Of a DNA stretch of 64,000 nucleotides, positions 1 through 64,000 are shown piece by piece. The first letter of the stretch is position 1. Every line of letters begins with the position of its first letter. The DNA is from Dehalococcoidia bacterium (GTDB lineage: Bacteria > Chloroflexota > Dehalococcoidia > UBA2979). The position numbers were made by a program, and so were the translations under genes. The DNA lies in the NCBI GenBank assembly GCA_020845735.1, contig JADLFF010000037.1:2615-66614 (forward strand), in the 5' to 3' direction. The notes under the pieces are model-generated. The model saw only the letters and a list, made by a program, of their open reading frames with translations, ran no database searches and was not told the origin of the DNA.

Positions 1-2748
1 GAGGCACGCGCGCGCGTCGACATCGACAAGTCGCTGGAAGCCGCCGGCTGGGCTGTTCAGTCGCGTCGCGACATGAACCTCTTCGCGGGGCGGGGCGTGG
101 CTGTTCGCGAGTTCACGATGCAGGCCGGGCACGGGCGGGCCGACTACCTGCTCTTCGTGGATCGCGAGGTGGTCGGGACCATTGAGGCGAAGCCGGCCGG
201 GACCACACTCACGGGTGTCGAAGAGCAGTCGGCCAAGTACGGCACCGGGCTTCCCGACGGGATGCGCTCGCGCTTCGAGCGGCTGCCGTTCATCTACGAG
301 TCAACCGGCGTTGAGACGCGGTTCACGAATGGGCTCGAGCCTGAGCCCCGCTCGCGTCGGATGTTCTCGTTCCACCGTCCCGAGACCCTCGCACAGTGGG
401 TCGCTGAGACCGAGACGTATCCCGAGGCGCCGACGCTGCGCCACCGGCTGCGCGAACTCCCCACCCTCGACGAACGGGGCCTCTGGCCGTCCCAGGCCAT
501 GGCGGTGCGGAACCTGGAGCGATCGCTCGCCGACAACCGACCGCGAGCTCTCATTCAGATGGCGACAGGCTCGGGCAAGACGTTCACGGCCGCAAACATC
601 GCCTACCGCCTGATCAAGCACGCCCGCGCGACGCGCATCCTGTTCCTCGTTGACCGTGGGAACCTAGGTAGGCAAACGCTGAAGGAGTTCCAGCAGTTCT
701 CGACGCCCGACGACGGGCGTAAGTTCACCGAGCTCTACAACGTCCAGCACCTCACCTCGAACCAGTTCGACCCCGTTGCCAAGGTGACGATCTCGACCAT
801 TCAGCGCCTGTACTCGATGCTGCGTGGCGAGGAGCTCGAGGAGGTCGAGGACGAGAAGTCGGCATTCGAAATCGAGCCGGCCCGCCCCGTGGAGGTGGCC
901 TACAACCCCGATGTGCCCATCGAGGCGTTCGACTTCGTCGTCGTGGACGAGTGCCACCGCTCCATCTACGGGCTCTGGCGGCAGGTGCTCGAGTACTTCG
1001 ATGCCCACCTCATCGGGCTGACGGCGACGCCCTCGATGCAGACGTTCGGCTTCTTCAACCAGAACCTCGTGATGCAGTACGACCACGCGCAGGCGGTCGC
1101 CGACGGCGTGAACGTGGACTTCGACGTCTATCGCATCAACACGCGGATTACCGAGCAGGGCTCAAGGGTGGCGGCAGGCGAATATGTGGGGTTCCGAGAG
1201 CGTGCCACGCGTCGCGAGCGCTGGGAGCAGCTCGACGAGCCGCTCCAGTACGACGCCTCGGCCCTCGACCGTGCCGTGCTGGCGAAGGACCAGATTCGGA
1301 CGGTCATCCAGACGTTCCGTGACCGCCTCTTCACCGAGATCTTCGCCGGGCGCACCGAGGTGCCGAAGACCCTCATCTTCGCGAAGGACGACTCCCACGC
1401 CGATGACATCGTCCAGGTCGTGCGGGAGGAGTTCGGGCGCGGCAACGAGTTCGCACAGAAGATCACCTACCGCACGACCGAGGCGAAGCCCGAGGACCTC
1501 CTCGCGGCGTTCCGGAACTCATTCAACCCGCGCATCGTGGTCACTGTGGACATGATCGCAACGGGCACCGACATCAAGCCGCTCGAGTGCGTCTTCTTCA
1601 TGCGCGCGACGAAGTCGCGGACCTTCTTCGAGCAGATGAAGGGCCGCGGGGTGCGCGTCATCAACGACGCCGACTTCCAGGCCGTCACGCCCGACGCCGA
1701 GTCCAAGACGCACTTCGTCATCGTCGACGCGGTGGGCGTGACCGAGTCGCCCCTGAACGACACGCAGCCGCTCGAGCGCGCTCGGACCATCTCGCTGCAA
1801 AGTCTGCTCAACAGTGTCGCGGCCGGCCAGCTGACGACCGACATCGTGTCCTCGCTGGCATCGCGGCTGGCGAGGCTGGAGCGACAGTTGCCTCGGGAGG
1901 AACGCCAGGAGATCGAGGCGCTCGCCGGCGTCCCGCTCGGCGTGCTCACGCATCTGATGGTGGACTCGGTCGACCCCGACCGCCAGCTCGAGGTCGCTCG
2001 CGAGACGACTGGCAAAGTGGACCCCAGCGAGAAGGAGCTCGCCGCCGCAGCGCGGGCTCTCATGGAGGACGCGACACTTCCGCTGGCTGCGTATCCCGAA
2101 CTGCGGAGGCGCATCGTCGACGTGCGGCGGTCGCTCGAGCAGACCATCGATGAGGTCTCGAAGGACGAGGTGCTGTTCGCCGGCCCCGTCGGCCACGAGC
2201 GGGCGCGCCAGTATGTCGAGGGGTTCCGCGACTTCATTCGGGAGCACCGGGACGAGATCACGGCGCTGCAGCTGCTCTACAACGTGCCATGGAGGCAGCG
2301 CCCGACGTTCGCCGAGATACGCGAGCTCGCGCGCGCCATCGAACGTACGCCCGAGCGCTGGACGCCCGAGGGGCTGTGGCACGCCTTCGAGGCCCTCGAC
2401 CGCTCCAAGGTGCACGGCTCGACGCGGCGGGTACTGACCGACCTGGTCTCGATCGTGCGGTACGCGCTCGACCTGTCACCCGACCTCGTGGCGTACCCCG
2501 ACCTCGTGAACGAGCGCTTCGAGGGTTGGCTGGCCCAGCAGCAGCAGGCTGGACGTGACTTCAACGACGAGCAGCTGCGCTGGCTAGCGATGGTCCGGGA
2601 CCACATCGCGGCGTCGCTGGCGATCACGGCGGATGACTTCCAGTACACGCCGTTTTCGACGCACGGCGGTCTCGGGCGGGCGGCGCAGCTCTTCGGCGGT
2701 GAACTCGGCGGTCTGCTCGAGGAGCTGAACTCGGAGCTCGTGGCGTGA
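1..2748 (+). CDS. hsdR: Type I restriction enzyme R subunit (HsdR), 5'-partial; frame open back to nt 1
   Basis: Track ORF 73..2748. In-frame upstream residues IDKSLEAAGW continue a conserved HsdR N-terminal segment, so the gene starts outside the window. Seen motifs: GRADYLLFVD..VGTIEAK (HsdR_N nuclease-like), MATGSGKTFTA (helicase motif I), VVVDECHRS (DEAH box). Confidence 0.9.
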   Translation, partial: EARARVDIDKSLEAAGWAVQSRRDMNLFAGRGVAVREFTMQAGHGRADYLLFVDREVVGTIEAKPAGTTLTGVEEQSAKYGTGLPDGMRSRFERLPFIYESTGVETRFTNGLEPEPRSRRMFSFHRPETLAQWVAETETYPEAPTLRHRLRELPTLDERGLWPSQAMAVRNLERSLADNRPRALIQMATGSGKTFTAANIAYRLIKHARATRILFLVDRGNLGRQTLKEFQQFSTPDDGRKFTELYNVQHLTSNQFDPVAKVTISTIQRLYSMLRGEELEEVEDEKSAFEIEPARPVEVAYNPDVPIEAFDFVVVDECHRSIYGLWRQVLEYFDAHLIGLTATPSMQTFGFFNQNLVMQYDHAQAVADGVNVDFDVYRINTRITEQGSRVAAGEYVGFRERATRRERWEQLDEPLQYDASALDRAVLAKDQIRTVIQTFRDRLFTEIFAGRTEVPKTLIFAKDDSHADDIVQVVREEFGRGNEFAQKITYRTTEAKPEDLLAAFRNSFNPRIVVTVDMIATGTDIKPLECVFFMRATKSRTFFEQMKGRGVRVINDADFQAVTPDAESKTHFVIVDAVGVTESPLNDTQPLERARTISLQSLLNSVAAGQLTTDIVSSLASRLARLERQLPREERQEIEALAGVPLGVLTHLMVDSVDPDRQLEVARETTGKVDPSEKELAAAARALMEDATLPLAAYPELRRRIVDVRRSLEQTIDEVSKDEVLFAGPVGHERARQYVEGFRDFIREHRDEITALQLLYNVPWRQRPTFAEIRELARAIERTPERWTPEGLWHAFEALDRSKVHGSTRRVLTDLVSIVRYALDLSPDLVAYPDLVNERFEGWLAQQQQAGRDFNDEQLRWLAMVRDHIAASLAITADDFQYTPFSTHGGLGRAAQLFGGELGGLLEELNSELVA

Positions 2749-4184
2749 CGAAGGTGCCGGAGGGATGGGCCGAGACGACGATTGGTGATGTGGCTCGCTT
2801 CGAGCGATGTGTTACGTACAAGAAGGCTCAGGCACGCACTGAACCTGAAGGCGGCTACCTTCCGCTCCTCCGAGCAACGAATATTGACCACGGCGAACTG
2901 CTCCTCGACGAGGAGATGGTCTACGTCCCGGCGAGCGTTGTCAGTGCCGAGCAACGTCTCCGACCTGGAGACACTGTAATCGCGACATCGAGCGGGAGCG
3001 CGAGAGTCGTTGGGAAGTCAGCAAGGCTCACGATGCGTTGGGAGGGGACCTTCGGCGCTTTCTGTGGCGTTCTCCGCGCGGAATCCGTCGAGTCCTCCTA
3101 TCTCGGCTATTTCGTGCAGTCGGAGTCAGTGCGGACAACGTGGTCGGCCGCGGCCGGCGGAACGAACATCAACAATCTCAAACGCAGCGACATCGAGACC
3201 ACGCGCCTTCTCCTCCCGCCGGTACCCGAGCAGCATCGCATCGTGGCGGCCATCGAGGAGCAGTTCTCTCGCCTCGATGCTGGCGTGGCCTCCCTGCAGC
3301 GGGCGAAGCGCAACCTGCAGCGCATGCGCGCCTCGGTGCTGACGGTGGCCGTCGAGGGAAGGCTGGTCGAACCGGATGCAGATCCCGGTGCAGCGGCGGC
3401 GTTCATCGAAGCGATCCGCGGGGAACGCGCAGCTCGACCTCCGTCGCGCCGTCCTCCAGCTGCCACGACCGAAGACGACGACGCTGCTGCCCCCCCTGCA
3501 GGCTGGACGAGCGCAGCGTTGAGTGACCTGTCTGCCGTGGAGCCCCACGCGATCACTGACGGCCCGTTCGGCTCGAACCTAAAGACCGAGCATTACACCG
3601 AGAGTGGCCCGCGTGTGATTCGCCTGCAGAACATCGGGGACGGACGATTCGTCGATGACGAGGCGCACATCTCGCTGGAACACTTTCAGCGCCTGAGCGC
3701 GCACAACGTCGAAGCCGGAGACCTTCTCATCGCGCTACTCGGGAGCGAGTTGCCCCGATGCTGTCTGGTACCGCCGCACGTGCCACCCGCAATCGTCAAG
3801 GCGGATTGCGTCCGCTTCCGAATTCATCCAAGAGTGAACGGACGCTTCCTGAATCTGTTTCTGAACTCCCCACCCCTGCGGCGACGGGTGTCATCACGTC
3901 TTCACGGTGTGGGTCGCCCGCGTCTCAATTTGGGGGAGATTCGCTCGATCCAGATTCCTGTGCCGTCCGCGGCTGAACAGCAACGAATCGTTGAAGAAGT
4001 CGATCGCCAGTTCTCGGTCCTCGAGGCGATGGAAACTGCCCTTAACAGCGGGCTGGCACGCGCGGAAGGTCTGCGCCAGGCAATCTTGCGCGAGGCGTTT
4101 GCCGGACGACTCGTACCGCAGGACCCGTCCGACGAGCCTGCGTCGGCACTCCTCAAGAGCATTGGCAAGGAGGTCACCGAGTGA
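2745..4184 (+). CDS. hsdS: Type I R-M specificity subunit (HsdS)
   Basis: 479 aa. Two target-recognition-like halves separated by a conserved central helix (LQRAKRNLQRMRASVL) and a C-terminal LRQAILREAF helix, typical of HsdS. ATGA overlaps with both neighbours. Confidence 0.85.
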   Translation: MTKVPEGWAETTIGDVARFERCVTYKKAQARTEPEGGYLPLLRATNIDHGELLLDEEMVYVPASVVSAEQRLRPGDTVIATSSGSARVVGKSARLTMRWEGTFGAFCGVLRAESVESSYLGYFVQSESVRTTWSAAAGGTNINNLKRSDIETTRLLLPPVPEQHRIVAAIEEQFSRLDAGVASLQRAKRNLQRMRASVLTVAVEGRLVEPDADPGAAAAFIEAIRGERAARPPSRRPPAATTEDDDAAAPPAGWTSAALSDLSAVEPHAITDGPFGSNLKTEHYTESGPRVIRLQNIGDGRFVDDEAHISLEHFQRLSAHNVEAGDLLIALLGSELPRCCLVPPHVPPAIVKADCVRFRIHPRVNGRFLNLFLNSPPLRRRVSSRLHGVGRPRLNLGEIRSIQIPVPSAAEQQRIVEEVDRQFSVLEAMETALNSGLARAEGLRQAILREAFAGRLVPQDPSDEPASALLKSIGKEVTE

Positions 4185-5662
4185 GTGATGCACGGGCCCT
4201 CGTTGCCAAGCTCTGGAACTACTGTCAGATTCTCCGGGACGACGGGCTGTCCTACGGTGACTACGTCGAGCAGCTCACGTACCTGCTTTTCCTCAAGATG
4301 GCCGACGAGCAGGCGAGGCCGCCGTTCAACCGGCCTCGAATCGTGCCCGAAGGCCTCGACTGGCCCTCCCTCCTTGATCGTGAGGGCGAGGAGCTCGAGG
4401 CGCACTACCTCAAGGTCCTCAATGACCTCGGCCGCGAGCCAGGGATGCTCGGCGTCGTCTTCCGCAAGGCACAGAACCGCATCCAGGACCCTGCGAAGCT
4501 CCGCCGCCTCGTGAGCGACCTCATCGAGAACGAGCAGTGGATGATCCTCGACGCAGACGTGAAGGGCGACCTCTACGAGGGGCTGCTCCAGAAGAACGCC
4601 GAGGATGTGAAGAGCGGCGCCGGCCAGTACTTCACCCCGCGCCCCCTCATCAAGGCGATCGTCGAGGTGATGCGGCCCGGCCCTGCCGAGACCATTAACG
4701 ACCCCGCCTGCGGCACGGGCGGGTTCCTCATCGCCGCCCACGAGTTCATCTCGCGTGACCCCAATCTCGACCCTGACCAGAAGCAGCACCTCCAGTCCGG
4801 TGCCCTGAGCGGTACCGAGATCGTGGACAACACAGCGCGCCTCTGCGTGATGAATCTGCTGCTGCACGGCATCGGACGGCCCAACGGCGTCAGTCCGATC
4901 GACGGGGGCACGGATTCTCTCGCCGCCGATCCGGGCAAGCGCTACTCGATGGTGCTCACGAATCCGCCGTTCGGGAAGAAGTCATCGGTCACGGTCATCG
5001 GCGCTGACGGCGAGGCCGTCCGCGAGTCGCTCACGGTCGTGCGCGAGGACTTCTGGGCAAGCACGTCGAACAAGCAGCTGAACTTCATGCAGCACGTCAA
5101 GACCCTCCTCGAGATCCACGGTCGCGCTGCTGTGGTCGTCCCAGACAACGTGCTCTTTGAGGGCGGCGCCGGCGAGACTGTGCGCCGACGCCTGCTCCAC
5201 GAGTGTGACGTGCACACGCTGCTTCGCCTCCCGACGGGCGTCTTCTACGCCCAGGGCGTCAAGGCGAACGTGCTGTTCTTCGACCGCAAGCCCGCCTCCG
5301 AACGGCCATGGACCCAGGAACTGTGGGTCTACGACCTGCGCACCAACCAGCACTTCACGCTCAAGCAGAACCCGCTCACCCTCGAGCACCTGCGCGGCTT
5401 CATCGAGGCGTTCAACCCCGATAACCGTCACACCCGCAGCGAGTCCGAGCGCTTCCACCGCTTCACGTACGACGAGCTCATCGCGCGCGACAAGGCGAAC
5501 CTCGACATCTTCTGGCTGCGCGACGAGTCCCTGGAGGACGCGAGCACCCTCCCGACCCCCGAGGTCATCGCCGCCGAAATCGCCGAGGACCTCGAGGCAG
5601 CGCTCGCAGAGTTCGCGGAGATCGCGACATCCCTCGCAGAGCGCGATACGGCGGCCAGCTAG
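4181..5662 (+). CDS. hsdM: Type I R-M N6-adenine DNA methyltransferase subunit (HsdM)
   Basis: N-terminal HsdM_N-like region (DYVEQLTYLLFLKM). SAM-binding DPACGTGGFL and catalytic NPPFGKK motifs. Coupled to hsdS by a GTGA/ATGA overlap. Confidence 0.9.
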   Translation: MSDARALVAKLWNYCQILRDDGLSYGDYVEQLTYLLFLKMADEQARPPFNRPRIVPEGLDWPSLLDREGEELEAHYLKVLNDLGREPGMLGVVFRKAQNRIQDPAKLRRLVSDLIENEQWMILDADVKGDLYEGLLQKNAEDVKSGAGQYFTPRPLIKAIVEVMRPGPAETINDPACGTGGFLIAAHEFISRDPNLDPDQKQHLQSGALSGTEIVDNTARLCVMNLLLHGIGRPNGVSPIDGGTDSLAADPGKRYSMVLTNPPFGKKSSVTVIGADGEAVRESLTVVREDFWASTSNKQLNFMQHVKTLLEIHGRAAVVVPDNVLFEGGAGETVRRRLLHECDVHTLLRLPTGVFYAQGVKANVLFFDRKPASERPWTQELWVYDLRTNQHFTLKQNPLTLEHLRGFIEAFNPDNRHTRSESERFHRFTYDELIARDKANLDIFWLRDESLEDASTLPTPEVIAAEIAEDLEAALAEFAEIATSLAERDTAAS

Positions 5663-5692
5663 CCAAGTTCCCACCCCAAGGACTCAGCGGCC

Positions 5693-6799
5693 CTAGTACT
5701 TTGCGAGTCGCTCTAACGTTCGTCGGTACCTGTTGATGAACTCCGGAATCGCCTCGTCGCCGTTGTAGAACGCCAGGGAATCTACGCCGTCCCTTTCGGC
5801 GAGGTGTAATTCGCCGCGAATCCAGCGCACAACTGTCCGATCGAGCTCATCGCCATCGTTTCTCGCTCCGGCGACAGCTAGGTACTGGCCTCGTCTAATC
5901 GCGATGCTGTTCCCGGCGCGTTGCTCGAACGAACACCCATGCTCAGCGAGGACCCGGCGCAAGTCGCGCCACCGTATTCGGCGCTCTTCCCTTCTGATTG
6001 GCCGGCTGTGCCGGAGAATCCAGCGCGCAGATGCGAGCATCTCGGCGTCGCCCAGTGTGCTGTCTGCGATGTCGTGTTGTGCGAGAGCGAATGCGTGATC
6101 GAACAGATCGTCCTCTTCGGCGATCAAAACGTGATCATTCATGTCCAGGAACACGAGCAGTGACACAATGGCCGTCCGCTTGTTTCCGTTGACGAACGGG
6201 TGATCTTGGATCAGGGCGCCCAATAGCGCCGCCCCGGCCATCGGTGTCGTCGGGTACTTAAGGAGGCCACCCAGGGATGTGTGCGGCCGGCCAACCGCCG
6301 ACTCGAGGAGCTCGCCCCGATCCCGGGTTCCAGCGGGCTCGATAGGATCGGCACTACGTGCGAAATCCTCAACCAACTTGAAGTGAATACCTAGGACGGT
6401 GGCGGCGTCCATGTAGACGAGGTCGGTCGCGACTTGCCCGACGACTTCGACCGGGTCGCGCTCGACGCCGTCGCGGGGCTTTGGTGGAGAAACCACCGTC
6501 GACGGGATCGGACCAGAAGCGGAAGCAACCTCGGGGCGGTTGCGGTCGAGGCCTGCGTCGCCGCGGAGTCCCAGGGCGATTTCGGCTCGCACGATGGCGC
6601 TCCGCGCGATGAGGTTGTCTGGGGAGGCAGCCGGAACGCCGGCCTGTGTCAGCCGCCACAAGGCCTCGTCTATCCCCATCCCAGCGCGCGCAGCGAAGTG
6701 TCGAATTCTCCGGCCGGAAGACATTGCCCTAGAGTACTTCAGAATCGCCGATTGCTCGTGCCGGATGCGACCGTAAGAGGAGGGCGTCCGGCCAGCCAC
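5693..6799 (-). CDS. Fic/Doc family protein (Doc-type motif) with N- and C-terminal extensions
   Basis: Central HPFVNGNKRTA matches the Doc subfamily Fic motif HxFx(D/N)GNKR. Flanking IGRPHTSLGG...AALLGALIQ resembles the Doc core. 368 aa versus about 126 aa for Doc. GC visibly lower than surroundings. Confidence 0.7.
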   Translation of the reverse strand: MAGRTPSSYGRIRHEQSAILKYSRAMSSGRRIRHFAARAGMGIDEALWRLTQAGVPAASPDNLIARSAIVRAEIALGLRGDAGLDRNRPEVASASGPIPSTVVSPPKPRDGVERDPVEVVGQVATDLVYMDAATVLGIHFKLVEDFARSADPIEPAGTRDRGELLESAVGRPHTSLGGLLKYPTTPMAGAALLGALIQDHPFVNGNKRTAIVSLLVFLDMNDHVLIAEEDDLFDHAFALAQHDIADSTLGDAEMLASARWILRHSRPIRREERRIRWRDLRRVLAEHGCSFEQRAGNSIAIRRGQYLAVAGARNDGDELDRTVVRWIRGELHLAERDGVDSLAFYNGDEAIPEFINRYRRTLERLAKY

Positions 6800-6808
6800 G
6801 ATCAGCAG

Positions 6809-7102
6809 TTAGCCGACGCGGGACATCGCCAGGGGTTTGTAGTCGGCCGCCAGCAGGACCTCGTCGGTGTCCGGGATCGGAAGACCCATCCCGAACGCCA
6901 GGAGCAGGATGAGCGCGTCACGGCTCGGCCGTGTGCGCTCCCCTGAAAACAGCCGCGACACGTAGCTCTCGTCGAGCCAGGCATCACGGGCGATCTCTGC
7001 CTGCGACTTGTTGCATCGCTCCCGGTACCCCTGCAACGCCACAGTGAGTGGGTTAAAGGGAGCGGCGGAGTGCATGCTTCGGTAGATCACAGTCGCCTCC
7101 AT
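6809..7102 (-). CDS. XRE-family helix-turn-helix protein (putative antitoxin/regulator of the Fic/Doc gene)
   Basis: CNKSQAEIARDAWLDESYVSRLFSGERTRPSRDALILLLAFGM is an HTH_XRE-like helix-turn-helix. Ends 10 nt upstream of the Fic/Doc start on the same strand. Confidence 0.6.
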   Translation of the reverse strand: MEATVIYRSMHSAAPFNPLTVALQGYRERCNKSQAEIARDAWLDESYVSRLFSGERTRPSRDALILLLAFGMGLPIPDTDEVLLAADYKPLAMSRVG

Positions 7103-7409
7103 TCTTCGAATCTTCGATGAAGGCTGACCGGACCACCGCGACTACGTCGCCCTCCTCTCGCTGCACACGATATCTCCGATCGTCCGGCGGACATGTGACC
7201 CGCGGGCAACTCGCGATCTTGCCCGCGCGGCCGGGACGCGCGACGAGTCGCGCTCTAGCGTCGCAGGTGCTGCGGGAGGGCTGGACACGAGCGGGCCGCC
7301 AGCCTCGGGACGGGACCGGCGGGTCAGGGCAGTGCCAGTCGGATCGTCGCAAGCGTCGTGCTGTGCTCCTCGGCGAACTGACCCTCTCGCAGCGCCAGAG
7401 TCCCTGCTA

Positions 7410-7439
7410 TTGAAATGCGTATACCACTTATCATATAAT
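7410..7439 (+). promoter_or_regulatory. Near-consensus sigma70-type promoter TTGAAA-N18-TATAAT (leaderless transcript predicted)
   Basis: TTGAAA at 7410–7415 and TATAAT at 7434–7439, in an AT-rich island inside 70%-GC DNA. The -10 box overlaps the first ATG (7438); the second in-frame ATG (7453) lies about 7–8 nt past the predicted transcription start. Confidence 0.45.
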
Positions 7440-7452
7440 GGCGAGGTCGAGC

Positions 7453-8337
7453 ATGAAGTCCATCGCCATCACCCAACACAATTCAGCCCTCTCGATCACG
7501 CCGGCTGACGACTACATCCTGAAAGTCCTGCTGCGGTTCCGCTATCTGGCGGCCCGCCAGGTCTGCGCATTGCGCTACTCGGCGGGCTCGCTCACGCGCG
7601 TTCAGGCCATCCTCAAGCGGCTCACCGACTCCGGATACCTGCAGCGCATCTGGTTGCCGCGGCGCACACCGCGCGGGAGCGCGCCATCCGTCTACACGCT
7701 CGCACGCAAGGGCCTCAACTACCTGCGCGCCCAGGGGATTGACGTGCCGGCGCGCTACCACCCATCGGAACAGCGCGAGCGTACGTACCTCTTCCTTGCC
7801 CACACCCTCGCGGTGAACGATGTGCTCATCGCTGCCGAGCTCTTCTGCCGGCGGGAGCCGCGCTACGCGCTCGCCGCGAGTGTGCCTGAGCATCTGCTCA
7901 AACGCAGTCCAGCGCGGGTAGAGGACGAGGCCGGGCGCCCGATCACGGTCATCCCCGACGGCTGGATCGACCTTCGCGTTGACGGCGCCTACCAGATTTG
8001 CCTCGTCCTCGAGCTCGACCGTGGCACTGAAGAACAGAAGGCGTGGCGGAGGAAGGTGCGCGGCCTCCTCGCGTACGCCAACGGCCCCTACCAGGAGGCG
8101 TTTCAGACGCGGTCGCTGACGATCGCGGTCGTCACCACGGACGGGCCGCGCCGGCTCCTCGACCTCTTGCGCTGGACGGAACGGGAGTTGACCGCGGTGC
8201 GGGAGCAGGAGCGGGGCGACCTCTTCATCTTCACGGAGATCGTGCCCGAGGCGATCTTCCCGCATGTGCTGTTCACGAGCCCAATCTGGTACCGACCGTT
8301 CGCGAGCGACGAGATCGCGCTGGTCGACCTCCAATAG
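7453..8337 (+). CDS. Replication-relaxation family protein (plasmid/conjugative-element wHTH protein)
   Basis: N-terminal winged-helix-like region (LKVLLRFRYLAARQVCAL...LKRLTDSGYLQR) and a C-terminal region typical of Replic_Relax proteins. Track start is 7438; ATG 7453 is preferred because of the promoter geometry. Confidence 0.55.
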   Translation: MKSIAITQHNSALSITPADDYILKVLLRFRYLAARQVCALRYSAGSLTRVQAILKRLTDSGYLQRIWLPRRTPRGSAPSVYTLARKGLNYLRAQGIDVPARYHPSEQRERTYLFLAHTLAVNDVLIAAELFCRREPRYALAASVPEHLLKRSPARVEDEAGRPITVIPDGWIDLRVDGAYQICLVLELDRGTEEQKAWRRKVRGLLAYANGPYQEAFQTRSLTIAVVTTDGPRRLLDLLRWTERELTAVREQERGDLFIFTEIVPEAIFPHVLFTSPIWYRPFASDEIALVDLQ

Positions 8338-8341
8338 TCCT

Positions 8342-9775
8342 ATGCAACTGCCCTGGCGGCATCGCGGCCCGAGGCTCGACCTCGGGACGCACGGCGCCGC
8401 CTTCTTTCCACGCACGCTCGCGCTCGGCGCGGAGCACGTCGCGGCGCACAAGCACGTGATCGGACTGACCGGCCAGGGGAAGAGCAAGTTCCTCGCGAGT
8501 ATGTTCGTGCAGCTCGTGCGGCAGGGTGTCGGCTGCACGCTCATCGACCCGCACGCGGACCTCGCCACCGACATCCTGGCGCTGCTGCACGACGACGGAC
8601 TGTTCTCAAGGTCGACCTTTGCTGATCGACTGCTGTACGTCGACTTCGCCCGCCGTGACCGCTTCCTGCCATTCAACGTCCTGAGCCAGCCGTACGACGA
8701 CCACACCGCGGCGCGCAACGTGGTCGAGGCCTGTAAGCGTGCCTGGCCGGCGCTCGCCGACGGTTCGGCGCCCCAGTTCGAGAACATCCTCCTCGCGGGC
8801 GCGCTCGTGCTGATTCAAAACCAGCTTCCATTGACGGCGCTGCCGCGACTCCTCACGGACAAGCTGCATCGCGACTCGCTGCTCGAGCGCGTCTCCGACG
8901 AGGCGGTGGTGGACTTCTTCCGCGGGCGGTTCGATCACTGGGGGCGCGACGCACCGCTAATGATCGAGTCGACGCTGCGCCGGGTCTTCCTCCTGTCCTT
9001 CAGTCCCTCGCTTCGCCACTCGCTCGGGCAGCGCGAGAACGCGCTCAACTTCCGCGCGCTGATGGACCAGGGGGTGAGCGTCATCTTCAACCTCGGTGGC
9101 CTCGACGAGGACACTCAGCGCCTGCTGGGGTCGCTCGTGACGGTCGGCTACGAAGTGGCCGCGCTCTCGCGTGCCGACACGCCGCTGGCGCAGCGCCGCC
9201 CCCACCACCTGTTCATCGACGAGTTCTCGCAGTTTTCGGCACAGAGCGAAGAGGCGTTCGCGCGCGTCCTCTCGCTCGCCCGCAAGTACGGCCTGTTCCT
9301 CACGCTCGCTCACCAGACCTGGTCACAGGTGAATCGTCGCCTGCAGGGGGCGCTGCAGAACGCCGTCGAGGTGGCGTTCAAGCTCGGGCGCAGCGACGCC
9401 GAGTGGGCGGCTCCCCGCTTCGGCCGCTTCGACCCGTACGCGTTGAAGCACGAGGTCGCGGACCCGGCGCACGTCGAGCGCACACACCCCGTGTACTTCA
9501 ACGTCCAGGAGACGTTCGAGGGGTGGACGCAGGCTCTCACCGACCTCGCTCCGCGCGAGGCGTTCGTGCGTGTCGGCAACGAGACGACGCGATTCCGGTC
9601 GCGCGCCGTCCCCACTCCACGCTGCGGAGCGGAGGAACTGCGGAGCTTGACTGACGCCTATGCCCGACGCCTGCTGCGGCCCGCACCCCTTGCGCCTGGC
9701 GCTCCAGCTCGCCGGCCGAGCGAGACCCGCGCGGCGTTCCGACGCGTCGTCCTCCGACCGGAACCGGGCGTCTGA
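8342..9775 (+). CDS. TrwB/TraD-like (type IV coupling protein-like) AAA ATPase, soluble, paralog 1
   Basis: Walker A HKHVIGLTGQGKSKF followed by LIDPHADL (compare TrwB GATGTGKS...VDPNGDM). Walker B-like HHLFIDEFSQF then ARKYGLFLTLAHQ. No N-terminal TM segment. Track start 8264 overlaps the upstream gene; in-frame ATG 8342 is preferred. Confidence 0.65.
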   Translation: MQLPWRHRGPRLDLGTHGAAFFPRTLALGAEHVAAHKHVIGLTGQGKSKFLASMFVQLVRQGVGCTLIDPHADLATDILALLHDDGLFSRSTFADRLLYVDFARRDRFLPFNVLSQPYDDHTAARNVVEACKRAWPALADGSAPQFENILLAGALVLIQNQLPLTALPRLLTDKLHRDSLLERVSDEAVVDFFRGRFDHWGRDAPLMIESTLRRVFLLSFSPSLRHSLGQRENALNFRALMDQGVSVIFNLGGLDEDTQRLLGSLVTVGYEVAALSRADTPLAQRRPHHLFIDEFSQFSAQSEEAFARVLSLARKYGLFLTLAHQTWSQVNRRLQGALQNAVEVAFKLGRSDAEWAAPRFGRFDPYALKHEVADPAHVERTHPVYFNVQETFEGWTQALTDLAPREAFVRVGNETTRFRSRAVPTPRCGAEELRSLTDAYARRLLRPAPLAPGAPARRPSETRAAFRRVVLRPEPGV

Positions 9776-9783
9776 TGGTGCCC

Positions 9784-9840
9784 GGGACGGTCATGGGCCC
9801 GAGCGCAGCGAGCCGGGGGCGGGGAGGCCTTGACCGTCCC
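9784..9840 (+). terminator. GC-rich hairpin (9-bp stem GGGACGGTC/GACCGTCCC, long loop) just after the stop of the T4CP-like gene
   Basis: Inverted repeat read directly from the sequence. No U-tract, as is common in high-GC actinobacteria. Confidence 0.3.
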
Positions 9841-9922
9841 CGTCCGGATTACCCTCTTTCTCGGGTGGGGAAGGCAAGACGCTGGCCGCACCCCACCGTT
9901 CCCTGCGAGCCCCGGGGCGCTC

Positions 9923-9953
9923 GATTTGGTATACTGCATATACATTTGTTGGT
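9923..9953 (+). promoter_or_regulatory. AT-rich promoter/operator-like island (TTTGGTATACTGCATATACATTTGTTGGTATGG) immediately upstream of ORF 9954
   Basis: Striking AT-rich 31-mer in GC-rich DNA. Contains TATACT (-10-like), the GTATAC palindrome and the repeated half-sites TTGGTAT. Confidence 0.4.
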
Positions 9954-10466
9954 ATGGAACGGGACCCTGAAGATCATCCGCGACCGAGCGAGCGCTCGGA
10001 ACTGATCGCTTCTCAAGAGCGGGCGCTGACCGTGGCGGTGGTCATGCTGCTCGACGCGCTCGACCGCTGCGGGGGCCACGAGGCCGGCTGTCCCGAGTGC
10101 GGCCCGGCACGGGCACTCGCCTTTGAGACGCTCGCCTCCAGTCCGGGGCTGACTACCGCGCAGGAGCGGAAACCCGAACGTCTGCAGATCCGCGGGCGCG
10201 CGGGGGCGGCACCGGCTTTTGGGAGCACCCGGCGTGGCGCGGCAGTGGCGCGCTTCCCGCTTGCCGTGCACGACCAGACGGGTACGACGACGTGGCACAC
10301 CGTGGTGGCGTTCGGGGATCGAGCCGAGCGGCTGCGCGGCGCGGTCGGACGTGGAGATGCGCTCGAGGTCGTGGGCTACTTCCATGAGCGAGCCGTCCGC
10401 GCGCGCGGGGGTCGGCCCCGCCAGGTCCGTGAGCTCTACGCGGCGGCGGTGCGGCCGCTAGTGTGA
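9954..10466 (+). CDS. Hypothetical protein with C-terminal SSB-like OB-fold (ssDNA-binding-like)
   Basis: C-terminal ARFPLAVHDQTGTTTWHTVVAFGDRAERL...GDALEVVGYFHER...RPRQVRELYAAAVRP resembles the SSB core (RFSLAV...WHRVV.FGKLAE...G..V.VEG.L). The N-terminal half has no recognisable domain. Confidence 0.35.
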   Translation: MERDPEDHPRPSERSELIASQERALTVAVVMLLDALDRCGGHEAGCPECGPARALAFETLASSPGLTTAQERKPERLQIRGRAGAAPAFGSTRRGAAVARFPLAVHDQTGTTTWHTVVAFGDRAERLRGAVGRGDALEVVGYFHERAVRARGGRPRQVRELYAAAVRPLV

Positions 10467-10469
10467 CCG

Positions 10470-11138
10470 ATTGGTGCCCGTCAGGCACCGCCATCGTTCG
10501 CGACCGAGCGATCGGCCCGGCGGTGCTGTTCGCGACCGTCGCCACACCCGGAACGGGTGCCCGCGCGGAGCGCCTCTTCCTGCCTGCCGAGGGGGTCAAG
10601 GGGGAATCGGCAGGTGGTCGGCCCCCCGCCGGGGGGTGCCCTCTCGCCGCCGCGATGGCAGCACGTCGGATGAGTACAAACAGTGCTCAGTGGAGAGACA
10701 ACGTGGATGCAGAGGCGAGAGGGCGGGGGGAGTGGGCGGCAACGCCGCAGGCGTTAGGAGCGAGCTCCGGGCTGCCCACTCCCCCCGCCCGCAGGGCACC
10801 ATCCGAGGCCCAGCCTCGGACATCCCCCTTGCTTCTGTCCGTCAGGACCATCCGGCGGGTCGCGCCGACTAGGGTGTCGACTTCTAGTCGAGACTCTAGT
10901 CGGTCGGGGGGCGGTTCGGTGTTCCCCGCAACCTCCCTTCTCCTCTTGCTTTTGCATTGTCCCGGCTGGGTCTTCTTTCAATGAGTATGTTTCGTCTGTG
11001 TATTCTTCCGCACCGTCGCACGCGCGGATCAGCCCGTCGTCATCCGCCGATTCGAACCGTGCGGAAGTCGCGATTCCCGACTTCTGGACGTCGTGATTGC
11101 CGACATCTGGATGTCAAGAAATACGACATCAGCCTGGG
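10470..11138. other. About 670-bp non-coding region rich in inverted and direct repeats between convergent genes (candidate oriT / origin / ncRNA locus of the mobile-element-like module)
   Basis: 17-bp perfect stem 10721–10737 / 10774–10790 with a nested hairpin AACGCC-gcag-GGCGTT (10741–10755). Palindrome cluster CCGACTAG...GTCGAC...CTAGTCGG at 10865–10903. Two 16-bp palindromic sites CCGACTTCTGGACGTCG (11078–11093) and CCGACATCTGGATGTC (11100–11115) spaced 22 bp, plus a third half-site at 11123–11130. Track ORFs here are low-complexity and on both strands. Confidence 0.45.
10473..10489 (+). terminator. Stem-loop GGTGCC-cgtca-GGCACC 7 nt after the ssb-like stop
   Basis: Perfect 6-bp GC-rich inverted repeat directly downstream of the TGA at 10464–10466. 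Confidence 0.3.
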
Positions 11139-11489
11139 TCAGCGGTTGGGCGTGCTTTGAACGCGGAAGCGGAGGGTGTAGCGGTTCGTCTTGCCGAGGC
11201 CCAATCGCTTGACCTGCACGAAGCCGGCGCGTTCGAGTTGATGGATGAAGGCGACCACGCTCTGACGGCTCACACCGATGTCGCGCGCGAGGGTCTCTTG
11301 CCCGGGGAAGCAGAAGTCGTTGTGCCAGGCGTAGGAAAGGAACATCGCGTAGGTGAGCTTGGCGCCCATGCTCAGGCTGCTGCTGCGCAGAATGAAGTTC
11401 GGGACCTGAGTGAACCCCTCAGCGAGAACCGGGTCGTGCGCCTCGAGCACGATCGTGCGCTCGCGGAGCAGGTCGCCGATCGACTTCAC
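11139..11489 (-). CDS. Winged helix-turn-helix protein (phage/plasmid replication-initiator RepA_N/DnaD-like HTH)
   Basis: GFTQVPNFILRS...AKLTYAMFLSYAWH...CFPGQETLARDIGVSRQSVVAFIHQLERAGFV is the typical RepA_N-like wHTH pattern. GTG start; GTGA overlap with the upstream gene. Confidence 0.5.
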   Translation of the reverse strand: MKSIGDLLRERTIVLEAHDPVLAEGFTQVPNFILRSSSLSMGAKLTYAMFLSYAWHNDFCFPGQETLARDIGVSRQSVVAFIHQLERAGFVQVKRLGLGKTNRYTLRFRVQSTPNR

Positions 11490-11995
11490 GATCGGCCCTC
11501 CTCGTCGAGCACCTCGGTGGTCGCCGACCCGCGCACGAGCGTGCGGTAGACGACCGACTCTTCCCAGGCGCTCTCACAGTCGGCGCGGAGGAGGTCGAGC
11601 GCAACCTGAACGAGCGCGTTCGCAGTGATCCTGGCGCCGTAGCGCTCCTCCAGCTCGAGCTTGAGGTGGCTCATCCAGCGGGCTTGATCGACGTAGATGT
11701 CGTGGGAGTAGCGACGCGCGCGACGTGGCGTGGTGGCGCTGGGCGTGGCCTGACCCGTTCCAAGCTCCGGGCGTACGGGCGCACCGGCGTTCGGACCCAC
11801 GCCCGCACGAGTGCTCGAGGGTGCGGGCGTTCCAGCGAGCGAGGCAGCACGTCCACGGGTGAGCGTCGAGCCCAGTCTGGGTGCGGGCGAGCCTTCGACT
11901 GCCGGTTCCGTCGGTGATGGCTGGCTGAAGAGCCGTTGTTCGCGTCCCGGCGTCTGCGCGCTGAGCTTGAGGCCGGAGAAAACGCTATCGGACAT
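11486..11995 (-). CDS. Hypothetical protein (start trimmed to MSDSVF, preceded by a GGAGG RBS)
   Basis: The track ORF runs to 12205, but its first 70 residues are R/S-rich shadow sequence. ATG at 11995 has GGAGG 7 nt upstream. No recognisable domain. Confidence 0.3.
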   Translation of the reverse strand: MSDSVFSGLKLSAQTPGREQRLFSQPSPTEPAVEGSPAPRLGSTLTRGRAASLAGTPAPSSTRAGVGPNAGAPVRPELGTGQATPSATTPRRARRYSHDIYVDQARWMSHLKLELEERYGARITANALVQVALDLLRADCESAWEESVVYRTLVRGSATTEVLDEEGRS

Positions 11996-12839
11996 CGGCG
12001 GCCTCCTTCCTCGCGAGGTTCTCGCGTCGATCGTCGGCGACGCTCTGGACGATCGCTCGGCTGACGGTTCGGGATTGCCGGTGGAACGCGAGCAGGAGCG
12101 AATTGTCGGCGAGGATGTTCGCCTCGCGCGGCGTCCCTTCGGACTGCTCGAAGATCGTCGCGACCGCGTCTCGGCTGAACGGATGGTGTCCCCCGCCCGA
12201 GGCAACCTGCCAGCGGAAGCGCAGCATCGCGTGCAGCTCGTCGAGGGACAGCCGCTCGAGCGTGGAGGCCATCACGATCCGGCTGCGGAAGTTCCGCAGC
12301 GCCGGGCGCGCGAGCGTGTTGCGGAGCTCGTCCTGTGCGAAGAGCACGAGCTGCAGAAGCTTGCTGTCGTTCGTCTCGAAGTTGATGAGCTGCCGGAGCA
12401 GTTCGAGGAGTGGGGGGCGTAGGGCCTGCGCCTCGTCAATGATGAGCACGACCGTGCGTCGCTCGGTCGCCGCGGTCGACCACAGGTGGTCCTTCAGCGT
12501 GTCGAGCGTGCCCTTGAAGCTGCGGCTCGTCCTCGGCGTGCCGAGCTCCTGCGCGATCGTGCGCAGCAGGCTGTTGGGTGTGGGGTAGTTCGGGTTGACC
12601 AGCAGCGCGGACAGGAAACCCGCGTCGAGGAACTTCTGGTGGAGCAGGCGCGCGAGCGACGACTTGCCCGTGCCGGTGTCGCCGTGCACGACGGCGAGGC
12701 CCTTGTGCGCCGCCACGACGTACGCCGTCTTCTCAAGGGCGGTGGAGTGCATCGCGGTCAGGAAGAAGTAGCGCGGTGAAGGGACCGTGGAGAACGGTTC
12801 CTCCTTCAGACCGAAGTACGCGAGATGGGGCAAATCCAT
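11985..12839 (-). CDS. ExeA/GspA-like AAA ATPase (AAA_22 family)
   Basis: N-terminus MDLPHLAYFGLKEEPFS matches the ExeA-type YLxHFGLxExPF start. Walker A GDTGTGKSSL, Walker B VLIIDEAQAL. Track start 12953 trimmed to the ATG at 12839. Confidence 0.7.
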   Translation of the reverse strand: MDLPHLAYFGLKEEPFSTVPSPRYFFLTAMHSTALEKTAYVVAAHKGLAVVHGDTGTGKSSLARLLHQKFLDAGFLSALLVNPNYPTPNSLLRTIAQELGTPRTSRSFKGTLDTLKDHLWSTAATERRTVVLIIDEAQALRPPLLELLRQLINFETNDSKLLQLVLFAQDELRNTLARPALRNFRSRIVMASTLERLSLDELHAMLRFRWQVASGGGHHPFSRDAVATIFEQSEGTPREANILADNSLLLAFHRQSRTVSRAIVQSVADDRRENLARKEAADVR

Positions 12840-12922
12840 AGGTGAGGCGCCGAACTTGGGCCAGGTCGCGGAGCGAGGGGCCAGAGTTGGCGCAAATTCA
12901 TTGTATAGCACGGACGTGATGA

Positions 12923-13192
12923 TTGCAAGAAGTCCCGTGCGCCTCGTCCACACGGGGGTGCGCGACTAGATTCGGGGCTGACGGACAGGAGCAGGCCTCG
13001 AACGAGGAGTGGATCTCGCTCTCGGAGGCGGCCGAGCGCAGCGGTCTGAGCACGAGCTACCTTCGGCGGCTCTGCCGGCGGGAGGTCATCTTCGCCCGGA
13101 AGTTCGGGCAAGACTGGCTCACGACCTGGGACGCAGTGGCCGCCTACCTCGGGGACCCCGACAAGCGGAAGCGGGGACCCCGAGCTCGATAG
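12923..13192 (+). CDS. Small helix-turn-helix DNA-binding protein (excisionase/AlpA-like)
   Basis: ISLSEAAERSGLSTSYLRRLCRREVIFARKFGQDWL is an HTH_17/Xis-like pattern. TTG start in track; true start uncertain. Confidence 0.4.
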   Translation: MQEVPCASSTRGCATRFGADGQEQASNEEWISLSEAAERSGLSTSYLRRLCRREVIFARKFGQDWLTTWDAVAAYLGDPDKRKRGPRAR

Positions 13193-13317
13193 CCACCCTT
13201 GTATTTGTTCCGACACCGGACCTAATATACGCGGGCGTTGACGAGAGGAGGGCATCCATGGTCGGGGCCGGTGGTGGCAGCTGAACGGAAGGCGGGCTGG
13301 AGCCCGCCTTCTTCGTG

Positions 13318-13869
13318 CTACCAGTCCCACAGGATCGTGAAACGCTGCCCCAGTCGTGGGGCTTGCTCCGAGTATCCGATGCACTGGCGTCGATCGTCCG
13401 TCCAGGTGGGCGGGACCAGGACTCCTTCAGGTTCGTCGAGCGTCACGACACGCGCGAGCTTGACTGGTCGCTCGGCGGGAAGCAGCACCCCGAGGTCGAG
13501 CGAGTCGGTGGGGTGATAGAGCTCGGCCTCCAGCCACCACTCCGAGGGTGACTCGAATCCGCGCTGAACGAGGCGCTCAATCGTGAACGTGTGCACATCA
13601 CCTGCTCGTTGTCGGGCGGGCAGCGCCACTGTCGAGCGCAGCCGGGGACCGATCAAGTGCCTCGCCGTGAGTTTCCCAGGGTCGACATCGTGGTCCGCAA
13701 AGGCGATCCCGTCGCCCCACCCATAGTCGAAGATTTTGTCCGCATCCTTGAGGAACTCGACCGTCTCGGTTCGTGTGTAACGCGCTCGCTCTCCTGACAG
13801 GTCGAGGAGCTCTACACGCGCTGCATACCGCAACACACGGTAGGTGAAGGATGGTCGCGGTCGGTCCAT
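13318..13869 (-). CDS. Hypothetical protein (183 aa), divergent from the second T4CP-like gene
   Basis: Coding-like composition. No recognisable motif. Confidence 0.3.
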   Translation of the reverse strand: MDRPRPSFTYRVLRYAARVELLDLSGERARYTRTETVEFLKDADKIFDYGWGDGIAFADHDVDPGKLTARHLIGPRLRSTVALPARQRAGDVHTFTIERLVQRGFESPSEWWLEAELYHPTDSLDLGVLLPAERPVKLARVVTLDEPEGVLVPPTWTDDRRQCIGYSEQAPRLGQRFTILWDW

Positions 13870-14012
13870 AGCTCATTTTACCGGTCGCGGTCAGAGCGAT
13901 TTCACTTTGGCGCGCCACGGCGGGCTGCACGGGGCCTTGACAGCCTTCCGAATCGCCTCGGTCCGCCCCGCGATCGCTACGCTCTCGCCGAGACTGTTGT
14001 CCGGGACGAGGG

Positions 14013-16217
14013 ATGCATCCGGTGGCAGACGGCAAGATTGATCTCGGAGTTGAGCTGTTCAATGGAGAACCGGTGCGGCTCGGCCTCCGTGAACGTCAGC
14101 AAGGCACCTACATCCTCGGGAAGCCCGGCACGGGCAAGACGACACTGATAGAGCGCATGGTGCTGCAGGACATCGAAGCCGGGCACGGCGTCTGCGTGCT
14201 CGATCCCCACGGTGACCTCGTCGATGGCGTACTCGTCCAGATCCCAGCGCACCGCGAGCACGATGTGATCCTGCTCGACGCCGCGGACACGGACTTCCCG
14301 TTCGGCCTCAACCTCTTCGAGTGCCGCGACCTCACCGATCGGACTCTCGTCGGCCGAATCGCCGCCCAGGCCGTGGAGGTCTTCGAGAAGCTGTGGGGCG
14401 ATATTTCGTGGGGCCCGCAGCTGGCGCAGACGCTCCGTAACAGCGCCTACACGATGATTGAGAACGTGGGGTACACGCTCCTCGAGGTGCGGCGGCTGCT
14501 ACTTGATGAGGAGTTCCGGGCGCGACTGACGGCGAACCTCACGCTCGGCCAGGTGCGTGAGTTCTGGGAGCTCGAGTACAACCCCCTTCTACGCCGCGAA
14601 CAGCAGCAGCGTGTGAGTTCCACACTGAACAAGATTGATGAGTTCCTCACGCCGGCGGTCTACCCGATCGTGGGGCTCGGACGCACCACCGTCGACTTCC
14701 GGGCCGCAATGGACGCGGGCAAAGTCGTGCTCGTGAAGCTGCCGGTGGGTGTGCTCGGGGGCGATCCGGTCGCGCTGATCGGCTCGATGATCGTCGCGCA
14801 GATATTCAACGCCGCGCTTTCGCGCCAGGAACTCGACCCCGGCGCGCGCCGCCAATTCAATCTGTTCGCCGACGAGTACCACCGATTCGCGACGCCGACC
14901 TTCGCCGAGCTCCTCGCGGAAGCGCGCAAGTACGGCCTCGCTACCTTGCTCGCTCACCAGTTTCGGGACCAGCTCGACGAGCAGAACCGCGGCGCGACGC
15001 TGACCGCGGGGAACCTCCTCGTGTTCGGCGTGGGCGGCGGCGATGCCGAGGAGCTGGCGAAGCAGTTCGACCGCACGCCGCCCCCGCCAGACGTCGTGGG
15101 GCAACGGCCGAAGCTCACCGTGAACCAACGGCCGATCGAGCACCTGGTGAGACACGGACACGACAGCGACTTCGTACGCAGGGCGGTCGCCGCCTGGGTG
15201 CAACCGCTCGCGCATCGGGTGGAGACGATGCCCTCGGGCGGGGTGGCTGCCTCGACGCTACGCGTTCCAATCGAAGGACGCACCTCACCGATCGAGGTGG
15301 AATACGTCGCCGATGGCGGTTCGCTCCGGGCCGGCGCGGCGGCGATCGACGGCTTCTTGGTCAACGTGATGGAGCGGCGACTGAACCTTGGTACTGCGGC
15401 CGAGATCAGCGCGATCGCCCACGTGATTGCGCTCTTGCGAGCGCATATCTGCTTCGCGCCAGAACTGACCTTTTACGACGTTGATTACCCGTCTGTGCTC
15501 TCGGATCCCTCGCTGGAGTTGCCAGAGGCTACATCGCGCGCGCTGCTCGCATTCTTGACAGACTGGCTTCCCGATCGGGCGGCGCACCGGAACGCCGAGA
15601 GTCACACACGCGCGGGCGTTCTCGCACACCCAGCGGCGTCGCGGCTCGTCGAGGCGAGACTCTCTCACCTGAAATGGATCGACCAGCAAGAACAGGGCAT
15701 GGCGGAGTCCGAGGCGCTCAGGAATGCGGGGCCATTCACGACCGATCTCGCTCCGTTCGTCGATGAGGAACGACGAGAACGCGCGAGGGGTCATCCACAC
15801 CGCGCGGGCACCGAAACCTACGCCGCCGCGCGGCTCGCGTGGCAGTTGCACACGCTTGCCCTGGCTCTGCTGCGGGAGCCCATCTTTGTCGACAGCGGTC
15901 AGTGGGAGCCGATCTACGACCGTCCTCGCTCCTACGCGGACGTCGAGGGCGAGATTGCGTCGCGGTTGGTGAACTTACCGAAGTACCAAGCTCGAGGACG
16001 GCTGCTCGTCGACACCAACGTGCGCGAGGTCGACGTACAGACGCCAACCTTCGAGAACAGGCAGGCGACCGAGGAAGGCATCGCGCGCGCCGAGCGAATC
16101 CGAGCTCGCTCCCGGAGGGACTACTGCCTTCCGCTCGCGCGGGTCCTCGAGATCATCGCAGCGCGCGGGCGCGACGATCCACCACAAGAATCGACGCGGC
16201 GACGGGTTCCGATCTAG
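14013..16217 (+). CDS. TrwB/TraD-like (type IV coupling protein-like) AAA ATPase, soluble, paralog 2, with about 350-aa C-terminal extension
   Basis: Walker A YILGKPGTGKTTL then VLDPHGDL. Walker B-like FNLFADEYHRF then ARKYGLATLLAHQF, collinear with paralog 1 (8342–9775). No TM segment. C-terminal 350 aa without recognisable domain. Stop codon abuts the tRNA-like repeat A. Confidence 0.65.
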   Translation: MHPVADGKIDLGVELFNGEPVRLGLRERQQGTYILGKPGTGKTTLIERMVLQDIEAGHGVCVLDPHGDLVDGVLVQIPAHREHDVILLDAADTDFPFGLNLFECRDLTDRTLVGRIAAQAVEVFEKLWGDISWGPQLAQTLRNSAYTMIENVGYTLLEVRRLLLDEEFRARLTANLTLGQVREFWELEYNPLLRREQQQRVSSTLNKIDEFLTPAVYPIVGLGRTTVDFRAAMDAGKVVLVKLPVGVLGGDPVALIGSMIVAQIFNAALSRQELDPGARRQFNLFADEYHRFATPTFAELLAEARKYGLATLLAHQFRDQLDEQNRGATLTAGNLLVFGVGGGDAEELAKQFDRTPPPPDVVGQRPKLTVNQRPIEHLVRHGHDSDFVRRAVAAWVQPLAHRVETMPSGGVAASTLRVPIEGRTSPIEVEYVADGGSLRAGAAAIDGFLVNVMERRLNLGTAAEISAIAHVIALLRAHICFAPELTFYDVDYPSVLSDPSLELPEATSRALLAFLTDWLPDRAAHRNAESHTRAGVLAHPAASRLVEARLSHLKWIDQQEQGMAESEALRNAGPFTTDLAPFVDEERRERARGHPHRAGTETYAAARLAWQLHTLALALLREPIFVDSGQWEPIYDRPRSYADVEGEIASRLVNLPKYQARGRLLVDTNVREVDVQTPTFENRQATEEGIARAERIRARSRRDYCLPLARVLEIIAARGRDDPPQESTRRRVPI

Positions 16218-16272
16218 CCTCGGGAGACTTCTAATCCGAGAGCCGGAGGTTCGAATCCTCCCGGGGGCGCCA
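16217..16272 (+). repeat. 56-nt tRNA-like mini-element, copy A (acceptor-like 5' strand, T-arm GGAGG-TTCGAAT-CCTCC, acceptor 3' strand, G, CCA)
   Basis: GGTTCGAATCC T-loop plus CGGGGGC-G-CCA 3' end. The 5' GCCTCGG can pair with the 3' CGGGGGC (one G-G mismatch). No D-arm or canonical anticodon arm could be folded. About 85% identical to copy B at 20800–20855, with boundaries exactly at nt 1 and CCA. Confidence 0.45.
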
Positions 16273-16276
16273 GTAG

Positions 16277-16486
16277 CTAGAGTGTTAGGACCCGGCGAGC
16301 CCTTGCCAGCGCCTCTTCGAGCGCCGCTGCCTCGCCAGCGATCATGTCAGCTTCTCGCTCGAGTTCGGACCAGAAACGTTCGTGGAAGCTTCGCGCGGTG
16401 TCATCTCGCCAGTGCTCCGTCGCTGTTGCCCACTCCGCCTTGATCCGGCGGGCGTCGTCGGCCAACATCTCGGCCCCCCCTCCCAA
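16277..16486 (-). CDS. Small helical protein (69 aa), last gene of the FtsK/WXG-like operon
   Basis: Start 2 nt after the upstream stop. Helical, charged (AEWATATEHWRDDTARSFHERFWSELEREADMIAGEAAALEEALA). No database-level assignment possible. Confidence 0.35.
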   Translation of the reverse strand: MGGGAEMLADDARRIKAEWATATEHWRDDTARSFHERFWSELEREADMIAGEAAALEEALARARRVLTL

Positions 16487-16488
16487 CG

Positions 16489-17103
16489 TTAGTCCCCCTT
16501 CTCGCCGCGCCCCGATTCTTCGAGGCGCTCCGACGGGTTCGGGACGCGGAACACCGCATCCCGTCCGTATTTCCCTTGGGTGCCAATGCGCTCGCCTAGC
16601 GCCCTCTCGGCGTTGATGGCGCTGGGTGCGGGAACTCCAGCCGTCGTCGACACGACGAACGACTGGTACTGCTCGATGCTGGCCATCCGAGCGAGAAGGC
16701 CGTTCTGCATGGTCGAGATTGCGTGGCTCAGATATTCACGGTGGCGGACGGCACTGGGGCGGAAGAGGCGAGCTGCCTCGTCGACGGCGTTGGCGGCTCC
16801 CTCGACCGCGGCGAGGCGAACACCTGCGCGTTGCACCTCGTGCGCGAGACCGCTGCAGTCGGGGCCCTCTCCTCCTTCGGCCGCCAGGGCCGCTCGGATG
16901 CATGCAGCGTAGGCGGCCTCTGCCCGCGCGAGCACGCCTTGCGCCAGACGCCGAGCCTGCTCAATGTCCGACTTGGTACGGTCTAGATCGTTAATAGCGT
17001 TCCGTAACCCGGCGGTCTGGCGGTCGACGACCGAGAAAAGCTGCTGCCGAAGGCGGTCCAGAGCGCCGTAGGTGACCTCAACCTGGTCAGCCATCCGTCT
17101 CAA
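16489..17103 (-). CDS. Helical protein (204 aa) with WXG100/LXG-like N-terminal region, candidate secreted substrate/effector
   Basis: ATGA-type overlap with the upstream gene. N-terminus MADQVEVTYGALDRLRQQLFSV has the WXG100/LXG-style start (x-I-x-V-x-Y-x-x-L). The remainder is helical with a distinct C-terminal tail. Confidence 0.4.
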   Translation of the reverse strand: MRRMADQVEVTYGALDRLRQQLFSVVDRQTAGLRNAINDLDRTKSDIEQARRLAQGVLARAEAAYAACIRAALAAEGGEGPDCSGLAHEVQRAGVRLAAVEGAANAVDEAARLFRPSAVRHREYLSHAISTMQNGLLARMASIEQYQSFVVSTTAGVPAPSAINAERALGERIGTQGKYGRDAVFRVPNPSERLEESGRGEKGD

Positions 17104-17375
17104 GCCTCGAGGAACGCGCGTAGGCGTTCGATGAGTCGGAGGAGATGGCTTTCGTGGTCGTCGGTAACGGCGAGATAGCGTTCGATCCCCTTCCCGACTT
17201 CCTCTAGCGCCGTACCGAATTCCGCATACTTCTGGTCGGTCCAGGTTCCTCCGAGGTTCCGCCAGTCGGCGACCATGCCCCTGTACTCGGCCTCGAGCGT
17301 GTCATCGAAACGAATCAGATGGTTGCGAAAGTCGATGAGCGCTTGGACGCTCCCCACGCCAACGCGGTCACTCAT
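17100..17375 (-). CDS. WXG100-like small helical protein (91 aa)
   Basis: Trimmed from track ORF 17100..17612 to the ATG at 17375 (GAAGGAGA RBS 5 nt upstream; ATGAGTGA overlap with the FtsK-like stop). Helix-turn-helix hairpin layout with central DWRNLGGTWTDQKYAEF. About 90–100 aa, the size of ESAT-6-like proteins. Confidence 0.4.
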   Translation of the reverse strand: MSDRVGVGSVQALIDFRNHLIRFDDTLEAEYRGMVADWRNLGGTWTDQKYAEFGTALEEVGKGIERYLAVTDDHESHLLRLIERLRAFLEA

Positions 17376-20300
17376 GCGCGTCTCCTTCAGCTGGAAGCAG
17401 GTCGTTGAGTCCGGCTGCTCCCAGCAATCGATACGGCTTGAACTTTTCCGTGCGCCCCAGCGCCCACTCTTCGTGGCGGAACAGGGCGCGGTTGTCCGCG
17501 AGCCGGCTGGCGACAGGTGAGTCGAAGAGCGAGTTGGAGTCGGCCTCGGGTACCCGGAGGGATGCCCGTAGGTCGAATCGCGACGTTCCCTGGCGGCCGA
17601 GAACGCGTTCAACGGCAGTCAGGCCATCCGTCCATGCGATCACGTGCCACCCTTGGTCCGGACCCTCGTCCGCGAGGCGTAACAAAGAGGTCGCCTCGGG
17701 TGTCTGCTGGTATGCATCGGGACCGCGGAGCTCGCGCCAGCGCTGGAGGCCAGTCACGACCAGGTAGCGAGGGCCGCGGGTTGCGTCGCTCGCGGCGAGG
17801 CGTGCATCGAGGTCCTCGAGGGCCGCGCCTAGCGCGGACCCAGCCTCGCGTGGCCCCGCGACCGAAACCTGGTTCGGGATGCGCTGCTGAAGCGCTGCCA
17901 TGACGCTGGACAGTGGACCGGTGCGTGCGAAGTCGAGGACGTAGAACGCAGCATCGGGCTGTTCGAGCGCGAGCGACACGACCACGGCTTCGAGGAGACC
18001 GTAGGCGTCAAGCTCGTCCGGGCCCGCGATCAGAAGGTTATTGCGAGGGAAGCGCTCAAAGCGTGCCGCTGTCGGCCCTTTGACTTCGACGGGTTCACCG
18101 AGGAACGCCTCGGCGGTGTCAGGGTCGGGTCGCCAAGCGCCGATCCGCAGCTCCTGCAACCTGGGATTTCCGGTCAACGAGGCCGGCGTCGTGCCCTCAA
18201 AGGTCGCGGGTGGAGGGTGTGCGCCGCCGTCACGGTCGGCGATCGCGGTGACTCTGGCCCGATGCTCGTCGCCAGGAAGTAGGGCCACGCGGATCCGGTG
18301 GTTCGCCGCGGTGTGACCAAAGTCCTCGTTGAGGATCGCCTCCCCCGGCTCTTCGAGCCGGGATGCAGCAACGTTTCCGTCTCCGAGGATTGCAGTCGAC
18401 GTCGCGTCCGAACTCTTGAACGCGACTCTTAACGGCATCTGTTCGTAGACGCGAGTAAGGTATCCCGACACGCCGGCCGGGGTTTGCGACGCCAGCAAGA
18501 CGTGGATCCCGAAGCCGCGGCCACGTCGGACCAAGTCCTCGAGAATCGCCCCGGCCTCGCGGCCGAGTTGGTCCTCGTCTGAGACGAGGACCTGGAACTC
18601 GTCCACGACCAGAAGGAGGCGAGGCATCGTGCCACCACGTGCACGGAACTCCGTGTATTGCGAGGCCCCAGCTTCTCGGAAGCGGCTCCCCCGGGCCTCG
18701 ATCTGAGCACGGAGGTCGCGAAGCACGCTGAGCGCGAACTCCCGATCGGTAGCCTGAGTAACCGCGCGAGCGTGCGGAAGCGCGAGGTAGTCGACGAACG
18801 AGACTCCTTCTTTGAGGTCAAGGAGGTAGAGGCCTAGCTCATCCGGCGAGTACCGAGACGCCAGTTGATCGATGAGGAGAAGGAGAAGGTTGGTCTTGCC
18901 TGACCCGACCATGCCGCCGACGAGGGCGTTGTGGATTGTGCCGGTGCCGAGGTGGAAGCTAGTGCTCTCGCCTTCGAGTGCCATTCCGATGGGCACCGAT
19001 AGGCCGTCGGCCGTGCTTGCGGCCCAGTCAATTGGGACAAGTACATCCGAAGAATCGAGCGCTCGGGGCCGCCCGAAGGCAGCGCGAACCCCGTCGAGCG
19101 CCGATTCGACGGTCGCTGCGTCCGGAATCTTCGACGGTACCAACGGAAAGTCCCCTAACAGGGCGCCGGGCAAATGCACGACGCCGACCTCGTTGACCTC
19201 CAAACGGCCCCACGGTCGGAAGGCATCGGCCAGCTTCATGTCGCGTGGCATTGGTGCGGCGGGGTCGAGTGTGGCTACGACGTGGAATCCTGCCCGCGGC
19301 CCGTTCCGGGCAAGGCGCGCAAGCAAATCGAGTGCCCGCTCGGTCCAGCCACCTGCAGGCAGTCTCAAGATCGCAACCAGGCGGTGCGGCTGCGCTAGCG
19401 CTGGGTTCGCTGCGTTGTACTCGTGGATCGTCGAGAAGCGCGCACCGAGCCGCGTCTGAAGCACGTCCTCACACTCCCGAGCGAGCGTCTCGAGCTCACG
19501 CTCGATTTCGTTTGAGCTCGTCAGGACGCGCTCCCCACGGATCGCGGGCGGGAGAGACAAGAAGGCGGATAAACCTTGGCCGGCGCCTACGGGATCAATC
19601 AAGGTCAGCCGAATAGCACCGGATGCGCTACCGGTGACCAGCTGGAACACGGTGGCACGAAGTAGGTCATCGCGATAAGCAGCGGGTCCGCCGTCGATGC
19701 CGAGGTGCCTTTGAGATAGCAGGAAGAACACCGCCAATGGGCCGAGGTCGTTCTGGAAGTCGATTGCTCCGATTCGTGCCGTGACCCCGTGGCGCAGAGG
19801 ATCTCCCGCAAGCGCGTCGAGCATGACGCGGATGATCGGCGGCGCACCACCCCCCAGCATCCGGACCATCTCTTCGAACGCTGCGACCGCCTCCTCGTGC
19901 CGTCCGAGTTGCGTGAGCTGGATCGCGCTGCTCATCAGAGTCCGGTCAGGCTGTTTGCGTCCTGCAACCGCAGGGTCCTGGACAGCCGCGATGACCGCAG
20001 GCGGCGGTGCAGCGACTCGAACGCCACCTTTCGCCTCAACCGCCCACGTCCCACTTAGCGAATCGTGCCAAGTGCGCTTTTCTGGGTGCCAAGCTGCCCA
20101 GACGTAGCCCAATCCGAGCGAGAGTAGGCTTAGAAATGAGGCGAGAAGCCGACCAAGCGCGCGCCCAGCACCGGGCCGATTGCCCTCTGAGTCGACTAGG
20201 CGAACGCCCACGAGCATGTGGCCCAGCGTTTGGCCACGTGCCCAGAAGAACCAGAAGTAGGCTACGAACACGACATTGCTGATGAGCTGTCGTGCTTGAT

Positions 20301-20499
20301 CGTTTTGGCCGAGGATCGCGCTGACGACTGAGATCAGGACACCGTCGATGATGTGACCGATCGCACGAGCCCAAAAGCCAGCGTAGACGCGGTCAGTCGG
20401 CGTCGCCGTTGATGGACGCACGTTCTGAGCTGCGCCGCAATGCGTGCAGAACGCCGCGCCTGCGGCAACCTCACGACTACAACTCGGGCAAGACGCCAT
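17368..20499 (-). CDS. FtsK/SpoIIIE-family ATPase with three P-loop domains (EccC/EssC-like) fused to N-terminal zinc-ribbon + RDD membrane domain
   Basis: N-terminus: CPSCSREVAAGAAFCTHCGA (Zn-ribbon), then an RDD pattern (YAGFWARAIGHIIDGVL...GQTLGHMLVGVRLVD...RTWHDSLSGTWAV). Domain 2 has canonical Walker A GGMVGSGKTNLLL and Walker B LLLVVDEFQVL. Domains 1 (VGAGQGLS) and 3 are degenerate, as in EccC D2/D3. Confidence 0.75.
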   Translation of the reverse strand: MASCPSCSREVAAGAAFCTHCGAAQNVRPSTATPTDRVYAGFWARAIGHIIDGVLISVVSAILGQNDQARQLISNVVFVAYFWFFWARGQTLGHMLVGVRLVDSEGNRPGAGRALGRLLASFLSLLSLGLGYVWAAWHPEKRTWHDSLSGTWAVEAKGGVRVAAPPPAVIAAVQDPAVAGRKQPDRTLMSSAIQLTQLGRHEEAVAAFEEMVRMLGGGAPPIIRVMLDALAGDPLRHGVTARIGAIDFQNDLGPLAVFFLLSQRHLGIDGGPAAYRDDLLRATVFQLVTGSASGAIRLTLIDPVGAGQGLSAFLSLPPAIRGERVLTSSNEIERELETLARECEDVLQTRLGARFSTIHEYNAANPALAQPHRLVAILRLPAGGWTERALDLLARLARNGPRAGFHVVATLDPAAPMPRDMKLADAFRPWGRLEVNEVGVVHLPGALLGDFPLVPSKIPDAATVESALDGVRAAFGRPRALDSSDVLVPIDWAASTADGLSVPIGMALEGESTSFHLGTGTIHNALVGGMVGSGKTNLLLLLIDQLASRYSPDELGLYLLDLKEGVSFVDYLALPHARAVTQATDREFALSVLRDLRAQIEARGSRFREAGASQYTEFRARGGTMPRLLLVVDEFQVLVSDEDQLGREAGAILEDLVRRGRGFGIHVLLASQTPAGVSGYLTRVYEQMPLRVAFKSSDATSTAILGDGNVAASRLEEPGEAILNEDFGHTAANHRIRVALLPGDEHRARVTAIADRDGGAHPPPATFEGTTPASLTGNPRLQELRIGAWRPDPDTAEAFLGEPVEVKGPTAARFERFPRNNLLIAGPDELDAYGLLEAVVVSLALEQPDAAFYVLDFARTGPLSSVMAALQQRIPNQVSVAGPREAGSALGAALEDLDARLAASDATRGPRYLVVTGLQRWRELRGPDAYQQTPEATSLLRLADEGPDQGWHVIAWTDGLTAVERVLGRQGTSRFDLRASLRVPEADSNSLFDSPVASRLADNRALFRHEEWALGRTEKFKPYRLLGAAGLNDLLPAEGDAHE

Positions 20500-20799
20500 G
20501 TCGGCAGTTATACGTGGTTGCGCGACATCGATCGAGGAAAATCCAGAAATCGATCCGGTCCGCCAAACACACCTGTTGGGAGCCCAGCCGCGGAGGCGAC
20601 CGGCGCCGGGTGAAGACTACACGCGCTACCCGGCGTGATGAAGTCCCCGCCGCGCGCTGGGCAGCAGCGCCGAGCGCGGTAGAATCCCCAGGTCCGTTGT
20701 CGTTCGGGCATGACCGGAGGACTCGTTCACCTGCCCTGCAGGCAGGGCTGCCTCATCAGATTCGGCCCGGCACCTCGAGGCGCGATTCGCGGGCGAGTT

Positions 20800-20855
20800 G
20801 CCTCGGGAGACTTCTAATCCGCAGGTCCCAGGTTCGAATCCTGGCGGGGGCGCCA
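20800..20855 (+). repeat. 56-nt tRNA-like mini-element, copy B (T-arm CCAGG-TTCGAAT-CCTGG, acceptor CGGGGGC-G-CCA)
   Basis: Same architecture as copy A. The T-stem differs from copy A by compensatory changes on both strands (GGAGG/CCTCC versus CCAGG/CCTGG). Preceded by palindrome CCCTGCAGGCAGGG (20731–20744). Confidence 0.45.
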
Positions 20856-21026
20856 GCTGTCCGACCACCCACCCCCGTCGAGGGCAGCCCAACGCGATCC
20901 CACAGGCGATCCCGACGCGCATCCCTCGCGGCCACCTCCGGCCGCGCCGAACCTGACAGCGCTTCACGGCGCCCACAAAACGCGTATATAGTCCCGAGGC
21001 ATTACGCCCGCATTCCCGGAGGGCTC

Positions 21027-21605
21027 ATGTCCCACCGCACCTGGATGACCGCAACGTTCGCGACGTGGTGCCTGCTCGTCGCAGCGTGCGGAGGCGAGAC
21101 CGCGCCCACCGTCGACAGGACCGACGTCGCCACCAAGGGCGTCACCGACAAGACCGGCTCAGGGTCGAGTTCGTCCAGCGGATCGACCGCGAGCAAGGCG
21201 GCCACCGGCAAGAAGCTCCCCGGAGGCGTGTGCCAGCTCCTCACGGTCGCCGAGGTCGAGGCCGTGGTGAAGTCGGGCCAGACGCTCACGACGGTGGAGA
21301 GTGCGCCCGATCCCACCAGCGAGCGGAGCTGCATCTTCGTGGTAGCCGGTGCGGCGCCGATCGTGGCCCTGTCGCTCCAGGGTGAGCTCGAGCCACTCGA
21401 CTGGCCCGCGATCAAGGCGCTGCCCGGGGCGAAGACCGTGTCAGCCCGGGGTGGCGAAGCCGTGTTCTGGCCGACGACCAACGTGCTGTACGTGCAGAAG
21501 AACGGCCTGGCGGTGACCGTCCAGGTCGTCGTTGCACCCAGCGGCGAGACCGTCGAGTCCGCCTCGAGCAAGCTGGCGCAGCCCATCGTCGACCGGCTGC
21601 CATGA
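21027..21605 (+). CDS. Lipoprotein (signal peptide + LVAAC lipobox), paralog 1
   Basis: MSHRTWMTATFATWCLLVAACGG lipoprotein signal, then S/T-rich linker and CQLLTVAEVEAVV core. Track ORF 20409.. trimmed to ATG 21027. Confidence 0.55.
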   Translation: MSHRTWMTATFATWCLLVAACGGETAPTVDRTDVATKGVTDKTGSGSSSSSGSTASKAATGKKLPGGVCQLLTVAEVEAVVKSGQTLTTVESAPDPTSERSCIFVVAGAAPIVALSLQGELEPLDWPAIKALPGAKTVSARGGEAVFWPTTNVLYVQKNGLAVTVQVVVAPSGETVESASSKLAQPIVDRLP

Positions 21606-21637
21606 CCCGGAGTCGCGAGTACGAGCGGGAGGTTCGA

Positions 21638-22210
21638 ATGAAGGCGATGAGCTGGCTGGTGTCCGGGGCGCTGCTGCTGCTCGCCTCGTGCGGGGGTACC
21701 GAGGTGGCACCGTCGTCCAGCGCGACGACGGCGGCCACCAGCGCCGCGAAGTCCGCATCGACGGCCGGCGCTGCTGCCACCGCGGTGAAGGCCGCCTCGA
21801 CGGCCGCGGCGACAGCCGCCGCCAAGGCCGGGGCCACCGCCGCCGACGCCTGTGCCCTGCTCACCGTCGAGGAGGTGGGCCGCGTCATGGGCGCCACCGG
21901 CGTGAAGGCCGAGGGCCAACCCGAGCTCGCGGGCGCCACGTACTGCACGTACCGCGACGCCAGCGGCAACCCGATCGTCGCCACGTCCTACCTCAAGGCC
22001 GGCGCGGCGGCGTTCAACGCCGTCTCGTCGGGGATGCAGGCCCAGTCGGGGATTGGTGACAGGGCCCAGTGGGACGACAACAGCGCGACGCTGCAGGTCC
22101 TCAAGGGCCAGACCGTCCACGCGATCACCGCCGGTGATGGCCGGATGGCCAACCCGCAGCGCCTCGATCTGGCGAAGCAGCTCGGCCAGATCGCCGCCGC
22201 GCGCCAGTAA
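21638..22210 (+). CDS. Lipoprotein (LLLLASCGG lipobox), paralog 2
   Basis: MKAMSWLVSGALLLLASCGG, then an Ala/Thr-rich linker and CALLTVEEVGRVM core, paralogous to 21027–21605. Start uncertain (21602 or 21638). Confidence 0.55.
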   Translation: MKAMSWLVSGALLLLASCGGTEVAPSSSATTAATSAAKSASTAGAAATAVKAASTAAATAAAKAGATAADACALLTVEEVGRVMGATGVKAEGQPELAGATYCTYRDASGNPIVATSYLKAGAAAFNAVSSGMQAQSGIGDRAQWDDNSATLQVLKGQTVHAITAGDGRMANPQRLDLAKQLGQIAAARQ

Positions 22211-22247
22211 CGCCCGAGGCGTTCGGGACGAGAGGAGCAGGCGCCGC

Positions 22248-24317
22248 ATGTCAGGTCTCGCTCGACTGGCAGCGGCCGGTGCGGCCGCGGCGATCGTCGC
22301 CGGGGCTGTGTACGTGCTGCTCCCGTTCGTCGCGCCCGACCCCCTCGATGGCTGCGCGATCGGTGGGCAGTTGCGCGACGCCGGGTTCTCCGACGACTTC
22401 GCGCAGATCATCTGCAGCTCGTCCACCGAGGTCTCGGCGGAGGGCGATCTGATCCGCATCGCACATCGAGTGCCCGCGCTGTCACTGCGCGAGGACACCC
22501 TCGTGGGCGTGCACCCGCAGCAGGCCGTGAGCGCGATCGACGGTCCGCGCCTCGATCTGGGATCGGGGCTGACGGGCTACGCCATCCACCATTCGGTTCA
22601 GCCGCTGCAGGGCGGCTATGACCGCTACGAGGCCATCTTCATCCCCTACGAGGGCAATCCGCCGGCCGTCATCGAGGAGTTGACGGGGCGACGGCAGAGC
22701 TCGAGGGCGGGTGGCGCGATTCCCATCGCGTTCACGCACGCCGCTGCCGAGACAGGGGGCGTGATCGTCTCGTCCGTGACGACGACCTCGGACGCGGCCG
22801 GGACCGCCGACACGAGTCCCAACCTCAACTCAGGCGGGGACGATCTTGGCAAGACCGCTCCGCGGCTGGACGACCCGAAGCTGGATGAAGTCCGCCGCGA
22901 GTTCGCCAACAACCCACAGAAGGCCGAGCTGCGCACCGCGATGACGCCCGAGGAGTCCGAGGCGCTCCGGCGCTATCTCGAGTCACCGGCGGGCCAGGAC
23001 CTGACTCGCAGGCAGGAGGCGTTCACCCGTGAGCTCGAGTCGCGGCGCGCGGCCTACGAGCTGGGACGCTACGGCGAGACCACGGAGCAGGCGGTGGAGC
23101 GCGTGATGGCCGAGCGCTCTCGCCAGTCCTCGAACCGCGCCACAGGGCGGGTCAATGTCGCCCTCTCGGGGCTGCAGGCGATCGCCGAGTGGATGCAGCA
23201 GGGACTCGACTACTTCGAGAATGACGCGGCGCTCCAGGCCGCCGAGGACTGCCACAACAACCCGACCAACCCGGTGGCTCAGAACGCCCAGCGGAATGAC
23301 CCGGAGAACTACAACCGGGCCCGCGAGCAGATCCGGGAAGCACGTTCCGAGAACAACTGGGACACGGGCGTCCGCGGGCTCGACACGGCTCGCGGGCTGG
23401 GCACGGCCGCGATCCCCGGGACCGCGGGACTCGCAGCAGGCGTGATGTCGACCGGCGCCCAGGGGACCCTGAGGCAACTGCAGCAGCAACGCACGCAGCA
23501 GGCCGTCTCGGGTGTCACCCCGTGCGATGAGCAGGCGACCGGCGGGGGCTCCAGCGCATCGAATCGAGGCCAGGGCTCGACGACTCCTCCGACGCCCACG
23601 CAGCCGACTCCTCCGCCCGGCACACCCACCGCCGAGGCCACGTCGCGCTCTCCCGGGCCGTCGGTGATCATCACGGTGACCGCGACTGCGACGGCCACCC
23701 CGCGCGCGCGGAACAGCGCCACGGTCCGTGTCGAGTACCTCCACCGTTTCGAGGGCTCCGACCACCACATCACCTACGTCGCCACCGCCGACCTCTCGAA
23801 CCTCCTCCCAATCCGGGATGCGACGGGGCGCACGATCGCCGAGTACCCCGATGTGTCGTTCCGGGGTGAGGGGGTGGGCGCCTACGATGAGCAGGGCACG
23901 GCGACTGACGGGAGCGGCGCGCGATGTGGCGTCGCACGTGATGGCTTCGTTCCGATGAAGCTCGAGGTGTGGGTGGAGAGTCGCACAGTCAACGTCCATA
24001 TTGCGGGACCCGTCCGTCGAGGCGAGATCGGCGACGTGACGTACTGTCCCCACAATGTGAGCGACGGTACCAACGCCAGCGTCTCCTGCACCTTCGAGAA
24101 CGTCGACTTCCCGCCGGCCGGTGCCTTCCCGTATCGCGCAACGGTCGGCGAGGCGTCGAGCGGCCCCGGGTTCGTCAACCAGGAGCTCTGCACCCTCGAG
24201 TTGGCGCCGCTGTTCTGGCACGACGGTCGGATCGTGACGCGTCCGCGGGAGCCCGAGGGGTTCGGCGTCGCAGCGCCGACGCAGGTACCCATCCCGGCGC
24301 AGACCCCCGGGCCCTGA
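22248..24317 (+). CDS. Large membrane-anchored hypothetical protein (N-terminal TM helix; Pro/Thr-rich linker; Cys-containing C-terminal domain)
   Basis: ATG at 22248 with GAGGAG RBS. N-terminal hydrophobic helix AAAAIVAGAVYVLLPFVA. PTPTQPTPPPGTPT linker. No recognisable catalytic motif. Confidence 0.5.
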   Translation: MSGLARLAAAGAAAAIVAGAVYVLLPFVAPDPLDGCAIGGQLRDAGFSDDFAQIICSSSTEVSAEGDLIRIAHRVPALSLREDTLVGVHPQQAVSAIDGPRLDLGSGLTGYAIHHSVQPLQGGYDRYEAIFIPYEGNPPAVIEELTGRRQSSRAGGAIPIAFTHAAAETGGVIVSSVTTTSDAAGTADTSPNLNSGGDDLGKTAPRLDDPKLDEVRREFANNPQKAELRTAMTPEESEALRRYLESPAGQDLTRRQEAFTRELESRRAAYELGRYGETTEQAVERVMAERSRQSSNRATGRVNVALSGLQAIAEWMQQGLDYFENDAALQAAEDCHNNPTNPVAQNAQRNDPENYNRAREQIREARSENNWDTGVRGLDTARGLGTAAIPGTAGLAAGVMSTGAQGTLRQLQQQRTQQAVSGVTPCDEQATGGGSSASNRGQGSTTPPTPTQPTPPPGTPTAEATSRSPGPSVIITVTATATATPRARNSATVRVEYLHRFEGSDHHITYVATADLSNLLPIRDATGRTIAEYPDVSFRGEGVGAYDEQGTATDGSGARCGVARDGFVPMKLEVWVESRTVNVHIAGPVRRGEIGDVTYCPHNVSDGTNASVSCTFENVDFPPAGAFPYRATVGEASSGPGFVNQELCTLELAPLFWHDGRIVTRPREPEGFGVAAPTQVPIPAQTPGP

Positions 24318-24439
24318 TTCGCGTCGCCCCTCGAGGCGTGCCACGGGCATGCCAGCGACATATGCGAATGTTTGCAACAGCACCGGTGGTTGCTAGGCTG
24401 CGCCGCGAACCAGCGGATTGCACCGAGAGGAGCACGGAC

Positions 24440-24829
24440 ATGGCATCCGCACGAGAGCTGCGCGAGACGATTGCGAAGAACCGCCAGGCGCTCGTCGAGG
24501 CGGTCGAGGCGGCCGGGGGCAACTGGGATGCCGGCGGCGACACCGGTGCTCGGGCCGTCGCGGCCGGCGTCATGCGCGCCGAGGCCGAGCGCGCCTCGCA
24601 GGCCGCCGCCATCCTCGGCGGGAACCCCGTCGCGACGCAGGACTGGCCCCGAGGCACCGCGGCAGAGGCCGCCGAGGCGATTCGGCAGCTGGGCGCGGAA
24701 GCGGACAAGCGGTTCAGCTGGGCCGAGGACCGCGACCTGGGGAAGGCTCAGGGTGGCGTGACCCTGGAGCAGGTGCTGCAGGCGCATGCGTCCGCACTGA
24801 CCGAGGCGGCTGCCCAGCTCCGAGGCTAG
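24440..24829 (+). CDS. Hypothetical protein (129 aa, helical)
   Basis: ATG with GAGAGG RBS. Track ORF 23969.. is trimmed because its upstream part is Arg-rich shadow sequence. Confidence 0.4.
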   Translation: MASARELRETIAKNRQALVEAVEAAGGNWDAGGDTGARAVAAGVMRAEAERASQAAAILGGNPVATQDWPRGTAAEAAEAIRQLGAEADKRFSWAEDRDLGKAQGGVTLEQVLQAHASALTEAAAQLRG

Positions 24830-24884
24830 CTCGGGGAGCGCGGCGCGACCGTTGGCGTGCCGGCATCTCGCTCAGCGGTAGGCG

Positions 24885-24908
24885 GCGGAGCGCAGGATTG
24901 CGAGGTCC
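24885..24908. terminator. Bidirectional terminator-like hairpin GCGCAGGA-ttgcgagg-TCCTGCGC between convergent genes
   Basis: 8-bp perfect inverted repeat in the 105-bp gap between 24829 (+) and 24935 (-). Confidence 0.25.
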
Positions 24909-24934
24909 TGCGCTCCCATCGTCCGACCGACACG

Positions 24935-26200
24935 TCACTCCGCGCGCAGGGCCGCGATCGGGTCGAGCTGGCTCGCGTGCCACGCGGGGTAGATCCCGCT
25001 CAGCACGCCGATCGTGACGGCCACCGCAAAGGCGAGCAGCGCGCTCCACGCCTGCACCGACGTCGTGATCTCCTGGCCCGAGATGGTGCGGCCATCGAGC
25101 CAGAGCGCCGTGCCGACACCGACGGCGACCCCCAGGATGCCGCCGCCGATCGTGAGCGCCAGCGCCTCGGCGATGAACTGCTCCACGATGTCGGCGCTGG
25201 ACGCACCGACAGCCAGCCGGATCCCGATCTCCCTCGTCCGTTCCGTGACGCTTACCAGCATGATGTTCATCACCCCGATCGCGCCGACGACGAGCGAGAT
25301 GCCCGCGATGCTGCCGAGGAGGATCGACATCGTCGTCGTCACCTCGCTCACCGTCCCGAGCAGGTCGTCCTGCGTCTGCACCGTGAAGTCGGCGGTCGCC
25401 ACCGCGTGCTTCACCGTCAGCAGGTCGGAGATCGCGAGCTTCACCTGTTCCTGGTCGGTGCCGGCGGTCGTGCGGACGTTGATCTGGTTCACCGAGACCT
25501 GGCCCGTGGGATTGCGCACGAAGGTCATCAGCCGCGCTTGCACCGTCGAGATCGGCACGAACACGTAGTCGTCCACCGAGCCGGTGCTCGTGCCGCCCTG
25601 CGAGGCCATCACGCCCACGACCTTGAAGTCGAAGCCCAGGCCCCCGCTCGGCCCGCCGAAGGCCATGCGGATGCTCTCACCCACCGCGCCGCCGTACGGG
25701 AACAGGGACTCCGAGACGTTGGCGCCGAGGACCACCGTGAGCGCTCGGCTGTCCACGTCCTGGTCGGAGATGAACGCGCCGTCGGCGACCGCGGCCGACC
25801 GGACATCCGGGTAGGCAGCCGTCGTGCCGATCATCTCCACGCGCTGGTTGGTGCTCCCCGACACCAGCTGAGCGCCGAAGCTGAGCTGAGGCGCCACCGC
25901 CTCGACGCCCGTGATCCCCGCGGACGCGATGGCCTCCGCGTCGTCGAGCGTGAGGGTGACCGCGGAGCCCGCGCCGCCGCCCGCGCCTCCACTCTGCGTG
26001 GTGCCCGGCCTGACGAACACCAGGTCCGAGCCGAGCCCTCGGATCTGCGACTCGACCCCCTTCTGCGTGCCCTGCCCCACCGCGACGAGGACGATCACCG
26101 AGCCCACCCCGATGACCATGCCCAGCGTCGTGAGGAGACTGCGCAGGCGGTTGCTCGAGAGGGCGCGGAGCGCGATGCGGGTCGCCGCAAGCGCGCTCAC
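24935..26200 (-). CDS. ABC transporter permease (MacB/FtsX-like)
   Basis: N-terminal TM helix, large periplasmic loop, three C-terminal TM helices. IALRALSSNRLRSLLTTLGMVIGVGSVI start typical of MacB-like permeases. Confidence 0.85.
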   Translation of the reverse strand: MSALAATRIALRALSSNRLRSLLTTLGMVIGVGSVIVLVAVGQGTQKGVESQIRGLGSDLVFVRPGTTQSGGAGGGAGSAVTLTLDDAEAIASAGITGVEAVAPQLSFGAQLVSGSTNQRVEMIGTTAAYPDVRSAAVADGAFISDQDVDSRALTVVLGANVSESLFPYGGAVGESIRMAFGGPSGGLGFDFKVVGVMASQGGTSTGSVDDYVFVPISTVQARLMTFVRNPTGQVSVNQINVRTTAGTDQEQVKLAISDLLTVKHAVATADFTVQTQDDLLGTVSEVTTTMSILLGSIAGISLVVGAIGVMNIMLVSVTERTREIGIRLAVGASSADIVEQFIAEALALTIGGGILGVAVGVGTALWLDGRTISGQEITTSVQAWSALLAFAVAVTIGVLSGIYPAWHASQLDPIAALRAE

Positions 26201-28290
26201 CTCACGCCTCCGGGGATGTCACTCGACCCACCGCCGCTGGGTGGCCCGCCCTGGCTCGAGGTGGTCGTGCCGGTCGCGCTGGCGGTCGCCGTCGCGGTGA
26301 CCGACACGGTGCCGATGAGGACCGTCTCGCCCTCGGCCAGGCCGGAGGTCACGATGGTGTTCGTGCCGTCGCTGCCACCGATGGCGATGACGCGCCGCTC
26401 CGGGTTGCCGTCGGTGCCGCGGACGAAGACGAAGGTCTGCTGACCCTGCCGCCGGACGGCCCCCGTGGGCACGAGGATGGCATCCTTCACCACCTGCTGG
26501 ACGACTGTCACCGTCCCGTTCATGCCGGGGGTGGGCAGGCTCTGGGCGCTCAGCCGCTCGATGGCGGCATCGACGTCGTTGGCTGCGCCGAGCGACGCTC
26601 CGGCGCGGGAGGACAGCAGCTCCTCGAGGCGCGCGCGGCGGCTGCGCAGGTTGTCTCCCGTGAGGATTTGCGCCTGCACCGGGTAGGTCACCACCCCCGA
26701 GGTCAGCGTCGGCACGTTGCTCACCCCAACCACCTCGATGACGTACGCCTGCTGACTCAGCGCCGTGAACGTCACGATGCCGATCTGCCCGGCCGCGAGG
26801 CCCGGGAGGTCCGTCTCCGAGATCGTGAGCTGCACGCCGATCGCCGTCGGATCCGTGAGCGTGAACGCCTGCGTGCTCGGCCCGACGAGGTCGCCGGGGC
26901 TGATCGAGATGGCGCCGATGATCCCCGCGAACGGGGCCGTCAGGACGGTGTCGTCCACCGCATCCTGCGCCTGCTGCAACGCCACCTGGGCGTTGTTGAC
27001 CTGGAGCTCCTGGAGCAGGACATCGCTGTTCGTCCCGGAGGCCGTCTGGCGGGCAAGCACCGTGTTGAGGTTGGCCTGCGCCGTGGAGACTGCGTCGCGG
27101 CTGGTCTGGAGCTCGGCGCTCGTGGCGCCCTCGATGAGCGTCTGGTAGCGCGCCTGGGCGGCCGTCAACGCCGCTGCGGCGGCCTCGCGCGCGCGGGCAG
27201 CGGTGAGCATCTCGTCCGAGGTAGGCGTGCCGTAGTTGCTCACGTTGTAGATCAGCGCGTCGCGCTCCGCATTGAGGCCGGGGAGCATCGCCGTGGCCTG
27301 GAGCTGGTGCCACGCCGCCTGCTGGAAGTCGACGCTCTGGGTCGCAGCCGCCGTGTTGAACGCACGCGCGAGCTGGGTGAGGTCGCCACTGCCCGACGCC
27401 CGGGCATCGATGGCGGCGGCCAGCCCTGCGATGTCACTCGACGACTCCGCCACCGAGAGGCAGGGCGCGGGGTTGCCGGTGCCGCGGCAGCGCAGATCGA
27501 CGGCCTTCACGAGGTCGTTCAGCGTCGCACGGAGCAGCATGCCGCCCCCGCCCAGCTCGTCGGTGACCGCGCGAGTGACCTGCTCGGCGGCGCTCAGCTG
27601 CTGGCTTGTCGTGTCGATGTGGGCCTGCACGGTCTGGACGTCGCCACCGATCTGGACTCGCCGTTGGAGGTCCCCCAGGCTCGTCTGTGTCGTCGCGAGG
27701 TTGCTCTCGGCAGTGGTGACCGCCTGGCGTGCGGAGGCCGCGTCGGCGTTCGACGCGCCCTTCTGCAGCTCGACGAGGTCATTCTGCGCCTTCGTGAGCT
27801 GGGCTCGCGCGCTCACCACCGACTGGACCACCGTCGCCCGGTCCTCCGGGAGCGACGCGAGCAACTGGTCGAGTCGCAGCTGCGCGCTCTCGAGGTTGGT
27901 CTCGGCCTGCTGGAGCGCCCTCGACACGTTCCGTGAATCGAGCGTCGCCAGTTGCTGCCCGGCGGTCACCGTCTCACCGACCTTCACATCGACGGTCTTC
28001 ACCAGTCCGGTGACGGTCGTCGCCCCCGAGGCGTTGAAGGTGAGCTTCGACTGCAGCACCGCGTACGCGGAACCCGAGGCGCTGAACGTGGTCGCGAGCT
28101 GGCCCTGAGTCACGGTCGCGGCCTGCACCGTGGGCGTCGCCACCGGCGTCGACTCGAACCACGTGCTGTACGCCAGCCAGCCACCCACGCCCAGCACTGC
28201 GAGGAGCAGCAGGAGCGGAGGGAGCCAGCGCGACCGCGACGGTGCGAGCCGCGTGATCTCCTTCACGCTAGTCCGAGTGCTAGACATCAC
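26197..28290 (-). CDS. HlyD/MacA-like periplasmic adaptor subunit, unusually long (697 aa) coiled-coil region
   Basis: N-terminal TM anchor. Long coiled-coil segments (RALQQAETNLESAQLRLDQLL...). C-terminal beta-barrel-like region. ATGA/GTGA overlaps with both ABC genes. Confidence 0.8.
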   Translation of the reverse strand: MMSSTRTSVKEITRLAPSRSRWLPPLLLLLAVLGVGGWLAYSTWFESTPVATPTVQAATVTQGQLATTFSASGSAYAVLQSKLTFNASGATTVTGLVKTVDVKVGETVTAGQQLATLDSRNVSRALQQAETNLESAQLRLDQLLASLPEDRATVVQSVVSARAQLTKAQNDLVELQKGASNADAASARQAVTTAESNLATTQTSLGDLQRRVQIGGDVQTVQAHIDTTSQQLSAAEQVTRAVTDELGGGGMLLRATLNDLVKAVDLRCRGTGNPAPCLSVAESSSDIAGLAAAIDARASGSGDLTQLARAFNTAAATQSVDFQQAAWHQLQATAMLPGLNAERDALIYNVSNYGTPTSDEMLTAARAREAAAAALTAAQARYQTLIEGATSAELQTSRDAVSTAQANLNTVLARQTASGTNSDVLLQELQVNNAQVALQQAQDAVDDTVLTAPFAGIIGAISISPGDLVGPSTQAFTLTDPTAIGVQLTISETDLPGLAAGQIGIVTFTALSQQAYVIEVVGVSNVPTLTSGVVTYPVQAQILTGDNLRSRRARLEELLSSRAGASLGAANDVDAAIERLSAQSLPTPGMNGTVTVVQQVVKDAILVPTGAVRRQGQQTFVFVRGTDGNPERRVIAIGGSDGTNTIVTSGLAEGETVLIGTVSVTATATASATGTTTSSQGGPPSGGGSSDIPGGVR

Positions 28291-29048
28291 GCGCCTCCTT
28301 CGAGCGCGTGCGCCACATCGGAGTCACGGAGGTCTTCGATGACCTGTCCGTCCTGCATCCGGATGAGGCGGCGCGCATATGCAGCCACCAACGGCTCGTG
28401 CGTAACAATGACGAGGGTGATCCCCTGCTCCTCGGCGAGCCCGAGAAAAAGCTCCATGATCTCGCGGCTGGTCCGCGTATCGAGGGCGCCCGTCGGCTCA
28501 TCGGCGAGGATGATCCGAGGATTCACCACCAGCGAGCGCGCGATCGCGACCCGCTGCTGCTGCCCGCCGGAGAGCTGCGAGGGGGAGTGGCGGGCGCGCT
28601 CTCCCATGCCCACCGCCTCGAGGGCGGCGAGCGAACGCTCGTTGATATCGCGCGCGCCCTGGTAGAGCAGCGGCAGCCCCACCTGCTCGACGGCTGCCAT
28701 ACGCGCGATCAGGTTGTAGGACTGGAACACGAAGCCGAAGACGTGATTGCGCAGCAGCGCCCGCACCCGGTTGCTCTCGCGTCCCACGTCCACACCTTCG
28801 AGGAGGTACGTGCCGTCCGTCGGCCGGTCGAGGCAGCCGATCACGTTCATCAACGTGCTCTTGCCGGAGCCCGACGCGCCCATCACCGCCACGACTTCGC
28901 CCGTGTCGATGCGGAGGCTGACGCGGTCGAGCGCCCGGATCAGTTGCTCGCCCTCGCCGTAGGTCCGTTCGACCTCCACGAGCTCCACCAGGGGAGCCTC
29001 GGCGGACGGTGTGGGCTGAGCCGGTGTGATCGCCTGTGTGTGGGCCAT
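28287..29048 (-). CDS. ABC transporter ATP-binding protein (MacB-type ATPase)
   Basis: Walker A GASGSGKST, signature LSGGQQQRVAIARSL, Walker B ILADEPTGALD. Confidence 0.9.
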   Translation of the reverse strand: MAHTQAITPAQPTPSAEAPLVELVEVERTYGEGEQLIRALDRVSLRIDTGEVVAVMGASGSGKSTLMNVIGCLDRPTDGTYLLEGVDVGRESNRVRALLRNHVFGFVFQSYNLIARMAAVEQVGLPLLYQGARDINERSLAALEAVGMGERARHSPSQLSGGQQQRVAIARSLVVNPRIILADEPTGALDTRTSREIMELFLGLAEEQGITLVIVTHEPLVAAYARRLIRMQDGQVIEDLRDSDVAHALEGGA

Positions 29049-29229
29049 CGGGCCGGGTCCTCTCCCTTGGCCATCGCCCGTTTCGAGCCGCCTCGGCGGT
29101 CCGTCGCGATCGCCGCGAAGGGTTTCGCCGAGGCGAGACTCGGGGCCAGGGCCAGCAATCAGATCAAGGTGAACCGCGAGGCGGCTCGCCTGTGCGCAGG
29201 ATGTGAGTCGCGCGCCGCGACGCTGCCCG

Positions 29230-30117
29230 CTACGTGATCTGCAGCCCCAGCGCGAAGGAGGCGTCGTACCCGGCCGCGGTCTTCACGGGCGCGAGCAGGA
29301 GCTGGCTGCCACCGTTGCCGAAGATGCCATCGTTCGTGTTCAACGTGCTCCGCCGCCCCTTCTGGCTGTACGGCGCGAGGGCAAACACCTGGTCCGAGAG
29401 CGCATCGTCGAAGTACAGCTGCGACGTGAACTCCTGCGCCTTCCCCGCGGAGTCGCGGGCGCGGACCTTGAAGTGAATGTGCACCGTGCGGCCCTGGTAC
29501 CAGCCCGGGTAGATCGTGGTGAACTTCGCCGCCCCCAGGTTGTCCGTCACCTGGAAGCCCCGCAGGAACTGCTTCCCGACCGAGTTGAAGTTGCCCGCCG
29601 CCGTGTCGCGGACGTCCGAGTACACACCGAGCGCGTCGCACTGCCAGATGTCGACCATCGCTCCCGCCAGCGGCTCACACGCCGAGGCGTTCATCCGCAT
29701 CACTCGGAACGTCAGGTCGAGGGGCACACCATCGCTCAGCGCCCCGCTCGCGGGGTCGGAGCGGATGTCGCTGCGATTGAGCCCCTCATCGACGAAGTAC
29801 GGGCCCTCCGTCTGCTCGGGCCGCACCACGCACTGCACCACCGCCGGAGTCGCGGCTCCCGAGGCGGCACTCGCGCTCGTCGATGCCGCGGTGGCCGCGA
29901 CGGTGGCTGCGCTCGACCCGCCTGAGCCGCTGGCGCCGGCCGCGGTGCCCGTCGCCCCCGGGACCACCTCGACCACGTCGTCACCACATCCCACGATCGC
30001 CGCAATGCCGGCGGCCCCCAGGAATGCGATGGCCTCGCGCCGGCTGAGCAGTCGCCCGACCTGTGCGTCGTCGTTGTCCACGTCTGTCTCCTGTTCTGCG
30101 AGGGGAGCCACGGTCAC
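29230..30117 (-). CDS. Intradiol ring-cleavage dioxygenase-like protein, Tat-signal secreted
   Basis: Tat-like RREAIAFLGAAGIAA. TEGPYF and GRTVHIHFKV motifs of the intradiol dioxygenase fold. Confidence 0.7.
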   Translation of the reverse strand: MTVAPLAEQETDVDNDDAQVGRLLSRREAIAFLGAAGIAAIVGCGDDVVEVVPGATGTAAGASGSGGSSAATVAATAASTSASAASGAATPAVVQCVVRPEQTEGPYFVDEGLNRSDIRSDPASGALSDGVPLDLTFRVMRMNASACEPLAGAMVDIWQCDALGVYSDVRDTAAGNFNSVGKQFLRGFQVTDNLGAAKFTTIYPGWYQGRTVHIHFKVRARDSAGKAQEFTSQLYFDDALSDQVFALAPYSQKGRRSTLNTNDGIFGNGGSQLLLAPVKTAAGYDASFALGLQIT

Positions 30118-30168
30118 CGGGCTCCCCTCGCGCTATCCGAGGCGTTGCGTACGGTTCGAGTTGTACGC

Positions 30169-30942
30169 CTAGGCGTTCTGGCGCTCGAACGCGAGCTGAA
30201 TCTCCAGCGTCGCCTTGTCGGCCACCGAGAGCACCGCCGCCGCCCGAGGCTGCGCGATGCCGTAGTCGGCGAACGCGATCTCCGTCGTGCCGACCACCAC
30301 CACGCGCCCGCTCGTCAGCTGCCCCTCGAGCGGGATGGTCACCGTGCGCTCGACGCCGTGCACGTTGAGGACGCCCGTCGCCGTGGCCTTGATCACCGTG
30401 CCCTCGCTCGGGATCGAGTCGAGCTTGATCGGGCTGGTGAGCTCGAAGCTCGCCGTCGGGTACTTCGAGGTCTCCAGCGCCTGCTGGCGCAGCGCCATGT
30501 CGCGTCGCGACTGGTCACTCTGCAGCTGCGACACGTCAGCATCGAGGTCCACGGCAGTGATCTGGCTGCCGTCGAACGCCAGGGTCCCGGTCACCGCCGT
30601 CGTCCGGCCGACGGCCGTCGTGGCGCCGATGCCCGCGAGCTCCTCCTCGACGCGGTAGCCCACGAACGAGGCCCCGCCACCCACCACCGACCACGTCCCC
30701 TCGAGGCCGCTCGTGGCGCTCCCCGAGGTGCTGCTCGTGCTGCTGGTGCCGCTCGAGCTGGCGGTCCCCACGGAGGCCACCGCACTCTCGAGGCTGACCG
30801 TCGCCGGGTCACTGCCCCCCGCCATCACCATCACACCACCGACGATTGCCGAGACCGCGACCACCGCGGCTCCGACCATGCTCAGAAGGGTCCTGTTGCC
30901 TGCCATCTGCTTCCACCTTTCGTCCGCCCACTGGAGGCGCAA
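30169..30942 (-). CDS. YceI-like domain protein (membrane-anchored, S/T-rich linker)
   Basis: FVGYRVEEELAGIGATTAVGRT..VTGTL and GVLNVHGVERTVTIPLEGQ match YceI-like beta-barrel signatures. N-terminal TM helix. Confidence 0.7.
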   Translation of the reverse strand: MRLQWADERWKQMAGNRTLLSMVGAAVVAVSAIVGGVMVMAGGSDPATVSLESAVASVGTASSSGTSSTSSTSGSATSGLEGTWSVVGGGASFVGYRVEEELAGIGATTAVGRTTAVTGTLAFDGSQITAVDLDADVSQLQSDQSRRDMALRQQALETSKYPTASFELTSPIKLDSIPSEGTVIKATATGVLNVHGVERTVTIPLEGQLTSGRVVVVGTTEIAFADYGIAQPRAAAVLSVADKATLEIQLAFERQNA

Positions 30943-31289
30943 TCAACGTACGAGGGGGCGCCGGGGCGTCGCGTCCGCTCGGCGGCTCAACCTGCGCGCA
31001 CACCCCCGGGCCGAGGCGCGCGCACCCCGTACTCCCCCGGGCGTACGCCCCCTCGAGGGCGCTGCGCCCGCCGCACTCCGCGCCTCGTTCAGGCCTGCCC
31101 GGCGGGACCCGCGAGGAGTCGCGCGGCCCGGTGGCGTACTCCCGCGGGATGACGCCCGCCTGCACCCCGGCGATGACGACGGGATGCGCCCGGGCTGTGA
31201 TACTTGGCGACACGCGGCCAGACCCCGAGGAGCGCAGAGGGCGCACGGGGCGCACGAGCAGCGGCGGGCAACGGACGAGGAGCGCACGC

Positions 31290-32489
31290 ATGTCGGCATC
31301 CCTCGCCAGTCGCAGCGGACTGGCGCTCCGCTGGGCCCACCGAGTGCCGCCGTGGGCCTTCGATGCCACGCTCGCCGTGGCCCTCTTCGCCGTCGGTCTC
31401 TTCCAGGTCCTCGAGCCACGGCCGGGACCCGATGCCGTCATCACGCCCTGGTGGCACGTCGCGCTGCTTGCCATCGCGGCCGGGAGCGGCGCCGTGCGCT
31501 CCCGATGGCCGCTCGTCACGCTGGGCGTCGTGGTCCTCAGCGCCGCGCCCTACTGGGTCGCCGACCCGCGCCAGCTCGCGATGCTGCCGATGGTGCTCGT
31601 GGCCCTGTACTCAGTGGTCGCCCAGTCAGAGGTGCCCAGGCTGCAGGCGTGGACGTTCGCGCTCGGGGCAGCCGCCCTGCTCGGGGCCGCGCTGGTCTCC
31701 GGAGGGCGGCCCGGCGTCGATCCCATCCAGACGGCGATGCTGATGTCGATGCTGGGCGCGGTGCTCCTCGGCGACGCGACACGCAGCCGCCGCGCGCTGG
31801 TCGAGGAGGCCGAGCGACGCGCCATCGAGGCCGAGCGGTCTCGCGAGGAGCACGCGCTCCGCCGCGTCTCCGAGGAGCGCCTCCAGATCGCGCGTGAGCT
31901 GCACGATGTCGTGGCGCACAACATCTCGCTGATCAACGTGCAGGCGGGCGTCGCTGCGCACCTCCGCGAACGCGACCCCGATCGCGTGCAGGAGGCGTTC
32001 GAGACGATCAGGCGCGTCAGCCACTTGACCCTCGATGAGATGCGCGCCCTCGTGGGCGTCCTCCGCGAGCCCGTCGAGTCGGCCCCGGTCGCGCCCATGA
32101 CCGGCCTCGAGGGGATCGACGCCCTCGTCCAGTCGCTCGAGGAAGCGGGCGTCGAAGTGGACGTCGCCATCGAGGGCGAGCGGCCCGGCCTCCCCTCGAC
32201 CGTGAGTCTCTCCGCGTACCGTGTCCTCCAGGAGGCCCTCACGAACGCGCTGCGCTACGGCGACGGCCAGCGCGTCACCCTGCGCCTCGCCTATCGCGAG
32301 GACGGCGTGGAGATCGAGGTGGTGAACGGGATGCCGCAGCAGCGGCGCGCACCATCCGAGGGCGGCCACGGCCTCGAGGGCATGCGCGAACGCGTGACGG
32401 CGCTCGGCGGCAGGCTCCAGGCGGGCCCGTCGAGGGACGGGCGCTTCCGCGTTCACGCGGTCCTGCCGATCAGGCGCGACGAGCCATGA
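31290..32489 (+). CDS. Sensor histidine kinase (NarL-type, HisKA_3)
   Basis: Four N-terminal TM helices. H-box ELHDVVAHNISLINVQAG. HATPase_c C-terminus (EALTNALRYG...G.GLEGMRERV). Track ORF 30846.. trimmed to ATG 31290. Confidence 0.8.
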   Translation: MSASLASRSGLALRWAHRVPPWAFDATLAVALFAVGLFQVLEPRPGPDAVITPWWHVALLAIAAGSGAVRSRWPLVTLGVVVLSAAPYWVADPRQLAMLPMVLVALYSVVAQSEVPRLQAWTFALGAAALLGAALVSGGRPGVDPIQTAMLMSMLGAVLLGDATRSRRALVEEAERRAIEAERSREEHALRRVSEERLQIARELHDVVAHNISLINVQAGVAAHLRERDPDRVQEAFETIRRVSHLTLDEMRALVGVLREPVESAPVAPMTGLEGIDALVQSLEEAGVEVDVAIEGERPGLPSTVSLSAYRVLQEALTNALRYGDGQRVTLRLAYREDGVEIEVVNGMPQQRRAPSEGGHGLEGMRERVTALGGRLQAGPSRDGRFRVHAVLPIRRDEP

Positions 32490-33154
32490 TCCGCGTGGCC
32501 ATCGTCGACGACCAGGCGCTGGTCCGAGCAGGCTTCGCCGCGCTCCTCAGTGCCGAGCCGGACATCGAAGTGGTGGGGCAGGCCGAGGACGGAGCCGGCG
32601 CGGTGGCCCTCGCTGGCGAGGCCGCCCCCCACGTGATCCTCATGGACATCCGCATGCCGGGCATGGACGGCATCGAGGCGACCCGCCGGATCCTGGGCGC
32701 ACCGGGCTCCGAGGACACGCGCGTCCTCGTGCTCACCACGTTCGACCTCGATGAGTACGTCTACGAGGCGCTCGGCGCCGGCGCCAGCGGCTTCCTCCTG
32801 AAGGACACGGACCCCGCCGATCTCATCGCGGCCGTGCGCGTGATCGCGGCGGGCGATGCCCTGCTCGCGCCCTCCGTCACGCGCCGGCTCATCGCCGAGT
32901 TCGCGAGTCGCCCCGCCAGCACGCGCCAGGTGCCGGCCTCCCTCGGTGACCTCACCGATCGCGAGCGGGAGGTGCTGGTGCTCGTCGCGGGCGGCTTGAA
33001 CAACGAGGAGATCGCCGACCGGCTGGTCATCAGCCCGGCAACGGCGAAGACGCACGTGAGCCGCATCATGGGAAAGCTGGACGTCCGCGACCGCAGCCAG
33101 CTGGTGGTGATCGCGTACGAGTCGGGCCTCGTGAGGGCGCGCCCGGCGAGCTGA
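32486..33154 (+). CDS. Response regulator, NarL/LuxR family
   Basis: REC domain (IRVAIVDDQALVRAGF...ILMDIRMPGMDG). LuxR HTH (LTDREREVLVLVAGGLNNEEIADRLVISPATAKTHVSRIMGKL). ATGA overlap with the kinase. Confidence 0.85.
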   Translation: MIRVAIVDDQALVRAGFAALLSAEPDIEVVGQAEDGAGAVALAGEAAPHVILMDIRMPGMDGIEATRRILGAPGSEDTRVLVLTTFDLDEYVYEALGAGASGFLLKDTDPADLIAAVRVIAAGDALLAPSVTRRLIAEFASRPASTRQVPASLGDLTDREREVLVLVAGGLNNEEIADRLVISPATAKTHVSRIMGKLDVRDRSQLVVIAYESGLVRARPAS

Positions 33155-33400
33155 GCGCCCGCCACGGCGGACCGCCGAGGCGGCCTCGGCCCTACTTTGC
33201 CCGGCCGAGATTCAGGTAGAACCCGCCGCCCACGAGGAGGCGCCGGAACTCGCCGCGCCAGAACACGTCATGTACGCCGGGACCGATGTGCCGCCAGGGC
33301 GTGCGCGAGAGCCGGCCAACGAGCGGTGCCATCCTCGACCTCCCACTGACTCCCGACTGCGATGCGATGAAGTCTAGTAACTCGATAAGAGAAGTCAAGT

Positions 33401-36079
33401 TTGAGGGGGTGGAATCCCCTAGGGGTGCTCGCCGATTCTGAACTCCCCGGCGAGGGCGATCATGAGGCGACACCTCACGCCCCCGTCAGGATTGGTCGGT
33501 CGCGAGTGACGCTCCCCCGTGTGCACCCCTCCCGAACTCCGCGTCGAGGTCACGCACCGCTGGTCTCCGCGCTCGCGGCGGCCGCCGTCGTGCTCGCGCT
33601 CACCGCATCCGCCGCGATCATCCACGCCGACACGCCACCCCTCGAGGTGACCGCCACCGAGTACCAGCCCGCCACGGGCGAGCTCGTCGTCGACTACTCC
33701 GGCTCGGACGCTGCCCTCCCCCGCATCGAGGTGGACGGGCGCGAGGTCGCCGTCTCGGACGCCCAGCGGACCGTCACCGGTGCCTCGGGCACGGTCGTCC
33801 TCGTGATCGAGGCGAGCTCGAGCACGGCCGGGTCCCTGCTCGACCAGGAGCTCCGGTACGCCCGCGCCTTCGTCGAGGGGTTGCGCCCCGGCGTGGCCGT
33901 CGGCGTGGTCTTCTTCGGCGACGCCGTCAAGGAGGAGGCGCCCACCACCGACCGGGCCGTCGTGCTCCACGCCCTCGACAATCCGCCGGTGGGCACCGCC
34001 GCCGTCCTCTACGACGGTGTGGCAAGCGCCGCCGATATGCTGCGCAGCGCGCCGGCCCCTCGCACCATGGCAGTGCTCACCTTCGGGTGGCACTTCGGTG
34101 CCCAGGGTGTCTCGCGCGGGCAGAGCGCCGAGGCGACTCGGGCCACCGGTGCCGCCGTCCATGCGGTCGCCGTCGGCGCCGACTACGACGTCACCTACCT
34201 GCGCGACCTGGCGGGCAGCACCGGCAGCTTCGAGGCAGGGGCGAACCCTGCCCACGCAAGCACGATCGCGCTCGGGGCCGGCTCCGCTGCCTATCGCCTG
34301 CGCGTGCCCGTCGAGTTGACCGGCGGCCAGCACACCGTCCGAGTCGGCTCCGGGACCGCGACGGTGGAGCGCACCGTCACGAGTCCGACCGCACCGGCCG
34401 CTCCCGCCACGTCCTCGACGGCCGCGAGCAGCCCGGCAACCGGTTCCGCGACCGGCTCTGCGACCGGCTCTGCGCCTGCCCCGGGGCAGGCCGCGCCCGA
34501 GGGCGGTTCGAGCGGCGGTTGGTCCGTGGTCACCGCGACGCTGATCGCTCTCCTCGCGGCCGGCGCCGCGTTCCTCGGCTGGCGCAAGTTCTCTGCCTCG
34601 CCCGCGCTCGATGACGCGTTCGCAGCATCCGAGGAAGCCACCGACCCGGCGACCGCAACGACCGCGACACTCACCGACGCGCCCGTCGAGACCCCGCTGG
34701 CGCCTCAGGCTCTGCCTCAGTGGGAGCCCGCCGAGGTGCTCACGCCGCTCCCCGCCCTCGACGCCGTCGCCGAGCTCGCCGATGCGCTCATCGAGCCTCC
34801 CGTCGCCACGGCCACCAACGAGGTCCCGGCGGACCTCGAGGCGGCGTCGGACGCGGACGACGTGGACGAGTTGGACGAGCTGGACGAGCTGGGGCGCATC
34901 GCCCCGACGCCGATCCGCATCGAGCCGCTCGAACCACTCTCACCGCTCGCCTCGGCAACCCCCGAGGTCGAGCCGTCGCTCGCGGCCCTGATCGAGTCCT
35001 TCGAGCGCGCCGCGCCCACCGTCGTGGATCAGGGCGACGCGCCCGACCCGCTCGCCACCCTCGAGGAGCGCGCGTCCACGGCGACACCCGCCGAGTCACC
35101 CGAGCCCGCGCCCGTCCCGCGCACCGCCGAGGTCATGGCCTCGGTCACCTCCGCACTTGGGTCGGCCCGCGCGACGCTCGCCGCACGCCTCAGCGGCATG
35201 TCGCTGCCCGGCGTCTCGCTGCGCCGCTCCGGCACCGCCTCGAACCTCCGCCCGGGACTCGCCAGCACCGTCGAGTCGCGCATCCGCAGCGCCCTGCAGC
35301 GCCACGCCCTCGCCGTCCTCTACCAGCCGGTGTGCGATGGCACCACGGGCACGCTCGTCGGTGGCGAGGCACTCCTGCGCACGGAAGGCATCCTCGAGGT
35401 GGGCGCGGCGCGTAGTGTCGTGCGCGAGGCCTCCGCCCTCGGACGCATGCCCGAGATCACCGCGTTCGTCATCCCCGAGGCGTGCCGTACCGCGGCAGCC
35501 GTGGCCGCGGCAGGCTCGACCATCCCCGTCTCCCTGAACCTCAGCGCCGAGCAGATCCTCGACCGCGACTTCATGCGCGTCCTGACCAGCGCCCTGCTCG
35601 AGTACGGGGTGCCCATCGGCCAGCTCGCCCTCGAGGTGCCCGAGCACGCCCTGATCGGCAACGCTTCGGCGATTGGCGTGCTCCACGACGCCTCCCGACT
35701 CGGGGTGCGCATCATCGTCGATGACTTCTGGGCGAGCACGAGCGAGCTCCTCGGGCAGCTCCCTCCGCTGTACGCGGTGAAGGTCGACGTCTCACACGGC
35801 AGCGGCAGCGCGCGCGCCGAGCAGGAGCTCCGCCGCGTCGTGGTCGCCGCTCGCGAGGCGACCGTCGATGTCATCGCCAAGCGCGTGGAAACCGAGGCGG
35901 ATCGCGCCTTCGCCGCCTCCCTGGGCTGCGAGATGATGCAGGGCAACGAGTTCTCGCGCCCCGTCACCGCCGAGGAGTTCGTGGCGATGCGCGACGGCGT
36001 CCAGGTCTCGCCGCCCAACGGCGGTGAGACGCACGGGCCGCCGGCCACCTGGGAGCGCGACCGGCGCAACGTCGCCTAG
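33401..36079 (+). CDS. Extracytoplasmic vWA-like domain – TM – cytoplasmic EAL domain protein (c-di-GMP phosphodiesterase)
   Basis: Signal/TM LVSALAAAAVVLALTASA. vWA-like region with degenerate MIDAS (IEASSST). TM WSVVTATLIALLAAGAAFLGW. EAL motifs YQPV...GEALLR, IVDDFWASTSEL, EMMQGNEFSRP. True start probably an internal GTG near 33500. Confidence 0.7.
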   Translation: MRGWNPLGVLADSELPGEGDHEATPHAPVRIGRSRVTLPRVHPSRTPRRGHAPLVSALAAAAVVLALTASAAIIHADTPPLEVTATEYQPATGELVVDYSGSDAALPRIEVDGREVAVSDAQRTVTGASGTVVLVIEASSSTAGSLLDQELRYARAFVEGLRPGVAVGVVFFGDAVKEEAPTTDRAVVLHALDNPPVGTAAVLYDGVASAADMLRSAPAPRTMAVLTFGWHFGAQGVSRGQSAEATRATGAAVHAVAVGADYDVTYLRDLAGSTGSFEAGANPAHASTIALGAGSAAYRLRVPVELTGGQHTVRVGSGTATVERTVTSPTAPAAPATSSTAASSPATGSATGSATGSAPAPGQAAPEGGSSGGWSVVTATLIALLAAGAAFLGWRKFSASPALDDAFAASEEATDPATATTATLTDAPVETPLAPQALPQWEPAEVLTPLPALDAVAELADALIEPPVATATNEVPADLEAASDADDVDELDELDELGRIAPTPIRIEPLEPLSPLASATPEVEPSLAALIESFERAAPTVVDQGDAPDPLATLEERASTATPAESPEPAPVPRTAEVMASVTSALGSARATLAARLSGMSLPGVSLRRSGTASNLRPGLASTVESRIRSALQRHALAVLYQPVCDGTTGTLVGGEALLRTEGILEVGAARSVVREASALGRMPEITAFVIPEACRTAAAVAAAGSTIPVSLNLSAEQILDRDFMRVLTSALLEYGVPIGQLALEVPEHALIGNASAIGVLHDASRLGVRIIVDDFWASTSELLGQLPPLYAVKVDVSHGSGSARAEQELRRVVVAAREATVDVIAKRVETEADRAFAASLGCEMMQGNEFSRPVTAEEFVAMRDGVQVSPPNGGETHGPPATWERDRRNVA

Positions 36080-36097
36080 CGTCGTCGCGAACGAACT

Positions 36098-37210
36098 GTG
36101 CAGGCGTGTACGCACCTGCGCGGGTATGAGAGAATCCACAGGCCAGCGGTCGAGGCGGCACGCCCTCGGGCGGTGTCGCGAGGAGGCCGGCCCGCGGTGG
36201 GTGCCTACGCGTTCCGATCTGCCCCGTCCCGTCTCAGTGCACTGAGCTCGCTCCAGCCGAGGCAGCTCGCACTCGTCCTCGGCCTGTCGAGCGTCCTCGC
36301 CGTTGCGGCCGCCGCCGCTCCCTCTACCCTCGCGGCCCCCGAGGTCGAGCGTCGCGTCGAGTCCAGCACCGAGGCCCAGCCGTGGAGTGACCTGCTCGCC
36401 CGCATCGTCCCACCCCCATCGAGGCGGCCCCCACCCCACGCACGCTTCAACCAGACCCAGGTCGTCTCGCTGTACGGCTTCCCCGGGGTCCCGGTCATGG
36501 GCGCCCTCGGCGAGTCTTCCCCCGAGGACGCCGCGCGCCGTGCCCAGCGCCTCGCCCGCGAGCACCAGGCGGCCGCGCCCGGCACCCGGGTCGTCGGCGC
36601 CCTCCACCTCATCGTCGGTGTCGCCGAGGTGGCGCCGGGGGCTGACGGGACCTACCTCAGCCGCCTCGATGCAGAAGTCATCGAGCGCTACCTCGCAGCC
36701 GCGCGCGCCCACGACCTCCTGCTCTTCCTCGACGTGCAGGTGGGCTGGGCCGACCCGCTCACCGAGGTGCAGCGGCTCGAACGCTTCCTCGTCGACCCCG
36801 ATGTGCAGGTCGCCCTCGACCCCGAGTTCGCCACCCGCGCCGCGAACGTGGCGCCCGGCAAGGTCATCGGCACGCTCCAGCCTGACGATGTGAACCGCGT
36901 CCAGCACTACCTGGCCGGGCTCGTCCGCGAGCACGGGATTCCGCCCAAGCTCCTCGTCCTCCACCAGTTCCTTGACTCGATGCTCGCCCGCCCCGCCGAG
37001 TACGACGACGTCTCCGAGGTCGAGATCGCCATCGACATGGACGGCTACGGCAGCGCCGGCTCCAAGCTCGATCACTACAACGAGTTCGCGCTCGCGCCCT
37101 ACGCAGAACGCCCGGGCATCAAGCTCTTCTACAAGTGGGACGTCCCCCTGCTGACCCCGGCGGACTTCGCCGGCCTCGCGCGCCGGCCCGGGCTCGTGAT
37201 CTACCAGTAG
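36098..37210 (+). CDS. Secreted hypothetical protein, possible TIM-barrel glycoside-hydrolase-like fold
   Basis: Signal peptide LALVLGLSSVLAVAAAAA. Alternating beta-strand/acidic patterns (LLLFLDVQ, VALDPE, KLLVLHQF, VEIAIDMDGYG). No definitive motif. Confidence 0.35.
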   Translation: MQACTHLRGYERIHRPAVEAARPRAVSRGGRPAVGAYAFRSAPSRLSALSSLQPRQLALVLGLSSVLAVAAAAAPSTLAAPEVERRVESSTEAQPWSDLLARIVPPPSRRPPPHARFNQTQVVSLYGFPGVPVMGALGESSPEDAARRAQRLAREHQAAAPGTRVVGALHLIVGVAEVAPGADGTYLSRLDAEVIERYLAAARAHDLLLFLDVQVGWADPLTEVQRLERFLVDPDVQVALDPEFATRAANVAPGKVIGTLQPDDVNRVQHYLAGLVREHGIPPKLLVLHQFLDSMLARPAEYDDVSEVEIAIDMDGYGSAGSKLDHYNEFALAPYAERPGIKLFYKWDVPLLTPADFAGLARRPGLVIYQ

Positions 37211-37361
37211 CCGCCCACGATCTCGCCCCAACCTGCCGAGGCGGGATGGCCCTCGAGATGCCCGCTACGATGTCGGCCGCTCCTCGAACGCCGCTCGAGC
37301 AGGTCGAGTCGGCGAGCAGCGCACCGAGTAGCCACGAGCAGCCCCCGGAGTCGAGGTCCAC

Positions 37362-38264
37362 ATGCGTGCCGTCCTGGTTGACCCATCTGTCGAGGGCGGA
37401 CTCCGCCTCGGTGAAGCGCCCGACCCGGAACCCCGTCCCGACCAGGTCCTCGTCCGCGCGCAGCACCTTGCGCTGAACTACGGCGACCTCAACGGCGCGA
37501 AGAGCCGGCCGGCCGGCTTCATCCCCGGCTGGGACGCCTCGGGCGTGGTGGTGCGCGCCGCATCGAGTGGCAACGGACCTGCCGAGGGCGCGCGCGTCGT
37601 CACGACCATGGGCACGCAGGCAGGCTGGGCCGAGCTGCGCGCCGTGGACCTCGATGAGCTGGCCGTGGTGCCGGCCGACATCGACCTCGCCGCGGCCTCC
37701 ACCCTCCCGATCGCGGGCGTCACCGCCCTCCGAGCGCTGACCCGCAGCGGTGCGCTGCTCGGCCGCCGCGTGCTGGTGACCGGCGCGTCGGGTGGCGTGG
37801 GCCGGTTCGCCGTGCAGCTCGCCGCGCTCGGCGGTGCACACGTGATCGCGAGCGTCGGCTCGGTGGCGCGTGGCGAGGGCCTGCGCGAGCTGGGGGCCAC
37901 CGAGGTCGCGGTCGGCCTCGAGGGCGTCACGTCGCCCATCCATGTCGTGATCGACAACGTCGGTGGCCCGCAGCTCGCCGCCGCGTGGCGCCTCCTGGGC
38001 GAGAACGGCGTCATCCAGTGCATCGGCACCACCTCCGGGCAGGAGGCGTCGTTCGCCTCGCTCGTCGGCATGCGGCGTAGCATCGAGGCGTTCACGAAGG
38101 GCCCGCGCTCCGGCGCCGACCTCGAGTTCCTGTTGCGCCTCCTCCAGGCCGGGAGGCTGCAGGTCGACATCGGCTGGCGTGGCTCCTGGACGCGCATCAC
38201 CGAGGCGGGGGCGGCCCTCTTCGGACGGCAGGTCGCCGGCAAGGCCGTGCTCGACGTCGACTAG
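37362..38264 (+). CDS. Zinc-independent MDR-family quinone oxidoreductase / alcohol dehydrogenase-like
   Basis: Rossmann VLVTGASGGVGRFAVQLAALGGAHV. N-terminal GroES-like region. Confidence 0.8.
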   Translation: MRAVLVDPSVEGGLRLGEAPDPEPRPDQVLVRAQHLALNYGDLNGAKSRPAGFIPGWDASGVVVRAASSGNGPAEGARVVTTMGTQAGWAELRAVDLDELAVVPADIDLAAASTLPIAGVTALRALTRSGALLGRRVLVTGASGGVGRFAVQLAALGGAHVIASVGSVARGEGLRELGATEVAVGLEGVTSPIHVVIDNVGGPQLAAAWRLLGENGVIQCIGTTSGQEASFASLVGMRRSIEAFTKGPRSGADLEFLLRLLQAGRLQVDIGWRGSWTRITEAGAALFGRQVAGKAVLDVD

Positions 38265-38329
38265 CAGCTCCGCGAGGCGTAGCCACCCTCGCACGAACGA
38301 CGGACGGAACCGAACGGAGCGACCGCCGT

Positions 38330-39622
38330 ATGGCCGCACACAGACCCGGGCTCGCCGAGGCGTTCAGCGCGCTCGGCTTCCCCGCGTACCGGCAGTTCGC
38401 CATCTCGCTGCTGCTCACCTCGCTCGGCGCGCAGCTCCTCCAGGTCGCGATCTTCTGGCAGGTTTACGAGCTCACCGGGAGCGCGCTGCTCCTCGGCCTG
38501 ACGGGCCTCGCGAGGGCGCTCCCGCACATGGTCCTCTCGCTCGTCGGCGGAGTCGTCGCCGACCGCTGGGATCGAGTGCGACTCATCCAGATCGGCCAGG
38601 TCGGCAACGGCCTCCTCGTCTTTGGCCTCGCCGCCGTGACCGTGACCGGCAGCGTCGAGGTCTGGCACCTCTACGCGATCACCGTGCTGAACAGCGCGCT
38701 CACCGCCGTCACGCAGCCGGCGAGGACGGCGATCATCCCCCGGCTCGTGCCGGGCGCCAACCTCGTCAACGCGATCGCGCTGAACGCCACCATCCAGCAG
38801 GTCTCACAGATCGTCGGGCCGGCCCTCGGAGGCGTCGCGATCGGCGCGCTTGACCTCGGGCCGACGTACGCCATCAACGGCGCGATCTACGTCGTCGCGA
38901 TGCTGGCCATCCTCGGCATCCGCGTGCCGAGGTCGGTTGCCGCCGTGGAGGAAGGACCGTGGCAGAGCTTCCTCGAGGGGATGCGCTTCGTGCGAGCGCG
39001 TCCCGCGATCATCTCGCTGCTCGCCCTCGATGTCGGTGCGACGCTCCTCGGGAGCTACCGCGCGCTGCTCCCGCTCTTCTCCGAGGCGCTGGGCGTGGGC
39101 CCGACGGGGTACGGCGTGCTGAGCGCGGCACCGGGCGTCGGGAGCCTCGTCGGGGCGGCCTGGATCATGTCCCGCGGCGACATGCGCTACAAGGGCCTCT
39201 ACACGGTCGCGGGCGTGCTCGGCTACAGCGTGTCGCTGGTCCTCCTCGCCGTGTCGCCGTCGTTCTGGCTGGCCGCGGTGGCCTCGGCGCTGCTGGGCGC
39301 CACCAACTCGATCCAGATGATCCCGAGGAACAGCGCGATCCTTGGCATCTCGCCGGATGCGCTGCGCGGGCGCGTCGAGGCGTTCCGCAGCATGCTCGCA
39401 GGTGGCGCGCCGCCCCTCGGCTACACCTTGAGCGGAGCCGTGGCCGCCGCCATCGGCGCGCCGCTGGCCGTCTTCTGGGGCGGCGTCGCGTGTGCGCTGT
39501 TCACCGTGGGGGTCGCGATGACGCGGCGCGAGCTGCGCGACCCCGACCTCGGCGTGCCGATCGAGGTGCCGGCTACCCGTCGAGGCGCGCCCAGCGCCAG
39601 TCGGACGGCGCGAACACGATGA
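38330..39622 (+). CDS. MFS transporter (EntS-like exporter family)
   Basis: 12 predicted TM helices. GGVVADRWDR motif in loop 2–3. Confidence 0.8.
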   Translation: MAAHRPGLAEAFSALGFPAYRQFAISLLLTSLGAQLLQVAIFWQVYELTGSALLLGLTGLARALPHMVLSLVGGVVADRWDRVRLIQIGQVGNGLLVFGLAAVTVTGSVEVWHLYAITVLNSALTAVTQPARTAIIPRLVPGANLVNAIALNATIQQVSQIVGPALGGVAIGALDLGPTYAINGAIYVVAMLAILGIRVPRSVAAVEEGPWQSFLEGMRFVRARPAIISLLALDVGATLLGSYRALLPLFSEALGVGPTGYGVLSAAPGVGSLVGAAWIMSRGDMRYKGLYTVAGVLGYSVSLVLLAVSPSFWLAAVASALLGATNSIQMIPRNSAILGISPDALRGRVEAFRSMLAGGAPPLGYTLSGAVAAAIGAPLAVFWGGVACALFTVGVAMTRRELRDPDLGVPIEVPATRRGAPSASRTARTR

Positions 39623-39980
39623 GCGTCGGCTCACCGGGCTGGCTCCCGTTGCCCGGCGCCTCCCCGAGGTAGGCCTCCGCCTCGGCGCCCTGGAGGAGCC
39701 GCGCCTCGCCGTAGACCACGACGCACGTCGGGCCGTCCGTGACGGCGAGCGAGACGTTCGGGTTCTTGCGCGCGTTCTTCACCTTGGCCGCAGAGTCCGC
39801 CGAGGAGATCACGACGTCACCGTCGTCGCGGAAGGCGTACCGCAGGATCGACTGCTGCGGACCGCCGCTCTTCCGTCCCGTCGCGAACACGCCGAGCGTG
39901 TGGCTGCGGAGGAACTCCTCGGCCTGGGCCTTCCGCTCCGCATACGTCTTGCGCGGCTGCGCGGGAGGTTGAGTCGTCAT
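39573..39980 (-). CDS. PPOX-class (pyridoxamine 5'-phosphate oxidase-like) F420/FMN-binding split-barrel protein
   Basis: HTLGVFATGRKSGGPQQSILRYAF...VISSADSAAKVKNARKNPNVSLAV pattern. Trimmed to MTTQPP. Confidence 0.6.
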   Translation of the reverse strand: MTTQPPAQPRKTYAERKAQAEEFLRSHTLGVFATGRKSGGPQQSILRYAFRDDGDVVISSADSAAKVKNARKNPNVSLAVTDGPTCVVVYGEARLLQGAEAEAYLGEAPGNGSQPGEPTLIVFAPSDWRWARLDG

Positions 39981-40173
39981 CGAGCGCCCTTTCCGTCGGC
40001 GGCGCACCGCCCTCTCGAGGTGTGATCGGGCCGCAGCCTAGCCCGGCTGCCGCACCGCGTCGAGAACGGCGGCCACGAGGACGGCGAACGTGAGGACGCG
40101 CTGCCCGCGGGACATCGAGGCACTGCGTGGATGTCGGGGTGCGAACGGGCCGGCGACGGCCGGCCCTCGAGGC

Positions 40174-40380
40174 CTAGGCGACCGCCTCGATCGACGCGCG
40201 CTGCCACACCAGGCGGCCGCGCTCGTCACGCACGAGCTCCGCGTAGCCGCGCTCGCGCAGCTGCTGCAACGCGCGTGCCGCGGCCCACTCGGAGCACCCG
40301 ACGGCGCCCGCCACATCCGCCGAGGTCATCCCGCCCGCATCCAGGGTCGAGAGGACGATGTCGTACGAAGGTCGGCTCAC
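40174..40380 (-). CDS. Small winged-helix DNA-binding protein (MarR/ArsR-like), low confidence
   Basis: SYDIVLSTLDAGGMTSADVAGAVGCSEWAAARALQQLRERGYAELV wHTH pattern. GTG start inferred. Confidence 0.25.
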   Translation of the reverse strand: MSRPSYDIVLSTLDAGGMTSADVAGAVGCSEWAAARALQQLRERGYAELVRDERGRLVWQRASIEAVA

Positions 40381-40578
40381 GTCGGACTCCGCTCGAGGCC
40401 ACAGGCTCGGGGTGTTCGGACCCCCGAGGTGCGCGGCCGGTTCTGTACGAACGGCGCCGCCCTTCCCTGGCGTTTCACCAATTCGTACACAGGCGATTGT
40501 TCTGATGCGTCTGGCGTCAGGATGTATGGATTTGTGACGGGGCACTCTGACGTCTCACTGACAGATGCCAGCGGAACC

Positions 40579-40848
40579 TCAAGATCCACCACCAATTGGG
40601 GGTACGAGGTAGATCTCGGCGTCTGCCGCCACCACCTGCACGAGCTCGCCGCCCTCGAGGATCGACCCGTCGATGGCGATCGCCATGTCCTCGCGGACCG
40701 CGCCGTCCTCGATCACCCGCGCCACGAGGTCGGGACACTCGCGTGCGACCGCCGCGAACACCTGGCCGATCGTGCCGCCCTCGACCTCGAACGCGGCGCG
40801 CCCCCCGGTCAGGGCGCGCAGCGAGGACGGCACGTGCAACGTCGGCAT
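40579..40848 (-). CDS. MoaD/ThiS-family small sulfur-carrier-like protein
   Basis: 89 aa beta-grasp pattern ending ...LVPPIGGGS. Immediately downstream of the molybdopterin-binding subunit gene. Confidence 0.55.
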   Translation of the reverse strand: MPTLHVPSSLRALTGGRAAFEVEGGTIGQVFAAVARECPDLVARVIEDGAVREDMAIAIDGSILEGGELVQVVAADAEIYLVPPIGGGS

Positions 40849-40865
40849 CGAGGGCGCTCCGAGGG

Positions 40866-43169
40866 CTACGCGCCGCCCGCCTGCTCGTCGAGCAGCTCGA
40901 GGATCACGCGCGGCGACGCTGGCAACGAGGTGACCCGCACGCCGATGGCATCGTGGATCGCGTTCGCGATCGCGCCCAGCGGCGGGATGATCGGCACCTC
41001 GCCCACGCCTCGGACGCCGTACGGGTGACCCGGGTTCGGCACCTCGACGAGCACCGTGTCGATCATCGGGAGGTCGTTCGCGACGGGCATGCGGTAGTCG
41101 AGGAAGGACGCGTTCAGCATCCGCCCGTTCGAGTCGTACACATACTCCTCGTTCAGCGCCATGCCGATGCCCTGCACCGCGCCACCCTGGATCTGCCCCT
41201 CGACGTACGCCGGGTGGATCGCCTTGCCGACGTCCTGCACCGCGGTGTAGCGCAGGACGGTGACCTTGCCCGTCTCGCGGTCGACGTGCACGTCCGCGAT
41301 GTGCGCACCGAAGCAGGCGCCCACCTTGCCGACGTTCGTGCTCACGATGTCCGCCTGGCCCTGGATCATCCCGCCCGTGCCCGGGAGGCGGCGGGCCGCC
41401 TCCTTGAAGGTCATCACCTTGCCATCGGGTCCGTGCAGGGCGGCGTCCGAGGGGTCGTACGCCACCTCATCAGCCGCGCACTCCCAGATCCGCGCCGCGC
41501 GCTGCTCGAGTTGCTCGCGCACGTCCATCGCCGCCTGGTAGACCGCCCAGCCCGTCGCAAACGTCGTGCGACTGCCGCCCGTGTTGCCCGTGAACCCGAT
41601 CGTGTCCGTGTCGCCGACGAGGGAGTTGATGTCCTCGTAGGCGATGCCCATCGCCTCCGCGAACTGCATCGCGAGGGCGGCACGCTGGCCCCCGATGTCC
41701 ACCGAGCCGGTCACGAGGGTGACCCGGCCATCGGCGTGCACCATCGCGTACGCCGAGGACTCGCCGCCGCCGTTCTGCCAGAAGCCCATGGCCACGCCAC
41801 GTCCGATGTCGGCGCCCACCGTCTCGGAGCGGTAGTGCGGATGCGAGATCACCGCCTGCATCACCTCGCGCGCCCCGATGTTGCCCTGCACCGCCCCGTC
41901 CGAGCGCGGCATGCCCAGCGCCGTGCAGTTCCGCAGCCGCAGCTCCATCGGGTCGATGTCCAGCTGCTCCGCCAGCTCATCGAGGATCGACTCGACGGGG
42001 AACTCGCCCGCGGGGGCGCCGGGCGCGCGGTAGGCGGCCGTCTTCGGCCGGTTGAGCACCACGTCGAGGCCCACGACGCGCTGGTTCGGCACCACGTAGG
42101 GCCCGAGGGCGCATCGCGCGCCGCCGGCCACGGGCGAGCCCGGGTAGGCGCCCGCCTCGAACTCGAGGCGCACGTCCGCGGCGAGGAGCTTGCCTTCCTT
42201 CGTCGCGCCGACCTTGATCCAGGACCGCGTGCCCGAGGTGGGGCCGGTGGCCTCGAGGACCTCGGTGCGGTTCATCGTGAGCTGCACCGGCCGCCCGGTC
42301 TTCCTCGAGAGGAGCGCAGCGATCGGTTCGAGGTAGACGACGTTCTTGGCGCCGAAGCCGCCGCCGATCTCGGCGGGGATCACGCGCAGATCGCCGAGCG
42401 GCAGGTTGAGGACGCGCGCCACGTTCTGCCGGATCCCGAAGGCGCCCTGCGTGCTCGTCCAGATCGTGACCTTGCCGTCGCGGTTCCAGACCGCCGTGGC
42501 GTTGTGCGGCTCGATGTAGCCCTGGTGGTACATCGCGGTCTCGTACTGGCGCTCCAGCACGATGTCCGCCTGCGCGAACCCCGCCTCGAGGTCGCCGAAG
42601 CCGAGGGTGAACTGGCGCGCAATGTTCGAGGGCTTCCCGTCCACCGGGTCGAACAGCCCGTCAACCAGCGAGGCGAGACCGTCGTCGTGGAGGATGGGCG
42701 CGTCCGGCGCCAGCGCGTCGTCGAGCGTCGCGACCGCCTGCAGCACCTCGTACTCCACCTCGATCAGCGCCGCGGCGTCCTCGGCGACGTGTGGGTCGGT
42801 CGCGCAGACGGCGGCCACGGGGTGGCCTCGGAAGAGCACCTTGCGCCCCGCGAGGATGCGCTCGGTGTCCCACCGCGTCGGCTGTGGGCCGCGCACCGTC
42901 TGCATCACCGGCTCGAGGGGTTCCGGGAAGTCGGCGTTGGTCAGGACGGCGTGCACGCCGGGCAGCGCCAGCGCCTTCGAGGCGTCGACGCGCTTCACGA
43001 GGGCGTGCGCGTGCGGGCTCCGCAGCACCTTGCCGTAGAGCATCCCCGGCAGGCGCACGTCGGCGCCGTAGACCGCGCGTCCCGTGACCTTGTCCACGCC
43101 GTCGGGGCGCACCGGGTTCGTGCCGATGACGCGGTACTCGGTGGAGGGTGCGCTCTCGGTGGTGGTCAT
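40866..43169 (-). CDS. Xanthine dehydrogenase / aldehyde oxidase / CoxL-family molybdopterin-binding large subunit
   Basis: 767 aa. YRVIGTNPVRPDGVDKVTGRAVYGADV N-terminus, GGGFG motif and large Mo-binding domains. Trimmed to the ATG at 43169; upstream track residues lie in repeat DNA. Confidence 0.85.
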   Translation of the reverse strand: MTTTESAPSTEYRVIGTNPVRPDGVDKVTGRAVYGADVRLPGMLYGKVLRSPHAHALVKRVDASKALALPGVHAVLTNADFPEPLEPVMQTVRGPQPTRWDTERILAGRKVLFRGHPVAAVCATDPHVAEDAAALIEVEYEVLQAVATLDDALAPDAPILHDDGLASLVDGLFDPVDGKPSNIARQFTLGFGDLEAGFAQADIVLERQYETAMYHQGYIEPHNATAVWNRDGKVTIWTSTQGAFGIRQNVARVLNLPLGDLRVIPAEIGGGFGAKNVVYLEPIAALLSRKTGRPVQLTMNRTEVLEATGPTSGTRSWIKVGATKEGKLLAADVRLEFEAGAYPGSPVAGGARCALGPYVVPNQRVVGLDVVLNRPKTAAYRAPGAPAGEFPVESILDELAEQLDIDPMELRLRNCTALGMPRSDGAVQGNIGAREVMQAVISHPHYRSETVGADIGRGVAMGFWQNGGGESSAYAMVHADGRVTLVTGSVDIGGQRAALAMQFAEAMGIAYEDINSLVGDTDTIGFTGNTGGSRTTFATGWAVYQAAMDVREQLEQRAARIWECAADEVAYDPSDAALHGPDGKVMTFKEAARRLPGTGGMIQGQADIVSTNVGKVGACFGAHIADVHVDRETGKVTVLRYTAVQDVGKAIHPAYVEGQIQGGAVQGIGMALNEEYVYDSNGRMLNASFLDYRMPVANDLPMIDTVLVEVPNPGHPYGVRGVGEVPIIPPLGAIANAIHDAIGVRVTSLPASPRVILELLDEQAGGA

Positions 43170-43339
43170 GGCGCGATCCTTCCCGCAGGAGGCGTGCGTG
43201 GGTTCGAGGTGCGCCGCGCAGCCGAGGCGCGCGCGTGGCGCCGATAATACAAGCCCCATCGAGCGCTGCGTCGCGCCCTCGCCGCTGCCATTCCCCCCTC
43301 GGACCTCCCACCCCCACACCCCACCATCTCCCCATGCCG

Positions 43340-43740
43340 CCCCACCTTCCGAGGCACGCCCCGTCCACCCGAGGCGCACCAACGTCCGCCGTCCCCCGTT
43401 CGTGGTGAGCCTGGCGAACCACACCCGCCATCCTCGGGAGTGCGAATCGAGGTGCCCCTCATGTCAGAGTCGAGCCCTCCACCTCCCGAGGCGCACCAAT
43501 GTCCGCCGTCCCCCGTTCGTGGTGAGCCTGGCGAACCACCCCGCCGTCCAAACAAGTGCGAATCGGGGTGTCCCCCCGTCCGAGGCACGCCGTCAACGCC
43601 GTCCCCCGTTCGTGGTGAGCCTGTCGAACCACCCCGCCATCCAAACAAGTGCGAATCGAGGCGCCCCTCCTCCCGAGGCACGACCGTCATCCCGTCCGAT
43701 CCACGCCGTCCTCGGGAGTGCGAATCGAGGTCCCACCCCC
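43340..43740. repeat. Degenerate tandem array (3 full + 1 partial units of about 95–118 bp) in the divergent promoter region of the cox-like genes
   Basis: Core GTCCCCCGTTCGTGGTGAGCCTGGCGAACCAC at about 43391, 43508 and 43601. GTGCGAATCG(A/G)GG at about 43437, 43555, 43649 and 43718. Each unit carries the inverted repeats GTTCG...CGAAC and GTGGT...ACCAC. Confidence 0.6.
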
Positions 43741-43756
43741 TCCGCACACCGAACCG

Positions 43757-43822
43757 AAACAATCAAGACAATCAAGCCCCGAATCTGGAGCACCCCCGTC
43801 AATCAAGAACAATCAAGTCTGC
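43757..43822. repeat. CAATCAAG-rich element (4 direct copies at 43760, 43769, 43800, 43810), reverse-complement homolog of the transposon insertion site at 55717–55777
   Basis: The reverse complement reads ...GACTTGATTGTTCTTGATTGACGG...AGATTCGGGGCTTGATTGTCTTGATTG, about 75% identical to the reconstructed pre-insertion target flanking the IS1595-type transposon. Confidence 0.5.
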
Positions 43823-43937
43823 TAGCCTCCCCGGGATTCGCCGGACGCGGCACAATGTCGCCGCGCACGGCCACCCTCGACCCGACCGCTCGCCCGCACC
43901 TGCCGAGGCGCGGACAGCCACCGAGAATGGAGCGCGG

Positions 43938-44855
43938 ATGCAGGCCCTGAAGTACGCGCGGGCTGCCAGCGTCGACGACGCCATCCGCCTGTTGCGCGAC
44001 GGCGGCGAGGCCGCACGCGTGCTCGCCGGCGGCACCGACCTCATCGTCCAGGCCCGCGAGCGCCGTCGTGAGGTGCACCTCCTCGTCGACATCAAGCGGC
44101 TGGCCGAGACCATGGTGCTGGCATACCACGCGCCGACGCCGCCGGACGCACCGCCGGGCTTCTACATCTACCCGGGCCTCGAGGTGGGGGCCGCCGTGCC
44201 GCTCTACCGGGTGTATGGCGACCCCGACGTGCAGCGCCACTACCGCGCGCTCGTCGAGGCGTCCCACGTCATCGGCGGCACCGCGATCCAGGGGCGCGCG
44301 ACGCTCGGGGGGAACCTCGCGAACGCATCGCCCGCCGCCGACTCCATCCCCGCGATGATGGCCCTCGGCGGGGTGGCCCGCGTCGTCGGTGCCGGCGGGA
44401 CGCGCGAGATCCCGGTCGCCGAGTTCTGCACGGGACCGGGCCGGAGCGCGCTCCAACCCACCGAGTTCATCGTGTCGCTCTACTTCCCCCCACCTGCCTC
44501 GAGGAGCGGCTCGGCGTGGGAGCGCTTCATCCCGCGCAACGAGATGGACATCGCCGTCGTCAACGCCGCCGCGTACCTCGCCTTCGAGGGCGACACGGTC
44601 TCCGAGGCGCGGCTCGCCCTCGGTGCCGTTGCCCCCACGCCGCTCGCGCTCCCCGATGTCGCCGCGGCACTCGTCGGGCGCCCGCTGGACGACGCGGCCA
44701 TCGATCGCGCATCGGCAGCGGCATCGGCGGCGGCGCGCCCGATCTCGGACATGCGCGGCACCGAGGCGCAGCGCCGGCGCCTCGTGGGCGTGCTCGTCGG
44801 CCGAGTGCTGAGGAAGGCCGCCGCCCGCGCGCGCGGCGAGGAGGTGCCCGCATGA
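43938..44855 (+). CDS. FAD-binding subunit of the xanthine dehydrogenase/CoxM family
   Basis: VLAGGTDLIVQARERRREVHLLVDIKRL FAD-binding PCMH pattern. Trimmed from track ORF 43440.., whose N-terminus lies in the repeat array. Confidence 0.8.
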   Translation: MQALKYARAASVDDAIRLLRDGGEAARVLAGGTDLIVQARERRREVHLLVDIKRLAETMVLAYHAPTPPDAPPGFYIYPGLEVGAAVPLYRVYGDPDVQRHYRALVEASHVIGGTAIQGRATLGGNLANASPAADSIPAMMALGGVARVVGAGGTREIPVAEFCTGPGRSALQPTEFIVSLYFPPPASRSGSAWERFIPRNEMDIAVVNAAAYLAFEGDTVSEARLALGAVAPTPLALPDVAAALVGRPLDDAAIDRASAAASAAARPISDMRGTEAQRRRLVGVLVGRVLRKAAARARGEEVPA

Positions 44856-45457
44856 CCACCGAGACCGGCCGCCCTGCCCTCGAGGCACGGGACGCGCTCG
44901 ACGAGCGCATCGTCGTCACCGCCACGATCAACGGCGACGAGCGCTCGTGGCTCTCGTCGTCGCGCGATTCGCTCCTCGAGGCCCTGCGTGAGCGCCTCCA
45001 GCTCACGGGGTCCAAGGAGGGCTGCAACAACGGCAACTGCGGCGCGTGCTCGGTCATCCTCGATGGCCGGCTCGTGAACTCCTGCCTCGTCATGGCCGCC
45101 GAGGTCGAGGGCGCGAGCGTCACCACCGTCGAGGGGCTGGCCCGGCCCGAGGCGCTGCACCCGCTGCAGACCGCCTTCCTCGAGAACGCGGCGCTGCAGT
45201 GCGGCATCTGCACCCCGGGCTTCCTCGTCGCCTCGAGCGCCCTGCTCGCCCAGAACACGGCCCCCTCCGAGGAGGAGATCCGCTTCTGGCTCGCGGGCAA
45301 CCTCTGCCGCTGCACCGGCTACGACAAGATCATCCGTGCCGTGCAGCAGGCCGCCGAGGAGGTGCGCACCGGCGTGCACCGCTCGCCGATCGCGGGGACC
45401 GGCACGCACGGCGCCGAGGCTGGAGTCGAGTCCAACACCGCCATCGAGGGCGAGTGA
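44852..45457 (+). CDS. (2Fe-2S)-binding small subunit (CoxS family)
   Basis: CNNGNCGACSV and CGICTPGF...CRCTGY cysteine clusters. ATGA overlap with the FAD subunit. Confidence 0.85.
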   Translation: MTTETGRPALEARDALDERIVVTATINGDERSWLSSSRDSLLEALRERLQLTGSKEGCNNGNCGACSVILDGRLVNSCLVMAAEVEGASVTTVEGLARPEALHPLQTAFLENAALQCGICTPGFLVASSALLAQNTAPSEEEIRFWLAGNLCRCTGYDKIIRAVQQAAEEVRTGVHRSPIAGTGTHGAEAGVESNTAIEGE

Positions 45458-45554
45458 GGAAGGGACTGCGCGCCCGACGCGGGCGACGAGACTGAGCGCC
45501 CAACGAGGGCGAGGAGACTGAGTGCCCGACCACGTCGGGAGAGGGAGGGGACCG

Positions 45555-46367
45555 ATGGGATCACTCGACGGGAAAGTGGCGCTCGTCGCCGGCGCAAGCC
45601 GGGGCATCGGCGCCGACATCGCGAAGTACCTCGGGGCCGCGGGCGCGAAGGTCGCCGTCGGCGCGCGCACCGAGCAGCAGCGTGACCCGCGCCTGCCCGG
45701 CACCATCCACTCGGTGGTGCAGGAGATCAAGGACGCGGGCGGCGAGGGCATGCCGGTCGTCCTCGACATGCGCCAGTCCGAGAGCATCCAGAACGCGATC
45801 AAGCAGGTCGTCGACGCCTACGGCAAGCTCGACATCCTGGTGAACAACGCGGCGATCTTCGTCCCCGGCAACCTCGAGACCGTCGAGGAGCGCCACATCA
45901 ACCTCAGCCTCGAGGTCAACGTGCGCTCGTACATCCTCGCAATGCGGTACGCGGTGCCGGAGATGCGCAAAGCCGGAGGCGGCCACATCATCAACATCTC
46001 CTCGAGGGGTGCGTTCCCCCTCGGACCCGGCCCCTACACCGAGGACCAGCAGAAGCGCGGCGGCGACATCTTCTACGGCGGCGAGAAGATCGGCCTCGAG
46101 CACTTCTCGCAGCGCATGGCCGCGATGTACCAGGCCGAGAACATCTCGGTGAACGTGCTGTCGCCGGACACCGGCGTGCGCACGCCGGGCAACCGCATGG
46201 CCTCGAACAGCCGCGAGAACCCGGACCTCAACTTCGAGACCGCCGACGACATGGGCCAGGCGACCGTGTGGATCTGCGAGCAGCCCGGCACCTACACGGG
46301 CAACATCCTCTTCGACAAGATCGTGCTGCACGCGGCGGGCATCCCGCTCAAGGGCCCCTTCCGCTAG
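45555..46367 (+). CDS. SDR-family oxidoreductase
   Basis: GKVALVAGASRGIGADIA glycine-rich NAD(P) motif. YxxxK region present. Confidence 0.8.
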   Translation: MGSLDGKVALVAGASRGIGADIAKYLGAAGAKVAVGARTEQQRDPRLPGTIHSVVQEIKDAGGEGMPVVLDMRQSESIQNAIKQVVDAYGKLDILVNNAAIFVPGNLETVEERHINLSLEVNVRSYILAMRYAVPEMRKAGGGHIINISSRGAFPLGPGPYTEDQQKRGGDIFYGGEKIGLEHFSQRMAAMYQAENISVNVLSPDTGVRTPGNRMASNSRENPDLNFETADDMGQATVWICEQPGTYTGNILFDKIVLHAAGIPLKGPFR

Positions 46368-46439
46368 GCGCGCTGCAGCAGGACTCGCGGGTCCCGAGGC
46401 GCATCCCTCGAGGCCCGCGAGCGGACGCCGGAGCGCAGG

Positions 46440-47204
46440 ATGACCACCTTCGCGAGGGGTGCCGAGGCGTACGAGCACTACATGGGCCGGTGGTCCGAGC
46501 GCCTCGTCGCGCCGTTCGCCAGCGCGGCCGGCATCGAGGCCGGCGCCCGCGCCCTCGATGTGGGGTGCGGACCCGGAGCGCTGACCGCCGAGCTCGTCGC
46601 GCGCCTCGGGGCCGCCATGGTCTCGGCGGTGGAGCCGAACCCCGGGTTCCTCGCCGCGGCGAGGGCTCACCAGCCGGACGTCGACATCCGCGAGGCGCTG
46701 GCCGACGACCTGCCGTTCGAGGACAACGAGTTCGACGCCGCGCTCGCGCAGCTCGTCGTCCACTTCATGCCGGATCCCGTCGCCGGCCTGCGCGAGATGG
46801 CGCGCGTGACGCGCTCGGGAGGCGTGGTCGCCGCGTGCGTGTGGGACTACCCCGGCGGCCGAGGCCCGCTCGGTCCCTTCTGGGACGCCGCTCGCGCGCT
46901 GGACCCGGCCGTCGAGGACGAGTCGGGGCTTCCCGGCGTCCGTGACGGTCACCTCGTGGCGCTCCTCGCCGCCGCCGGTCTCATCGATGTGGTCCAGTCT
47001 GAGATCACCGTCAGCCGCGAGTACCCGACCTTCGAGGCGTGGTGGCAGCCGTTCACCCTCGGCATGGGGCCGGGCGGGGTCTACGTCGCTGGCCTGGACG
47101 AGGGGCGGACCGTGGCCCTCCGCGAGCGGTGTCGCTCGCTCCTGCCAGGCGGGCCGTTCGCCCTCGAGGCGACTGCGTGGGCTGCTCGAGGCGTCGTGCG
47201 CTAG
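46440..47204 (+). CDS. Class I SAM-dependent methyltransferase
   Basis: ALDVGCGPGALTAEL motif I. LPFEDNEFD post-I acidic motif. Confidence 0.7.
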   Translation: MTTFARGAEAYEHYMGRWSERLVAPFASAAGIEAGARALDVGCGPGALTAELVARLGAAMVSAVEPNPGFLAAARAHQPDVDIREALADDLPFEDNEFDAALAQLVVHFMPDPVAGLREMARVTRSGGVVAACVWDYPGGRGPLGPFWDAARALDPAVEDESGLPGVRDGHLVALLAAAGLIDVVQSEITVSREYPTFEAWWQPFTLGMGPGGVYVAGLDEGRTVALRERCRSLLPGGPFALEATAWAARGVVR

Positions 47205-47225
47205 TCCTCGAGCGGTGGGGCCGCC

Positions 47226-48536
47226 TCAGTCCTTGCGTTCGCCGATCGCGAGGACGTGCCCATCGCCACCCTCCGAGGCGTCACGCAGCGTCGCGCCCAG
47301 CCCGTCCGGCATCGGAGCCGCGAGCTTCGCCCAGAAGTCGGGGAAGGTCTTCGACACACACGAGGGGTTGCGAATCAGCATGCCGGGGACGAACAGGCCC
47401 AGCGTGCCGAAGCACATCGCGACGCGGTGGTCCTCGTAGGTCTCGATCGTGGCGCCGTGCAGGAGGTCGCGCGAGGGGTGCACGAGCAGGTCGTCGCCCA
47501 GCATCTCGATGCGCGCGCCACACCTCGAGAGCCCCTCGTAGAGGGCCTCGACGCGGTCGCACTCCTGGACGCGCAGCCTCGCGAGGTCCACGAAGCGCGT
47601 CGGGCGGTCGAAGAGGGGCGCGAGCACGATCGCGGTCATGATGCTGTCCCCGAGGTCCGTGGTGCGCGAGACCACCTCGGGTGCGCGGCCCGCGACGACC
47701 TCGTCGCAGTAGCGCGCGAACCGCTCGTCGAACTGCCAGCCTGACGAGGGCCAGTTCGCCACCTCGACGGGGTGCGCGCGCTCGTCGCCGCGGAGGCGTG
47801 CCGCGAGGTCGGCCCCGACGAAGTAGCTCCCGCTCGACGTGTCGCCCTCGATGGCGTACTCGCCGGCCTCGGGGAAGACGCCGAGCATCTGCTCCGTCAT
47901 CGCGACGTACGGCGACTCGTCGGCGTTGGCGTCGGTGACCTCGATCTCCCAGCCGCCCTGCCTCGAGGAGAGCAGCAGCGCCGAGGCGAACTGCGAGCTC
48001 TCGGCGATGCTCACCGTGCACCGACCCGGCCTCGGACCGGCGGCGTGGACCACGGCCGGGAGACGGTCACCCGGCGCGTCGACCTCGTAGCCGAGCTGGC
48101 GGAGCGAGTCGAATAGCGCCGCCTGCGGGCGCTCGTGCATCCTCGCGGTGCCGTGCAGCCGGTAGGCGCCGCTGCCGAGGGCCACGAACGCCATGAGGAA
48201 TCGCGCAGCCGTGCCCGCGTTGCCCACGTACAGATCGAGCGGCGCCTCAGGGGTGCCGCCTGGCCCGAGGTGTCCCCCGCCGCTGACCTCGATCGTGCAG
48301 TTGGAGGGCTCGGCGGGGTCATCCTCGACGGTCACGTCCATGCCGAGGGCGCGCAGGGCGTCGACCATCACCTGTGTGTCATCGGACCAGAGGGCGCCGC
48401 GCAGCGTGATCGGACCGGGTGCGTGGGCCGCGAGGATCAGCGCGCGGTTGGTCTCGCTCTTCGAGCCCGGGACGGTCATCCGAGCGCGCAGCAACCCCTG
48501 GGGTGGCACGATCTCGATGGTTGCTGGGAGTGCCAT
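47226..48536 (-). CDS. aroA: 3-phosphoshikimate 1-carboxyvinyltransferase (EPSP synthase)
   Basis: VPGSKSETNRALILAA and LWSDDTQVMVDALRALG match EPSP-synthase signatures. 436 aa after trimming track ORF 47226..49175. Confidence 0.85.
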   Translation of the reverse strand: MALPATIEIVPPQGLLRARMTVPGSKSETNRALILAAHAPGPITLRGALWSDDTQVMVDALRALGMDVTVEDDPAEPSNCTIEVSGGGHLGPGGTPEAPLDLYVGNAGTAARFLMAFVALGSGAYRLHGTARMHERPQAALFDSLRQLGYEVDAPGDRLPAVVHAAGPRPGRCTVSIAESSQFASALLLSSRQGGWEIEVTDANADESPYVAMTEQMLGVFPEAGEYAIEGDTSSGSYFVGADLAARLRGDERAHPVEVANWPSSGWQFDERFARYCDEVVAGRAPEVVSRTTDLGDSIMTAIVLAPLFDRPTRFVDLARLRVQECDRVEALYEGLSRCGARIEMLGDDLLVHPSRDLLHGATIETYEDHRVAMCFGTLGLFVPGMLIRNPSCVSKTFPDFWAKLAAPMPDGLGATLRDASEGGDGHVLAIGERKD

Positions 48537-48541
48537 TCGAC

Positions 48542-48925
48542 TTACCCTCGGCGCGCCGGGCTGGGTGCCCCGGCGCGTTCGCGCACCACCTCGGCGAGGA
48601 TGTCGCGGTGGCACGGATCGTGCGAGCTGCAGAGGAGCACGACGCCGGTCGTCGAGGCCATGCGCACCACCCAGTCGAGGAGCTCCGGTCGTGCCTCGAC
48701 CTGCGCGCGGTAACGCGAGGCGAACTCGTCCCAGTCGATGGCCTCCGACTGGTACTCCTTGAGGAGCTCGGTGGATGGTCCGAGTTCGCGCTCCCACTGG
48801 TCGACAGCACCCTTCGCGATCCCACGAGGCCAGCGCCGCATGATGAGGAGGCGCGGGTACGCCTCGTCGGGTGGGTGATAGACCGAGCCGGTCGCGAGCT
48901 GCAAGACAGGAGTGGCGTTGCTCAT
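48542..48925 (-). CDS. DUF488-like small protein
   Basis: YHPPDEAYPRLLIMRRWPRG...WERELGPSTELLKEY pattern. Trimmed to MSNATP. Confidence 0.45.
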   Translation of the reverse strand: MSNATPVLQLATGSVYHPPDEAYPRLLIMRRWPRGIAKGAVDQWERELGPSTELLKEYQSEAIDWDEFASRYRAQVEARPELLDWVVRMASTTGVVLLCSSHDPCHRDILAEVVRERAGAPSPARRG

Positions 48926-49998
48926 GCCCCGGCGCCCCCGGTCCACGCGATCGTGTGCGCCATCGTCCGAGGCAGGTCGGGGTCCTCGCCACCCGCGAGC
49001 GACGAGATGGCGGCAAGCTCCCCGGCGAGGGCGTAGAGGTGCGTGCCCTGGAGGAGCAGCAGGTCCTGCACACGCTGGTCGCCGCGCTCGGGGATGCGAG
49101 AGCGGCGGACGACCTCGGCGAGGCGTTCCGCCGTGAGGCTCTCGAGGTAGGGCGTGCCGCGCGCGAGGGCTGCACGCAGGGCCGCCAGCGCCTCGGGGTA
49201 CGGGGGCTGCGAGGCGGGGTCGCCGAAGCGGACGTGGGCCTCGGCGAGCCACGGGTCGGCCTCGAGGAGCTGGGCGTGGACGCTCCAGTACTGGTCCTCC
49301 TGCTCGGCGATGTGGGCCACGATCCAGCCGCCCGAGTTCAGGCGGTCGAACGCGCCTCGCTGGGCCGGGACCGGCACGCCCTCGGCGACCACGAGGAAGG
49401 CCTCGCGGGCGTCGAGGACGAAGCGCGCCAGGATCGGGAGGCCGGCGTCGCCCGCCTCGGCAGGGCCGAGCGGCGCGCCGTAGGCGCCGGGGAGTGCCCC
49501 CGGCAGTCCGAGGTCGGCGCGGCGGAGCAGTGAGGAGGTCACCGAGAGCTCACCGGCGTGCGCGAAGAGGTGCGCCACCGCGCGGATGAGGAGGTGGCCG
49601 ACACGCTGTCCCTCGAGGAAGGAGTCCGGGCGGACCGGCGCCACCCGCGCGAGGTCGCCCTCGGCGAGGTTCACGACATAGTCCTCGGCGCGGGCGCGCA
49701 CCCGCTCGAAGGCGGCCTGCGCGTCGAGGAACGCCACGGGCGCCGAGTGCGGCTGCGCCTCGAAGTCCGCGCACCACGGGTCGCGCTCCGCGGCGGCGCA
49801 GTAGGCGTTGACCCACTTGTCGAGTGTGGCCGCGCCGTGGGCCGCCGTCCATGCCGCGTTGCTGAGTCGACCGACCGGGCCGCCTCGACCGGGGGGCGGG
49901 ACGTTCTCGATGTGCCGCCCGTACTCATGGAGTGCGTCCCGGAAGAGGCGGACGACGACCGGGGTCGAGGGCTGGGCGTCGGGACGGACGTCTGGCAT
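48922..49998 (-). CDS. DinB-like (DinB_2) four-helix-bundle family protein, possibly duplicated domain
   Basis: Two helical halves with His-containing motifs (LFAHAGEL...; HLYALAGEL). Low-confidence family call. Confidence 0.4.
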   Translation of the reverse strand: MPDVRPDAQPSTPVVVRLFRDALHEYGRHIENVPPPGRGGPVGRLSNAAWTAAHGAATLDKWVNAYCAAAERDPWCADFEAQPHSAPVAFLDAQAAFERVRARAEDYVVNLAEGDLARVAPVRPDSFLEGQRVGHLLIRAVAHLFAHAGELSVTSSLLRRADLGLPGALPGAYGAPLGPAEAGDAGLPILARFVLDAREAFLVVAEGVPVPAQRGAFDRLNSGGWIVAHIAEQEDQYWSVHAQLLEADPWLAEAHVRFGDPASQPPYPEALAALRAALARGTPYLESLTAERLAEVVRRSRIPERGDQRVQDLLLLQGTHLYALAGELAAISSLAGGEDPDLPRTMAHTIAWTGGAGA

Positions 49999-50446
49999 CG
50001 GGTGCTCCTGCCCGAATCATACGACCGCCGTCGCCCAGCCCTGCGCCCAGCCCTCGGGCCGGGCGCGCCTACCGAGGGGAAGCGACCTGCCTCGGTGGCG
50101 GCGCCGCGGGCCGTGCCCCTGCTAGGCGGCGCGCCGGCCCTCGAGGCGTGGCGCGGACTCCAGCAGGGAGCCGGCGACACCCCGAGGGCGGGCGACCGTG
50201 GGACGGGGGAGCGGGGCGCGCTCGGTGGGTGCGATGAGCACGCCGCTGCGCCACTGCTGCACGAGGACGACCGAGACGGCGCCAAGCATTGCGCCGAGGA
50301 CCAGGACGAGCAGCATTCGAGCCCCCTCTCGCGCCTCGGCGGGGAGCCGAGGCGACCGTGCCAGCGTTCGAACGGATGTACGTTCCGAACAAGGAGAGGG
50401 TAGAACGGGCGTGCGGATTGTTCAAGCCTCGGATGGCACGGGGTGG

Positions 50447-51778
50447 CTACGGCTGGCCGGTCTGCGGACCAATCGACGTCTGGCCGCTGAGGTAGGGGCG
50501 GAGGGGCGGGGGCACCTCGATGGAGCCGTCCTCGAGGCGGTACTGCTCGAGGACGGTGGCGAGCACCCTCGGGAGGGCCGTGCCGGAGCCGTTCAGCGTG
50601 TGGAGGTGCCGGACGGTGCCGGTGGCATCTCGATAGCGGAGGTTGGCGCGGCGGGCCTGGAACGCCTCGAAGTTGGAGACCGAGGAGACCTCGAGCCACT
50701 CTGCGGCGCCGGGCGCCCACACCTCGATGTCGTAGGTCATGGCGGAGGAGAAGGTGAGGTCGGCGGTGGCGAGGCGGATCACGCGGTAGCGGAAGCCGAG
50801 GCGGCGGACCACCTCGAGGGCGTCCGTGAGGAGGCGGTCGAGGGCGGCCCACGATTCGCCCTCGGGGGTGAAGTGGACGAGTTCGACCTTGTCGAACTGC
50901 CAGCCGCGCTTGATGCCGCGCACCTCGCGGCCGGCGCTGAACTGCTCGTGGCGGAAGGAGGGGGAGTAGGCGCAGTAGTGAAGGGGGAGGTCGGCCTCGG
51001 CGAGGATCTCGTCGCGGTACATGTTGGTGACGGGCACCTCGGCGGTGGGGATGAGCCAGAGGTCCGTGCCTTCGAGGTGGAACATGGTGTCGGCGAACTT
51101 TGGGAGCTGGCCGGTGCCGACGAGGCTGTCCGAGCGGACGAGGGCCTGCGGGTAGACCTCGGTGTAGCCGTGGGAGCGGTGCAGGTCGAGCATCCACGCG
51201 ATGAGGGCACGCTGGAGGCGGGCGCCGTCGCCGCGGAGGAGGTAGAACGACGAGCCTGCGAGCTTCGTGCCGCGTGTGAAATCGATGAGGCCGAGCTCCT
51301 CGCCGATCTCCCAGTGCGGCTTGCGCGCCGACGCGACCTCGGGAGTGGGTTCGTCGGCGACGCGCCGCGGGGGATCGGGGCGGCGCTCCCAGCCGGCTGT
51401 GCCGTCGCCCTCGATCACGATGACCGCGTCCTCCTCGAGGCCGACCGGGACGTCGGGGTGGGGCAGGTTGGGGACCTGGAGGAGCAGCGCGTCGAGCTCG
51501 GCTTCGAACTCACGGAGGCGGCCCTCCAGCTCGTCGAGCCTGCCGCCGACCGCGCGCTGTGCCTCGATCAGACGCTGGCGCTCCTCGGGATCCCTGGCGC
51601 CGCCGATCGCCTTGCTGGCCGTGTTGCGCTCGGCGCGCATGGCCTCGACGTCCTGGAGGAGGGCGCGGCGGTAGGCGTCGAGCTCGAGGATGCGGTCGAG
51701 GGGAGCCTCGGTGTGCCGTTGCTGGAGGGCGCGGCGGACGTCCTCGGTGCGTTCGCGGAGGGTCTGGATCGACAGCAT
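50447..51778 (-). CDS. serS: Seryl-tRNA synthetase
   Basis: N-terminal coiled-coil arm. Class II motifs (FRHEQFSAGREVRGIKRGWQFDKVE; GSGTALPRVLATVLE). Confidence 0.9.
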   Translation of the reverse strand: MLSIQTLRERTEDVRRALQQRHTEAPLDRILELDAYRRALLQDVEAMRAERNTASKAIGGARDPEERQRLIEAQRAVGGRLDELEGRLREFEAELDALLLQVPNLPHPDVPVGLEEDAVIVIEGDGTAGWERRPDPPRRVADEPTPEVASARKPHWEIGEELGLIDFTRGTKLAGSSFYLLRGDGARLQRALIAWMLDLHRSHGYTEVYPQALVRSDSLVGTGQLPKFADTMFHLEGTDLWLIPTAEVPVTNMYRDEILAEADLPLHYCAYSPSFRHEQFSAGREVRGIKRGWQFDKVELVHFTPEGESWAALDRLLTDALEVVRRLGFRYRVIRLATADLTFSSAMTYDIEVWAPGAAEWLEVSSVSNFEAFQARRANLRYRDATGTVRHLHTLNGSGTALPRVLATVLEQYRLEDGSIEVPPPLRPYLSGQTSIGPQTGQP

Positions 51779-51836
51779 CGCGGTCCCTATCGGTCTGCAG
51801 CGAGGACGGGCCGTCCGCCCTCGGGGTCAGTGCCAG

Positions 51837-52334
51837 TCAGACGGCCGTCGTCGCAGCGGCGGCGGCCGCGGCGATGGCGGCGAGGCCGAGGCGGCGCACG
51901 TCGTCCGGGATGGGCGTGGGTGGGCCGTCGGGCGGGGTGAGCGTGGCGCCCTCGCGGAGCTGTTGCTCGTCGACCCAGGTCCAGCCCAGCACCTCGGGAA
52001 GCTGGAGGGAGGAGCCGGGGAGGGGGCGCGTGAAGTAGACGAAGTCGATGTGCTGGTGGGGCCCGTCCGTGCGGCTGTCGCGCGGGATGTCGTAGACGCC
52101 GATGGTGACGGGCGGCGGGAGCTGGGGCGGCTCGGTGATGCCGAGGGGGATCTGCCCGAGGACCTGGACGTGGAGCTCGGTCTCCTCGAGGACCTCGCGG
52201 ATGACGGCCTGCACCGGGTCTTCGTCGCGCTCGATGTGTCCGCCGGGCGGGAGCCAGAGGCCGTGGCGGTGCCAGTGGAGGGCGGTGCGGCCGCCCTCGC
52301 TGACGAAGCCGCTGACGGTGAAGTGGCGCTCCAT
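51837..52334 (-). CDS. NUDIX hydrolase
   Basis: Nudix box GGHIERDEDPVQAVIREVLEETEL. Confidence 0.8.
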   Translation of the reverse strand: MERHFTVSGFVSEGGRTALHWHRHGLWLPPGGHIERDEDPVQAVIREVLEETELHVQVLGQIPLGITEPPQLPPPVTIGVYDIPRDSRTDGPHQHIDFVYFTRPLPGSSLQLPEVLGWTWVDEQQLREGATLTPPDGPPTPIPDDVRRLGLAAIAAAAAAATTAV

Positions 52335-52494
52335 CGAGGGAGCCTACGTCCGCATCGACGCGCGGGCAACGCGCCTGGGTGGGGCCTCGGTGGGTGGGGC
52401 GTGACCGGACGGCGCGGCCGGCGAGGTGGGTGCGACTTGATTGTTCCGGAACTATCGGCTTGACACACCCAGCGTGCATCACTAAGATTGCGCC

Positions 52495-53469
52495 ATGCAC
52501 AACGAACCGACGCGCAAGGGCTCCCTCGTATCGCTGACGGACGGCACTCTCACTGAGGCCGAGGCGCGCGCGATGCTTGAGCGAATAAGGTGGCCCGAAC
52601 GCGTCCGGTGCATTTTCGAAGACTGCGGCGGGGCAGACGTGTACCGCGTTGAGGTCGCCGCCAAGACGTACCCAGCCACGGCGACGCGCAAGGGGCGGAC
52701 GGTCGGCGCGCGGTCGCTCTACAAGTGCAAGTCCTGTCGGCGACAGTTCAGCGTTACCAAGGGCACCATCTTCGAGGACAGCAAGATTCCTCTGCGGACG
52801 TGGATAGTCGTCATGTACCGCATGTGCTCCTCGAAGAAGGGCGTCTCGGCGCTACAGATCCAGCGCGAGTTCGGGCTGTCGTACGAGTCCGCCTGGTTCA
52901 TGTGCCACCGCATCCGCTACGCCATGCAGGACAAGTCCCCAAAACTGCTGTCGGGCACCGTCGAGGCTGACGAGACCTACGTCGGCGGGAAGGTCCGTGG
53001 GCGCGGTCACGGGTACCGCAAGAACAAGACGATCGTCTTTGGCATGGTCGAGCGCGACGGCAACGCGCGGACGCACGTCGTGCCCGACAACTCGGGGCCG
53101 ACGCTCAAGCCGCTGCTGCACGCTGCTATCGACACCAAGAACGCACGCCTGATGACTGACGAGTGGCGAGCCTACAACGGCATAGAGAAGTCCCTGCCGC
53201 ACGGGGTAATCCGACACAAGTCCGAATACGCCCGGGGCGACATTCACACGAACACAATCGAGTCGTACTGGGCGATCCTCAAGCGTGGCTTGATAGGCGT
53301 CTACCACAACGTGGATGCAGGCTATCTCCCCATGTACGCGAGCGAGTTCGAGTTCCGGTACAACCGGCGGAAGGTCAAGGACGCGGAGCGTTTCGCTTCG
53401 CTGCTCGGGCAGGTCGAGGGCCGCCTTGACTGGTACCTTCCCGCGCCGGAGTCGCCTTCGACTTCTTAG
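52495..53469 (+). CDS. IS1595-family transposase (zinc-ribbon + DDE)
   Basis: CKSCRRQFSVTKGTIFEDSKIPLRTW zinc-ribbon/HTH N-terminus. DDE core (VEADETYVGGK...; ...NTIESYWAILKRG). Confidence 0.8.
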   Translation: MHNEPTRKGSLVSLTDGTLTEAEARAMLERIRWPERVRCIFEDCGGADVYRVEVAAKTYPATATRKGRTVGARSLYKCKSCRRQFSVTKGTIFEDSKIPLRTWIVVMYRMCSSKKGVSALQIQREFGLSYESAWFMCHRIRYAMQDKSPKLLSGTVEADETYVGGKVRGRGHGYRKNKTIVFGMVERDGNARTHVVPDNSGPTLKPLLHAAIDTKNARLMTDEWRAYNGIEKSLPHGVIRHKSEYARGDIHTNTIESYWAILKRGLIGVYHNVDAGYLPMYASEFEFRYNRRKVKDAERFASLLGQVEGRLDWYLPAPESPSTS

Positions 53470-53566
53470 GCATCGGCCCAGCCTCTATCGCCCTGCGGAG
53501 CGCCTCCTCGATGGTCATGCCGTCGAGGGAGATGCGTGTGTCCTCGGGCTTCTTGCGGTCGGGCAT
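53375..53566 (-). CDS. Small ORF overlapping the transposase 3' end on the opposite strand (doubtful)
   Basis: MPDRKKPEDTRISLDGMTIEEALRRAIEAGPMPKKSK. Overlaps the transposase by about 95 nt; may be a shadow ORF. Confidence 0.15.
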   Translation of the reverse strand: MPDRKKPEDTRISLDGMTIEEALRRAIEAGPMPKKSKATPAREGTSQGGPRPARAAKRNAPRP

Positions 53567-53966
53567 CTTGTCCCCCTGAGATCTGCTCACACACCTACTC
53601 TGAGACACCATCACTAGCGTGATCGATGCACAGCCTGTAGAGTGCGAAACAGCCGCCCGGAGGCGGCTGCGTGTGAGCGGCTGACGCCGCGACCGAGGGG
53701 TTCTGCTGGTGTGGCAGCCGCAGAGTATTCCCCCTCGATCAAACCGTCAACCGACTCGCCGCCTTGGTTTCGTGTTGCCGTTTCCCGGCTCGATGCCGGT
53801 CATGGATCGCGCGTTCCGCATGGACGCGGAGTTGAAGGCGGAGGGAACGTTGACGGTCCGGTGTCGCGAAACTGTCCCGCCAACGTCCCCCCTCAGGGAG
53901 GGTTGGTCCCCGTGCGGTTCATAGTCGCACGCACAACAGCGTGTCGTCATTAGGGACTAGCGCGGG

Positions 53967-55583
53967 CTAGATCGCTCGCAGCCGTGGCCGCGTCTCCGCT
54001 CGAGACGCGGCCACGGGCAGTTGCGGGCGGACTCCTGCGAACAGGTCCGCGACTGTCACGAGCTGGAGCCGTGGGATGCCGTCCTCACTCACCCCAGCAT
54101 CGACGGCGGCACGTCGCATTGGTCCAGTCGGCTCGTGCAATGACACGAACACGCCGGTTTCGGCGTTCTCCCGCGTCACCGTGCCGTGGAGGTCGCGTAG
54201 GTCGCTTGGCTTGATGCCGCCACCCTTGACCGACACCAACGCCTTCCAGGTATCGCCGTTGTCGTACACGCCGACGATCTCCCCGTCGATACCGCGGTCT
54301 GCACCACGGCGCATCTCGCCGGGTATGCCGAGCCGCGCACGTACCCACTGCTGAAACTCGTTCTTGTCCTTGCGTGCCAGCGCTACCGCTTCGTCGATCG
54401 TGGTCGGTTCGATCAGGAATGTGTATTCGACCGCACCGTGTTGATCGCGAATGCGCTCCTCGATGATGTCGGTGGCGAGCCTCGTCACGTCGATGCCGAT
54501 CCACCGGCGGTTCAGCTTGATTGCCGCGTCCATCGCTGTACCGCATCCACAGAATGGGTCAAGAACCACATCGCCCTCGTTGCTCGACATTTCGAGGATG
54601 CGCTCAAGGAGCGCCAGCGGCTTCTGTGTCGGATACCCCAGCCGCTCTGCATCGTGGGCTTGGAGTGGCGAGATATCGTCCCAGATCGTGCCAACCGGCA
54701 TCCCGGGCATTTCGTCTAGGTATCGTTTCTGACGAGGCACGCGACCGGGTTTAGTCTGAACAATGCGGCCTGCCACGTGGAGTTCACGCATCCGATCACG
54801 ACTGAACCGCCAGTACCGAGTCACGCCCAGGAACTCGTAGTGCGGGTTTCGCTTCTCCGGACTCGCTCCACCTGGGGCGGTGATGTCGTATAAGCCGTAG
54901 CGCCGACCTGATGGGACTTCCGTGAATCGATAGAAGCGATCAACGTAGGACTGGTCGTACGGTCGGTACGGCTGATGCCACGTGCGCTTTTCGGATGCAC
55001 CATAGAACAAGAGCACGTCGTGAATTCGCCCTAGGTGCCTCGCTCCCTGAGCCGCGTCGTTGTGAGATGACTGGCGCTTCCAGATGATCTCATTGACGAA
55101 GTTCGATGGGCCAAAGATGGCGTCAAGCAACATCTTCAGGTAGTGACTCGCGGTCGGATCGCAGTGCAGGTAGAGGCTGCCAGTCGGCTTGAGAACACGC
55201 CGTAGTTCGATCAGCCGTGGAGCCATCATCGTCAGGTACGCCAGCATGTCGCTGCCGCTGTTCGTGCCGCTGCCACCAAGGAACTCATGGAAGGCGCGCA
55301 GCACGCGCGACACGTCCCCGCCGAGGGCCACTACCTCGCGGTAGAGTGCCGCCGATGCCTGGTCCCAGCGCCACGTGTCATCGAACGCCTTGGCCTGCGC
55401 GGCGGGCAGGCGACCATCCTGATGCTTGAACAGCAGGTTATAACTGCGGTTCGAGTTGAACGGCGGATCGAGATAGACGAGATCAACCGACTCGTCAGCG
55501 ACGTGATGACGCAGCACGTCAAGGTTATCCCCGAGGTACAACCTCCCCGCTGGCTCGAATCGCAACTGTCCACGACGGTTCAT
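53967..55583 (-). CDS. Beta-class amino-DNA methyltransferase (N6A/N4C) fused to C-terminal Mrr-like restriction endonuclease domain
   Basis: Motif IV LDPPFNS precedes motif I VLDPFCGCGTAMDAA, the beta-class order. C-terminal ADRGIDGEIV...VSVKGGG matches the Mrr_cat pattern (D..GIDG, ...K). Trimmed to ATG 55583 (MNRRGQ). Confidence 0.75.
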   Translation of the reverse strand: MNRRGQLRFEPAGRLYLGDNLDVLRHHVADESVDLVYLDPPFNSNRSYNLLFKHQDGRLPAAQAKAFDDTWRWDQASAALYREVVALGGDVSRVLRAFHEFLGGSGTNSGSDMLAYLTMMAPRLIELRRVLKPTGSLYLHCDPTASHYLKMLLDAIFGPSNFVNEIIWKRQSSHNDAAQGARHLGRIHDVLLFYGASEKRTWHQPYRPYDQSYVDRFYRFTEVPSGRRYGLYDITAPGGASPEKRNPHYEFLGVTRYWRFSRDRMRELHVAGRIVQTKPGRVPRQKRYLDEMPGMPVGTIWDDISPLQAHDAERLGYPTQKPLALLERILEMSSNEGDVVLDPFCGCGTAMDAAIKLNRRWIGIDVTRLATDIIEERIRDQHGAVEYTFLIEPTTIDEAVALARKDKNEFQQWVRARLGIPGEMRRGADRGIDGEIVGVYDNGDTWKALVSVKGGGIKPSDLRDLHGTVTRENAETGVFVSLHEPTGPMRRAAVDAGVSEDGIPRLQLVTVADLFAGVRPQLPVAASRAETRPRLRAI

Positions 55584-55697
55584 CACACACGAGCGTGTAT
55601 GGCAAAGGTGGATAAACCGTCGTGTACGTGTGGGTAGGGCTGGTGACGGAAAGCGGACGCCTGCTCCAGCCATCATCCACCTGAACTTGTGGGTGTG

Positions 55698-56048
55698 TCA
55701 AGCCGATAGTTCCGGATTGTTCTTGATTGAGGGTCCGTCGGCAGATTCGGGAGTTGATTGACTTGATTGATCTGGTGCGGTGGTGAGGGGTGGTGGTTCC
55801 TCGAGCCACGGGCGGAGGGTGCGGACCGCCGAGGCCTCGCGCTGGTCGCGGCTGCGTTGGACCGCGCCCCACGAGTCCATGAAGGCGACGAAGAGCGCCT
55901 GGCACCCGTGCGCGCCGGCGCGCCGCGCCTCGCGGTTGACGTCTGCGGGGTCCATCCCCTCGGTGGTGCGTTTCGCCTGGTGGAGGGCGCGGTCGATCGT
56001 GCGCTTGAGGGCCATCGAGAGCAGTTCGCCCATGGCAGGCGGGAGCAT
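55698..56048 (-). CDS. Hypothetical protein whose last 6 codons and stop lie inside the transposon right IR (probable insertion-altered 3' end)
   Basis: The stop TGA at 55698–55700 and the codons for ...NNPELSA are encoded by IR/flank sequence. Confidence 0.3.
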   Translation of the reverse strand: MLPPAMGELLSMALKRTIDRALHQAKRTTEGMDPADVNREARRAGAHGCQALFVAFMDSWGAVQRSRDQREASAVRTLRPWLEEPPPLTTAPDQSSQSTPESADGPSIKNNPELSA

Positions 56049-56390
56049 TCTGATCGGGACGGCGAAGGCCTCGCCGCTTCAGACGGCGAGCGCCTCGTCG
56101 CGCACCACCTCGTGGATGGTCCGCTTCGCGGCGTTGCGATTGCCCTTCGGGGCACCGGCGCCCGGCCGGGCGCCACCCCACGAGGTTGGCGTTGCCTCGG
56201 ATCCGGTGGCGCTGGGGCGGGAGACGTCCATCGAGGGAGTGTGCGGGGCCCCGCAGCGAGGTCCGAGGGGACAATGGCAGTACGGCGGTGGTCCCGCGAG
56301 CCCGATGGATTCACTCCTCCTCGGTGGTGTGGAGACACCCCGTGACGGTGGCGAGGATACTGGTCACGCCACCAGACAGGCGATGCAAGA

Positions 56391-56951
56391 GTGAGCGTCC
56401 GCCGGGTACTGCTGCCGGTCGCGGTTGCGGCCTTGATGGGCGCGTTCCTGGTGTTGCGTTCGTCAGCCGGTCCGCCGTCTGCTTCGGAAGCGGCTGCGCT
56501 GGTCAGCCCGTTCGGGGTGCTCGTCGCGTACGACGCCACGGGCGAGCGACCGCGGGTGCTGGTGAGCACCAGCAGCGGTCTCCGGTACGACGCCCTGAGG
56601 CGTGGAGGGAGGTCGGGTGGCCTCTGGTTCCGCGCGAGCTGGCAACTGACTGGTGGCTGGTATCGGATGCCCGCTACCGACGCACCGGCGAGCGCCGGCG
56701 TGCTGATCACGTGCGCCACAGCGCCCTCGGATGCCTGTTCGCCCATCGAGGTAGTGGGCGAGATCAAGGCGGCTGACGTCGTGGCCATCGAGATCGAGTG
56801 CGGAGGGGCGGTCAGTCGAGTGGCAGTCTCGGCACCGGGGTACATCGTGCGCCTGGAACGCTGCGATCGCGTCCCCGACTCGATCCGCTGGCTGGACCAA
56901 CGCGGGGGCGTCGTCTGGAGCCAGGAGGGAGCGATTCCACTGAGGGGCTGA
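56391..56951 (+). CDS. Secreted hypothetical protein (signal peptide, Cys-containing)
   Basis: VLLPVAVAALMGAFLVLRSSAG signal-like N-terminus. Confidence 0.4.
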   Translation: MSVRRVLLPVAVAALMGAFLVLRSSAGPPSASEAAALVSPFGVLVAYDATGERPRVLVSTSSGLRYDALRRGGRSGGLWFRASWQLTGGWYRMPATDAPASAGVLITCATAPSDACSPIEVVGEIKAADVVAIEIECGGAVSRVAVSAPGYIVRLERCDRVPDSIRWLDQRGGVVWSQEGAIPLRG

Positions 56952-56977
56952 CCGGCAAGCCCCCGGTGGCAGGCCGG

Positions 56978-57451
56978 TTACTCCTCCTCGGTGGTGTGGA
57001 GGCACTCCGTGACGGTGGCCGGAATGAGCGTGCCCGAGGCGTGTGCGCGAGCGAAGGGGTTGGACGGGCGGGCGAGGAGGGCGAGCAGCAGATCCTCGGT
57101 GCGCACCGTGTGACCGCCTCGAGCGGCGGCCTGTTGCAGGGCTCCCGCCAGGGCGGCCTTGAACTGCGCGGTCATCGCCTCAGTCGGCTGCTCATCCGAG
57201 TCAGTCGCACGTAGCTCGTGACCGAGCGTGTCCAACTCGATCAGCCCGCGCGCCGAGATCCGATCGAGGCACGTGCCAGCGGTCGCCAGGAGGGCGCTGG
57301 CGAGGTCGTCGGCCGTGGTGTACGGGCGTCCCGAGGCAGCAGCCGCGTCGCTCGCGCGGCGCAGGACGTGGACCATGACTCGCGTGAAGGGCAGGACGAT
57401 GGCCGAGTCGCTCACCGCCTGAGCGTAATTGCTCCGCCAGACCACGTTCAC
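56978..57451 (-). CDS. Clp N-terminal (Clp_N) repeat domain protein
   Basis: Two repeats of the Clp_N pattern, including GHTVRTEDLLLALLAR. Confidence 0.55.
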   Translation of the reverse strand: MNVVWRSNYAQAVSDSAIVLPFTRVMVHVLRRASDAAAASGRPYTTADDLASALLATAGTCLDRISARGLIELDTLGHELRATDSDEQPTEAMTAQFKAALAGALQQAAARGGHTVRTEDLLLALLARPSNPFARAHASGTLIPATVTECLHTTEEE

Positions 57452-57592
57452 CGTCGAAGGTCACGCGTGGCGCCTCGTGGCTCCCGTGGTTGCCTCGTGG
57501 GTTGCGGTTGCCCTCGGTGCGGTCGACGGGAACAGCGACTGCGTGCGTTGTAGGATGGCCAACCTACGTACAGGTCAGCGGGAGGTGATCAC

Positions 57593-58726
57593 GTGGCAAC
57601 GCAGGCGGCGACCGACTGGGTCGCGATTGCGAGTGAGCTGGGCGGTGGGTTCGAGGAAGGGGCGGCGGAGCGGGACGAGCAGGACACGTTCGTCGGCGAG
57701 CACTACGAGCTGTTGAAGGACCGCGGGATGCTCTCGGCGCTGGTGCCTGCCGAGTTCGGGGGTGGGGGCGCCTCGTACGGCGCGATGGCCGAGGTGCTGC
57801 GTGTGCTCGGGCGCTGCGAGCCCTCGACGGCGCTTGCGCTCTCGATGCACCAGCACCTCGTGGCGTTCCAGCTCTACAACCACCGCCACGGCCGTCCGGC
57901 GCCGCTGCTGCCCCGAGTCGTGGGGGAGCGCCTGGTGCTGGTGAGCACCGGTGCGCGCGACTGGCTGGAGTCGAACGGGAGCACCGTACGGGTCGAGGAC
58001 GGCTTTCGAGTCACCGCGCGGAAGGCGTTCGCGAGCGGCAGTCCGGCGGGGAACCTGCTCCTGACCAGCGCCCCATACGAGGACCCATCGGCCGGCTGGC
58101 AGGTCCTCCATTTTGCGGTGCCGCTGACGGCGGCGGGCGTGAGCGTGGGTGACGACTGGCGTGTGCACGGGATGCGCGCGACCGGCTCGCAGACCGTGTC
58201 GCTGGACGATGTGTTCGTGCCCGACGCGGCCGTGTCGCTGCGCCGTCCTCGAGGGGCGTGGCACGACGTGTGGAGCACCATCGCGACGGTCGCGCTGCCG
58301 CTGGTGATGGGGGTGTACGTGGGCGTCGCTGAGCGTGCGTCGGAGCTGGCGCTGAGCTTCGCGCGTTCGAACCCCTCGGCGCCGGAGCTGCAGTGGACCG
58401 TGGGCGAGATGCGATCGAGCCTGGCGGTGGCGCGCGTGTGCTGGTCGCGCATGGTGGAGCTCGTGGAGGAGCTGGAGTTCGAGCCTTCGCTCGAGCGGAC
58501 CGACGAGACGCTGATGATGAAGTCGCAGGTGGCGGCGCAGACGCTGCGGACCGTTGAGCGTGCGATGGAGGCGTCGGCCGGGCGTGGCTTCTATCGTCGG
58601 AGCGGCATCGAGCGGTTGCTCCGGGACGTGCGTGCGGCACACTACCACCCGCTGCCGGAGAAGGAGCAGGTGCGCTTCAGCGGGCGCTTTGCCCTCGGGC
58701 TGGACCCGGTTGAGATCCCGGGTTGA
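57593..58726 (+). CDS. Acyl-CoA dehydrogenase family protein
   Basis: ACAD N/M/C domain layout. GGGFEEGAAERDEQDTFVGEHYELLKDRGMLSALVP N-terminus; FASGSPAG middle-domain motif. Confidence 0.8.
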   Translation: MATQAATDWVAIASELGGGFEEGAAERDEQDTFVGEHYELLKDRGMLSALVPAEFGGGGASYGAMAEVLRVLGRCEPSTALALSMHQHLVAFQLYNHRHGRPAPLLPRVVGERLVLVSTGARDWLESNGSTVRVEDGFRVTARKAFASGSPAGNLLLTSAPYEDPSAGWQVLHFAVPLTAAGVSVGDDWRVHGMRATGSQTVSLDDVFVPDAAVSLRRPRGAWHDVWSTIATVALPLVMGVYVGVAERASELALSFARSNPSAPELQWTVGEMRSSLAVARVCWSRMVELVEELEFEPSLERTDETLMMKSQVAAQTLRTVERAMEASAGRGFYRRSGIERLLRDVRAAHYHPLPEKEQVRFSGRFALGLDPVEIPG

Positions 58727-58741
58727 CGCGTTGACCTTCGA

Positions 58742-59185
58742 GTGGCTCGAAGGTCTAGGGTTGCGGGCATGAGAGTCTCCGAGCTGTCTCGACGGGTTGG
58801 GCTGGCGGCGAGTGCGATTCGCTTCTACGAGGCGTCGGGCGTGCTGCCTCGGCCGTCCCGTGGGGCGAACGGGTACCGCGAGTACGGCGAGCCGGACGTG
58901 ACGCGGCTGCGCGTGTTCGCCTCGTTGCGGGGTCTTGGCATCGACCTGGCTGAGTGCGCGCGGCTGGCGAGCCTGTGTGCGGCGGGTGAGTGCGACGCGA
59001 TGGACATCGAGCTGCTCCCGCAGGTCGCGAGCCGGCGCGCGGAGGTGGCTGCCGCGCGACGCGAGCTCGACCACCTGGACGTGCAACTGGCCGGCCTCGA
59101 GGCTGCGATTCGAGGCGGCCGGTTTCGCGAGCACGCGTGTGGAAGCGAGGAAGGAGGGACGCCTTGCGAGAGCTGCCAGTGCTGA
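58742..59185 (+). CDS. MerR-family transcriptional regulator with C-terminal Cys-rich tail
   Basis: MRVSELSRRVGLAASAIRFYEASGVLP MerR HTH. Coiled-coil dimerisation helix. C-terminal CGSEEGGTPCESCQC, plus CAAGEC earlier. Confidence 0.8.
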   Translation: MARRSRVAGMRVSELSRRVGLAASAIRFYEASGVLPRPSRGANGYREYGEPDVTRLRVFASLRGLGIDLAECARLASLCAAGECDAMDIELLPQVASRRAEVAAARRELDHLDVQLAGLEAAIRGGRFREHACGSEEGGTPCESCQC

Positions 59186-59659
59186 CGTGTTGCGACGGCG
59201 CCTGCTGCTAGGCGGGTAGTCGTGCGGGGGTCGGTGGGCGCCCACCGGCTCCGGCGTACCTGACGTTCCTCGGATGCCCGGGGTGCCCTCGGGGTGCCGA
59301 GGTGCGCTGCGGGCGTGCGTTCGTGGTGTGTTTTGCCTCGGGTGTGGATGGTTCCTGGACGAGTCGTTTTCTACACGGCCGTCGGACGTGACGTAATCAT
59401 ATCGAGATGACTTTTACATATTCGGTCTGCTGATCCGTCGGCAGGCGGGTTCAGGGCGTTTTATGATTCGCAGGTCGGTGTCAGAGAACGCCGAGATGCT
59501 TCTGTTATGGTTTACAACGTCGAGGCGGGGGGCCCGGCCGCGTTGGTCGGGAGCCGAGGCGATCGCACCTGTGGCTGGGGACCCAGCCCGCGCTGATGCC
59601 GAGGTAGATGCTCTCCACCTCGCAGGTTCCGGGTTGCGGCCCGGCATTGCGAGTCGTAG

Positions 59660-60652
59660 ATGGCAGTTCGTGACAGCCGTGACAGCGTGCCGCGCGAGAC
59701 CGCACTGCCGGTGGACGAGCGGCGTCTGCGGGAGGCGCTGGCGCAGCTCGACGGGATGCATCGAGCGCTGACGACGCTCCTCGGACGGCCGAGCGGCGAG
59801 GACGCCGGTGATGCGATTCGCGCCGCGATCGCCGAGCTGCCCGAGGCGCGCCCCGCGATCCGCCTCCTGGGGGCGTTCTCCGTGGAGTTCAACGGACGGC
59901 CGGTCACCCTCAGTGCCGGGGGGAAGTCCGTGGCGGTGCTCAAGTTCCTTGCGGCGTCCGGGACGCAGACCGTGCCGCGCGACCGCATCCTCGATGCGCT
60001 GTGGCCCGAGGTGCCGGCGAGCGTGGCGGCGAGCCGCCTGCGCTCGGCGTTGCACGCGCTGCGCCGGGTGTTCGCGGACCAGGGTGGGGTGCAAGGGACG
60101 CGCGGCGGTGAGGTGGTGGCGTACGACCACGGCCAGTACCTCCTCTTTCCCGGGACGCTCCTCGTGACCGACGTGGACCTCTTCGAGGATGCGTGGGCAC
60201 GGGGGCAGGAGTACGACCGCGCGGGTGAGCGCGGGCTCGCGGTCGCCTCGTACGAGCGTGCGGAGCGCCTCTATCGCGGGGACTTCCTCGAGCAGGACGC
60301 CTACCTCGACTGGACGTCGGTGCGTCGGGAGCAGTTGCGCGACGCGTACCTCACGCTGCTGGCGCGGCTGGCGCACCTCTATATCGAGCGGGGTGAGGAC
60401 ATGGCGGCGATCTCGTGCTGCCACAAGCTGCTGCGTCGTGACGACTGCAACGAGGAGGCGTACCGCCTGCTCATCGAGGCGCACGGGCGTCGTGGGGACC
60501 GCAACGCGGCGCTGCGCTGGTACGACATCTGCGAGCGCGAGCTGGCTCGGGTGCTGGGGATGCCGCCCTCGGAGGGGACGCGCGCGGCTCGGGAGGCGGT
60601 GCTGAGTGCGACCGGTGGAACGGAGCCGGTGCGCCTGGCGACGGCGGGCTAG
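59660..60652 (+). CDS. SARP (AfsR/DnrI/RedD)-family transcriptional activator (OmpR-type wHTH + BTAD)
   Basis: IRLLGAFSVEFNGRPVTL..KSVAVLKFLAASGTQTVPRDRILDALWP is the SARP DNA-binding domain. BTAD TPR-like helices (YERAERLYRGDFLEQDAYLDW...EEAYRLLIEAHGRRGDRNAAL). Confidence 0.75.
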   Translation: MAVRDSRDSVPRETALPVDERRLREALAQLDGMHRALTTLLGRPSGEDAGDAIRAAIAELPEARPAIRLLGAFSVEFNGRPVTLSAGGKSVAVLKFLAASGTQTVPRDRILDALWPEVPASVAASRLRSALHALRRVFADQGGVQGTRGGEVVAYDHGQYLLFPGTLLVTDVDLFEDAWARGQEYDRAGERGLAVASYERAERLYRGDFLEQDAYLDWTSVRREQLRDAYLTLLARLAHLYIERGEDMAAISCCHKLLRRDDCNEEAYRLLIEAHGRRGDRNAALRWYDICERELARVLGMPPSEGTRAAREAVLSATGGTEPVRLATAG

Positions 60653-60653
60653 G

Positions 60654-61205
60654 GTGCGGGGCTACCTCGGGAGGTGGGGACGACTCGGGCGCCGTGGCGA
60701 GCGGGGCCAGGCGATCATCGAGACGGCGCTGCTGATGCCGTTCATCTTTCTCCTGATCCTGCTGGTCATCGAGTTTGGCTTCTTCCTCTGGATGAACCTC
60801 AACATCAACAACGCCGCTCGCGAGGGCGCGCGCTACGCCGCCATCGGCAAGGCCGCTGCGCCCGACTCGGGGACCTGTGTGGGCACGCAGACCGTGGCCG
60901 GGCGCGCCGTTGCCGTGGGTGGCGCGCGCATCGAGTGCGGCGAGGTGCAGGTCTGGTACGAGGAGCTGGCGCTGCCGGGGACCAGCGGGAGCCCCGTGGC
61001 AAGCGGTGGTGACGGCGTCGTGGTGCTGATCAACCATCCGTACCAGCCGATCACGCCCGGGTTCGGGATTCTCGGGCTGGGGGACACGATTGCGATGTGC
61101 GCTCGGGTGGAGGCGCGCGTCGAGGTGCCACCGGCGAGTGGGTCGCCCTCGTTCACGGCGGGCGCGTGTCCGAGCGCGAGTCCCAGTCCGACGCCGAGTC
61201 CGTGA
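60654..61205 (+). CDS. TadE-like pilus-assembly protein
   Basis: ERGQAIIETALLMPFIFLLILLVIEFGFFLWM is a TadE/TadG N-terminal signature. GTG start inferred, 2 nt after the SARP stop. Confidence 0.6.
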   Translation: MRGYLGRWGRLGRRGERGQAIIETALLMPFIFLLILLVIEFGFFLWMNLNINNAAREGARYAAIGKAAAPDSGTCVGTQTVAGRAVAVGGARIECGEVQVWYEELALPGTSGSPVASGGDGVVVLINHPYQPITPGFGILGLGDTIAMCARVEARVEVPPASGSPSFTAGACPSASPSPTPSP

Positions 61206-62575
61206 TCGTGGGGGGCGCCATCCGACGCCTGGTTGCGGACGAGCGTGGGCAAACGCTGCCCCTGCTGATGTTGATCATGGCGATGGCCATGTTCGCGTCG
61301 GCGTTCATCATCGACATGGGGATGCTGTACCGGGAGCGCGGGCTGGCCCAGACCGCGGTGGACATGGCCGTGCTCGCGGCGGTGCAGGAGCTGCCGGACG
61401 CCTCGGCGGCCGCGACGACCGCCATCGATGTGGCGCGGGCGAACGGCTTCGACGATGCGGACGCGACGATCGACGTGGCCGTGACCGTGGACGTCGATGG
61501 GCCGGACGTGGACGTCGACGGATTGAACTGCGCGACGCCTCAGTTCTGCGTGCGGGTGACGATCACGAACGACCACGCCTGGTTGTTCGCGAACGTGCTG
61601 TCGCTGACGACGGCGACGGGGCTGACCTCGACGGCAAGTGCGGAGAAGGCGCGTGAGCCTCGGGAGGTCGTGTTCATCCTCGACCGGTCGGGGTCGTTGA
61701 GCACGTCGCTCGACGGGATCCTGTACGAGATGCAGTACTTCAGCGGCGACACGCACCTGCTGCCGACGCCGGGCAGTGACCGCCTCGGGTTGATGCTGTT
61801 CGACTACGCGGGGAACTTTCCCGGGACGAGCATCGCGCGTGAGAATCCCCAGGATGACGAGCCGCAGGTGTTGCTGGCGCTCTCCGGGAGCTTCGGCAGC
61901 GGGGGCCCCGACTTCAGTGACGCGCTGGTGCTCCCGAGCACGGTCAACGACGCGGCTGCGACGACGACCGGCTTCGTGACCGCGCTCCCGAGCGCTGTGG
62001 ACGACTTCTATCGAGGGAGGATCCTCGAGTTCACCTCGGGCGCGCTGAACGGGGAGCGGGCGTTCATCACCGGCTACGTTGGCGCGACCAAGCGCGTGAC
62101 GGTGGCCCGAGAGAGTGACGGGAGCCCCCTGCCGAGCGCACCCACGAACGGGGATGGCTTCCACGTGGAGCCCGGCGCGACGAACTCCGACATCGGCACG
62201 GGGCTGTGGCGGTCGCTGGAGCAGTTTGGCGCGAGCCCGTTGCCCTCCGGCGTCCGGCGGGCGGTCGTCCTCGTGTCCGATGGCCAACCGACCACGCCGG
62301 CCGGGCCGGCGTGCGGGGGCGCCAATGGGGCGAACTGTGCTCGAAACGCCGCGCAGGCGGCGGGTGCGGCCGGGATCCCGATCTACGCGGTGTGGGTCCT
62401 GCCGAGCAACGGGAGCACGAGCGGGCAGGCGTTGATGGCCGAGATCGCCGCGCTCAGCGGGGGCAGCTACATCAACGCCGGCGCGACGTGCGCCGCACCC
62501 CCCGGCTCGTGCGCCGCGTTCCGCGCGCAGCTGACGGCGATCGCGCGGTCGCTGGGGATTGAGCTCATCGAGTAG
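61202..62575 (+). CDS. TadG-like N-terminus + vWA domain protein (Tad pilus-associated)
   Basis: GQTLPLLMLIMAMAMFASAFIIDMGMLY Tad-like TM/N-terminus. vWA MIDAS VVFILDRSGSLS. GTGA overlap with the TadE-like stop; track start 61097 is less likely. Confidence 0.6.
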   Translation: MIVGGAIRRLVADERGQTLPLLMLIMAMAMFASAFIIDMGMLYRERGLAQTAVDMAVLAAVQELPDASAAATTAIDVARANGFDDADATIDVAVTVDVDGPDVDVDGLNCATPQFCVRVTITNDHAWLFANVLSLTTATGLTSTASAEKAREPREVVFILDRSGSLSTSLDGILYEMQYFSGDTHLLPTPGSDRLGLMLFDYAGNFPGTSIARENPQDDEPQVLLALSGSFGSGGPDFSDALVLPSTVNDAAATTTGFVTALPSAVDDFYRGRILEFTSGALNGERAFITGYVGATKRVTVARESDGSPLPSAPTNGDGFHVEPGATNSDIGTGLWRSLEQFGASPLPSGVRRAVVLVSDGQPTTPAGPACGGANGANCARNAAQAAGAAGIPIYAVWVLPSNGSTSGQALMAEIAALSGGSYINAGATCAAPPGSCAAFRAQLTAIARSLGIELIE

Positions 62576-62590
62576 GAGCCCTCACCCCTG

Positions 62591-62611
62591 CCCTCTCCCA
62601 GGGGGAGAGGG
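62591..62611 (+). terminator. Terminator-like hairpin CCCTCTCCC-agg-GGGAGAGGG after the TadG/vWA stop, followed by direct repeat GAGAGGGTGGCCGGA x2 (62605–62643)
   Basis: 9-bp perfect GC-rich inverted repeat 16 nt after the TAG at 62573–62575. Confidence 0.3.
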
Positions 62612-62762
62612 TGGCCGGACTCCGGACGGAGAGGGTGGCCGGAAGTCCGAGTCCGTCTCGCGGCTTCACTCACTCTCCCCTCACTCACCACCAACAGGCA
62701 CTTTCTTATGGTTCGCCGACGTCAGGGGTGCCTTTCGTAAAAGGCCATCCGGGAGGACACGG

Positions 62763-64000
62763 TTGCGCCTGACCACCTCGAGCGTTGGGAGTGCCCTTGG
62801 GCCGGTCCGGCGCTGGTCCTTTGCGTTGCTGGTGACGGGAATCGGGTTGCTGATCACCGTGGCGAATGGGAACTCGGCCGCGCAGACACCTCCATCGGGG
62901 GCGATGGTGCGGATGCAGCACGACCCGGCGGGCCGCATCACCGTGGCCGTGACCGCCTCGGAGCAGGCGTTGCTGGCGGCGGGGAACGTGTCCGTGCTCG
63001 TGGACGGCGTGCCGAGGACGGCGAAGGTGACGCCTCCGGCGGACCGCGACCCGCTGCCGATCGTCCTCGCGATTGACGCCAGCGGATCGATGGCCGGGGC
63101 GGCGCTGGCCTCGGCGAAGAGCGCGGCAAACCAGCTGATCACCGGCGTGCGCGACCGGGACCCCGTGGGCGTCGTGTCGTTCTCGGACACCGCCGTGGTG
63201 CGGACGCGCCCGGCCGTGAACCGTGCCGCCGCCTCGACCGCTGTCGCCGACATCGCGGCGACCGGTGACACCTCGTTGTACCGGGCCGTGGACGTGGCGA
63301 CCGAGCTGGCGAGCGGCGGATCCGGTGGGGGCGCCACGCGAGGCGTCGTCGTGCTGCTCTCCGACGGCGAGGACACGACCGGGGACATCGAGGCGCGGCG
63401 GGTGAGCATCGAGAATGCCGCTGCGCGCGGCGTGCCCGTGTTCGCGTTCGGCCTCGGGAGCGCGATTGACGCGGGGTACCTCCAGCAGCTCGCCGACGCG
63501 ACCCACGGCAGCTTCGTGCCGGTCGCGAACCCGAACACCCTCGGGACGCTGTACAGCCAGCTCGGGCTGGAGCTGTCGCGGGCGACCACCCTCGAGGTGA
63601 GCGTGCCGCCGCTGGCGCAGGGTGTGCACGACGTCACCGTGCAGCTCGGGCAGCGGGGGGGCCGTGGTGTGACCCTCACGGGCCGCATCGAGGTGGACAA
63701 CACCGGCCTCCTGCGGCTGAGCGTGGCGAACAAGGGTGGCCCCACGGCCGCGATCGCCGTGAGTGCGGAGTCGGTGGGGGCGCCGAAGCAGCTCGAGGTG
63801 CGGTACGCCGTCGATGGGGCGGCCGTGCAGACCCCGGGTGGAGCGCCGTTGCAGATCGACCCGTGGCGTCGCAGCCCGGGCGCGGCGGTCATCGAGGCGA
63901 GCGCCTACGTCGATGGGCAGCTGCTGGCGACCGCGAGCACGACTGTGACGATCCCGAGGCTTGAGCCGCTGTTTGCCGTCGAGACAGCGGCCGCCTCGGG
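62763..64000 (+). CDS. Secreted vWA-domain protein, 3'-partial (runs off window end)
   Basis: TTG start with GGGAGGA RBS 5 nt upstream. Signal peptide RRWSFALLVTGIGLLITVANGNSAAQ. MIDAS IVLAIDASGSMAG...TGDTSLY...LLSDGEDT. No stop before 64000. Not in the track because it is partial. Confidence 0.65.
   Translation, partial: MRLTTSSVGSALGPVRRWSFALLVTGIGLLITVANGNSAAQTPPSGAMVRMQHDPAGRITVAVTASEQALLAAGNVSVLVDGVPRTAKVTPPADRDPLPIVLAIDASGSMAGAALASAKSAANQLITGVRDRDPVGVVSFSDTAVVRTRPAVNRAAASTAVADIAATGDTSLYRAVDVATELASGGSGGGATRGVVVLLSDGEDTTGDIEARRVSIENAAARGVPVFAFGLGSAIDAGYLQQLADATHGSFVPVANPNTLGTLYSQLGLELSRATTLEVSVPPLAQGVHDVTVQLGQRGGRGVTLTGRIEVDNTGLLRLSVANKGGPTAAIAVSAESVGAPKQLEVRYAVDGAAVQTPGGAPLQIDPWRRSPGAAVIEASAYVDGQLLATASTTVTIPRLEPLFAVETAAAS

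What the first reader, a model, noticed from the sequence alone, without database searches (positions are those of the whole stretch)
7410..16217. Mobile-element-like module with conjugation/replication genes but no recognisable integrase or relaxase
The module contains a replication-relaxation protein, two T4CP-like ATPases, an SSB-like ORF, a RepA_N-like wHTH, an ExeA-like AAA ATPase and an Xis-like HTH.
- This looks like a degraded or unconventional conjugative/mobilisable element.
- It is inserted next to a Type I R-M and a Doc/Fic pair, and it ends at the tRNA-like repeat.
- Missing are a tyrosine/serine recombinase, a MOB relaxase and the type IV secretion channel genes.
- It may therefore depend on helper functions, or it may be a satellite-type element.
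Basis: inference. Interest (0 to 1): 0.6.

Follow-up and report, generated by a model that had tools for sequence, protein, structure and literature searches.

The report
Mobilizable genomic island with MOBC relaxase
This is the right-hand part of a tRNA-integrated mobile island from a Chloroflexota bacterium. It has its own DNA-nicking enzyme and two DNA-pumping ATPases but no secretion channel, so it most likely moves between cells using another element's conjugation machinery. That is a known type of element, here in a little-studied phylum with some unusual details.

Summary
They form a conserved, non-degraded set of ten core genes, and I found this set in at least nine distinct elements from Chloroflexota MAGs.

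Two of the three reported absences do not hold.
- **Relaxase:** the replication-relaxation protein (PF13814) belongs to the family that CONJscan scores as the MOBC relaxase.
- **Integrase:** the window cuts the element on its left, because the HsdR ORF runs off base 1. Six of eight relatives with enough left flank have tRNA → tyrosine integrase → defence cargo → XRE → relaxase.
- **Type IV secretion channel:** this absence is real.

The Type I R-M system and Fic are therefore most likely cargo inside the element, not neighbours. The repeat at 16217–16273 is a tRNA-Arg(TCT) 3′ half and matches the attR seen in relatives.

Both ATPases are paralogous T4CP-like motors without a membrane anchor. 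Homologous T4CP + relaxase pairs sit in true T4SS clusters on an Embleya plasmid.

Best reading: an integrative mobilizable element (confidence 0.55). A T4SS-independent self-transfer route is not excluded.

One addition: a ~330-nt conserved non-coding element (10578–10905) with covariation-supported structure and no Rfam match.

Novelty: new variant of a known kind. Interest 0.45.

The parts
1..5662 (+). Type I R-M cargo: HsdR (ORF open from base 1 to 2748), HsdS 2745-4184, HsdM 4181-5662. Probably inside the element.
   Evidence: Pfam hits. The HsdR frame is open to the window edge. GC is 0.64-0.66, like the module and unlike the 0.70+ seen after 21 kb. Relatives carry McrBC plus a methylase at the same position.
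5693..6799 (-). Fic-domain protein, directly downstream of the XRE gene (cargo).
   Evidence: PF02661, E 9e-12. The same arrangement appears in Logan contigs L005-L008.
6809..7102 (-). XRE-family HTH regulator, a conserved core gene divergent from the relaxase operon.
   Evidence: HTH_31/HTH_3. Orthologues are 67-75% identical in L010, L009 and L020-L024.
7410..7439 (+). Near-consensus sigma-70-type promoter (TTGAAA-18-TATAAT) in front of the relaxase operon.
   Evidence: 11 of 12 matches. The TATCATATAATGG motif is conserved in most of the aligned relatives (L010, L019, L020, L023, L024).
7453..8337 (+). Replication-relaxation protein: wHTH plus PD-(D/E)XK nuclease, MOBC-type putative relaxase.
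   Evidence: PF13814 at 75.5 bits. Invariant D169, E187 and D189 in 49 homologues. PF13814 equals CONJscan MobC. Assigned to the PD-(D/E)XK fold. PHROG 'replication initiation by nicking'.
8342..9775 (+). ATPase 1: T4CP-like nucleotide-binding domain without a membrane anchor. It is the most conserved core protein.
   Evidence: 29% identical to ATPase 2, E 1e-29. Matches the NBD of Embleya T4CP and Haur_5107. 67-80% identical to orthologues. No N-terminal hydrophobic segment.
9954..10466 (+). SSB-like protein (OB fold at residues 76-167).
   Evidence: PF00436, E 1.7e-10. Orthologues about 52% identical.
10578..10905 (+). Conserved structured non-coding element: a three-way junction plus a hairpin whose loop pairs downstream (pseudoknot). 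Candidate ncRNA or single-strand origin.
   Evidence: 70-80% nucleotide identity to seven or more elements. 96% of cells paired, 13 pairs changed on both sides, covariation 0.168 against 0.04-0.06 for slid controls. z-score -8.6 on + and -6.3 on -. No Rfam family.
10940..11135 (.). Relatively AT-rich stretch followed by repeated CGAC(A/T)TCTGGA(C/T)GTC palindromes. Origin-like or operator-like region next to the HTH_36 gene.
   Evidence: Sequence. Conserved columns 560-720 of alignment A3. The function is inferred.
11139..11489 (-). HTH_36 winged-helix protein, replication-initiator-like.
   Evidence: PF13730, E 4.6e-11. PHROG replication initiation / DnaD-like loader families. 67-78% identical to orthologues.
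11486..11995 (-). Protein X: conserved N-terminal FSGLKL..DQRLF peptide, disordered linker, and a C-terminal domain that looks ribbon-helix-helix-like.
   Evidence: Orthologue alignment A6. No Pfam or PDB match. The RHH reading is inference from the sequence pattern.
11985..12839 (-). ExeA/MuB-like AAA_22 ATPase, first gene of the AAA_22-X-HTH_36 operon. A promoter-like site lies at 12928-12900.
   Evidence: PF13401, E 9e-26; TIGR03015, E 4e-53. phrog_296, E 5.5e-26. 72-83% identical to orthologues. Promoter scan.
13013..13192 (+). Excisionase-like HTH (HTH_17 type).
   Evidence: 66% identical to the L010 HTH_17 protein. PHROG excisionase, E 4e-9.
13318..13869 (-). Protein Y: conserved all-beta protein of unknown role, divergent from ATPase 2.
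   Evidence: Orthologues 28-57% identical. AF2 model pLDDT 76, a beta-sandwich. Only generic fold matches.
14013..16217 (+). ATPase 2: T4CP-like NBD (residues 1-355) plus a 380-residue C-terminal domain, with no membrane anchor.
   Evidence: Profile hits DotL 1e-10 and TrwB 5e-6. AF2 pLDDT 91. Foldseek hits HerA, TrwB, DotL and Cag-beta, with TM 0.54-0.58 to TrwB. The ORF cannot extend upstream.
16217..16273 (+). attR-like direct repeat. Positions 16228-16272 are the 3' half of a tRNA-Arg(TCT), from the anticodon loop to CCA.
   Evidence: Repeat family D1. Weak tRNA-model match to the T arm and acceptor. The analogous attR in L001 matches the tRNA-Lys at attL in L010.
16274..20856 (.). Second low-GC segment closed by the second repeat copy (20800-20856). 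It holds WXG-like small ORFs and a Zn-ribbon/RDD/FtsK-SpoIIIE protein (17368-20499, -). It is not part of the conserved element and is probably an accreted remnant.
   Evidence: There are no homologues of these genes in any related locus.

Best explanation
The module is the conserved core of an integrative mobilizable element (IME) family of Chloroflexota, and the window cuts it at its left end.

**Proposed steps (shown = supported by results here; inferred = not tested)**
1. The element sits in the 3' half of a tRNA gene, here tRNA-Arg(TCT). The repeat at 16217-16273 is attR. The tRNA and a tyrosine integrase lie left of base 1. *Inferred for this copy, shown for relatives.*
2. An XRE repressor controls a near-consensus promoter that drives the relaxase-ATPase 1 operon. 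*Inferred.*
3. Integrase plus the Xis-like HTH excise a circle. *Inferred.*
4. The circle is maintained or replicated by the HTH_36 initiator-like protein, protein X, the AAA_22 ATPase and SSB. They would act on the origin-like non-coding region at 10.5-11.1 kb. *Inferred.*
5. The PD-(D/E)XK Replic_Relax protein (MOBC type) nicks an unidentified oriT. *Family assignment shown, activity inferred.*
6. The two soluble T4CP-like ATPases couple the nucleoprotein to a type IV secretion channel supplied by a co-resident conjugative element, because the island encodes no membrane or channel protein. *Inferred.*
7. The R-M and Fic genes are cargo.
For: - **Core conservation.** All ten core genes are syntenic at 30-80% amino-acid identity in L009, L010, L018-L021, L024 and others.
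- **Integration in relatives.** L010 has an intact tRNA-Lys, then the integrase, and the tRNA 3' half is repeated at the far end in L001. L009 has tRNA-Gln followed by the integrase. Six of eight relatives with enough left flank show this layout.
- **Relaxase family.** PF13814 scores 75.5 bits. Coluzzi et al. 2017 report that PF13814 proteins are scored as MobC by CONJscan and sit next to a VirD4 coupling protein in streptococcal IMEs.
- **Coupling-protein affinity.** ATPase 2 hits DotL at 1e-10 and TrwB at 5e-6, and its fold matches agree.
- **Conjugative context of homologues.** A homologous T4CP sits directly next to a Replic_Relax gene, within a cluster with PrgI, an ATP-binding protein and NlpC/P60, on an Embleya plasmid. 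A homologue sits next to a VirB4-like gene on the Chloroflexota plasmid pHAU01.
- **No channel genes.** No T4SS or membrane proteins occur in the core or in the complete ~23-kb relative.
- **Foreign composition.** GC is low from base 1 to about 20.9 kb.
Against: - The integrase and the intact tRNA were not seen for this copy. The left flank could not be retrieved.
- Two relatives (L018, L020) show no integrase within 9 kb.
- Both T4CP-like proteins lack the N-terminal membrane anchor that canonical coupling proteins use to dock on a T4SS.
- No oriT was identified.
- No helper T4SS is known for this organism.
- The window relaxase has no BLAST-level similarity to the Embleya Replic_Relax and no plasmid homologue at E 1e-5.
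- No transfer has been shown for any member.
Confidence: 0.55

Rival explanations
1. T4SS-independent self-transfer. The two soluble T4CP/HerA-family motors and the PD-(D/E)XK nuclease together form a minimal DNA-donation machine. This would resemble ICEth1 of Thermus, where the TdtA ATPase and nucleases push DNA out and the recipient's competence system takes it up. It would also resemble actinomycete TraB-type transfer. No helper is needed.
For: - ICEth1 is a tRNA-integrated 14.9-kb element with a recombinase, a HerA/FtsK-family hexameric ATPase and nucleases, and no T4SS or relaxase.
- The ATPase-relaxase-ATPase trio is kept even in distant relatives, including cultured Kitasatospora, in compact elements without visible T4SS genes.
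- The ATPases lack the anchor needed for classical T4SS docking.
- Foldseek scores HerA as high as TrwB.
Against: - No membrane protein is encoded in the core, so nothing explains how DNA would cross the envelope.
- The closest annotated homologues of ATPase 2 are coupling proteins inside genuine T4SS clusters.
- SSB and, in one relative, ArdC-N and a Toprim primase fit classical single-strand conjugative transfer.
Confidence: 0.17
2. An immobile or decaying remnant: an integrated plasmid-like replicon or defence island that keeps conjugation-derived genes but no longer moves.
For: - No integrase is visible in the window.
- L018 lacks both XRE and integrase beside the relaxase.
- A partial tRNA copy and a second repeat suggest old, eroded insertions.
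- The cargo is dominated by defence genes.
Against: - All core ORFs are intact.
- The set is conserved in order and sequence across elements at different tRNA sites, which requires recent mobility and purifying selection.
- A near-consensus promoter is retained.
- The window edge explains the missing integrase.
Confidence: 0.13
3. A virus-like or satellite element whose FtsK/HerA-family ATPases package DNA into particles or vesicles. This would parallel the Dehalococcoides IME1 elements now proposed to be filamentous or budding viruses.
For: - IME1 elements of Dehalococcoidia were long called IMEs and carry an FtsK-family pI-like ATPase.
- Several core proteins match PHROG families for replication and excision.
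Against: - The gene content differs from IME1: there is no pI-like/Zot ATPase, no small transmembrane proteins and no primase-helicase.
- No relative of the relaxase exists in 2.9 million IMG/VR contigs.
- No capsid, terminase or morphogenesis gene is present.
Confidence: 0.05
4. An ATPase-nuclease anti-phage defence system rather than a transfer module.
For: There are weak PADLOC matches of the ATPases to mad8, HerA and DndH models. Defence genes lie nearby.
Against: - The matches are generic P-loop similarities.
- The set co-occurs with an integrase, Xis, SSB, replication-type proteins and att repeats.
- It varies in its defence cargo, which is how a vehicle behaves, not a cargo.
Confidence: 0.04

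Closest known systems
Streptococcal IME class 8 (Coluzzi et al. 2017, PMC5357655): MobC/PF13814 relaxase + VirD4 coupling protein + integrase
   Same: An integrated element with a compact mobilization module. It pairs a PF13814 relaxase with an adjacent coupling-protein-type ATPase and has no T4SS.
   Different: - The streptococcal elements use a serine integrase and a canonical, membrane-anchored VirD4.
- Here the relatives use a tyrosine integrase at tRNA genes.
- There are two anchor-less T4CP paralogues.
- There is an extra AAA_22/X/HTH_36/SSB module.
- The host phylum is Chloroflexota.
MOBC relaxases (TraX of pAD1, MobC of CloDF13; Francia et al. 2013, cited in PMC5365140 ref. 32)
   Same: A PD-(D/E)XK, restriction-endonuclease-like nuclease family that is used as a conjugative relaxase. 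The acidic motif is invariant.
   Different: There is no detectable pairwise similarity to plasmid members. Nicking, oriT and any covalent intermediate are untested.
Gram-positive-type T4SS clusters with T4CP + Replic_Relax (Embleya plasmid NZ_CP108778; Herpetosiphon pHAU01)
   Same: The T4CP NBD is homologous to both window ATPases at 27-32% identity. In Embleya it sits next to a Replic_Relax gene.
   Different: Those clusters also encode PrgI, VirB4-like and NlpC/P60 proteins. Their T4CPs carry a 390-430-residue N-terminal region with hydrophobic segments. The window element has none of these.
ICEth1 / TdtA transjugation element of Thermus thermophilus (PMC5365140)
   Same: A small tRNA-integrated element flanked by tRNA 3'-end repeats. 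It has low GC, a recombinase, a HerA/FtsK-superfamily ATPase plus nucleases, R-M genes and no T4SS.
   Different: ICEth1 uses a NurA nuclease and a type IIG enzyme, and has no Replic_Relax, SSB or replication module. No sequence relationship was tested or seen.
IME1 of Dehalococcoides (bioRxiv 10.64898/2026.09.15.751708)
   Same: A 21-28-kb element of Dehalococcoidia with a tyrosine recombinase at the 5' end and an FtsK-family ATPase. It occurs both integrated and episomal.
   Different: The conserved genes are different: a pI-like ATPase, transmembrane structural proteins, a serine resolvase and a primase-helicase. It is not the same family.

Membership tests
Integrative mobilizable element (IME) | Site-specific recombinase with flanking att repeats | tested here: inconclusive
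   The repeat is present at 16217-16273. No integrase is in the window, but the element runs off the window edge. Six of eight relatives carry a tRNA-adjacent tyrosine integrase.
Integrative mobilizable element (IME) | Own relaxase (or oriT) but no complete mating-pair-formation system | tested here: met
   A PF13814 relaxase-family protein is present. No VirB4, PrgI or NlpC homologues are found in the window, and none appear in the complete gene list of the L010/L001 element.
Integrative mobilizable element (IME) | Excision and helper-dependent transfer demonstrated | not testable with these tools
   This needs junction reads or PCR, and mating assays.
MOBC relaxase family | Match to the family model (Pfam PF13814 / CONJscan MOBC) | tested here: met
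   PF13814 scores 75.5 bits against a cut-off of 25.3. The CONJscan profile itself was not available. The equivalence is taken from Coluzzi et al. 2017.
MOBC relaxase family | PD-(D/E)XK catalytic acidic residues conserved | tested here: met
   D169, E187 and D189 are invariant, and R190, T192, E194, Q195 are nearly so, in 49 homologues. Fold assignment comes from Steczkiewicz et al. 2012.
MOBC relaxase family | Site-specific nicking at a cognate oriT | not testable with these tools
   No oriT was identified. The conserved non-coding region at 10578-11135 is only a candidate.
VirD4/TrwB-type coupling protein (T4CP) | FtsK/HerA-superfamily NBD specifically similar to TrwB/DotL | tested here: met
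   - Profile search: DotL 1e-10, TrwB 4.8e-6.
- Foldseek: TrwB TM 0.54-0.58, but HerA scores equally well.
- TrwB_AAD_bind: 29.8 bits against 20.5 for ATPase 2. For ATPase 1 it is 19.7, below the cut-off.
VirD4/TrwB-type coupling protein (T4CP) | N-terminal transmembrane anchor | tested here: not met
   The Walker A motif lies at residues 36-43 of ATPase 2, and the ORF cannot extend upstream. Neither ATPase has an N-terminal hydrophobic segment, whereas Haur_5107 and the Embleya T4CP do. They are therefore called T4CP-like, not T4CP.
VirD4/TrwB-type coupling protein (T4CP) | Encoded with or acting on a T4SS | tested here: not met
   There is no T4SS in the element or the window. Action on a helper T4SS cannot be tested.
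Integrative conjugative element with T4SS (ICE) | VirB4-family ATPase and channel proteins | tested here: not met
Actinomycete-type ICE (AICE, TraB/FtsK dsDNA transfer) | Membrane-anchored FtsK/SpoIIIE translocase as a conserved element gene | tested here: not met
   The FtsK-SpoIIIE/RDD gene at 17368-20499 lies outside the repeat at 16217-16273. It has no homologue in any of about 30 related loci.
Dehalococcoides IME1 (virus-like) | pI-like ATPase, small transmembrane structural proteins, primase-helicase | tested here: not met
   The core has no transmembrane proteins and a different gene set. No relatives occur in IMG/VR.
Any Rfam RNA family (for the 10578-10905 element) | Covariance-model match | tested here: not met
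   No hit at gathering score. Only chance-level hairpin matches appear at E up to 10.

The most novel reading that the evidence does not exclude
The family is a self-sufficient, T4SS-independent DNA-transfer system of Chloroflexota, with relatives in actinomycetes. A PD-(D/E)XK nickase and two soluble T4CP-like motors would export DNA without any dedicated channel. The ~330-nt conserved pseudoknotted element would be an essential new ncRNA or single-strand origin of that system.
Probability: 0.15. Interest if true: 0.8.

Novelty: new variant of a known kind. Interest (0 to 1): 0.45.

Why it matters
Conjugative and mobilizable elements of Chloroflexota have hardly been described; my literature search found only the unrelated IME1 family. 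This family offers several things:
- It gives a defined, recurrent vehicle for defence genes such as R-M, McrBC, Fic, PIN and STAND.
- It targets tRNA genes.
- It pairs a MOBC-type nuclease with duplicated coupling-protein motors that have lost the membrane anchor. That raises a testable question about how such motors reach a secretion channel, or whether they need one at all.
- It carries a strongly structured non-coding element with no known family.
- Relatives exist in cultured Kitasatospora strains, so experiments are feasible.

Tried and rejected
- **Retrieving the left flank of the contig.** Exact-protein look-ups for Replic_Relax, HsdR and ATPase 2 failed. The HsdS look-up gave only 3-kb Logan contigs. 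A 22-mer scan of genome contigs found nothing.
- **The repeat as a real tRNA or tmRNA.** ARAGORN and Rfam find none. Only the T arm and acceptor match. The acceptor 3' strand cannot give the G3:U70 pair of a tmRNA. Rejected.
- **The FtsK/RDD protein as the element's translocase.** It is not conserved with the family. Rejected.
- **AAA_22 as part of a Mu/Tn7-type transposon.** No DDE transposase is present and the flanking ORFs are not transposase fragments. Rejected.
- **Protein Y.** A homologue search gave 4 sequences. The AF2 model is a beta-sandwich matching only the generic N-domains of M1 aminopeptidases and an OST subunit. Uninformative.
- **Protein X.** No Pfam or PDB profile hit.
- **Relaxase against plasmids.** No hit.
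- **Building a covariance model of the 330-nt element.** Not attempted because of the calibration time limit. nhmmer was used instead.
- **Metagenome scan with the invariant stem pattern.** Only 3 extra copies were found.

Full report
**Source and setting.** The window comes from a 102.7-kb contig of a Dehalococcoidia (Chloroflexota) MAG; the ATPase 2 and relaxase proteins match NCBI entries at 100%. GC is 0.64-0.67 from base 1 to about 20.9 kb and 0.70-0.75 afterwards. The module therefore lies inside a compositionally foreign tract of at least 21 kb that begins at or before the window edge. No tRNA gene is predicted in the window.

**Observation check.**
- Replic_Relax (PF13814, 75.5 bits) at 7453-8337.
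- A 477-aa ATPase at 8342-9775 with weak DUF87, TraG-D_C and TrwB_AAD_bind matches.
- An SSB-domain protein at 9954-10466.
- An HTH_36 winged helix at 11139-11489 (-).
- An ExeA/MuB-like AAA_22 ATPase at 11985-12839 (-).
- A 734-aa T4CP-like ATPase at 14013-16217.
- The Xis-like HTH at 13013-13192 (+). It is 66% identical to an HTH_17 protein of a related element and matches a PHROG excisionase family.
- A 57-nt direct repeat that starts exactly at the stop codon of ATPase 2 (16217-16273) and recurs at 20800-20856.

Left of the module lie a Type I R-M system, a Fic protein and an XRE regulator.

**The repeat.** From the anticodon loop (CTTCTAA, anticodon TCT) through the T arm to the acceptor strand and CCA, both copies read as the 3' half of a tRNA-Arg. 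The sequence upstream of the loop cannot form an anticodon stem, so neither copy is a gene. The two copies differ by compensatory changes in the T stem (GGAGG/CCTCC versus CCAGG/CCTGG). This fits two different tRNA-derived att sequences rather than a simple duplication.

**Comparative evidence.** Homologues of ATPase 2 and of the relaxase led to contigs that carry the same gene set. tblastn with the window proteins gave the following identities:

| Core protein | Identity to orthologues |
|---|---|
| XRE | 56-75% |
| Relaxase | 54-70% |
| ATPase 1 | 67-80% |
| Xis | 44-66% |
| AAA_22 | 72-83% |
| X | 36-52% |
| HTH_36 | 36-78% |
| SSB | 35-58% |
| Y | 28-57% |
| ATPase 2 | 50-58% |

These orthologues occur in at least nine distinct elements. 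The block from SSB to AAA_22 is inverted in some of them.

In L010/L001 the element is complete.
- It starts with an intact tRNA-Lys(TTT) followed by a tyrosine integrase.
- Next come McrBC and methylase cargo, XRE, and the core.
- A STAND NTPase cargo follows.
- It ends with a repeat of the tRNA-Lys 3' half running from the anticodon loop to 24 nt past CCA, about 23 kb in all.
- A second, diverged copy of the repeat lies 2 kb further on.

In L009 the order is tRNA-Gln(TTG), integrase, XRE and core, and the cargo includes ArdC-N, a Toprim primase and a Dcm methylase. L019, L021 and L023 also start with tRNA-Lys plus integrase. L024 has a partial tRNA-Lys before its integrase. L018 and L020 show no integrase within 9 kb.

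1. *Integrase.* The HsdR reading frame is open to base 1 of the window, so the island continues to the left. In relatives the integrase and tRNA sit at that end, separated from XRE by defence cargo. The absence is most likely a window-edge effect. I could not retrieve the flank, so this stays inferred for this copy.
2. *Relaxase.* PF13814 proteins are PD-(D/E)XK nucleases with an N-terminal HTH. Coluzzi et al. 2017 report that CONJscan scores them as the MobC relaxase superfamily, and that in streptococcal IMEs they sit next to a VirD4 coupling protein. The acidic motif (D169, E187, D189) is invariant in 49 homologues. The family is large, with 4,757 50%-identity cluster representatives at E ≤ 1e-3.
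3. *T4SS.* This absence is real. No VirB4, PrgI or NlpC homologue occurs in the window, no core protein has a transmembrane segment, and the complete relative has none either.

**The two ATPases.**
- They are paralogues: 29% identity over 372 residues, E 1e-29.
- A profile of ATPase 2 homologues finds the coupling proteins DotL (1e-10) and TrwB (4.8e-6) as its best solved relatives.
- The AF2 model (pLDDT 91) matches HerA, TrwB, DotL, Cag-beta and VirB4 domains.
- Both ATPases align to the C-terminal NBD of an 812-aa T4CP on an Embleya plasmid. There it lies between an ATP-binding protein and a Replic_Relax gene, in a cluster with PrgI and NlpC/P60.
- Both also align to Haur_5107, which sits next to a VirB4-like gene on Herpetosiphon plasmid pHAU01.
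- Those proteins have N-terminal hydrophobic segments and the window proteins have none. I therefore call the window proteins T4CP-like, not T4CPs.
- In distant relatives, including three cultured Kitasatospora strains, the order ATPase 2-like, relaxase, ATPase 1-like is kept. One of these elements ends in a serine recombinase.

**Other core parts.**
- A near-consensus promoter (11/12) at 7410-7439 precedes the relaxase operon, and its -10 region is conserved in most relatives examined.
- AAA_22, X and HTH_36 overlap start to stop and have their own promoter-like site.
- HTH_36 matches phage replication-initiator and DnaD-like families. AAA_22 matches the MuB-like PHROG.
- X has a conserved N-terminal peptide, a disordered linker and a C-terminal pattern that I read as ribbon-helix-helix. 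This is inference, with no database hit.
- Y is a beta-sandwich with no informative match.

**A conserved structured non-coding element.**
- The 670-nt gap between SSB and HTH_36 is 70-80% identical in nucleotides across elements. That is as high as the best proteins, and the indels break the reading frame.
- nhmmer finds it in eleven distinct copies, all in the close clade.
- The proposed structure has a hairpin with seven covarying pairs. Its invariant loop (GAGGRGG-TCAAGGGGGAA) pairs with TCCCCCTTG-YCTCC about 240 nt downstream. Between them sits a three-way junction of near-invariant G+C helices.
- On ten sequences this structure is 96% paired, with 13 pairs changed on both sides. Its covariation score is 0.168, against 0.04-0.06 when partners are slid.
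- G-U pairs and folding energies favour the + strand (z -8.6 against -6.3).
- No Rfam family matches, and no promoter or terminator consensus was found.
- An AT-richer stretch and repeated 14-bp palindromes follow it, next to the HTH_36 gene.
- I regard this region as the likely origin (oriV and/or oriT, or a single-strand origin), or as a new ncRNA. Which one is undecided.

**Rivals.**
- *T4SS-independent transfer.* This would resemble ICEth1 of Thermus: tRNA-integrated, with a recombinase, a HerA/FtsK-type ATPase and nucleases, and no T4SS. It is the most interesting alternative, and the anchor-less motors fit it. However, nothing in the element explains envelope passage, and the homologues sit in true T4SS clusters.
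- *A decayed remnant.* The intact, conserved gene set at several tRNA sites contradicts this.
- *A virus-like element.* The recently described Dehalococcoides IME1 has a different gene set, and the relaxase has no relative in IMG/VR.
- *A defence system.* Support is limited to generic P-loop matches.

**Verdict.** The best reading is an integrative mobilizable element that carries the following:
- a MOBC-type relaxase;
- two anchor-less coupling-protein-like ATPases;
- a replication/maintenance module;
- an Xis and an XRE switch;
- defence cargo.

It is integrated at a tRNA-Arg and cut by the window edge. It is a new variant of a known kind, in an under-explored phylum, and it carries an unclassified structured non-coding element.

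Noticed in passing
window 10578-10905 (+); also L010 15234-15558 (-), L018 14212-14534, L020, L021, L019, L048-L050: A ~330-nt non-coding element as conserved as the best proteins. It has a covariation-supported multi-helix structure and a long-range loop pairing. No Rfam family matches. It could be an ncRNA or a single-strand origin.
   Followed up: partly
window 11078-11132: Two 14-bp palindromes, CGAC(A/T)TCTGGA(C/T)GTC, 24 nt apart, plus a half-site. An AT-richer stretch (10940-11010) precedes them. The region is conserved in relatives and looks iteron-like or operator-like.
   Followed up: partly
window 16274-20856: A low-GC segment between the two tRNA-half repeats. It holds a Zn-ribbon/RDD/FtsK-SpoIIIE protein (EccC/EssC-like ATPase domain) and three small WXG-like ORFs. 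This looks like a type VII-like secretion module acting as a separate accreted piece. It is absent from all related loci.
   Followed up: partly
window 52495-55676: A second low-GC patch (0.62) with an IS1595-family transposase and a fused N6/N4 methylase-Mrr-like restriction protein.
   Followed up: no
L001 18110-18200 and 20170-20240; L024 5925-5995: Related elements also end in two successive tRNA 3'-half repeats, or begin after a partial tRNA. Tandem accretion at the same tRNA site seems common in this family.
   Followed up: partly
L018 1-9316: In one close relative, the relaxase is preceded by copper/cytochrome genes and about 700 nt without ORFs. There is no XRE and no integrase. This is either a truncated copy or a different left-end organisation.
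   Followed up: no
L031, L032, L034 (Kitasatospora sp. NPDC strains): Cultured actinomycetes carry a compact relative: SSB, an ATPase 2-like protein, the relaxase, an ATPase 1-like protein, a TIR-like protein and AAA_22. It ends in a large serine recombinase and sits in a lower-GC3 tract. This could serve as an experimental model.
   Followed up: partly
window 10866-10896: A conserved hairpin, GTCGA-CTTCTAG-TCGAG, whose 7-nt loop resembles the tRNA-Arg(TCT) anticodon loop found in the att repeat. The same hairpin occurs in elements that use tRNA-Lys, so the resemblance is probably coincidental.
   Followed up: no
window 9954-10178: The SSB ORF has a 75-residue N-terminal extension without SSB similarity. 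The real start may be further downstream.
   Followed up: no

Follow-up and report, generated by a model that had tools for sequence, protein, structure and literature searches.

The 670-bp gap at 10470-11138 of the window (the whole 64 kb stretch of Dehalococcoidia DNA analysed here, from contig JADLFF010000037.1) is most likely the DNA transfer or replication origin of the mobile element in which it lies, rather than a group of simple hairpins or a gene. Its central feature is a fold of about 285 nt, formed by one of the two strands, which has not been described before and is kept across bacterial phyla. An earlier note on this DNA, made from the letters alone, had reported three classes of repeat in the gap, and had taken the density of dyad symmetry as typical of origins of transfer (oriT) or replication, naming a structured RNA as a further candidate. 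The three classes are indeed real and non-random and lie where they had been placed, but the true signal is the covarying fold and not the density of dyads, since the hairpin that stood out is one helix of that fold. What stands of the functional proposal is a conserved non-coding cis element near a Replic_Relax gene, with a structured part and arrays of the type that proteins bind. Its non-coding nature is borne out by the lack of third-position GC periodicity, by gene callers that leave the region empty on spanning Logan contigs, and by insertions and deletions relative to related sequences that are not multiples of three; the five internal open reading frames, any of which might have proved translated and conserved, were all rejected as coding.

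The region lies, as had been observed before, between convergent genes, and its surroundings are laid out as follows.

7453-8337, + strand: gene for a Replic_Relax, MOB_C-type relaxase (PF13814 E = 7e-21, 75.5 bits vs a cutoff of 25.3)
8342-9775, + strand: gene for a coupling-protein-like ATPase
9954-10466, + strand: ssb-like gene (Pfam SSB E = 1.7e-10; PHROG 44)
10467-10562, + strand: spacer from the ssb stop codon to the fold, lineage-specific, with a hairpin of its own at ~10472-10488
10563-10848, + strand (ssb-sense strand): conserved structured element of ~285 nt, multi-helix and pseudoknotted
10865-10903, no strand: CTAG cluster (short-repeat array), with two direct copies of TCTAGTCG and one inverted copy
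10966-11010, no strand: lower-GC stretch (55-59% GC in the GC profile) with three direct 9-mers at 15-nt spacing
11064-11133, no strand: phased binding-type sites directly past the HTH_36 stop codon, at 23-bp spacing
11139-11489, - strand: HTH_36 winged-helix gene (Pfam HTH_36; 116 aa), convergent on the region
beyond the HTH_36 gene, to 12839: a 169-aa gene of no assigned family and an AAA_22 ATPase gene (Pfam AAA_22)

The relaxase, coupling-protein and ssb-like genes form a set of DNA-processing genes that ends at the 670-bp region. PF13814 is the MobC of Conjscan, and MOB_C relaxases have a restriction-enzyme-like PD-(D/E)XK fold and are not attached covalently to DNA. Relaxase and coupling-protein genes co-occur in the related loci L016-19, L021, L023, L032, L039, L071, L086, L090, L092 and L111, and the Replic_Relax gene is present even at loci that had been found by the DNA pattern alone (L071, L090, L086, L111 and L092); it was not found in three lineages with 7-12 kb of flank (L076/L087, L078 and L060). 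TBLASTN of the relaxase against plasmids gave no match. Binding arrays for RepA_N/Replic_Relax-type proteins had also been suggested for the region, and a Replic_Relax gene does adjoin it, with arrays of a protein-binding type, but no RepA_N protein is present. The ssb-like product carries an OB fold after a Cys-rich N-terminal motif; its matches in a PDB sequence search were weak SSB matches only, and the same search was uninformative for the AAA_22 and HTH_36 proteins. In 21 of 35 related loci an ssb-like gene precedes the fold in the same orientation, mostly at -8 to +232 nt from the start of the model (~230 nt or less in 19 loci, ~900 nt in two). The intervening spacer holds the direct repeat GTTCGCGACCG at 10496 and 10528. 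L016-L019, L086 and L047 lack this spacer, and their ssb stop codon adjoins P0, the leftmost helix of the fold, or overlaps with it. The block of ssb, fold, HTH_36 and AAA_22 is inherited, and inverted, as one unit.

The helices of the fold, all on the + (ssb-sense) strand, are the following.

10563-66 with 10570-73: P0, with a GGA triloop
10580-89 with 10608-17: P1
10597-10605 with 10823-10831: pseudoknot (long-range helix), possibly extended by 10591-95 with 10832-36, 9-12 bp
10622-27 with 10631-36: P2
10636-41 with 10794-99: P3′
10642-48 with 10714-20: P3, with a variable insert inside
10721-40 with 10771-90: P4, a 20-bp GC stem with a three-way apex
10741-55, then a conserved TTAGG, then 10757-68: P4 apex, with P4a and P4b
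10802-09 with 10813-20: P5
10837-40 with 10845-48: P6

The perfect 17-bp stem with a nested hairpin that had been reported at 10721-10790 corresponds to P4, whose arms of 20 nt each are 95% complementary and include 17 consecutive Watson-Crick pairs (10721-10737 with 10774-10790). It encloses two hairpins rather than one, AACGCC-GCA-GGCGTT (10741-10755) and GGAGC/GCTCC (10757-10768), and does not stand alone as a dyad but forms one helix within a strand-specific, pseudoknotted fold of ~285 nt that is found in 36 sequences and holds, besides P4, four more long helices, the pseudoknot helix and several small hairpins with C(GNA)G triloop caps. The 36 distinct full-length copies recovered with a covariance model (GC 49-72%) come from metagenome-assembled genomes (MAGs) of Chloroflexota, Actinomycetota and Acidobacteriota and from metagenomes; the search pattern used for P4, GGGGNAGT...CGGCAA...ACTNCCCC, biases the apparent invariance of that helix. 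Features of the region are kept in relatives though the flanking proteins share only 42-78% identity, and the Kitasatospora relatives L029, L030 and L033 have the relaxase and ssb genes and no fold. The Rfam scan that the earlier note had called for returned no Rfam 15 family for the window region, even at E <= 1 (the best match was sR36, with 17 bits vs a gathering score of 55), and for 16 relatives it returned spurious miRNA-hairpin matches only, well under threshold. The 4.9-kb module gave no BLASTN match in plasmids or phages.

Support for the fold comes from compensatory change and from folding energy. Its pairs are formed in 87.6% of cells, vs 50-54% (about 51%) in slid controls, and 42 of the 57 pairs show compensatory change on both sides. 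The pseudoknot helix is paired in 96.5% of cells, although it had been left out of the covariance model used for the alignment. RNAalifold yields the same helices as the model, and single-sequence folds recover the long-range helix, P3′, P3, P4, P5 and P6; P1 is missing from them, as these folds are nested only and P1 crosses the long-range helix. For P0, P4a, P4b, P5 and P6 neither MAFFT nor the first covariance model gave a register, and their support consists of examples and not of statistics. The 291-nt core folds with z = -5.5 under DNA parameters and -4.3 under RNA parameters, relative to dinucleotide shuffles, and these z-scores together with the conservation exclude a chance origin.

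To the right of the fold lie the arrays, whose individual sites are as follows.

10970, no strand: 9-mer GTCTTCTTT
10985, no strand: 9-mer GTATGTTTC
11000, no strand: 9-mer GTATTCTTC
11064-84, no strand: additional GAAGTCG/CGACTTC dyad
11078-11093, no strand: palindrome CGACTTCTGGACGTCG, site A
11101-11116, no strand: palindrome CGACATCTGGATGTCA, site B
11124-11132, no strand: half-site CGACATCAG

An array of 3-5 short repeats with an 11-13-nt period is found 15-50 nt past the fold in all lineages, and the order of fold and then repeats is constant even where the module as a whole is flipped with respect to the relaxase gene. The sequence of the array differs by lineage (CTAGAG-type, AACGAYA, GGTGTAYC or CTCTGrTATTGG). 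In the window it is the palindrome cluster already recognised at 10865-10903, which starts 17 nt past P6 and has arms of 18 nt (10865-10882 and 10886-10903) that are 89% complementary; its clear copies number only two direct ones (at 10883 and 10895, a 12-nt spacing) and one inverted, and the CTAGAG..TTCTAG..CTCTA form is kept in L017-19, L135, L094, L086, L047, L032, L111 and L021. The 9-mers are statistically unremarkable within the window alone, and are kept in L017-19, L135, L094, L086, L143 and L047. The two 16-bp palindromes had been described as 22 bp apart, with a third half-site; all are present, but successive sites start 23 bp apart. The 64 kb contain the exact GACATCTGGATGTC once. 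In L047 and L099, whose HTH_36 protein has only 42% identity, the sites have the sequence GGAATCttGATTCC with positions and spacing unchanged, and the palindromes thus change together with the HTH_36 protein. They had been called operator-like, but they sit at the 3′ end of the HTH_36 gene, where no promoter-like site is found, so that operator is not their obvious role. Only the window lineage has the palindromes and 9-mers; the universal parts are the fold and the adjoining short-repeat array.

Single-stranded DNA and RNA motifs cannot be reliably distinguished by bioinformatic means (Weinberg et al. 2017), and the compensatory changes consequently count equally for either. The loops offer a further line of evidence, as C(GNA)G triloop hairpins number 45 vs 3.3 +/- 1.7 in shuffles (13-fold enriched), with 45 on the ssb-sense strand and 2 on the opposite strand, whereas GNRA tetraloops are not enriched in hairpin loops (7 vs 5.1 expected). 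Mini-hairpins of the type d(GCGNAGC) are extraordinarily stable as DNA and far less so as RNA, bind SSB poorly, and are known at the G4 complementary-strand origin, at RSF1010 ssiA and at the N4 single-strand promoters (PMC13037366). A fold acting as DNA rather than RNA is favoured. The strand-specific covariation with its excess of G-T over A-C, the triloops on one strand, the context of relaxase, coupling-protein and ssb genes and a region in which no sigma-70-like promoter is found together suggest an origin at the level of DNA, whereas other observations suggest otherwise: ssb co-oriented and upstream in 21 of 35 loci resembles the arrangement of a 3′UTR element, a terminator-like, T-rich tract follows P6 in two lineages, and Replic_Relax was not found in the three lineages named above. 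Moreover, the oriT inverted repeats and single-strand origins known to us are all far less elaborate than this fold, which also counts against a DNA origin; pseudoknots and multi-way junctions at 285 nt are a complexity more usual for RNA.

In the main rival reading, the fold could be a structured non-coding RNA, either the 3′ end of the relaxase/coupling-protein/ssb transcript or the product of its own promoter where ssb is absent. Such an RNA could contribute to stability or processing, could partner the ssb-like OB-fold protein, or could be a primer or regulator that works like ColE1 RNA II and is aimed at the repeats and the AT-rich region; in that case the repeat arrays would be DNA sites of their own. 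We consider this possible but on the doubtful side. The strong strand-specific covariation with G-U-compatible pairs (G-T 41 vs A-C 13, counted over P4 and the pseudoknot), the architecture of an ornate RNA (pseudoknot, multi-way junction and purine-rich conserved unpaired stretches), the pairing of a GGAGG stretch with a CCUCC stretch, the core z-score under RNA parameters, and the co-orientation with ssb, with P0 at times overlapping its stop codon, all speak for RNA. The T-rich tract does so too in the L090 and L076 lineages, but a terminator-like end is missing in most others, and the tract was rejected as a general terminator because it occurs in these two lineages only. No Rfam family matches, RNA mini-hairpins would be much less stable than the C(GNA)G triloops that dominate the terminal loops, there is no downstream ORF to regulate, and a free-standing RNA leaves unexplained why a lineage-specific DNA array always lies within 15-50 nt. 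As to transcription, a scan of 9700-11700 on both strands gave no sigma-70-like promoter site, and the 85-nt gap before the fold of L021, a copy with no co-oriented upstream gene, holds by eye no consensus-like promoter; the ssb-less copies do share conserved upstream boxes, TTGAC..CACAATGG..AGCAAGCGA, with a spacing that is wrong for sigma-70. By contrast, the real promoter of the element, a conserved TTGAAT-17-TATAAT 5′ of the relaxase gene, is a perfect consensus, and a transcript would need to read through from there (~7410-7445). A pair of terminators or an insulator between convergent operons, or chance dyads in GC-rich DNA, would be another account, in keeping with the location between convergent genes and with a 20-bp GC stem that would stop transcription from both sides. 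However, terminators neither need nor conserve five long-range helices together with a pseudoknot, all showing compensatory change from phylum to phylum, most lineages have no T-tract, and the single terminator-like site found in 9700-11700 (at 9906) lies outside the region. This account is extremely improbable, and the covariation effectively refutes it.

Another alternative is a vegetative replication origin (theta-type or unidirectional) of the excised element, with the relaxase acting elsewhere: HTH_36 would bind the palindromes, the lower-GC stretch with the 9-mers would melt, AAA_22 would load the helicase, and the fold would serve as a signal for single-strand initiation once unwinding exposes it, like ssiA/ssiB at RSF1010 oriV. 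Here the PHROG matches of HTH_36, to the DNA-binding N-termini of phage replication initiators and of DnaD- or O-like proteins, are relevant, as are the 408-425-aa proteins carrying an HTH_36-type domain that the convergent gene encodes in L111 and L023; in the window, however, the protein consists of no more than a DNA-binding domain of 116 aa and might just as well have a regulatory role. Among the matches of the AAA_22 protein is a weak one to Orc1/Cdc6, but the best are the PEP-CTERM-system-associated ATPase family of NCBIfam and the PHROG of DNA transposition proteins (phrog_296). Three 23-bp-phased palindromes that co-vary with HTH_36 lie beside a stretch of 55-59% GC, although this 'AT-rich' stretch is still 55% GC, and palindromes and 9-mers are limited to a single lineage. 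The GNA mini-hairpins at ssiA and at the G4 origin, and the inheritance and inversion of the ssb/fold/HTH_36/AAA_22 block as a unit, would fit such an origin as well, but the known single-strand initiation sites are hairpins of 40-140 nt and not pseudoknotted folds of 285 nt. Taken as a whole, we regard a vegetative origin as unlikely.

Our preferred reading, held tentatively and at somewhat less than even confidence, is that of a DNA-level origin active as ssDNA (an oriT, and possibly also a second-strand priming site). The 670-bp region would be the cis-acting DNA-processing locus of a MOB_C (Replic_Relax) integrative conjugative element, in which the short-repeat array may be the specificity site bound by the relaxase, through its N-terminal HTH, or by an accessory protein. 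The fold would form once the ssb-sense strand is unwound or transferred, would remain free of SSB, and may act as (i) the nick or termination domain of an oriT and/or (ii) a single-strand origin at which the priming machinery of the host begins the complementary strand; with no primase recognised among the scanned proteins of the element, a priming signal of some kind is needed. The long-range helices may in addition keep both ends of the transferred strand together for ligation, a role proposed because MOB_C relaxases are not covalently attached to DNA. Palindromes and 9-mers would be the binding region of the initiator-like HTH_36/AAA_22 module, in replication or regulation. The constant order of fold and repeats in inverted modules suits such a self-contained origin. 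Under this model ssb lies on the trailing side, whereas in classical plasmids it is found in the leading region. The nick-like box TTCGAGGACA was considered as a candidate nick site; four lineages carry it exactly and three others with a single mismatch, and it was not adopted because the window lineage lacks it. An alternative oriT location in the intergenic region 5′ of the relaxase gene was also rejected, as it looks like an ordinary divergent promoter with a TTGCC-N6-GGCAA operator and no large repeat or array.

A more specific form of the same idea, which we judge quite improbable, is a self-splinting ssDNA origin. MOB_C relaxases, being restriction-enzyme-like and not staying covalently bound, cannot themselves rejoin the transferred strand; the pseudoknot, P3, P3′ and P4 might instead re-pair the incoming strand ends into a nicked duplex that host ligase would seal, with SSB-resistant GNA mini-hairpins marking the priming site. 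If true, this would be a new, structure-based way of recircularising a strand in conjugation, and the fold would be among the most complex natural functional ssDNA folds known. To our knowledge, almost nothing is known of conjugation in Chloroflexota, and little of MOB_C DNA processing and recircularisation. The region provides a candidate origin for a widespread MOB_C element family of soil and subsurface bacteria in several phyla, and a new, well-supported family of 285-nt structured nucleic acids that Rfam lacks and for which there are a covariance model and at least 36 members. If the fold is RNA after all, it would constitute a new large ornate RNA class tied to the ssb genes of conjugative elements. 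Loop chemistry (GNA DNA mini-hairpins vs GNRA RNA tetraloops) is a rare computational handle on the ssDNA-versus-RNA ambiguity of mobile-element motifs.

Among known systems, a lambda-type iteron origin resembles only the right third of the region, with three 23-bp-phased dyads, a lower-GC stretch and an O/DnaD-like winged-helix gene (an assignment with PHROG support only); here, in contrast, the sites are not inside the initiator-like gene but downstream of it, the gene encodes a 116-aa DNA-binding domain, and the arrangement occurs in one lineage. Plasmid-associated structured motifs form another group for comparison. The STAXI motif is found near ssb genes, and Rfam 15 is presumably the library where the ARRPOF, GEBRO and PAGEV motifs would be expected. 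The latter three are conserved structures of 223-349 nt in the replication regions of mobile elements, for which the authors left RNA versus ssDNA undecided (Weinberg et al. 2017). They share with the window fold their length, conservation and presence in mobile elements, while hosts, sequence and architecture differ.

A further group are the single-strand origins (ssoA/T/U/W and sso1 of ICEBs1), which like the region studied here are non-coding, strand-specific, heavily paired and near the gene of a nicking initiator, although the window fold is larger and more complex than those described. No RS_B or CS-6 boxes of the ssoA type (CS-6 being TAGCGT in the terminal loop) were recognised in the fold by eye; TAGCGT occurs in just two lineages, where the TTAGG junction happens to abut the P4b stem, and the P4 apex otherwise has only the conserved TTAGG. 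In ICEBs1, sso1 lies directly 3′ of the relaxase gene nicK (PMC4595007). GNA-capped mini-hairpins are shared with the G4 complementary-strand origin and with RSF1010 ssiA.

A parallel is also seen with the plasmids pAD1 (oriT2) and pAM373 of Enterococcus faecalis, which have a relaxase of the MOB_C family and a neighbouring coupling-protein gene, as here. Differences are nevertheless evident: by eye there is no sequence similarity to the oriT of pAM373, the simple two-tier hairpin is replaced by a pseudoknotted, covarying fold of 285 nt, the locus is found past ssb, where the relaxase operon ends, instead of separating the coupling-protein gene from the relaxase gene, it does not always face the same way as the relaxase gene, and its hosts are Chloroflexota, Actinomycetota and Acidobacteriota. 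In pAM373, the intergenic region between these two genes, which is reportedly the experimentally defined oriT of the plasmid, carries five direct repeats, spaced at exactly 12 nt, next to a two-tier inverted repeat of 142 nt with arms of 18 nt and 25 nt; likewise, the region studied here has a large stem (20-nt arms, inside the fold) near short repeats with a period of ~12 nt. Francia and Clewell are said to have found in 2002 that the repeats carry the specificity that tells pAD1 from pAM373, and that the nick lies inside the inverted repeat, which may aid ligation of the transferred strand. A fold that is kept among relatives while the repeats diverge matches what is reported for that pair, and the architecture suggests a parallel to an oriT of the MOB_C type.

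The 672-bp gap between the convergent ssb-like and HTH_36 genes is non-coding, as the earlier note had proposed: third-position GC periodicity is lacking, independent assemblies that span it leave it uncalled, and it carries frame-breaking indels relative to its relatives. The three repeat classes described there (a stem, a cluster of CTAG palindromes and phased dyads) were all found in place, the sole correction being that the phased sites lie 23 bp apart and not 22 bp. The stem is real but does not stand alone, as it is helix P4 of a conserved fold of ~285 nt. The Rfam scan that had been proposed for the region was run, and no Rfam 15 family matched the fold.

Features of the element and of the fold
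Within 1 to ~21,000: type I restriction-modification genes and a Fic gene
~7196-7227 and 7405-7452: relaxase promoter and operator-like sites, also found 5' of the relaxase gene in the related loci L016, L017, L019, L086 and L021
7453-8337: Replic_Relax gene
8342-9775: coupling-protein-like ATPase gene
9954-10466, + strand: ssb-like gene
10563-10848, + strand: the fold, with the parts that follow
P0: small hairpin
P1: helix with a purine-rich loop, ..GGAGG-UUCAAGGGGGAA..
Pseudoknot: P1 loop with the pyrimidine stretch TCCCCCTTG 220 nt downstream
P2: helix
Four-way region: P3', P3 (with a variable insert) and P4 (with a three-way apex at its end)
P5, P6: last helices
11139-11489, strand opposite to ssb: HTH_36 gene
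Same strand as HTH_36: unknown 169-aa gene and AAA_22 ATPase gene
14013-16217: second TrwB-like ATPase gene
17368-20499: FtsK/RDD protein gene

Relatives were gathered by two routes, namely through Replic_Relax homologues (29 genome loci) and with a DNA pattern based on the stem (104 metagenome stretches, ~45 of them true relatives). In the related loci L016-L019, L023 and L032 the non-coding DNA 3' of ssb can be aligned, with long blocks identical in all four aligned sequences, despite an identity of only 42-76% in the flanking proteins. A covariance model trained on 29 of the sequences matched 36 distinct full-length copies (GC 49-72%), whose consensus is the fold on the ssb-sense strand. 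Standard pairs make up 87.6% of this consensus by pair counting versus 50-54% with the partners slid, a control that is fairer than shuffle statistics because kinship among the sequences inflates the latter; both-sided changes occur in 42 of 57 pairs and the covariation score is 0.389 versus ~0.09, in an evaluation that covers the larger helices. The pseudoknot helix, which was not part of the model that made the alignment, is 96.5% paired, and seven of its nine pairs are compensatory (e.g. CAAGGGGGA/TCCCCCTTG, CAGGGAAGG/CCTTCCCTG and CTGGAGGGA/TCCCTCCAG). That GGGGNAGT/ACTNCCCC appears invariant is due in part to ascertainment, since the metagenome retrieval pattern fixes 20 bases of P4, but the motif is present too in the loci reached through the relaxase protein.

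When the window sequence is folded on its own, the main helices reappear (z = -5.5 with DNA and -4.3 with RNA parameters), and nested single-sequence folds show the long-range helix and not P1 because the two cross. The two helices that align best contain 41 G-T against 13 A-C, and therefore the fold belongs to the + strand. Six independent short-read Logan contigs with the exact window sequence (L002, L003, L010, L012, L013 and L015) end inside the fold, at 10609-10731, two of them at 10713/10714, immediately 5' of P4; these breaks are probably sequencing or assembly drop-out at a strong GC hairpin.

Every lineage carries a short-repeat array that starts 15-50 nt after P6, with 3-5 copies at a period of 11-13 nt and a sequence that differs by lineage; the CTAG cluster is the form that it takes in the window lineage. 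There, and only there, a stretch of 55-59% GC with three 9-mers at 15-nt spacing lies 3' of the array, and three dyads at 23-bp spacing come after it. The dyads co-vary with HTH_36: in L047, a related locus whose HTH_36 protein is 42% identical, they change from GACATCnnGATGTC to GGAATCttGATTCC while the CTAG array is unchanged. Therefore HTH_36 is the best candidate for binding the dyads, and some other, more conserved protein for binding the CTAG array. In several lineages that diverge strongly from one another, a 10-mer, TTCGAGGACA, recurs 17-133 nt 3' of the fold (exact in L140, L136, L076/L093 and L023/L054; one mismatch in L084, L047 and L067), and in each of them shuffles match it this well or better at a frequency of <=0.03. 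The 10-mer is absent from the window lineage; it may be a conserved box at which the DNA is recognised or nicked.

In 21 of 35 related loci the ssb-like gene lies 5' of the fold and is co-oriented with it, mostly across a small gap, and in some its stop codon overlaps P0; the association is not universal, being absent in L021, L078, L076/L087 and others. Where the gene 3' of the fold is identifiable, it is usually convergent and encodes an HTH_36-like winged-helix protein (L135, L094, L047, L086, L111, L023 and the L090 lineage). The block from ssb through fold, repeats, HTH_36 and the 169-aa gene to AAA_22 (9954-12839) is in some relatives flipped with respect to the genes for the relaxase and the coupling protein, with its internal order kept (L017 10227-13063, L018 9721-12570, L019 9994-12829 and L032 were compared), and thus behaves as a self-contained module or invertible segment. 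Six loci (L078, L072, L073, L146, L097 and L055) carry an extra conserved segment 30-110 nt 5' of the fold, ..CCCTTGAC..CGTGTGACACAATGGA..AGCAAGCGA.., whose hexamer spacing is wrong for sigma-70. Among the four of these with sufficient upstream flank, none has ssb directly 5' of the fold: it is ~900 nt away in L055, and none was found upstream in L078, L146 and L097. Fold copies in L078 and L087 stand beside HEPN/Toprim, Topo6A/Spo11-Toprim and ParA genes (L078 201-1463 and 7187-8455, L087 5403-6278) with no Replic_Relax nearby; therefore the fold is not limited to one element backbone. The HEPN/Toprim and Topo6A/Spo11-Toprim genes resemble Wadjet-type defence genes.

Window positions 1 to ~21,000 carry the mobile-element genes at 64-70% GC, mostly ~65%, in the GC-rich DNA of a Dehalococcoidia (Chloroflexota) MAG, and the step to ~71% near 21 kb likely marks where the element ends on the right. 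The window yielded no tRNA gene; a further island of low GC (62%) occupies 53-56 kb, within the stretch ~52000-56000. The two TrwB/TraD-like ATPases (8342-9775 and 14013-16217) are paralogues that both match PHROG 5156, and with the FtsK/SpoIIIE protein (1043 aa, with a zinc ribbon and an RDD domain) they form an unusual set of candidate DNA translocases for a single element. None of the element proteins that were scanned was recognised as a primase. The ssb-like proteins have a Cys-rich N-terminal motif (..RCGGD(D/E)..CPxCGPAR..) before the OB fold and end in ..ELYAA.V(R/L)P(R/L), where canonical SSB has an acidic tail; some reach 250-280 aa with an additional N-terminal domain. All relatives keep a near-consensus sigma-70 promoter (TTGAAT/TTGAAA, 17-18 nt, TATAAT) just 5' of the point where Replic_Relax starts, the conserved window copy being the consensus TTGAAT-17-TATAAT. 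Together with a TTGCC-N6-GGCAA dyad between it and a divergent Xre-type (HTH_31) gene, it looks like a repressor-controlled switch of the element.

We tentatively favour, at somewhat less than an even chance, an origin that acts at the DNA level as single-stranded DNA, namely the oriT of a MOB_C element. The fold would be its nick/termination domain and/or a complementary-strand priming signal, and the repeat arrays its protein-binding sites. What the data show is the anatomy, the covariation, the strand of the fold, the loop composition, the synteny and the co-variation of the dyads with HTH_36; we infer the binder of the short-repeat array, the nick position and any priming or ligation role. 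The main rival, a structured RNA as the 3'-terminal part of the ssb transcript, seems to us distinctly less probable. It would suit the sheer complexity of the fold, its position abutting ssb and the GGAGG/CCUCC pairing, and ssDNA and RNA motifs are not reliably distinguished by bioinformatics (Weinberg et al. 2017). However, terminal loops and transcription signals lean towards DNA. Hairpins with a GNA triloop closed by C-G number 45 in 27 lineage representatives (3.3 +/- 1.7 in dinucleotide shuffles, two on the opposite strand, 0.23 per 290 nt of window coding DNA), the middle base varying at homologous positions (GCA, GAA, GGA, GTA), whereas GNRA tetraloops are not enriched (7 versus 5.1 expected). 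Mini-hairpins of the d(GCGNAGC) type melt at 70-76 degrees C, are far less stable as RNA and bind SSB poorly; they occur at the complementary-strand origin of phage G4, at ssiA of RSF1010 and at the single-strand promoters of phage N4 (PMC13037366). The argument draws on loop thermodynamics from the literature rather than on a control set of natural RNAs. Moreover, the relaxase promoter of the element follows the consensus, yet a scan of the region gave no promoter-like site, no consensus-like promoter was seen 5' of the ssb-less fold copy in L021, and a T-rich tail follows P6 in two lineages only.

HTH_36 is similar to DNA-binding domains found in phage replication initiators, and AAA_22 is weakly similar to Orc1/Cdc6; therefore the right third (9-mers at 10966-11010, dyads at 11064-11133) is possibly also an initiator-binding origin. 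Third in rank, and improbable as an account of the whole region, is a vegetative origin that is driven by these two proteins and includes a signal for single-strand initiation; a terminator only, or chance, is effectively excluded.

Comparable arrangements exist in known systems. ICEBs1 has a 200-bp single-strand origin immediately 3' of its relaxase gene (PMC4595007). Replic_Relax (PF13814) is the MOB_C relaxase family, whose members have a PD-(D/E)XK fold and act without covalent attachment to DNA. In pAM373 (L150, 14392-14629), five direct repeats with a period of exactly 12 nt (TTAGGCATACCT-like) lie between the coupling-protein and relaxase genes, adjoined by a 142-nt two-tier perfect inverted repeat (18-nt and 25-nt arms); this intergenic region is reported to be the plasmid's oriT. 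Francia and Clewell, in 2002, reportedly found the inverted repeat, which holds the nick, to be alike in pAD1 and pAM373 and the short repeats, which confer specificity, to differ, and are said to have proposed that the inverted repeat aids ligation of the transferred strand. The window region is similarly built, with a conserved fold next to an array that differs by lineage and repeats about once per helical turn, but by eye it has no sequence similarity to the pAM373 region and its fold is far more complex. The pAM373 intergenic region is a useful reference anatomy for MOB_C origins.

Follow-up and report, generated by a model that had tools for sequence, protein, structure and literature searches.

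A four-gene locus in a Dehalococcoidia genome, in which a large FtsK/SpoIIIE-type ATPase gene is followed by three short open reading frames, raises the question as to whether these genes form a protein-export system, an intracellular defence system or a DNA translocase, and whether the short frames are genes at all. The locus lies within a 64,000-nucleotide stretch of DNA (hereafter the window, to which all coordinates refer). Overall, it is best explained as a copy of a minimal Type VII-like protein-export cassette, a reading to which we give a probability of roughly 0.55.

Organization of the four-gene unit

The locus (16277–20499, minus strand) is a real, tightly packed four-gene unit. The ATPase gene (17368–20499) encodes 1043 aa and is followed on the same strand by s1 (17100–17375; 91 aa), s2 (16489–17103; 204 aa from a TTG codon) and s3 (16277–16486; 69 aa, with a TTG start preceded by AAGGGGGA); for s2, an ATG at 17094 giving a 201-aa product is the more likely start. 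The ATPase and s1 genes overlap by 8 nt and s1 and s2 by 4 nt, and a 2-nt gap separates s2 from s3. Codon-position GC is coding-like in all four (GC3 0.72–0.75 vs GC2 0.39–0.53), with GC3 below that of the flanking host genes (0.85–0.95). The reading frames, their overlaps and gap, and the coding-type GC thus bear out the claim of a first-pass annotation that an ATPase gene is coupled to genes for 91-, 204- and 69-aa proteins; its remark that other Type VII secretion system (T7SS) core genes are absent also holds, as none was found among the window proteins scanned.

The ATPase

The ATPase is composed of an N-terminal zinc ribbon, an RDD membrane domain, a linker and three tandem FtsK-type modules. 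The zinc ribbon (20428–20499, minus strand; aa 1–24) is visible as CxxC...CxxC cysteine pairs and has a weak match to Pfam Zn_Ribbon_1 (E=1e-4; 22.4 bits, below the cut-off of 25). The RDD domain (20050–20394, minus strand; aa ~36–150) is well supported (Pfam 1.8e-17; 64.4 bits vs a cut-off of 24.1) and has two or three hydrophobic helices, with hydrophobic segments at aa 46–64 and 118–136; AF2 confidence is low in this region. Fusion of an RDD domain to such an ATPase had been flagged as unusual and is indeed rare, being present within the family in only two protein clusters in the database (P0001 and P0002).

Pfam recognizes a single FtsK_SpoIIIE domain (1.1e-20; aa 505–672). This lies in module Db (18265–19032, minus strand; aa ~490–745), predicted to be the only catalytic module, with a Walker A motif GGMVGSGKT (527–535) and a Walker B motif VVDEFQ (631–636); residues G529, G534 and K535 of the former and D633, E634, F635 and Q636 of the latter are invariant, in the middle module only. 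Module Da (19060–19788, minus strand; aa ~238–480) is a degenerate FtsK-type P-loop domain without Walker A or B, in which DGGPAAYRD occupies the Walker A site, and module Dc (17410–18132, minus strand; aa ~790–1030) is likewise degenerate, with AGPDELDAY at that position. In hhalign comparisons the modules match one another with probabilities of 97% (Dc–Db, E=3.8e-11), 96% (Da–Dc) and 64% (Da–Db). The degenerate–canonical–degenerate order proposed earlier therefore stands, in view of the Walker motifs in the middle module and the homology of the outer two, but its equation with the EccC/EssC arrangement does not, as EssC D1 and D2 both carry Walker motifs (PMC11090510). The closest alignment of Db is with the EccC (4nh0) ATPase domain that is the first to bear Walker motifs, which we read as D1. 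By analogy with EccC D3, we infer that Dc is a candidate substrate-recognition module.

Profile searches of the PDB rank EccC (3.8e-53), EccC5 (1e-40) and YukB (5e-34) above FtsK (8e-18) and TcpA (4e-12), and Foldseek gives EccC 4nh0 as the best match (2.7e-30 over 914 columns), with EssC 4lya next. The ATPase core is predicted with good confidence (AF2 pLDDT 80–95) and overlays the EccC structure with its three ATPases. Among NCBIfam models, EccCa, EccCb and EssC score best, at 69–100 bits against cut-offs of 347–778. Both the profile and the fold searches thus support the proposed EccC/EssC-type triple-module ATPase, with EccC, EssC and YukB as its closest solved relatives in preference to FtsK, TcpA or TraB, which speaks against placement among TraB/TraSA-type translocases. 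The family is large, with at least 150 clusters at 50% identity scoring above 1075 bits.

The small partner proteins

The s1 product is a predicted helical hairpin in which W45-T-D47 forms the turn, replacing W-x-G. The s1 family profile matches HP0062 (3fx7/2gts; 1e-13) and EsxB (4j41; 9e-5) in the PDB, from which s1 can be assigned by sequence to the HP0062 branch of the WXG100 superfamily. Taken alone, the window s1 scores below the Pfam WXG100 cut-off (E=0.016); its orthologues at three other loci (L003, L004 and L006) carry precomputed, unmarked Pfam WXG100 matches. The s3 product has W26-R-D28 at its turn and also scores below the WXG100 cut-off (E=0.013); its family alignment is invariant at W19, W26, D28 and F34 and matches the s1 family with 87% probability (hhalign, E=3.8e-6), and s3 is thus predicted to be a shorter relative of s1.

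The s2 product differs from both. AF2 predicts a long antiparallel hairpin with high confidence (pLDDT >90 at residues ~10–150; helices 9–71 and 81–153), followed by a flexible C-terminal tail of ~50 aa. There is no significant match to s2 in Pfam, in a PDB sequence search or in a fold search, and neither LXG nor WXG100 signal was obtained by any of the three. Of the WXG100/LXG-style N-termini ascribed to the small proteins in the first-pass annotation, those of s1 are well founded and those of s3 more weakly so, and the ascription fails for s2. The conserved N-domain of s2 (~155 aa) is nonetheless a core component of the cassette, lying between s1 and s3 in 59 genome loci. The protein has 165 database homologues; among the matches listed, nearly all are 165–185 aa long and have no Pfam domain. 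A toxin domain is absent from s2 in the window and from most of its relatives, and the extra domain of long s2 variants is Imm33-like in three of four tested.

Conservation of the quartet

Among the 66 reference-genome loci, the order s1-s2-s3-ATPase is shared by 53, the majority from Planctomycetota and Verrucomicrobiota and others from Acidobacteriota and Bacteroidota. The s3 gene is present in 62 of the 66, usually immediately upstream of the ATPase gene. No other gene recurs beside the ATPase and its three partners across this set, in keeping with the earlier suggestion of a self-contained unit; a search of related genomes had been recommended and yields the same gene content. The ATPase-first order of the window also occurs in P0004, L001, L005 and L087. 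The locus very probably belongs to a family of mobile, stand-alone WXG100/EssC-like ATPase modules.

Flanking repeats and the leader

The quartet is bracketed by a 57-nt direct repeat, the copies of which (DR1, 16217–16273, and DR2, 20800–20856, both plus strand) are 86% identical and differ by two compensatory base pairs in the T-stem. Each is a 3’ fragment resembling tRNA-Arg(UCU), DR1 comprising a CUUCUAA loop, the T-arm, the 3’ acceptor strand and GCCA. ARAGORN finds no intact tRNA in the window, and the repeats score 16.6 (DR1) and 17.7 bits against the Rfam tRNA model (gathering cut-off 29), so we reject them as tRNA genes. Sixteen similar attR-type fragments are present in metagenomes, with similarity beginning at GAGAC just before the anticodon loop and unrelated sequence upstream. 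The tRNA-like repeats reported earlier are therefore real, but are attR-type fragments rather than tRNA-like genes.

DR1 marks an internal att-type junction on the side of the cassette where s3 lies, and DR2 the right boundary of a low-GC island; high-GC3 host genes follow at once, with a lipoprotein-like open reading frame starting at 21028. There is no integrase between the repeats, and the cassette is thus an integrase-less segment with an attR-type tRNA-Arg fragment on either side, at the margin of the island, which also contains restriction-modification and mobilisation genes.

A non-coding leader of ~300 nt (20500–20799, minus strand) lies upstream of the ATPase gene. It has a conserved TATAAC 7 nt ahead of the ATG, no Shine-Dalgarno sequence and no match to the sigma-70 consensus on the minus strand, and we infer that the transcript may be leaderless. 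The L087 cassette is 83% identical, and the alignment of its leader with that of the window runs on into the tRNA fragment.

Proposed protein export and its alternatives

Protein export is the likeliest function of the module, at about even odds, a reading that derives from homology to T7SS parts only. Like proteins of the FtsK/EccC family, the ATPase would form a hexamer in the cytoplasmic membrane, and s1, s3 and the s2 hairpin would pack into a long bundle of helices. The degenerate module at the C terminus would dock this bundle, as EccC D3 docks EsxB, and ATP hydrolysis in the central module would push it through a pore lined by the membrane helices of the ATPase itself; in other lineages the C-terminal domain of s2 would be exported along with it. 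The cargo probably acts in inter-microbial or anti-mobile-element conflict. This logic is illustrated by a Helicobacter plasmid locus that encodes a homologue of s1 (1.4e-20) and an ATPase of the family (1.5e-85), with an HNH endonuclease in the middle position, followed by an SMI1/KNR4 (SUKH) protein.

Several observations sit uneasily with export. Most hosts are diderm (PVC phyla), in which a protein taken across the inner membrane only would not yet be released; s2 is usually without an effector domain, and the Imm33-like extra domain is of an immunity type, not a toxin; and the ATPase would face outward if all three RDD hydrophobic segments span the membrane. Also difficult to square with a translocon that needs no other components are family members that have no transmembrane helix and instead have WD40, Ser/Thr kinase, Hsp70 or coiled-coil regions; Bell et al. 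note that such ATPases need ‘a different mechanism’ (PMC11090510).

The members with WD40, Ser/Thr kinase or Hsp70 regions, and the Imm33-like ends of some s2 proteins, speak for an intracellular conflict or defence system that exports nothing. The EssC-like hexamer would then serve as an ATP-driven sensor or remodeller in the cytoplasm or close to the membrane, with the WXG100-type hairpins and s2 as adaptors or regulators, and the system would act through abortive infection or by controlling associated nucleases. Gene neighbourhoods point the same way: a Type I restriction-modification system and Fic in the window, PycTM with DUF3323/DUF2399 at L001, toxin-antitoxin pairs inserted within the cassette at L003 and L006, a Rhodococcus plasmid copy located after Hsp70-TPR-GrpE, and a Caballeronia copy (pSBC2-5; ATPase 4e-146 against the family core HMM, s1 3e-24) inside a VWA-CARF-PP2C-STK-AAA operon, the TerY-P/CoCoNuT context of PMC11090510. 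However, no defence gene recurs beside the cassette in the 66 genome loci, and PADLOC models cover none of the small proteins and match the ATPase to a generic P-loop only. Moreover, most members have a membrane anchor (two or three N-terminal transmembrane segments in 61 of 74 full-length relatives, and the RDD domain in the window protein), and for the ATPase as for s1 the nearest homologues that have been characterized are parts of secretion systems. We regard a purely intracellular role as possible but unlikely.

It is improbable that the ATPase is a DNA translocase of the TraB/FtsK/TcpA type, serving to move or mobilise the integrative element around it, with the small open reading frames encoding accessory DNA-binding or unrelated proteins. 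In favour of this reading, the ATPase is of the FtsK/SpoIIIE family and has a weak NCBIfam match to the CedB DNA-import protein (3.4e-7, far below the cut-off), att-type repeats bracket the cassette, and the adjacent island encodes a Replic_Relax protein and two TraD/VirD4-like ATPases, but EccC, EssC and YukB lie well above FtsK and TcpA by sequence and by structure. The ATPase stops right after its third module, where a gamma/wHTH DNA-recognition domain would have no space, two of its three modules are predicted to be catalytically dead, its conserved partners are of the WXG100 type, and the 66 other loci have neither relaxase nor conjugation genes alongside the cassette.

Finally, high-GC DNA gives many long spurious frames, and s1 and s3 of the window fall under the Pfam WXG100 cut-off, but the notion that the ATPase gene is the sole real one has next to no likelihood and is refuted by the conservation of all three proteins in the same order at 20–65% identity across phyla, together with the coding-type GC, the coupled junctions and the s2 prediction (pLDDT >90).

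Relationship to known systems

The minimal export cassette that we favour is not, as had been proposed, a previously undescribed system, the same module having been described computationally. Section 10 of Bell et al. (2024, eLife; PMC11090510) describes EssC-like ATPases with three domains, the central one alone predicted to be active, whose genes accompany those for two WXG100 proteins and one coiled-coil protein, and there, citing Anantharaman et al. 2012, the operon is regarded as a likely mobile stand-alone secretion system; Type III-A CoCoNuT and TerY-P loci carry it. A WxG protein with FtsK has also been treated as a minimal T7SS set (PMC4978471), and HP0062 has a WRD turn and an FtsK/SpoIIIE neighbour (PMC3397514). 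The window locus shares with the stand-alone operon the tandem array of three ATPase domains, in which activity is predicted for the middle one alone, the two small WXG100-type proteins with a coiled-coil protein, and the character of a mobile, self-contained unit. It differs in having a Zn-ribbon–RDD anchor where the operon has an N-terminal coiled coil and most relatives have two or three transmembrane helices, in having the ATPase gene first, in a W-x-D turn in both small proteins, in an s2 without a nuclease domain, and in lacking VWA, kinase, phosphatase or McrBC-type neighbours. New features are the Zn-ribbon–RDD anchor, the ATPase-first order and a location that has a tRNA-Arg-type attR-like fragment on either side but no integrase.

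Among solved proteins, s1 is closest to HP0062 (3FX7, 2GTS), from the HP0062/HP0066 locus of Helicobacter pylori, whose genes count as paralogues; HP0062 has a WRD-type turn and clusters with an FtsK/SpoIIIE gene (PMC3397514, PMC4978471), and its host, in contrast, is a diderm proteobacterium. In the Helicobacter plasmid the copy has the layout s1–middle protein–small protein–ATPase but differs in its HNH endonuclease and SUKH-type immunity genes. Homology of its middle and small proteins to the window s2 and s3 is not detectable, nor was homology of s2 to the Caballeronia middle protein demonstrable in the comparisons made.

Tandem genomic islands at tRNA and tmRNA genes, formed by accretion of integrative elements or as cis-mobilisable elements, similarly have direct repeats of the tRNA 3’ part bounding a low-GC segment and two junctions in tandem; the window differs in having no integrase between the repeats and no intact tRNA.

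Among T7SSb (Ess/Yuk) and T7SSa (ESX) systems, EssC, YukB and EccC are the nearest sequence and structural relatives of the window ATPase, and both types likewise encode helical-hairpin WXG100 partners (EsxA/EsxB) alongside a membrane-anchored, multi-module FtsK-type ATPase. The window differs in lacking EssA, EssB, EsaA, YukD, EccB, EccD, EccE and MycP as well as an FHA domain, in having one Walker-bearing module where EssC has two, and in the W-x-D rather than W-x-G turn of its small proteins. In the LXG toxin/Lap complexes of T7SSb, two small helical proteins and a protein with a longer helical N-domain are encoded together. Although s2 has no toxin domain and no LXG match by Pfam, PDB sequence or fold search, the combination of two small helical proteins and one longer one suggests, by analogy, that the s1, s2 and s3 products may form a three-part pre-secretion helical bundle like that of LXG and Lap proteins.

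Organization of the cassette

The cassette comprises four minus-strand genes (16277-20499), in which the gene for a 1043-aa EssC/EccC-like ATPase (17368-20499) is followed by those for the small proteins s1 (91 aa; 17100-17375), s2 (204 aa; 16489-17103) and s3 (69 aa; 16277-16486). A 201-aa s2 starting at an ATG at 17094 is more likely, as in its orthologues, and s3 has a TTG start preceded by AAGGGGGA. From the ATPase gene to s3, successive genes overlap by 8 nt and by 4 nt and are separated by 2 nt at the last junction, and all four ORFs have a coding-type codon-position GC pattern, bearing out the four-gene coupled operon of the first-pass annotation. GC content is ~65% over positions 1 to ~21,000 and 70-73% further to the right of this overall high-GC window; GC3 is 0.72-0.75 in the cassette genes and 0.85-0.95 in the host genes on either side, a difference consistent with horizontal acquisition. 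No minus-strand sigma-70 promoter match was found for the operon, and terminator-like sites occur near it only at background level. The sequence TATAAC, 7 nt upstream of the ATPase ATG, is conserved in the window (20500-20515) and in an 83%-identical cassette (L087; 440-452); neither leader contains a Shine-Dalgarno sequence, and the ATPase transcript may therefore be leaderless.

The ATPase

A database protein from a Dehalococcoidia MAG, annotated as an 'RDD family protein', is 100% identical to the ATPase. Pfam matches include an RDD domain above the gathering threshold (residues 76-149; 64.4 bits, cut-off 24.1), a single FtsK_SpoIIIE domain (residues 505-672; 74 bits) and a weak N-terminal zinc ribbon. 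The protein contains three tandem FtsK-type modules, designated Da, Db and Dc from the N- to the C-terminus, and in an alignment with 14 homologues the Walker A (G529, G534, K535) and Walker B (D633-E634-F635-Q636) residues are invariant only in the middle one, Db. The Walker A sites of the flanking modules are taken by 'DGGPAAYRD' (Da) and 'AGPDELDAY' (Dc), and hhalign comparison of alignment slices identifies both modules as homologous FtsK-type domains (Dc-Db 97%, Da-Dc 96%, Da-Db 64%). A 23-nt inverted repeat lies within the gene (18172-18194 and 19176-19198; 96% complementary, arms 981 nt apart), with one arm just 5' of module Dc and the other within Da.

The AlphaFold2 model of the ATPase has pLDDT values of 80-95 over residues ~250-1040 and is of low confidence in the RDD part. 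In structural searches it best matches the cytoplasmic region of T. curvata EccC, with its three ATPase domains (4nh0; E=2.7e-30 over 914 aligned columns), and next EccC and EssC D2-D3 structures; the FtsK motor and TcpA rank only after these. Sequence-profile searches of the PDB rank EccC (3.8e-53), EccC5 (1e-40) and YukB (5e-34) ahead of FtsK (8e-18) and TcpA (4e-12), and Db aligns best by sequence profile with the first ATPase domain in the 4nh0 chain to bear Walker motifs; we read this domain as EccC D1. The top NCBIfam models are EccCa, EccCb and EssC, all far under their equivalog cut-offs (the EccC models TIGR03924, 100.1 bits versus 509, and TIGR03925, 76.5 versus 347; the EssC model TIGR03928, 69 versus 778). 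The chain ends after Dc and there is no gamma/wHTH DNA-recognition domain. The motif invariance in Db, the hhalign homology and the EccC-led rankings together show that the first-pass description of degenerate, canonical and degenerate P-loop domains is correct, and that profile searches do not place the protein with the TraB/TraSA-type translocases. A known anti-phage system was also considered and rejected, as PADLOC returned only generic P-loop matches for the ATPase (SspH, mad8, HerA) and none for the small proteins.

The small partner proteins

Both s1 (15.9 bits, E=0.016) and s3 (16.2 bits, E=0.013) match Pfam WXG100 (PF06013) below its cut-off of 27.3. A seven-sequence s1 profile matches H. 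pylori HP0062 (3fx7/2gts) at ~1e-13 and EsxB (4j41 and related entries) at ~1e-4 (9e-5), and the more distant s1 orthologues in loci L003, L004 and L006 bear an unmarked precomputed Pfam WXG100 match. The hairpin turn of s1 is W-x-D, with W45 and D47 invariant; s3 has its own W26-x-D28 turn, and a profile-profile comparison links it to s1 (87%, E=3.8e-6). Judged by these profile relationships, s1 and s3 are probably members of a divergent branch of the WXG100 superfamily.

We find no Pfam match and no PDB sequence match for s2. Its AlphaFold2 model is a single long antiparallel hairpin of two helices (9-71 and 81-153; pLDDT above 90) that ends in a flexible tail of ~50 aa, and a Foldseek search with this model returns only generic long hairpins (E 0.01 or worse). 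The first-pass comparison of the small proteins to WXG100 and LXG proteins thus stands at the family level for s1 and, more weakly, for s3 but is unsupported for s2, and the Pfam, PDB profile and Foldseek searches led us to reject s2 as an LXG protein or polymorphic toxin. In most loci s2 is a conserved ~155-aa domain with a short tail, and its database homologues are 165-185 aa long and devoid of Pfam domains. About 7 of 65 loci encode longer C-termini; none of the four long variants tested is a toxin, and three are Imm33-like by Pfam, in loci of Tepidisphaeraceae (L007, E=1.8e-6), Phycisphaerales (L009, 5e-15) and, weakly, Kuenenia (L020, 0.017). It is unexpected for a presumed secretion substrate to carry a domain of the immunity type. 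The s2 proteins of L003 and L006 have a transmembrane segment and unknown domains.

Conservation of the quartet

The order ATPase-s1-s2-s3 recurs beside relatives of 50-83% identity (P0004, L001, L005 and L087), and in more distant relatives s1-s2-s3 lie upstream of the ATPase gene (as in L004). A scan of one genome per species yielded at least 141 relatives, and the best 80, which are 30-37% identical across all three modules, belong chiefly to Planctomycetota and Verrucomicrobiota and in a few cases to Acidobacteriota, Bacteroidota and other groups. Partners were sought by comparing six-frame ORFs with HMMs of s1, the s2 N-terminal domain and s3, and are counted for the 66 loci whose upstream flank is 1.8 kb or longer: s1-s2-s3-ATPase with all three partners on the same strand is present in 53 of these, and at least one partner in 62. 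All-versus-all clustering of ORFs revealed no further conserved cassette gene such as a membrane partner, no other neighbour family being present in more than five loci. Toxin-antitoxin pairs interrupt the cassette between s3 and the ATPase gene in L003 (5907-7976) and L006 (6505-7976); they are PemK paired with a small upstream ORF, and HEPN paired with a nucleotidyltransferase.

An exhaustive profile search gave at least 150 representatives at 50% identity, all scoring above 1075 bits and mostly ~1300 aa long. The family, which pairs a single EccC/EssC-like ATPase with three helical partners, is thus large, strictly four-gene and spread over several phyla, and this makes the question of a minimal T7SS-type translocon directly testable. 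The genes flanking the cassette in P0004 and L005 (662/698 aa upstream, 425 aa downstream) were rejected as cassette components because they are restricted to particular clades; Pfam finds nothing in those of L005. The 662/698-aa gene is translationally coupled upstream of the ATPase gene in P0004 and P0007, and its product in L005 (the P0007 locus) has a predicted transmembrane helix.

Membrane anchors and accessory domains

Two or three N-terminal hydrophobic segments are present in 61 of 74 full-length ATPases from genome loci. In P0010 and P0013-P0015 a long N-terminal region precedes two transmembrane helices, and the window ATPase has its zinc ribbon and RDD domain in place of this helix pair; P0003-P0009 have no transmembrane helix. 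Among the matches listed, only P0001 and P0002 of this family contain RDD. Within the RDD region, hydrophobic segments 46-64 and 118-136 are above threshold and a third, aromatic-rich segment at residues ~72-90 is seen by eye but falls below it; a cytoplasmic ATPase requires an even number of membrane spans. The substitution of RDD for two transmembrane helices is a natural domain swap through which the requirements placed on the membrane part can be probed.

Several relatives carry additional domains fused to the three-module core, including a Ser/Thr protein kinase at the N-terminus (P0126) or C-terminus (P0153), an Hsp70 fragment (P0102) and WD40 propellers (P0011 and P0012), and a Rhodococcus plasmid copy (L104) lies downstream of Hsp70-TPR-GrpE genes. 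These arrangements point to a recurring tie to signalling or chaperone components.

Flanking repeats and genomic context

The cassette is bracketed by two copies of a 57-nt direct repeat, DR1 (16217-16273) and DR2 (20800-20856), that are 86% identical. Each has a loop, CUUCUAA, that resembles the tRNA-Arg(UCU) anticodon loop, together with a perfect T-arm, the 3' acceptor strand and GCCA, and the two differ by two compensatory T-stem base pairs (GGAGG/CCTCC versus CCAGG/CCTGG). The repeat described earlier as tRNA-like is therefore real and tRNA-derived, but it lacks a D-arm and represents only the 3' portion of a tRNA, not a tRNA gene; a complete tRNA or tmRNA was rejected, as ARAGORN reports 0 genes and a permissive scan with Rfam RF00005 gives 16.6 and 17.7 bits against a gathering threshold of 29. 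No exact match to a 22-mer of the repeat was found in metagenomes. A looser core pattern finds the same attR-type fragment, preceded by GAGAC, in 16 metagenomic contigs (L088-L103), which are alike only from the anticodon-loop region to the CCA, have unrelated upstream DNA and include no intact tRNA. The repeats are attR-type remnants of integrative elements, and the metagenomic matches suggest a family of such elements sharing an attachment site. In L087 the same tRNA fragment lies at the same end of the cassette, and its ~300-nt leader aligns with that of the window into the fragment.

To the left of DR1, a low-GC island (1-16216) extends past the left end of the window. It contains a Type I restriction-modification system (hsdR/S/M; 73-5662), minus-strand genes for Fic (5693-6799) and an HTH protein (6809-7141), Replic_Relax (7438-8337), a TraD/TraG-like ATPase (8264-9775), minus-strand genes for an HTH_36 protein (11139-11573) and an AAA_22/TIGR03015-like ATPase (11985-12953), and a second TraD/TrwB-like ATPase (14013-16217) whose stop codon abuts DR1. 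The island resembles an integrative mobilisable element with defence cargo. High-GC3 host genes begin again beyond DR2 on the right, where a lipoprotein-like ORF starts at 21028. The simplest reading is a tandem arrangement of island (1-16216), DR1, a 4.5-kb integrase-less cassette, DR2 and host DNA, in which case the intact tRNA and an integrase would be expected beyond the left end of the window. Between its two att-type tRNA fragments, the cassette documents how it travels.

Two other features lie further to the right. Four imperfect 39-nt repeats at 21731-21844 (67-74% identity to a reference copy) are located where one codon phase reaches 0.90-0.95 GC, and the gene call over ~21600-24300 is ambiguous. 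A second low-GC islet (52495-56845; 62-65% GC) contains an IS1595-family transposase (52495-53469), a minus-strand N6_N4 DNA methylase (53967-55676) and an overlapping minus-strand 390-aa ORF (55673-56845) with no Pfam match, and may be a transposon-borne Type II restriction-modification pair.

Possible functions

The best-supported reading is that the cassette is a minimal T7SS-like exporter. The motor and s1 are homologous to T7SS parts, there is a single catalytic module and a membrane anchor, the four-gene content is invariant and the cassette is mobile. In such an exporter the ATPase would form a hexamer, s1, s3 and s2 would assemble into a helical bundle that docks on module Dc, by analogy with EccC D3 and EsxB, and ATP would drive passage through a pore built from the membrane helices of the ATPase itself. 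On the most far-reaching version of this reading, the four genes would constitute a complete, self-sufficient protein translocase of a third and much simpler Type VII-like class, in which the hexamer's own membrane segment (RDD here, two transmembrane helices elsewhere) would be the whole channel and the s1/s2/s3 bundle both export signal and cargo carrier. Such a class would be common beyond Actinomycetota and Bacillota, in Planctomycetota, Verrucomicrobiota, Chloroflexota and Helicobacter, and would spread by horizontal transfer as a unit of 4-5 kb. We place the probability of this version at about 0.35. The host of the window copy is a monoderm, for which export across one membrane would suffice, and if the cassette does export protein it would define the minimal needs of a T7SS-type translocon, with four genes being few enough to reconstitute. 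The original observation is confirmed, and its interpretation is supported in part.

The main rival, possible if doubtful, is that the cassette is a conflict module acting inside the cell. It draws on the relatives that have no transmembrane helix or are fused to kinase, WD40 or Hsp70 domains, on the embedding of family members in CoCoNuT/TerY-P loci, on the Imm33-like s2 tails and on the defence-type neighbours; the membrane anchor and the T7SS homology of the motor and s1 count on the side of export. Such a module would imply a non-secretory conflict role for WXG100-type proteins, and would bear on how CoCoNuT and TerY-P loci are read. A role in DNA translocation, of the FtsK/TraB/TcpA type, is distinctly unlikely because EccC, EssC and YukB rank above FtsK, the chain ends after Dc with no DNA-recognition domain, two modules are dead and there are no conjugation genes in the 66 other loci.

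Relationship to known systems

Reviews continue to present Type VII secretion as a trait of Actinomycetota and Bacillota, dependent on several membrane partners (e.g. PMC13492133). As noted in the first-pass annotation, the Type VIIa (ESX) genes for EccB, EccD, EccE and mycosin were not found among the window proteins scanned, and no gene besides the s1-s2-s3 trio recurs in the 66 related loci; likewise these proteins have no Pfam matches to EssA, EssB, EsaA or YukD/EsaB of the Type VIIb (Ess/Yuk) systems. Type VIIb EssC has N-terminal FHA domains, whereas the window ATPase has a zinc ribbon and RDD domain, and EssC bears Walker motifs in both D1 and D2 (as described in PMC11090510), whereas here they are confined to the middle module. 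The proposed EccC/EssC arrangement is thus upheld by the three-module match to EccC but not by the Walker pattern, which is not that of a canonical EssC. In L006, a separate cluster (15115-19261) on the same contig as a WD40-type cassette encodes YukD, a canonical WXG100 protein and a CHAP-domain protein; it is T7SSb-like, so two kinds of system may coexist.

H. pylori HP0062 is described as similar to ESAT-6, with WRD in its turn and clustered with an FtsK/SpoIIIE gene (PMC3397514, summarising Jang et al. 2009), and it shares with s1 this W-x-D-type turn. A Helicobacter plasmid has the order s1 (1.4e-20), HNH endonuclease, SMI1/KNR4, a 77-aa protein and the ATPase (1.5e-85), and this pairing of a nuclease with an immunity protein in mid-position is consistent with a cargo role in that locus. 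On Caballeronia plasmid pSBC2-5 the order is VWA, 'WXG100 family type VII secretion target', proteins of 436, 113 and 76 aa and FtsK/SpoIIIE, continuing downstream with CARF, VWA, PP2C, STK and AAA. The pSBC2-5 ATPase (32% identity by tblastn, 2e-58; 4e-146 with the family-core HMM) and s1 (3e-24) score highly, confirming at the sequence level that the window ATPase is homologous to one in a CoCoNuT/TerY-P-type operon. Homology of s2 and s3 to the middle and small proteins of the Helicobacter and Caballeronia loci was not supported, the hhalign probabilities being 0.3-11%.

The closest counterpart is the stand-alone module predicted by Anantharaman et al. 2012, as cited in PMC11090510 and PMC4978471, and read there as a probable mobile secretion system. 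Bell et al. 2024 (PMC11090510) describe EssC homologues with three ATPase domains, of which the central one alone is predicted to be active. At the N-terminus of these homologues a long coiled coil replaces the FHA domains and transmembrane helices, and the accompanying genes specify two WXG100 proteins, one of them lacking WxG, and a coiled-coil-nuclease protein. The window cassette shares the three FtsK-type domains with Walker A and B in the central one alone, and likewise has two WXG100-type proteins, whose own Pfam scores are below the cut-off; the s2 hairpin matches the coiled-coil protein but lacks the nuclease domain of CoCoNuT loci. The window ATPase has the zinc ribbon and RDD domain where the module ATPase has its coiled coil, which is a variable and not a core feature of the family. 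We found no experimental study of any family member in the literature. The suggestion that the system might be previously undescribed does not hold in view of these published predictions: the locus is a member of a computationally predicted module family, and the class itself is not new. The window copy is distinguished by its zinc ribbon-RDD anchor, its ATPase-first gene order, its Chloroflexota host and its place between two att-type tRNA fragments.
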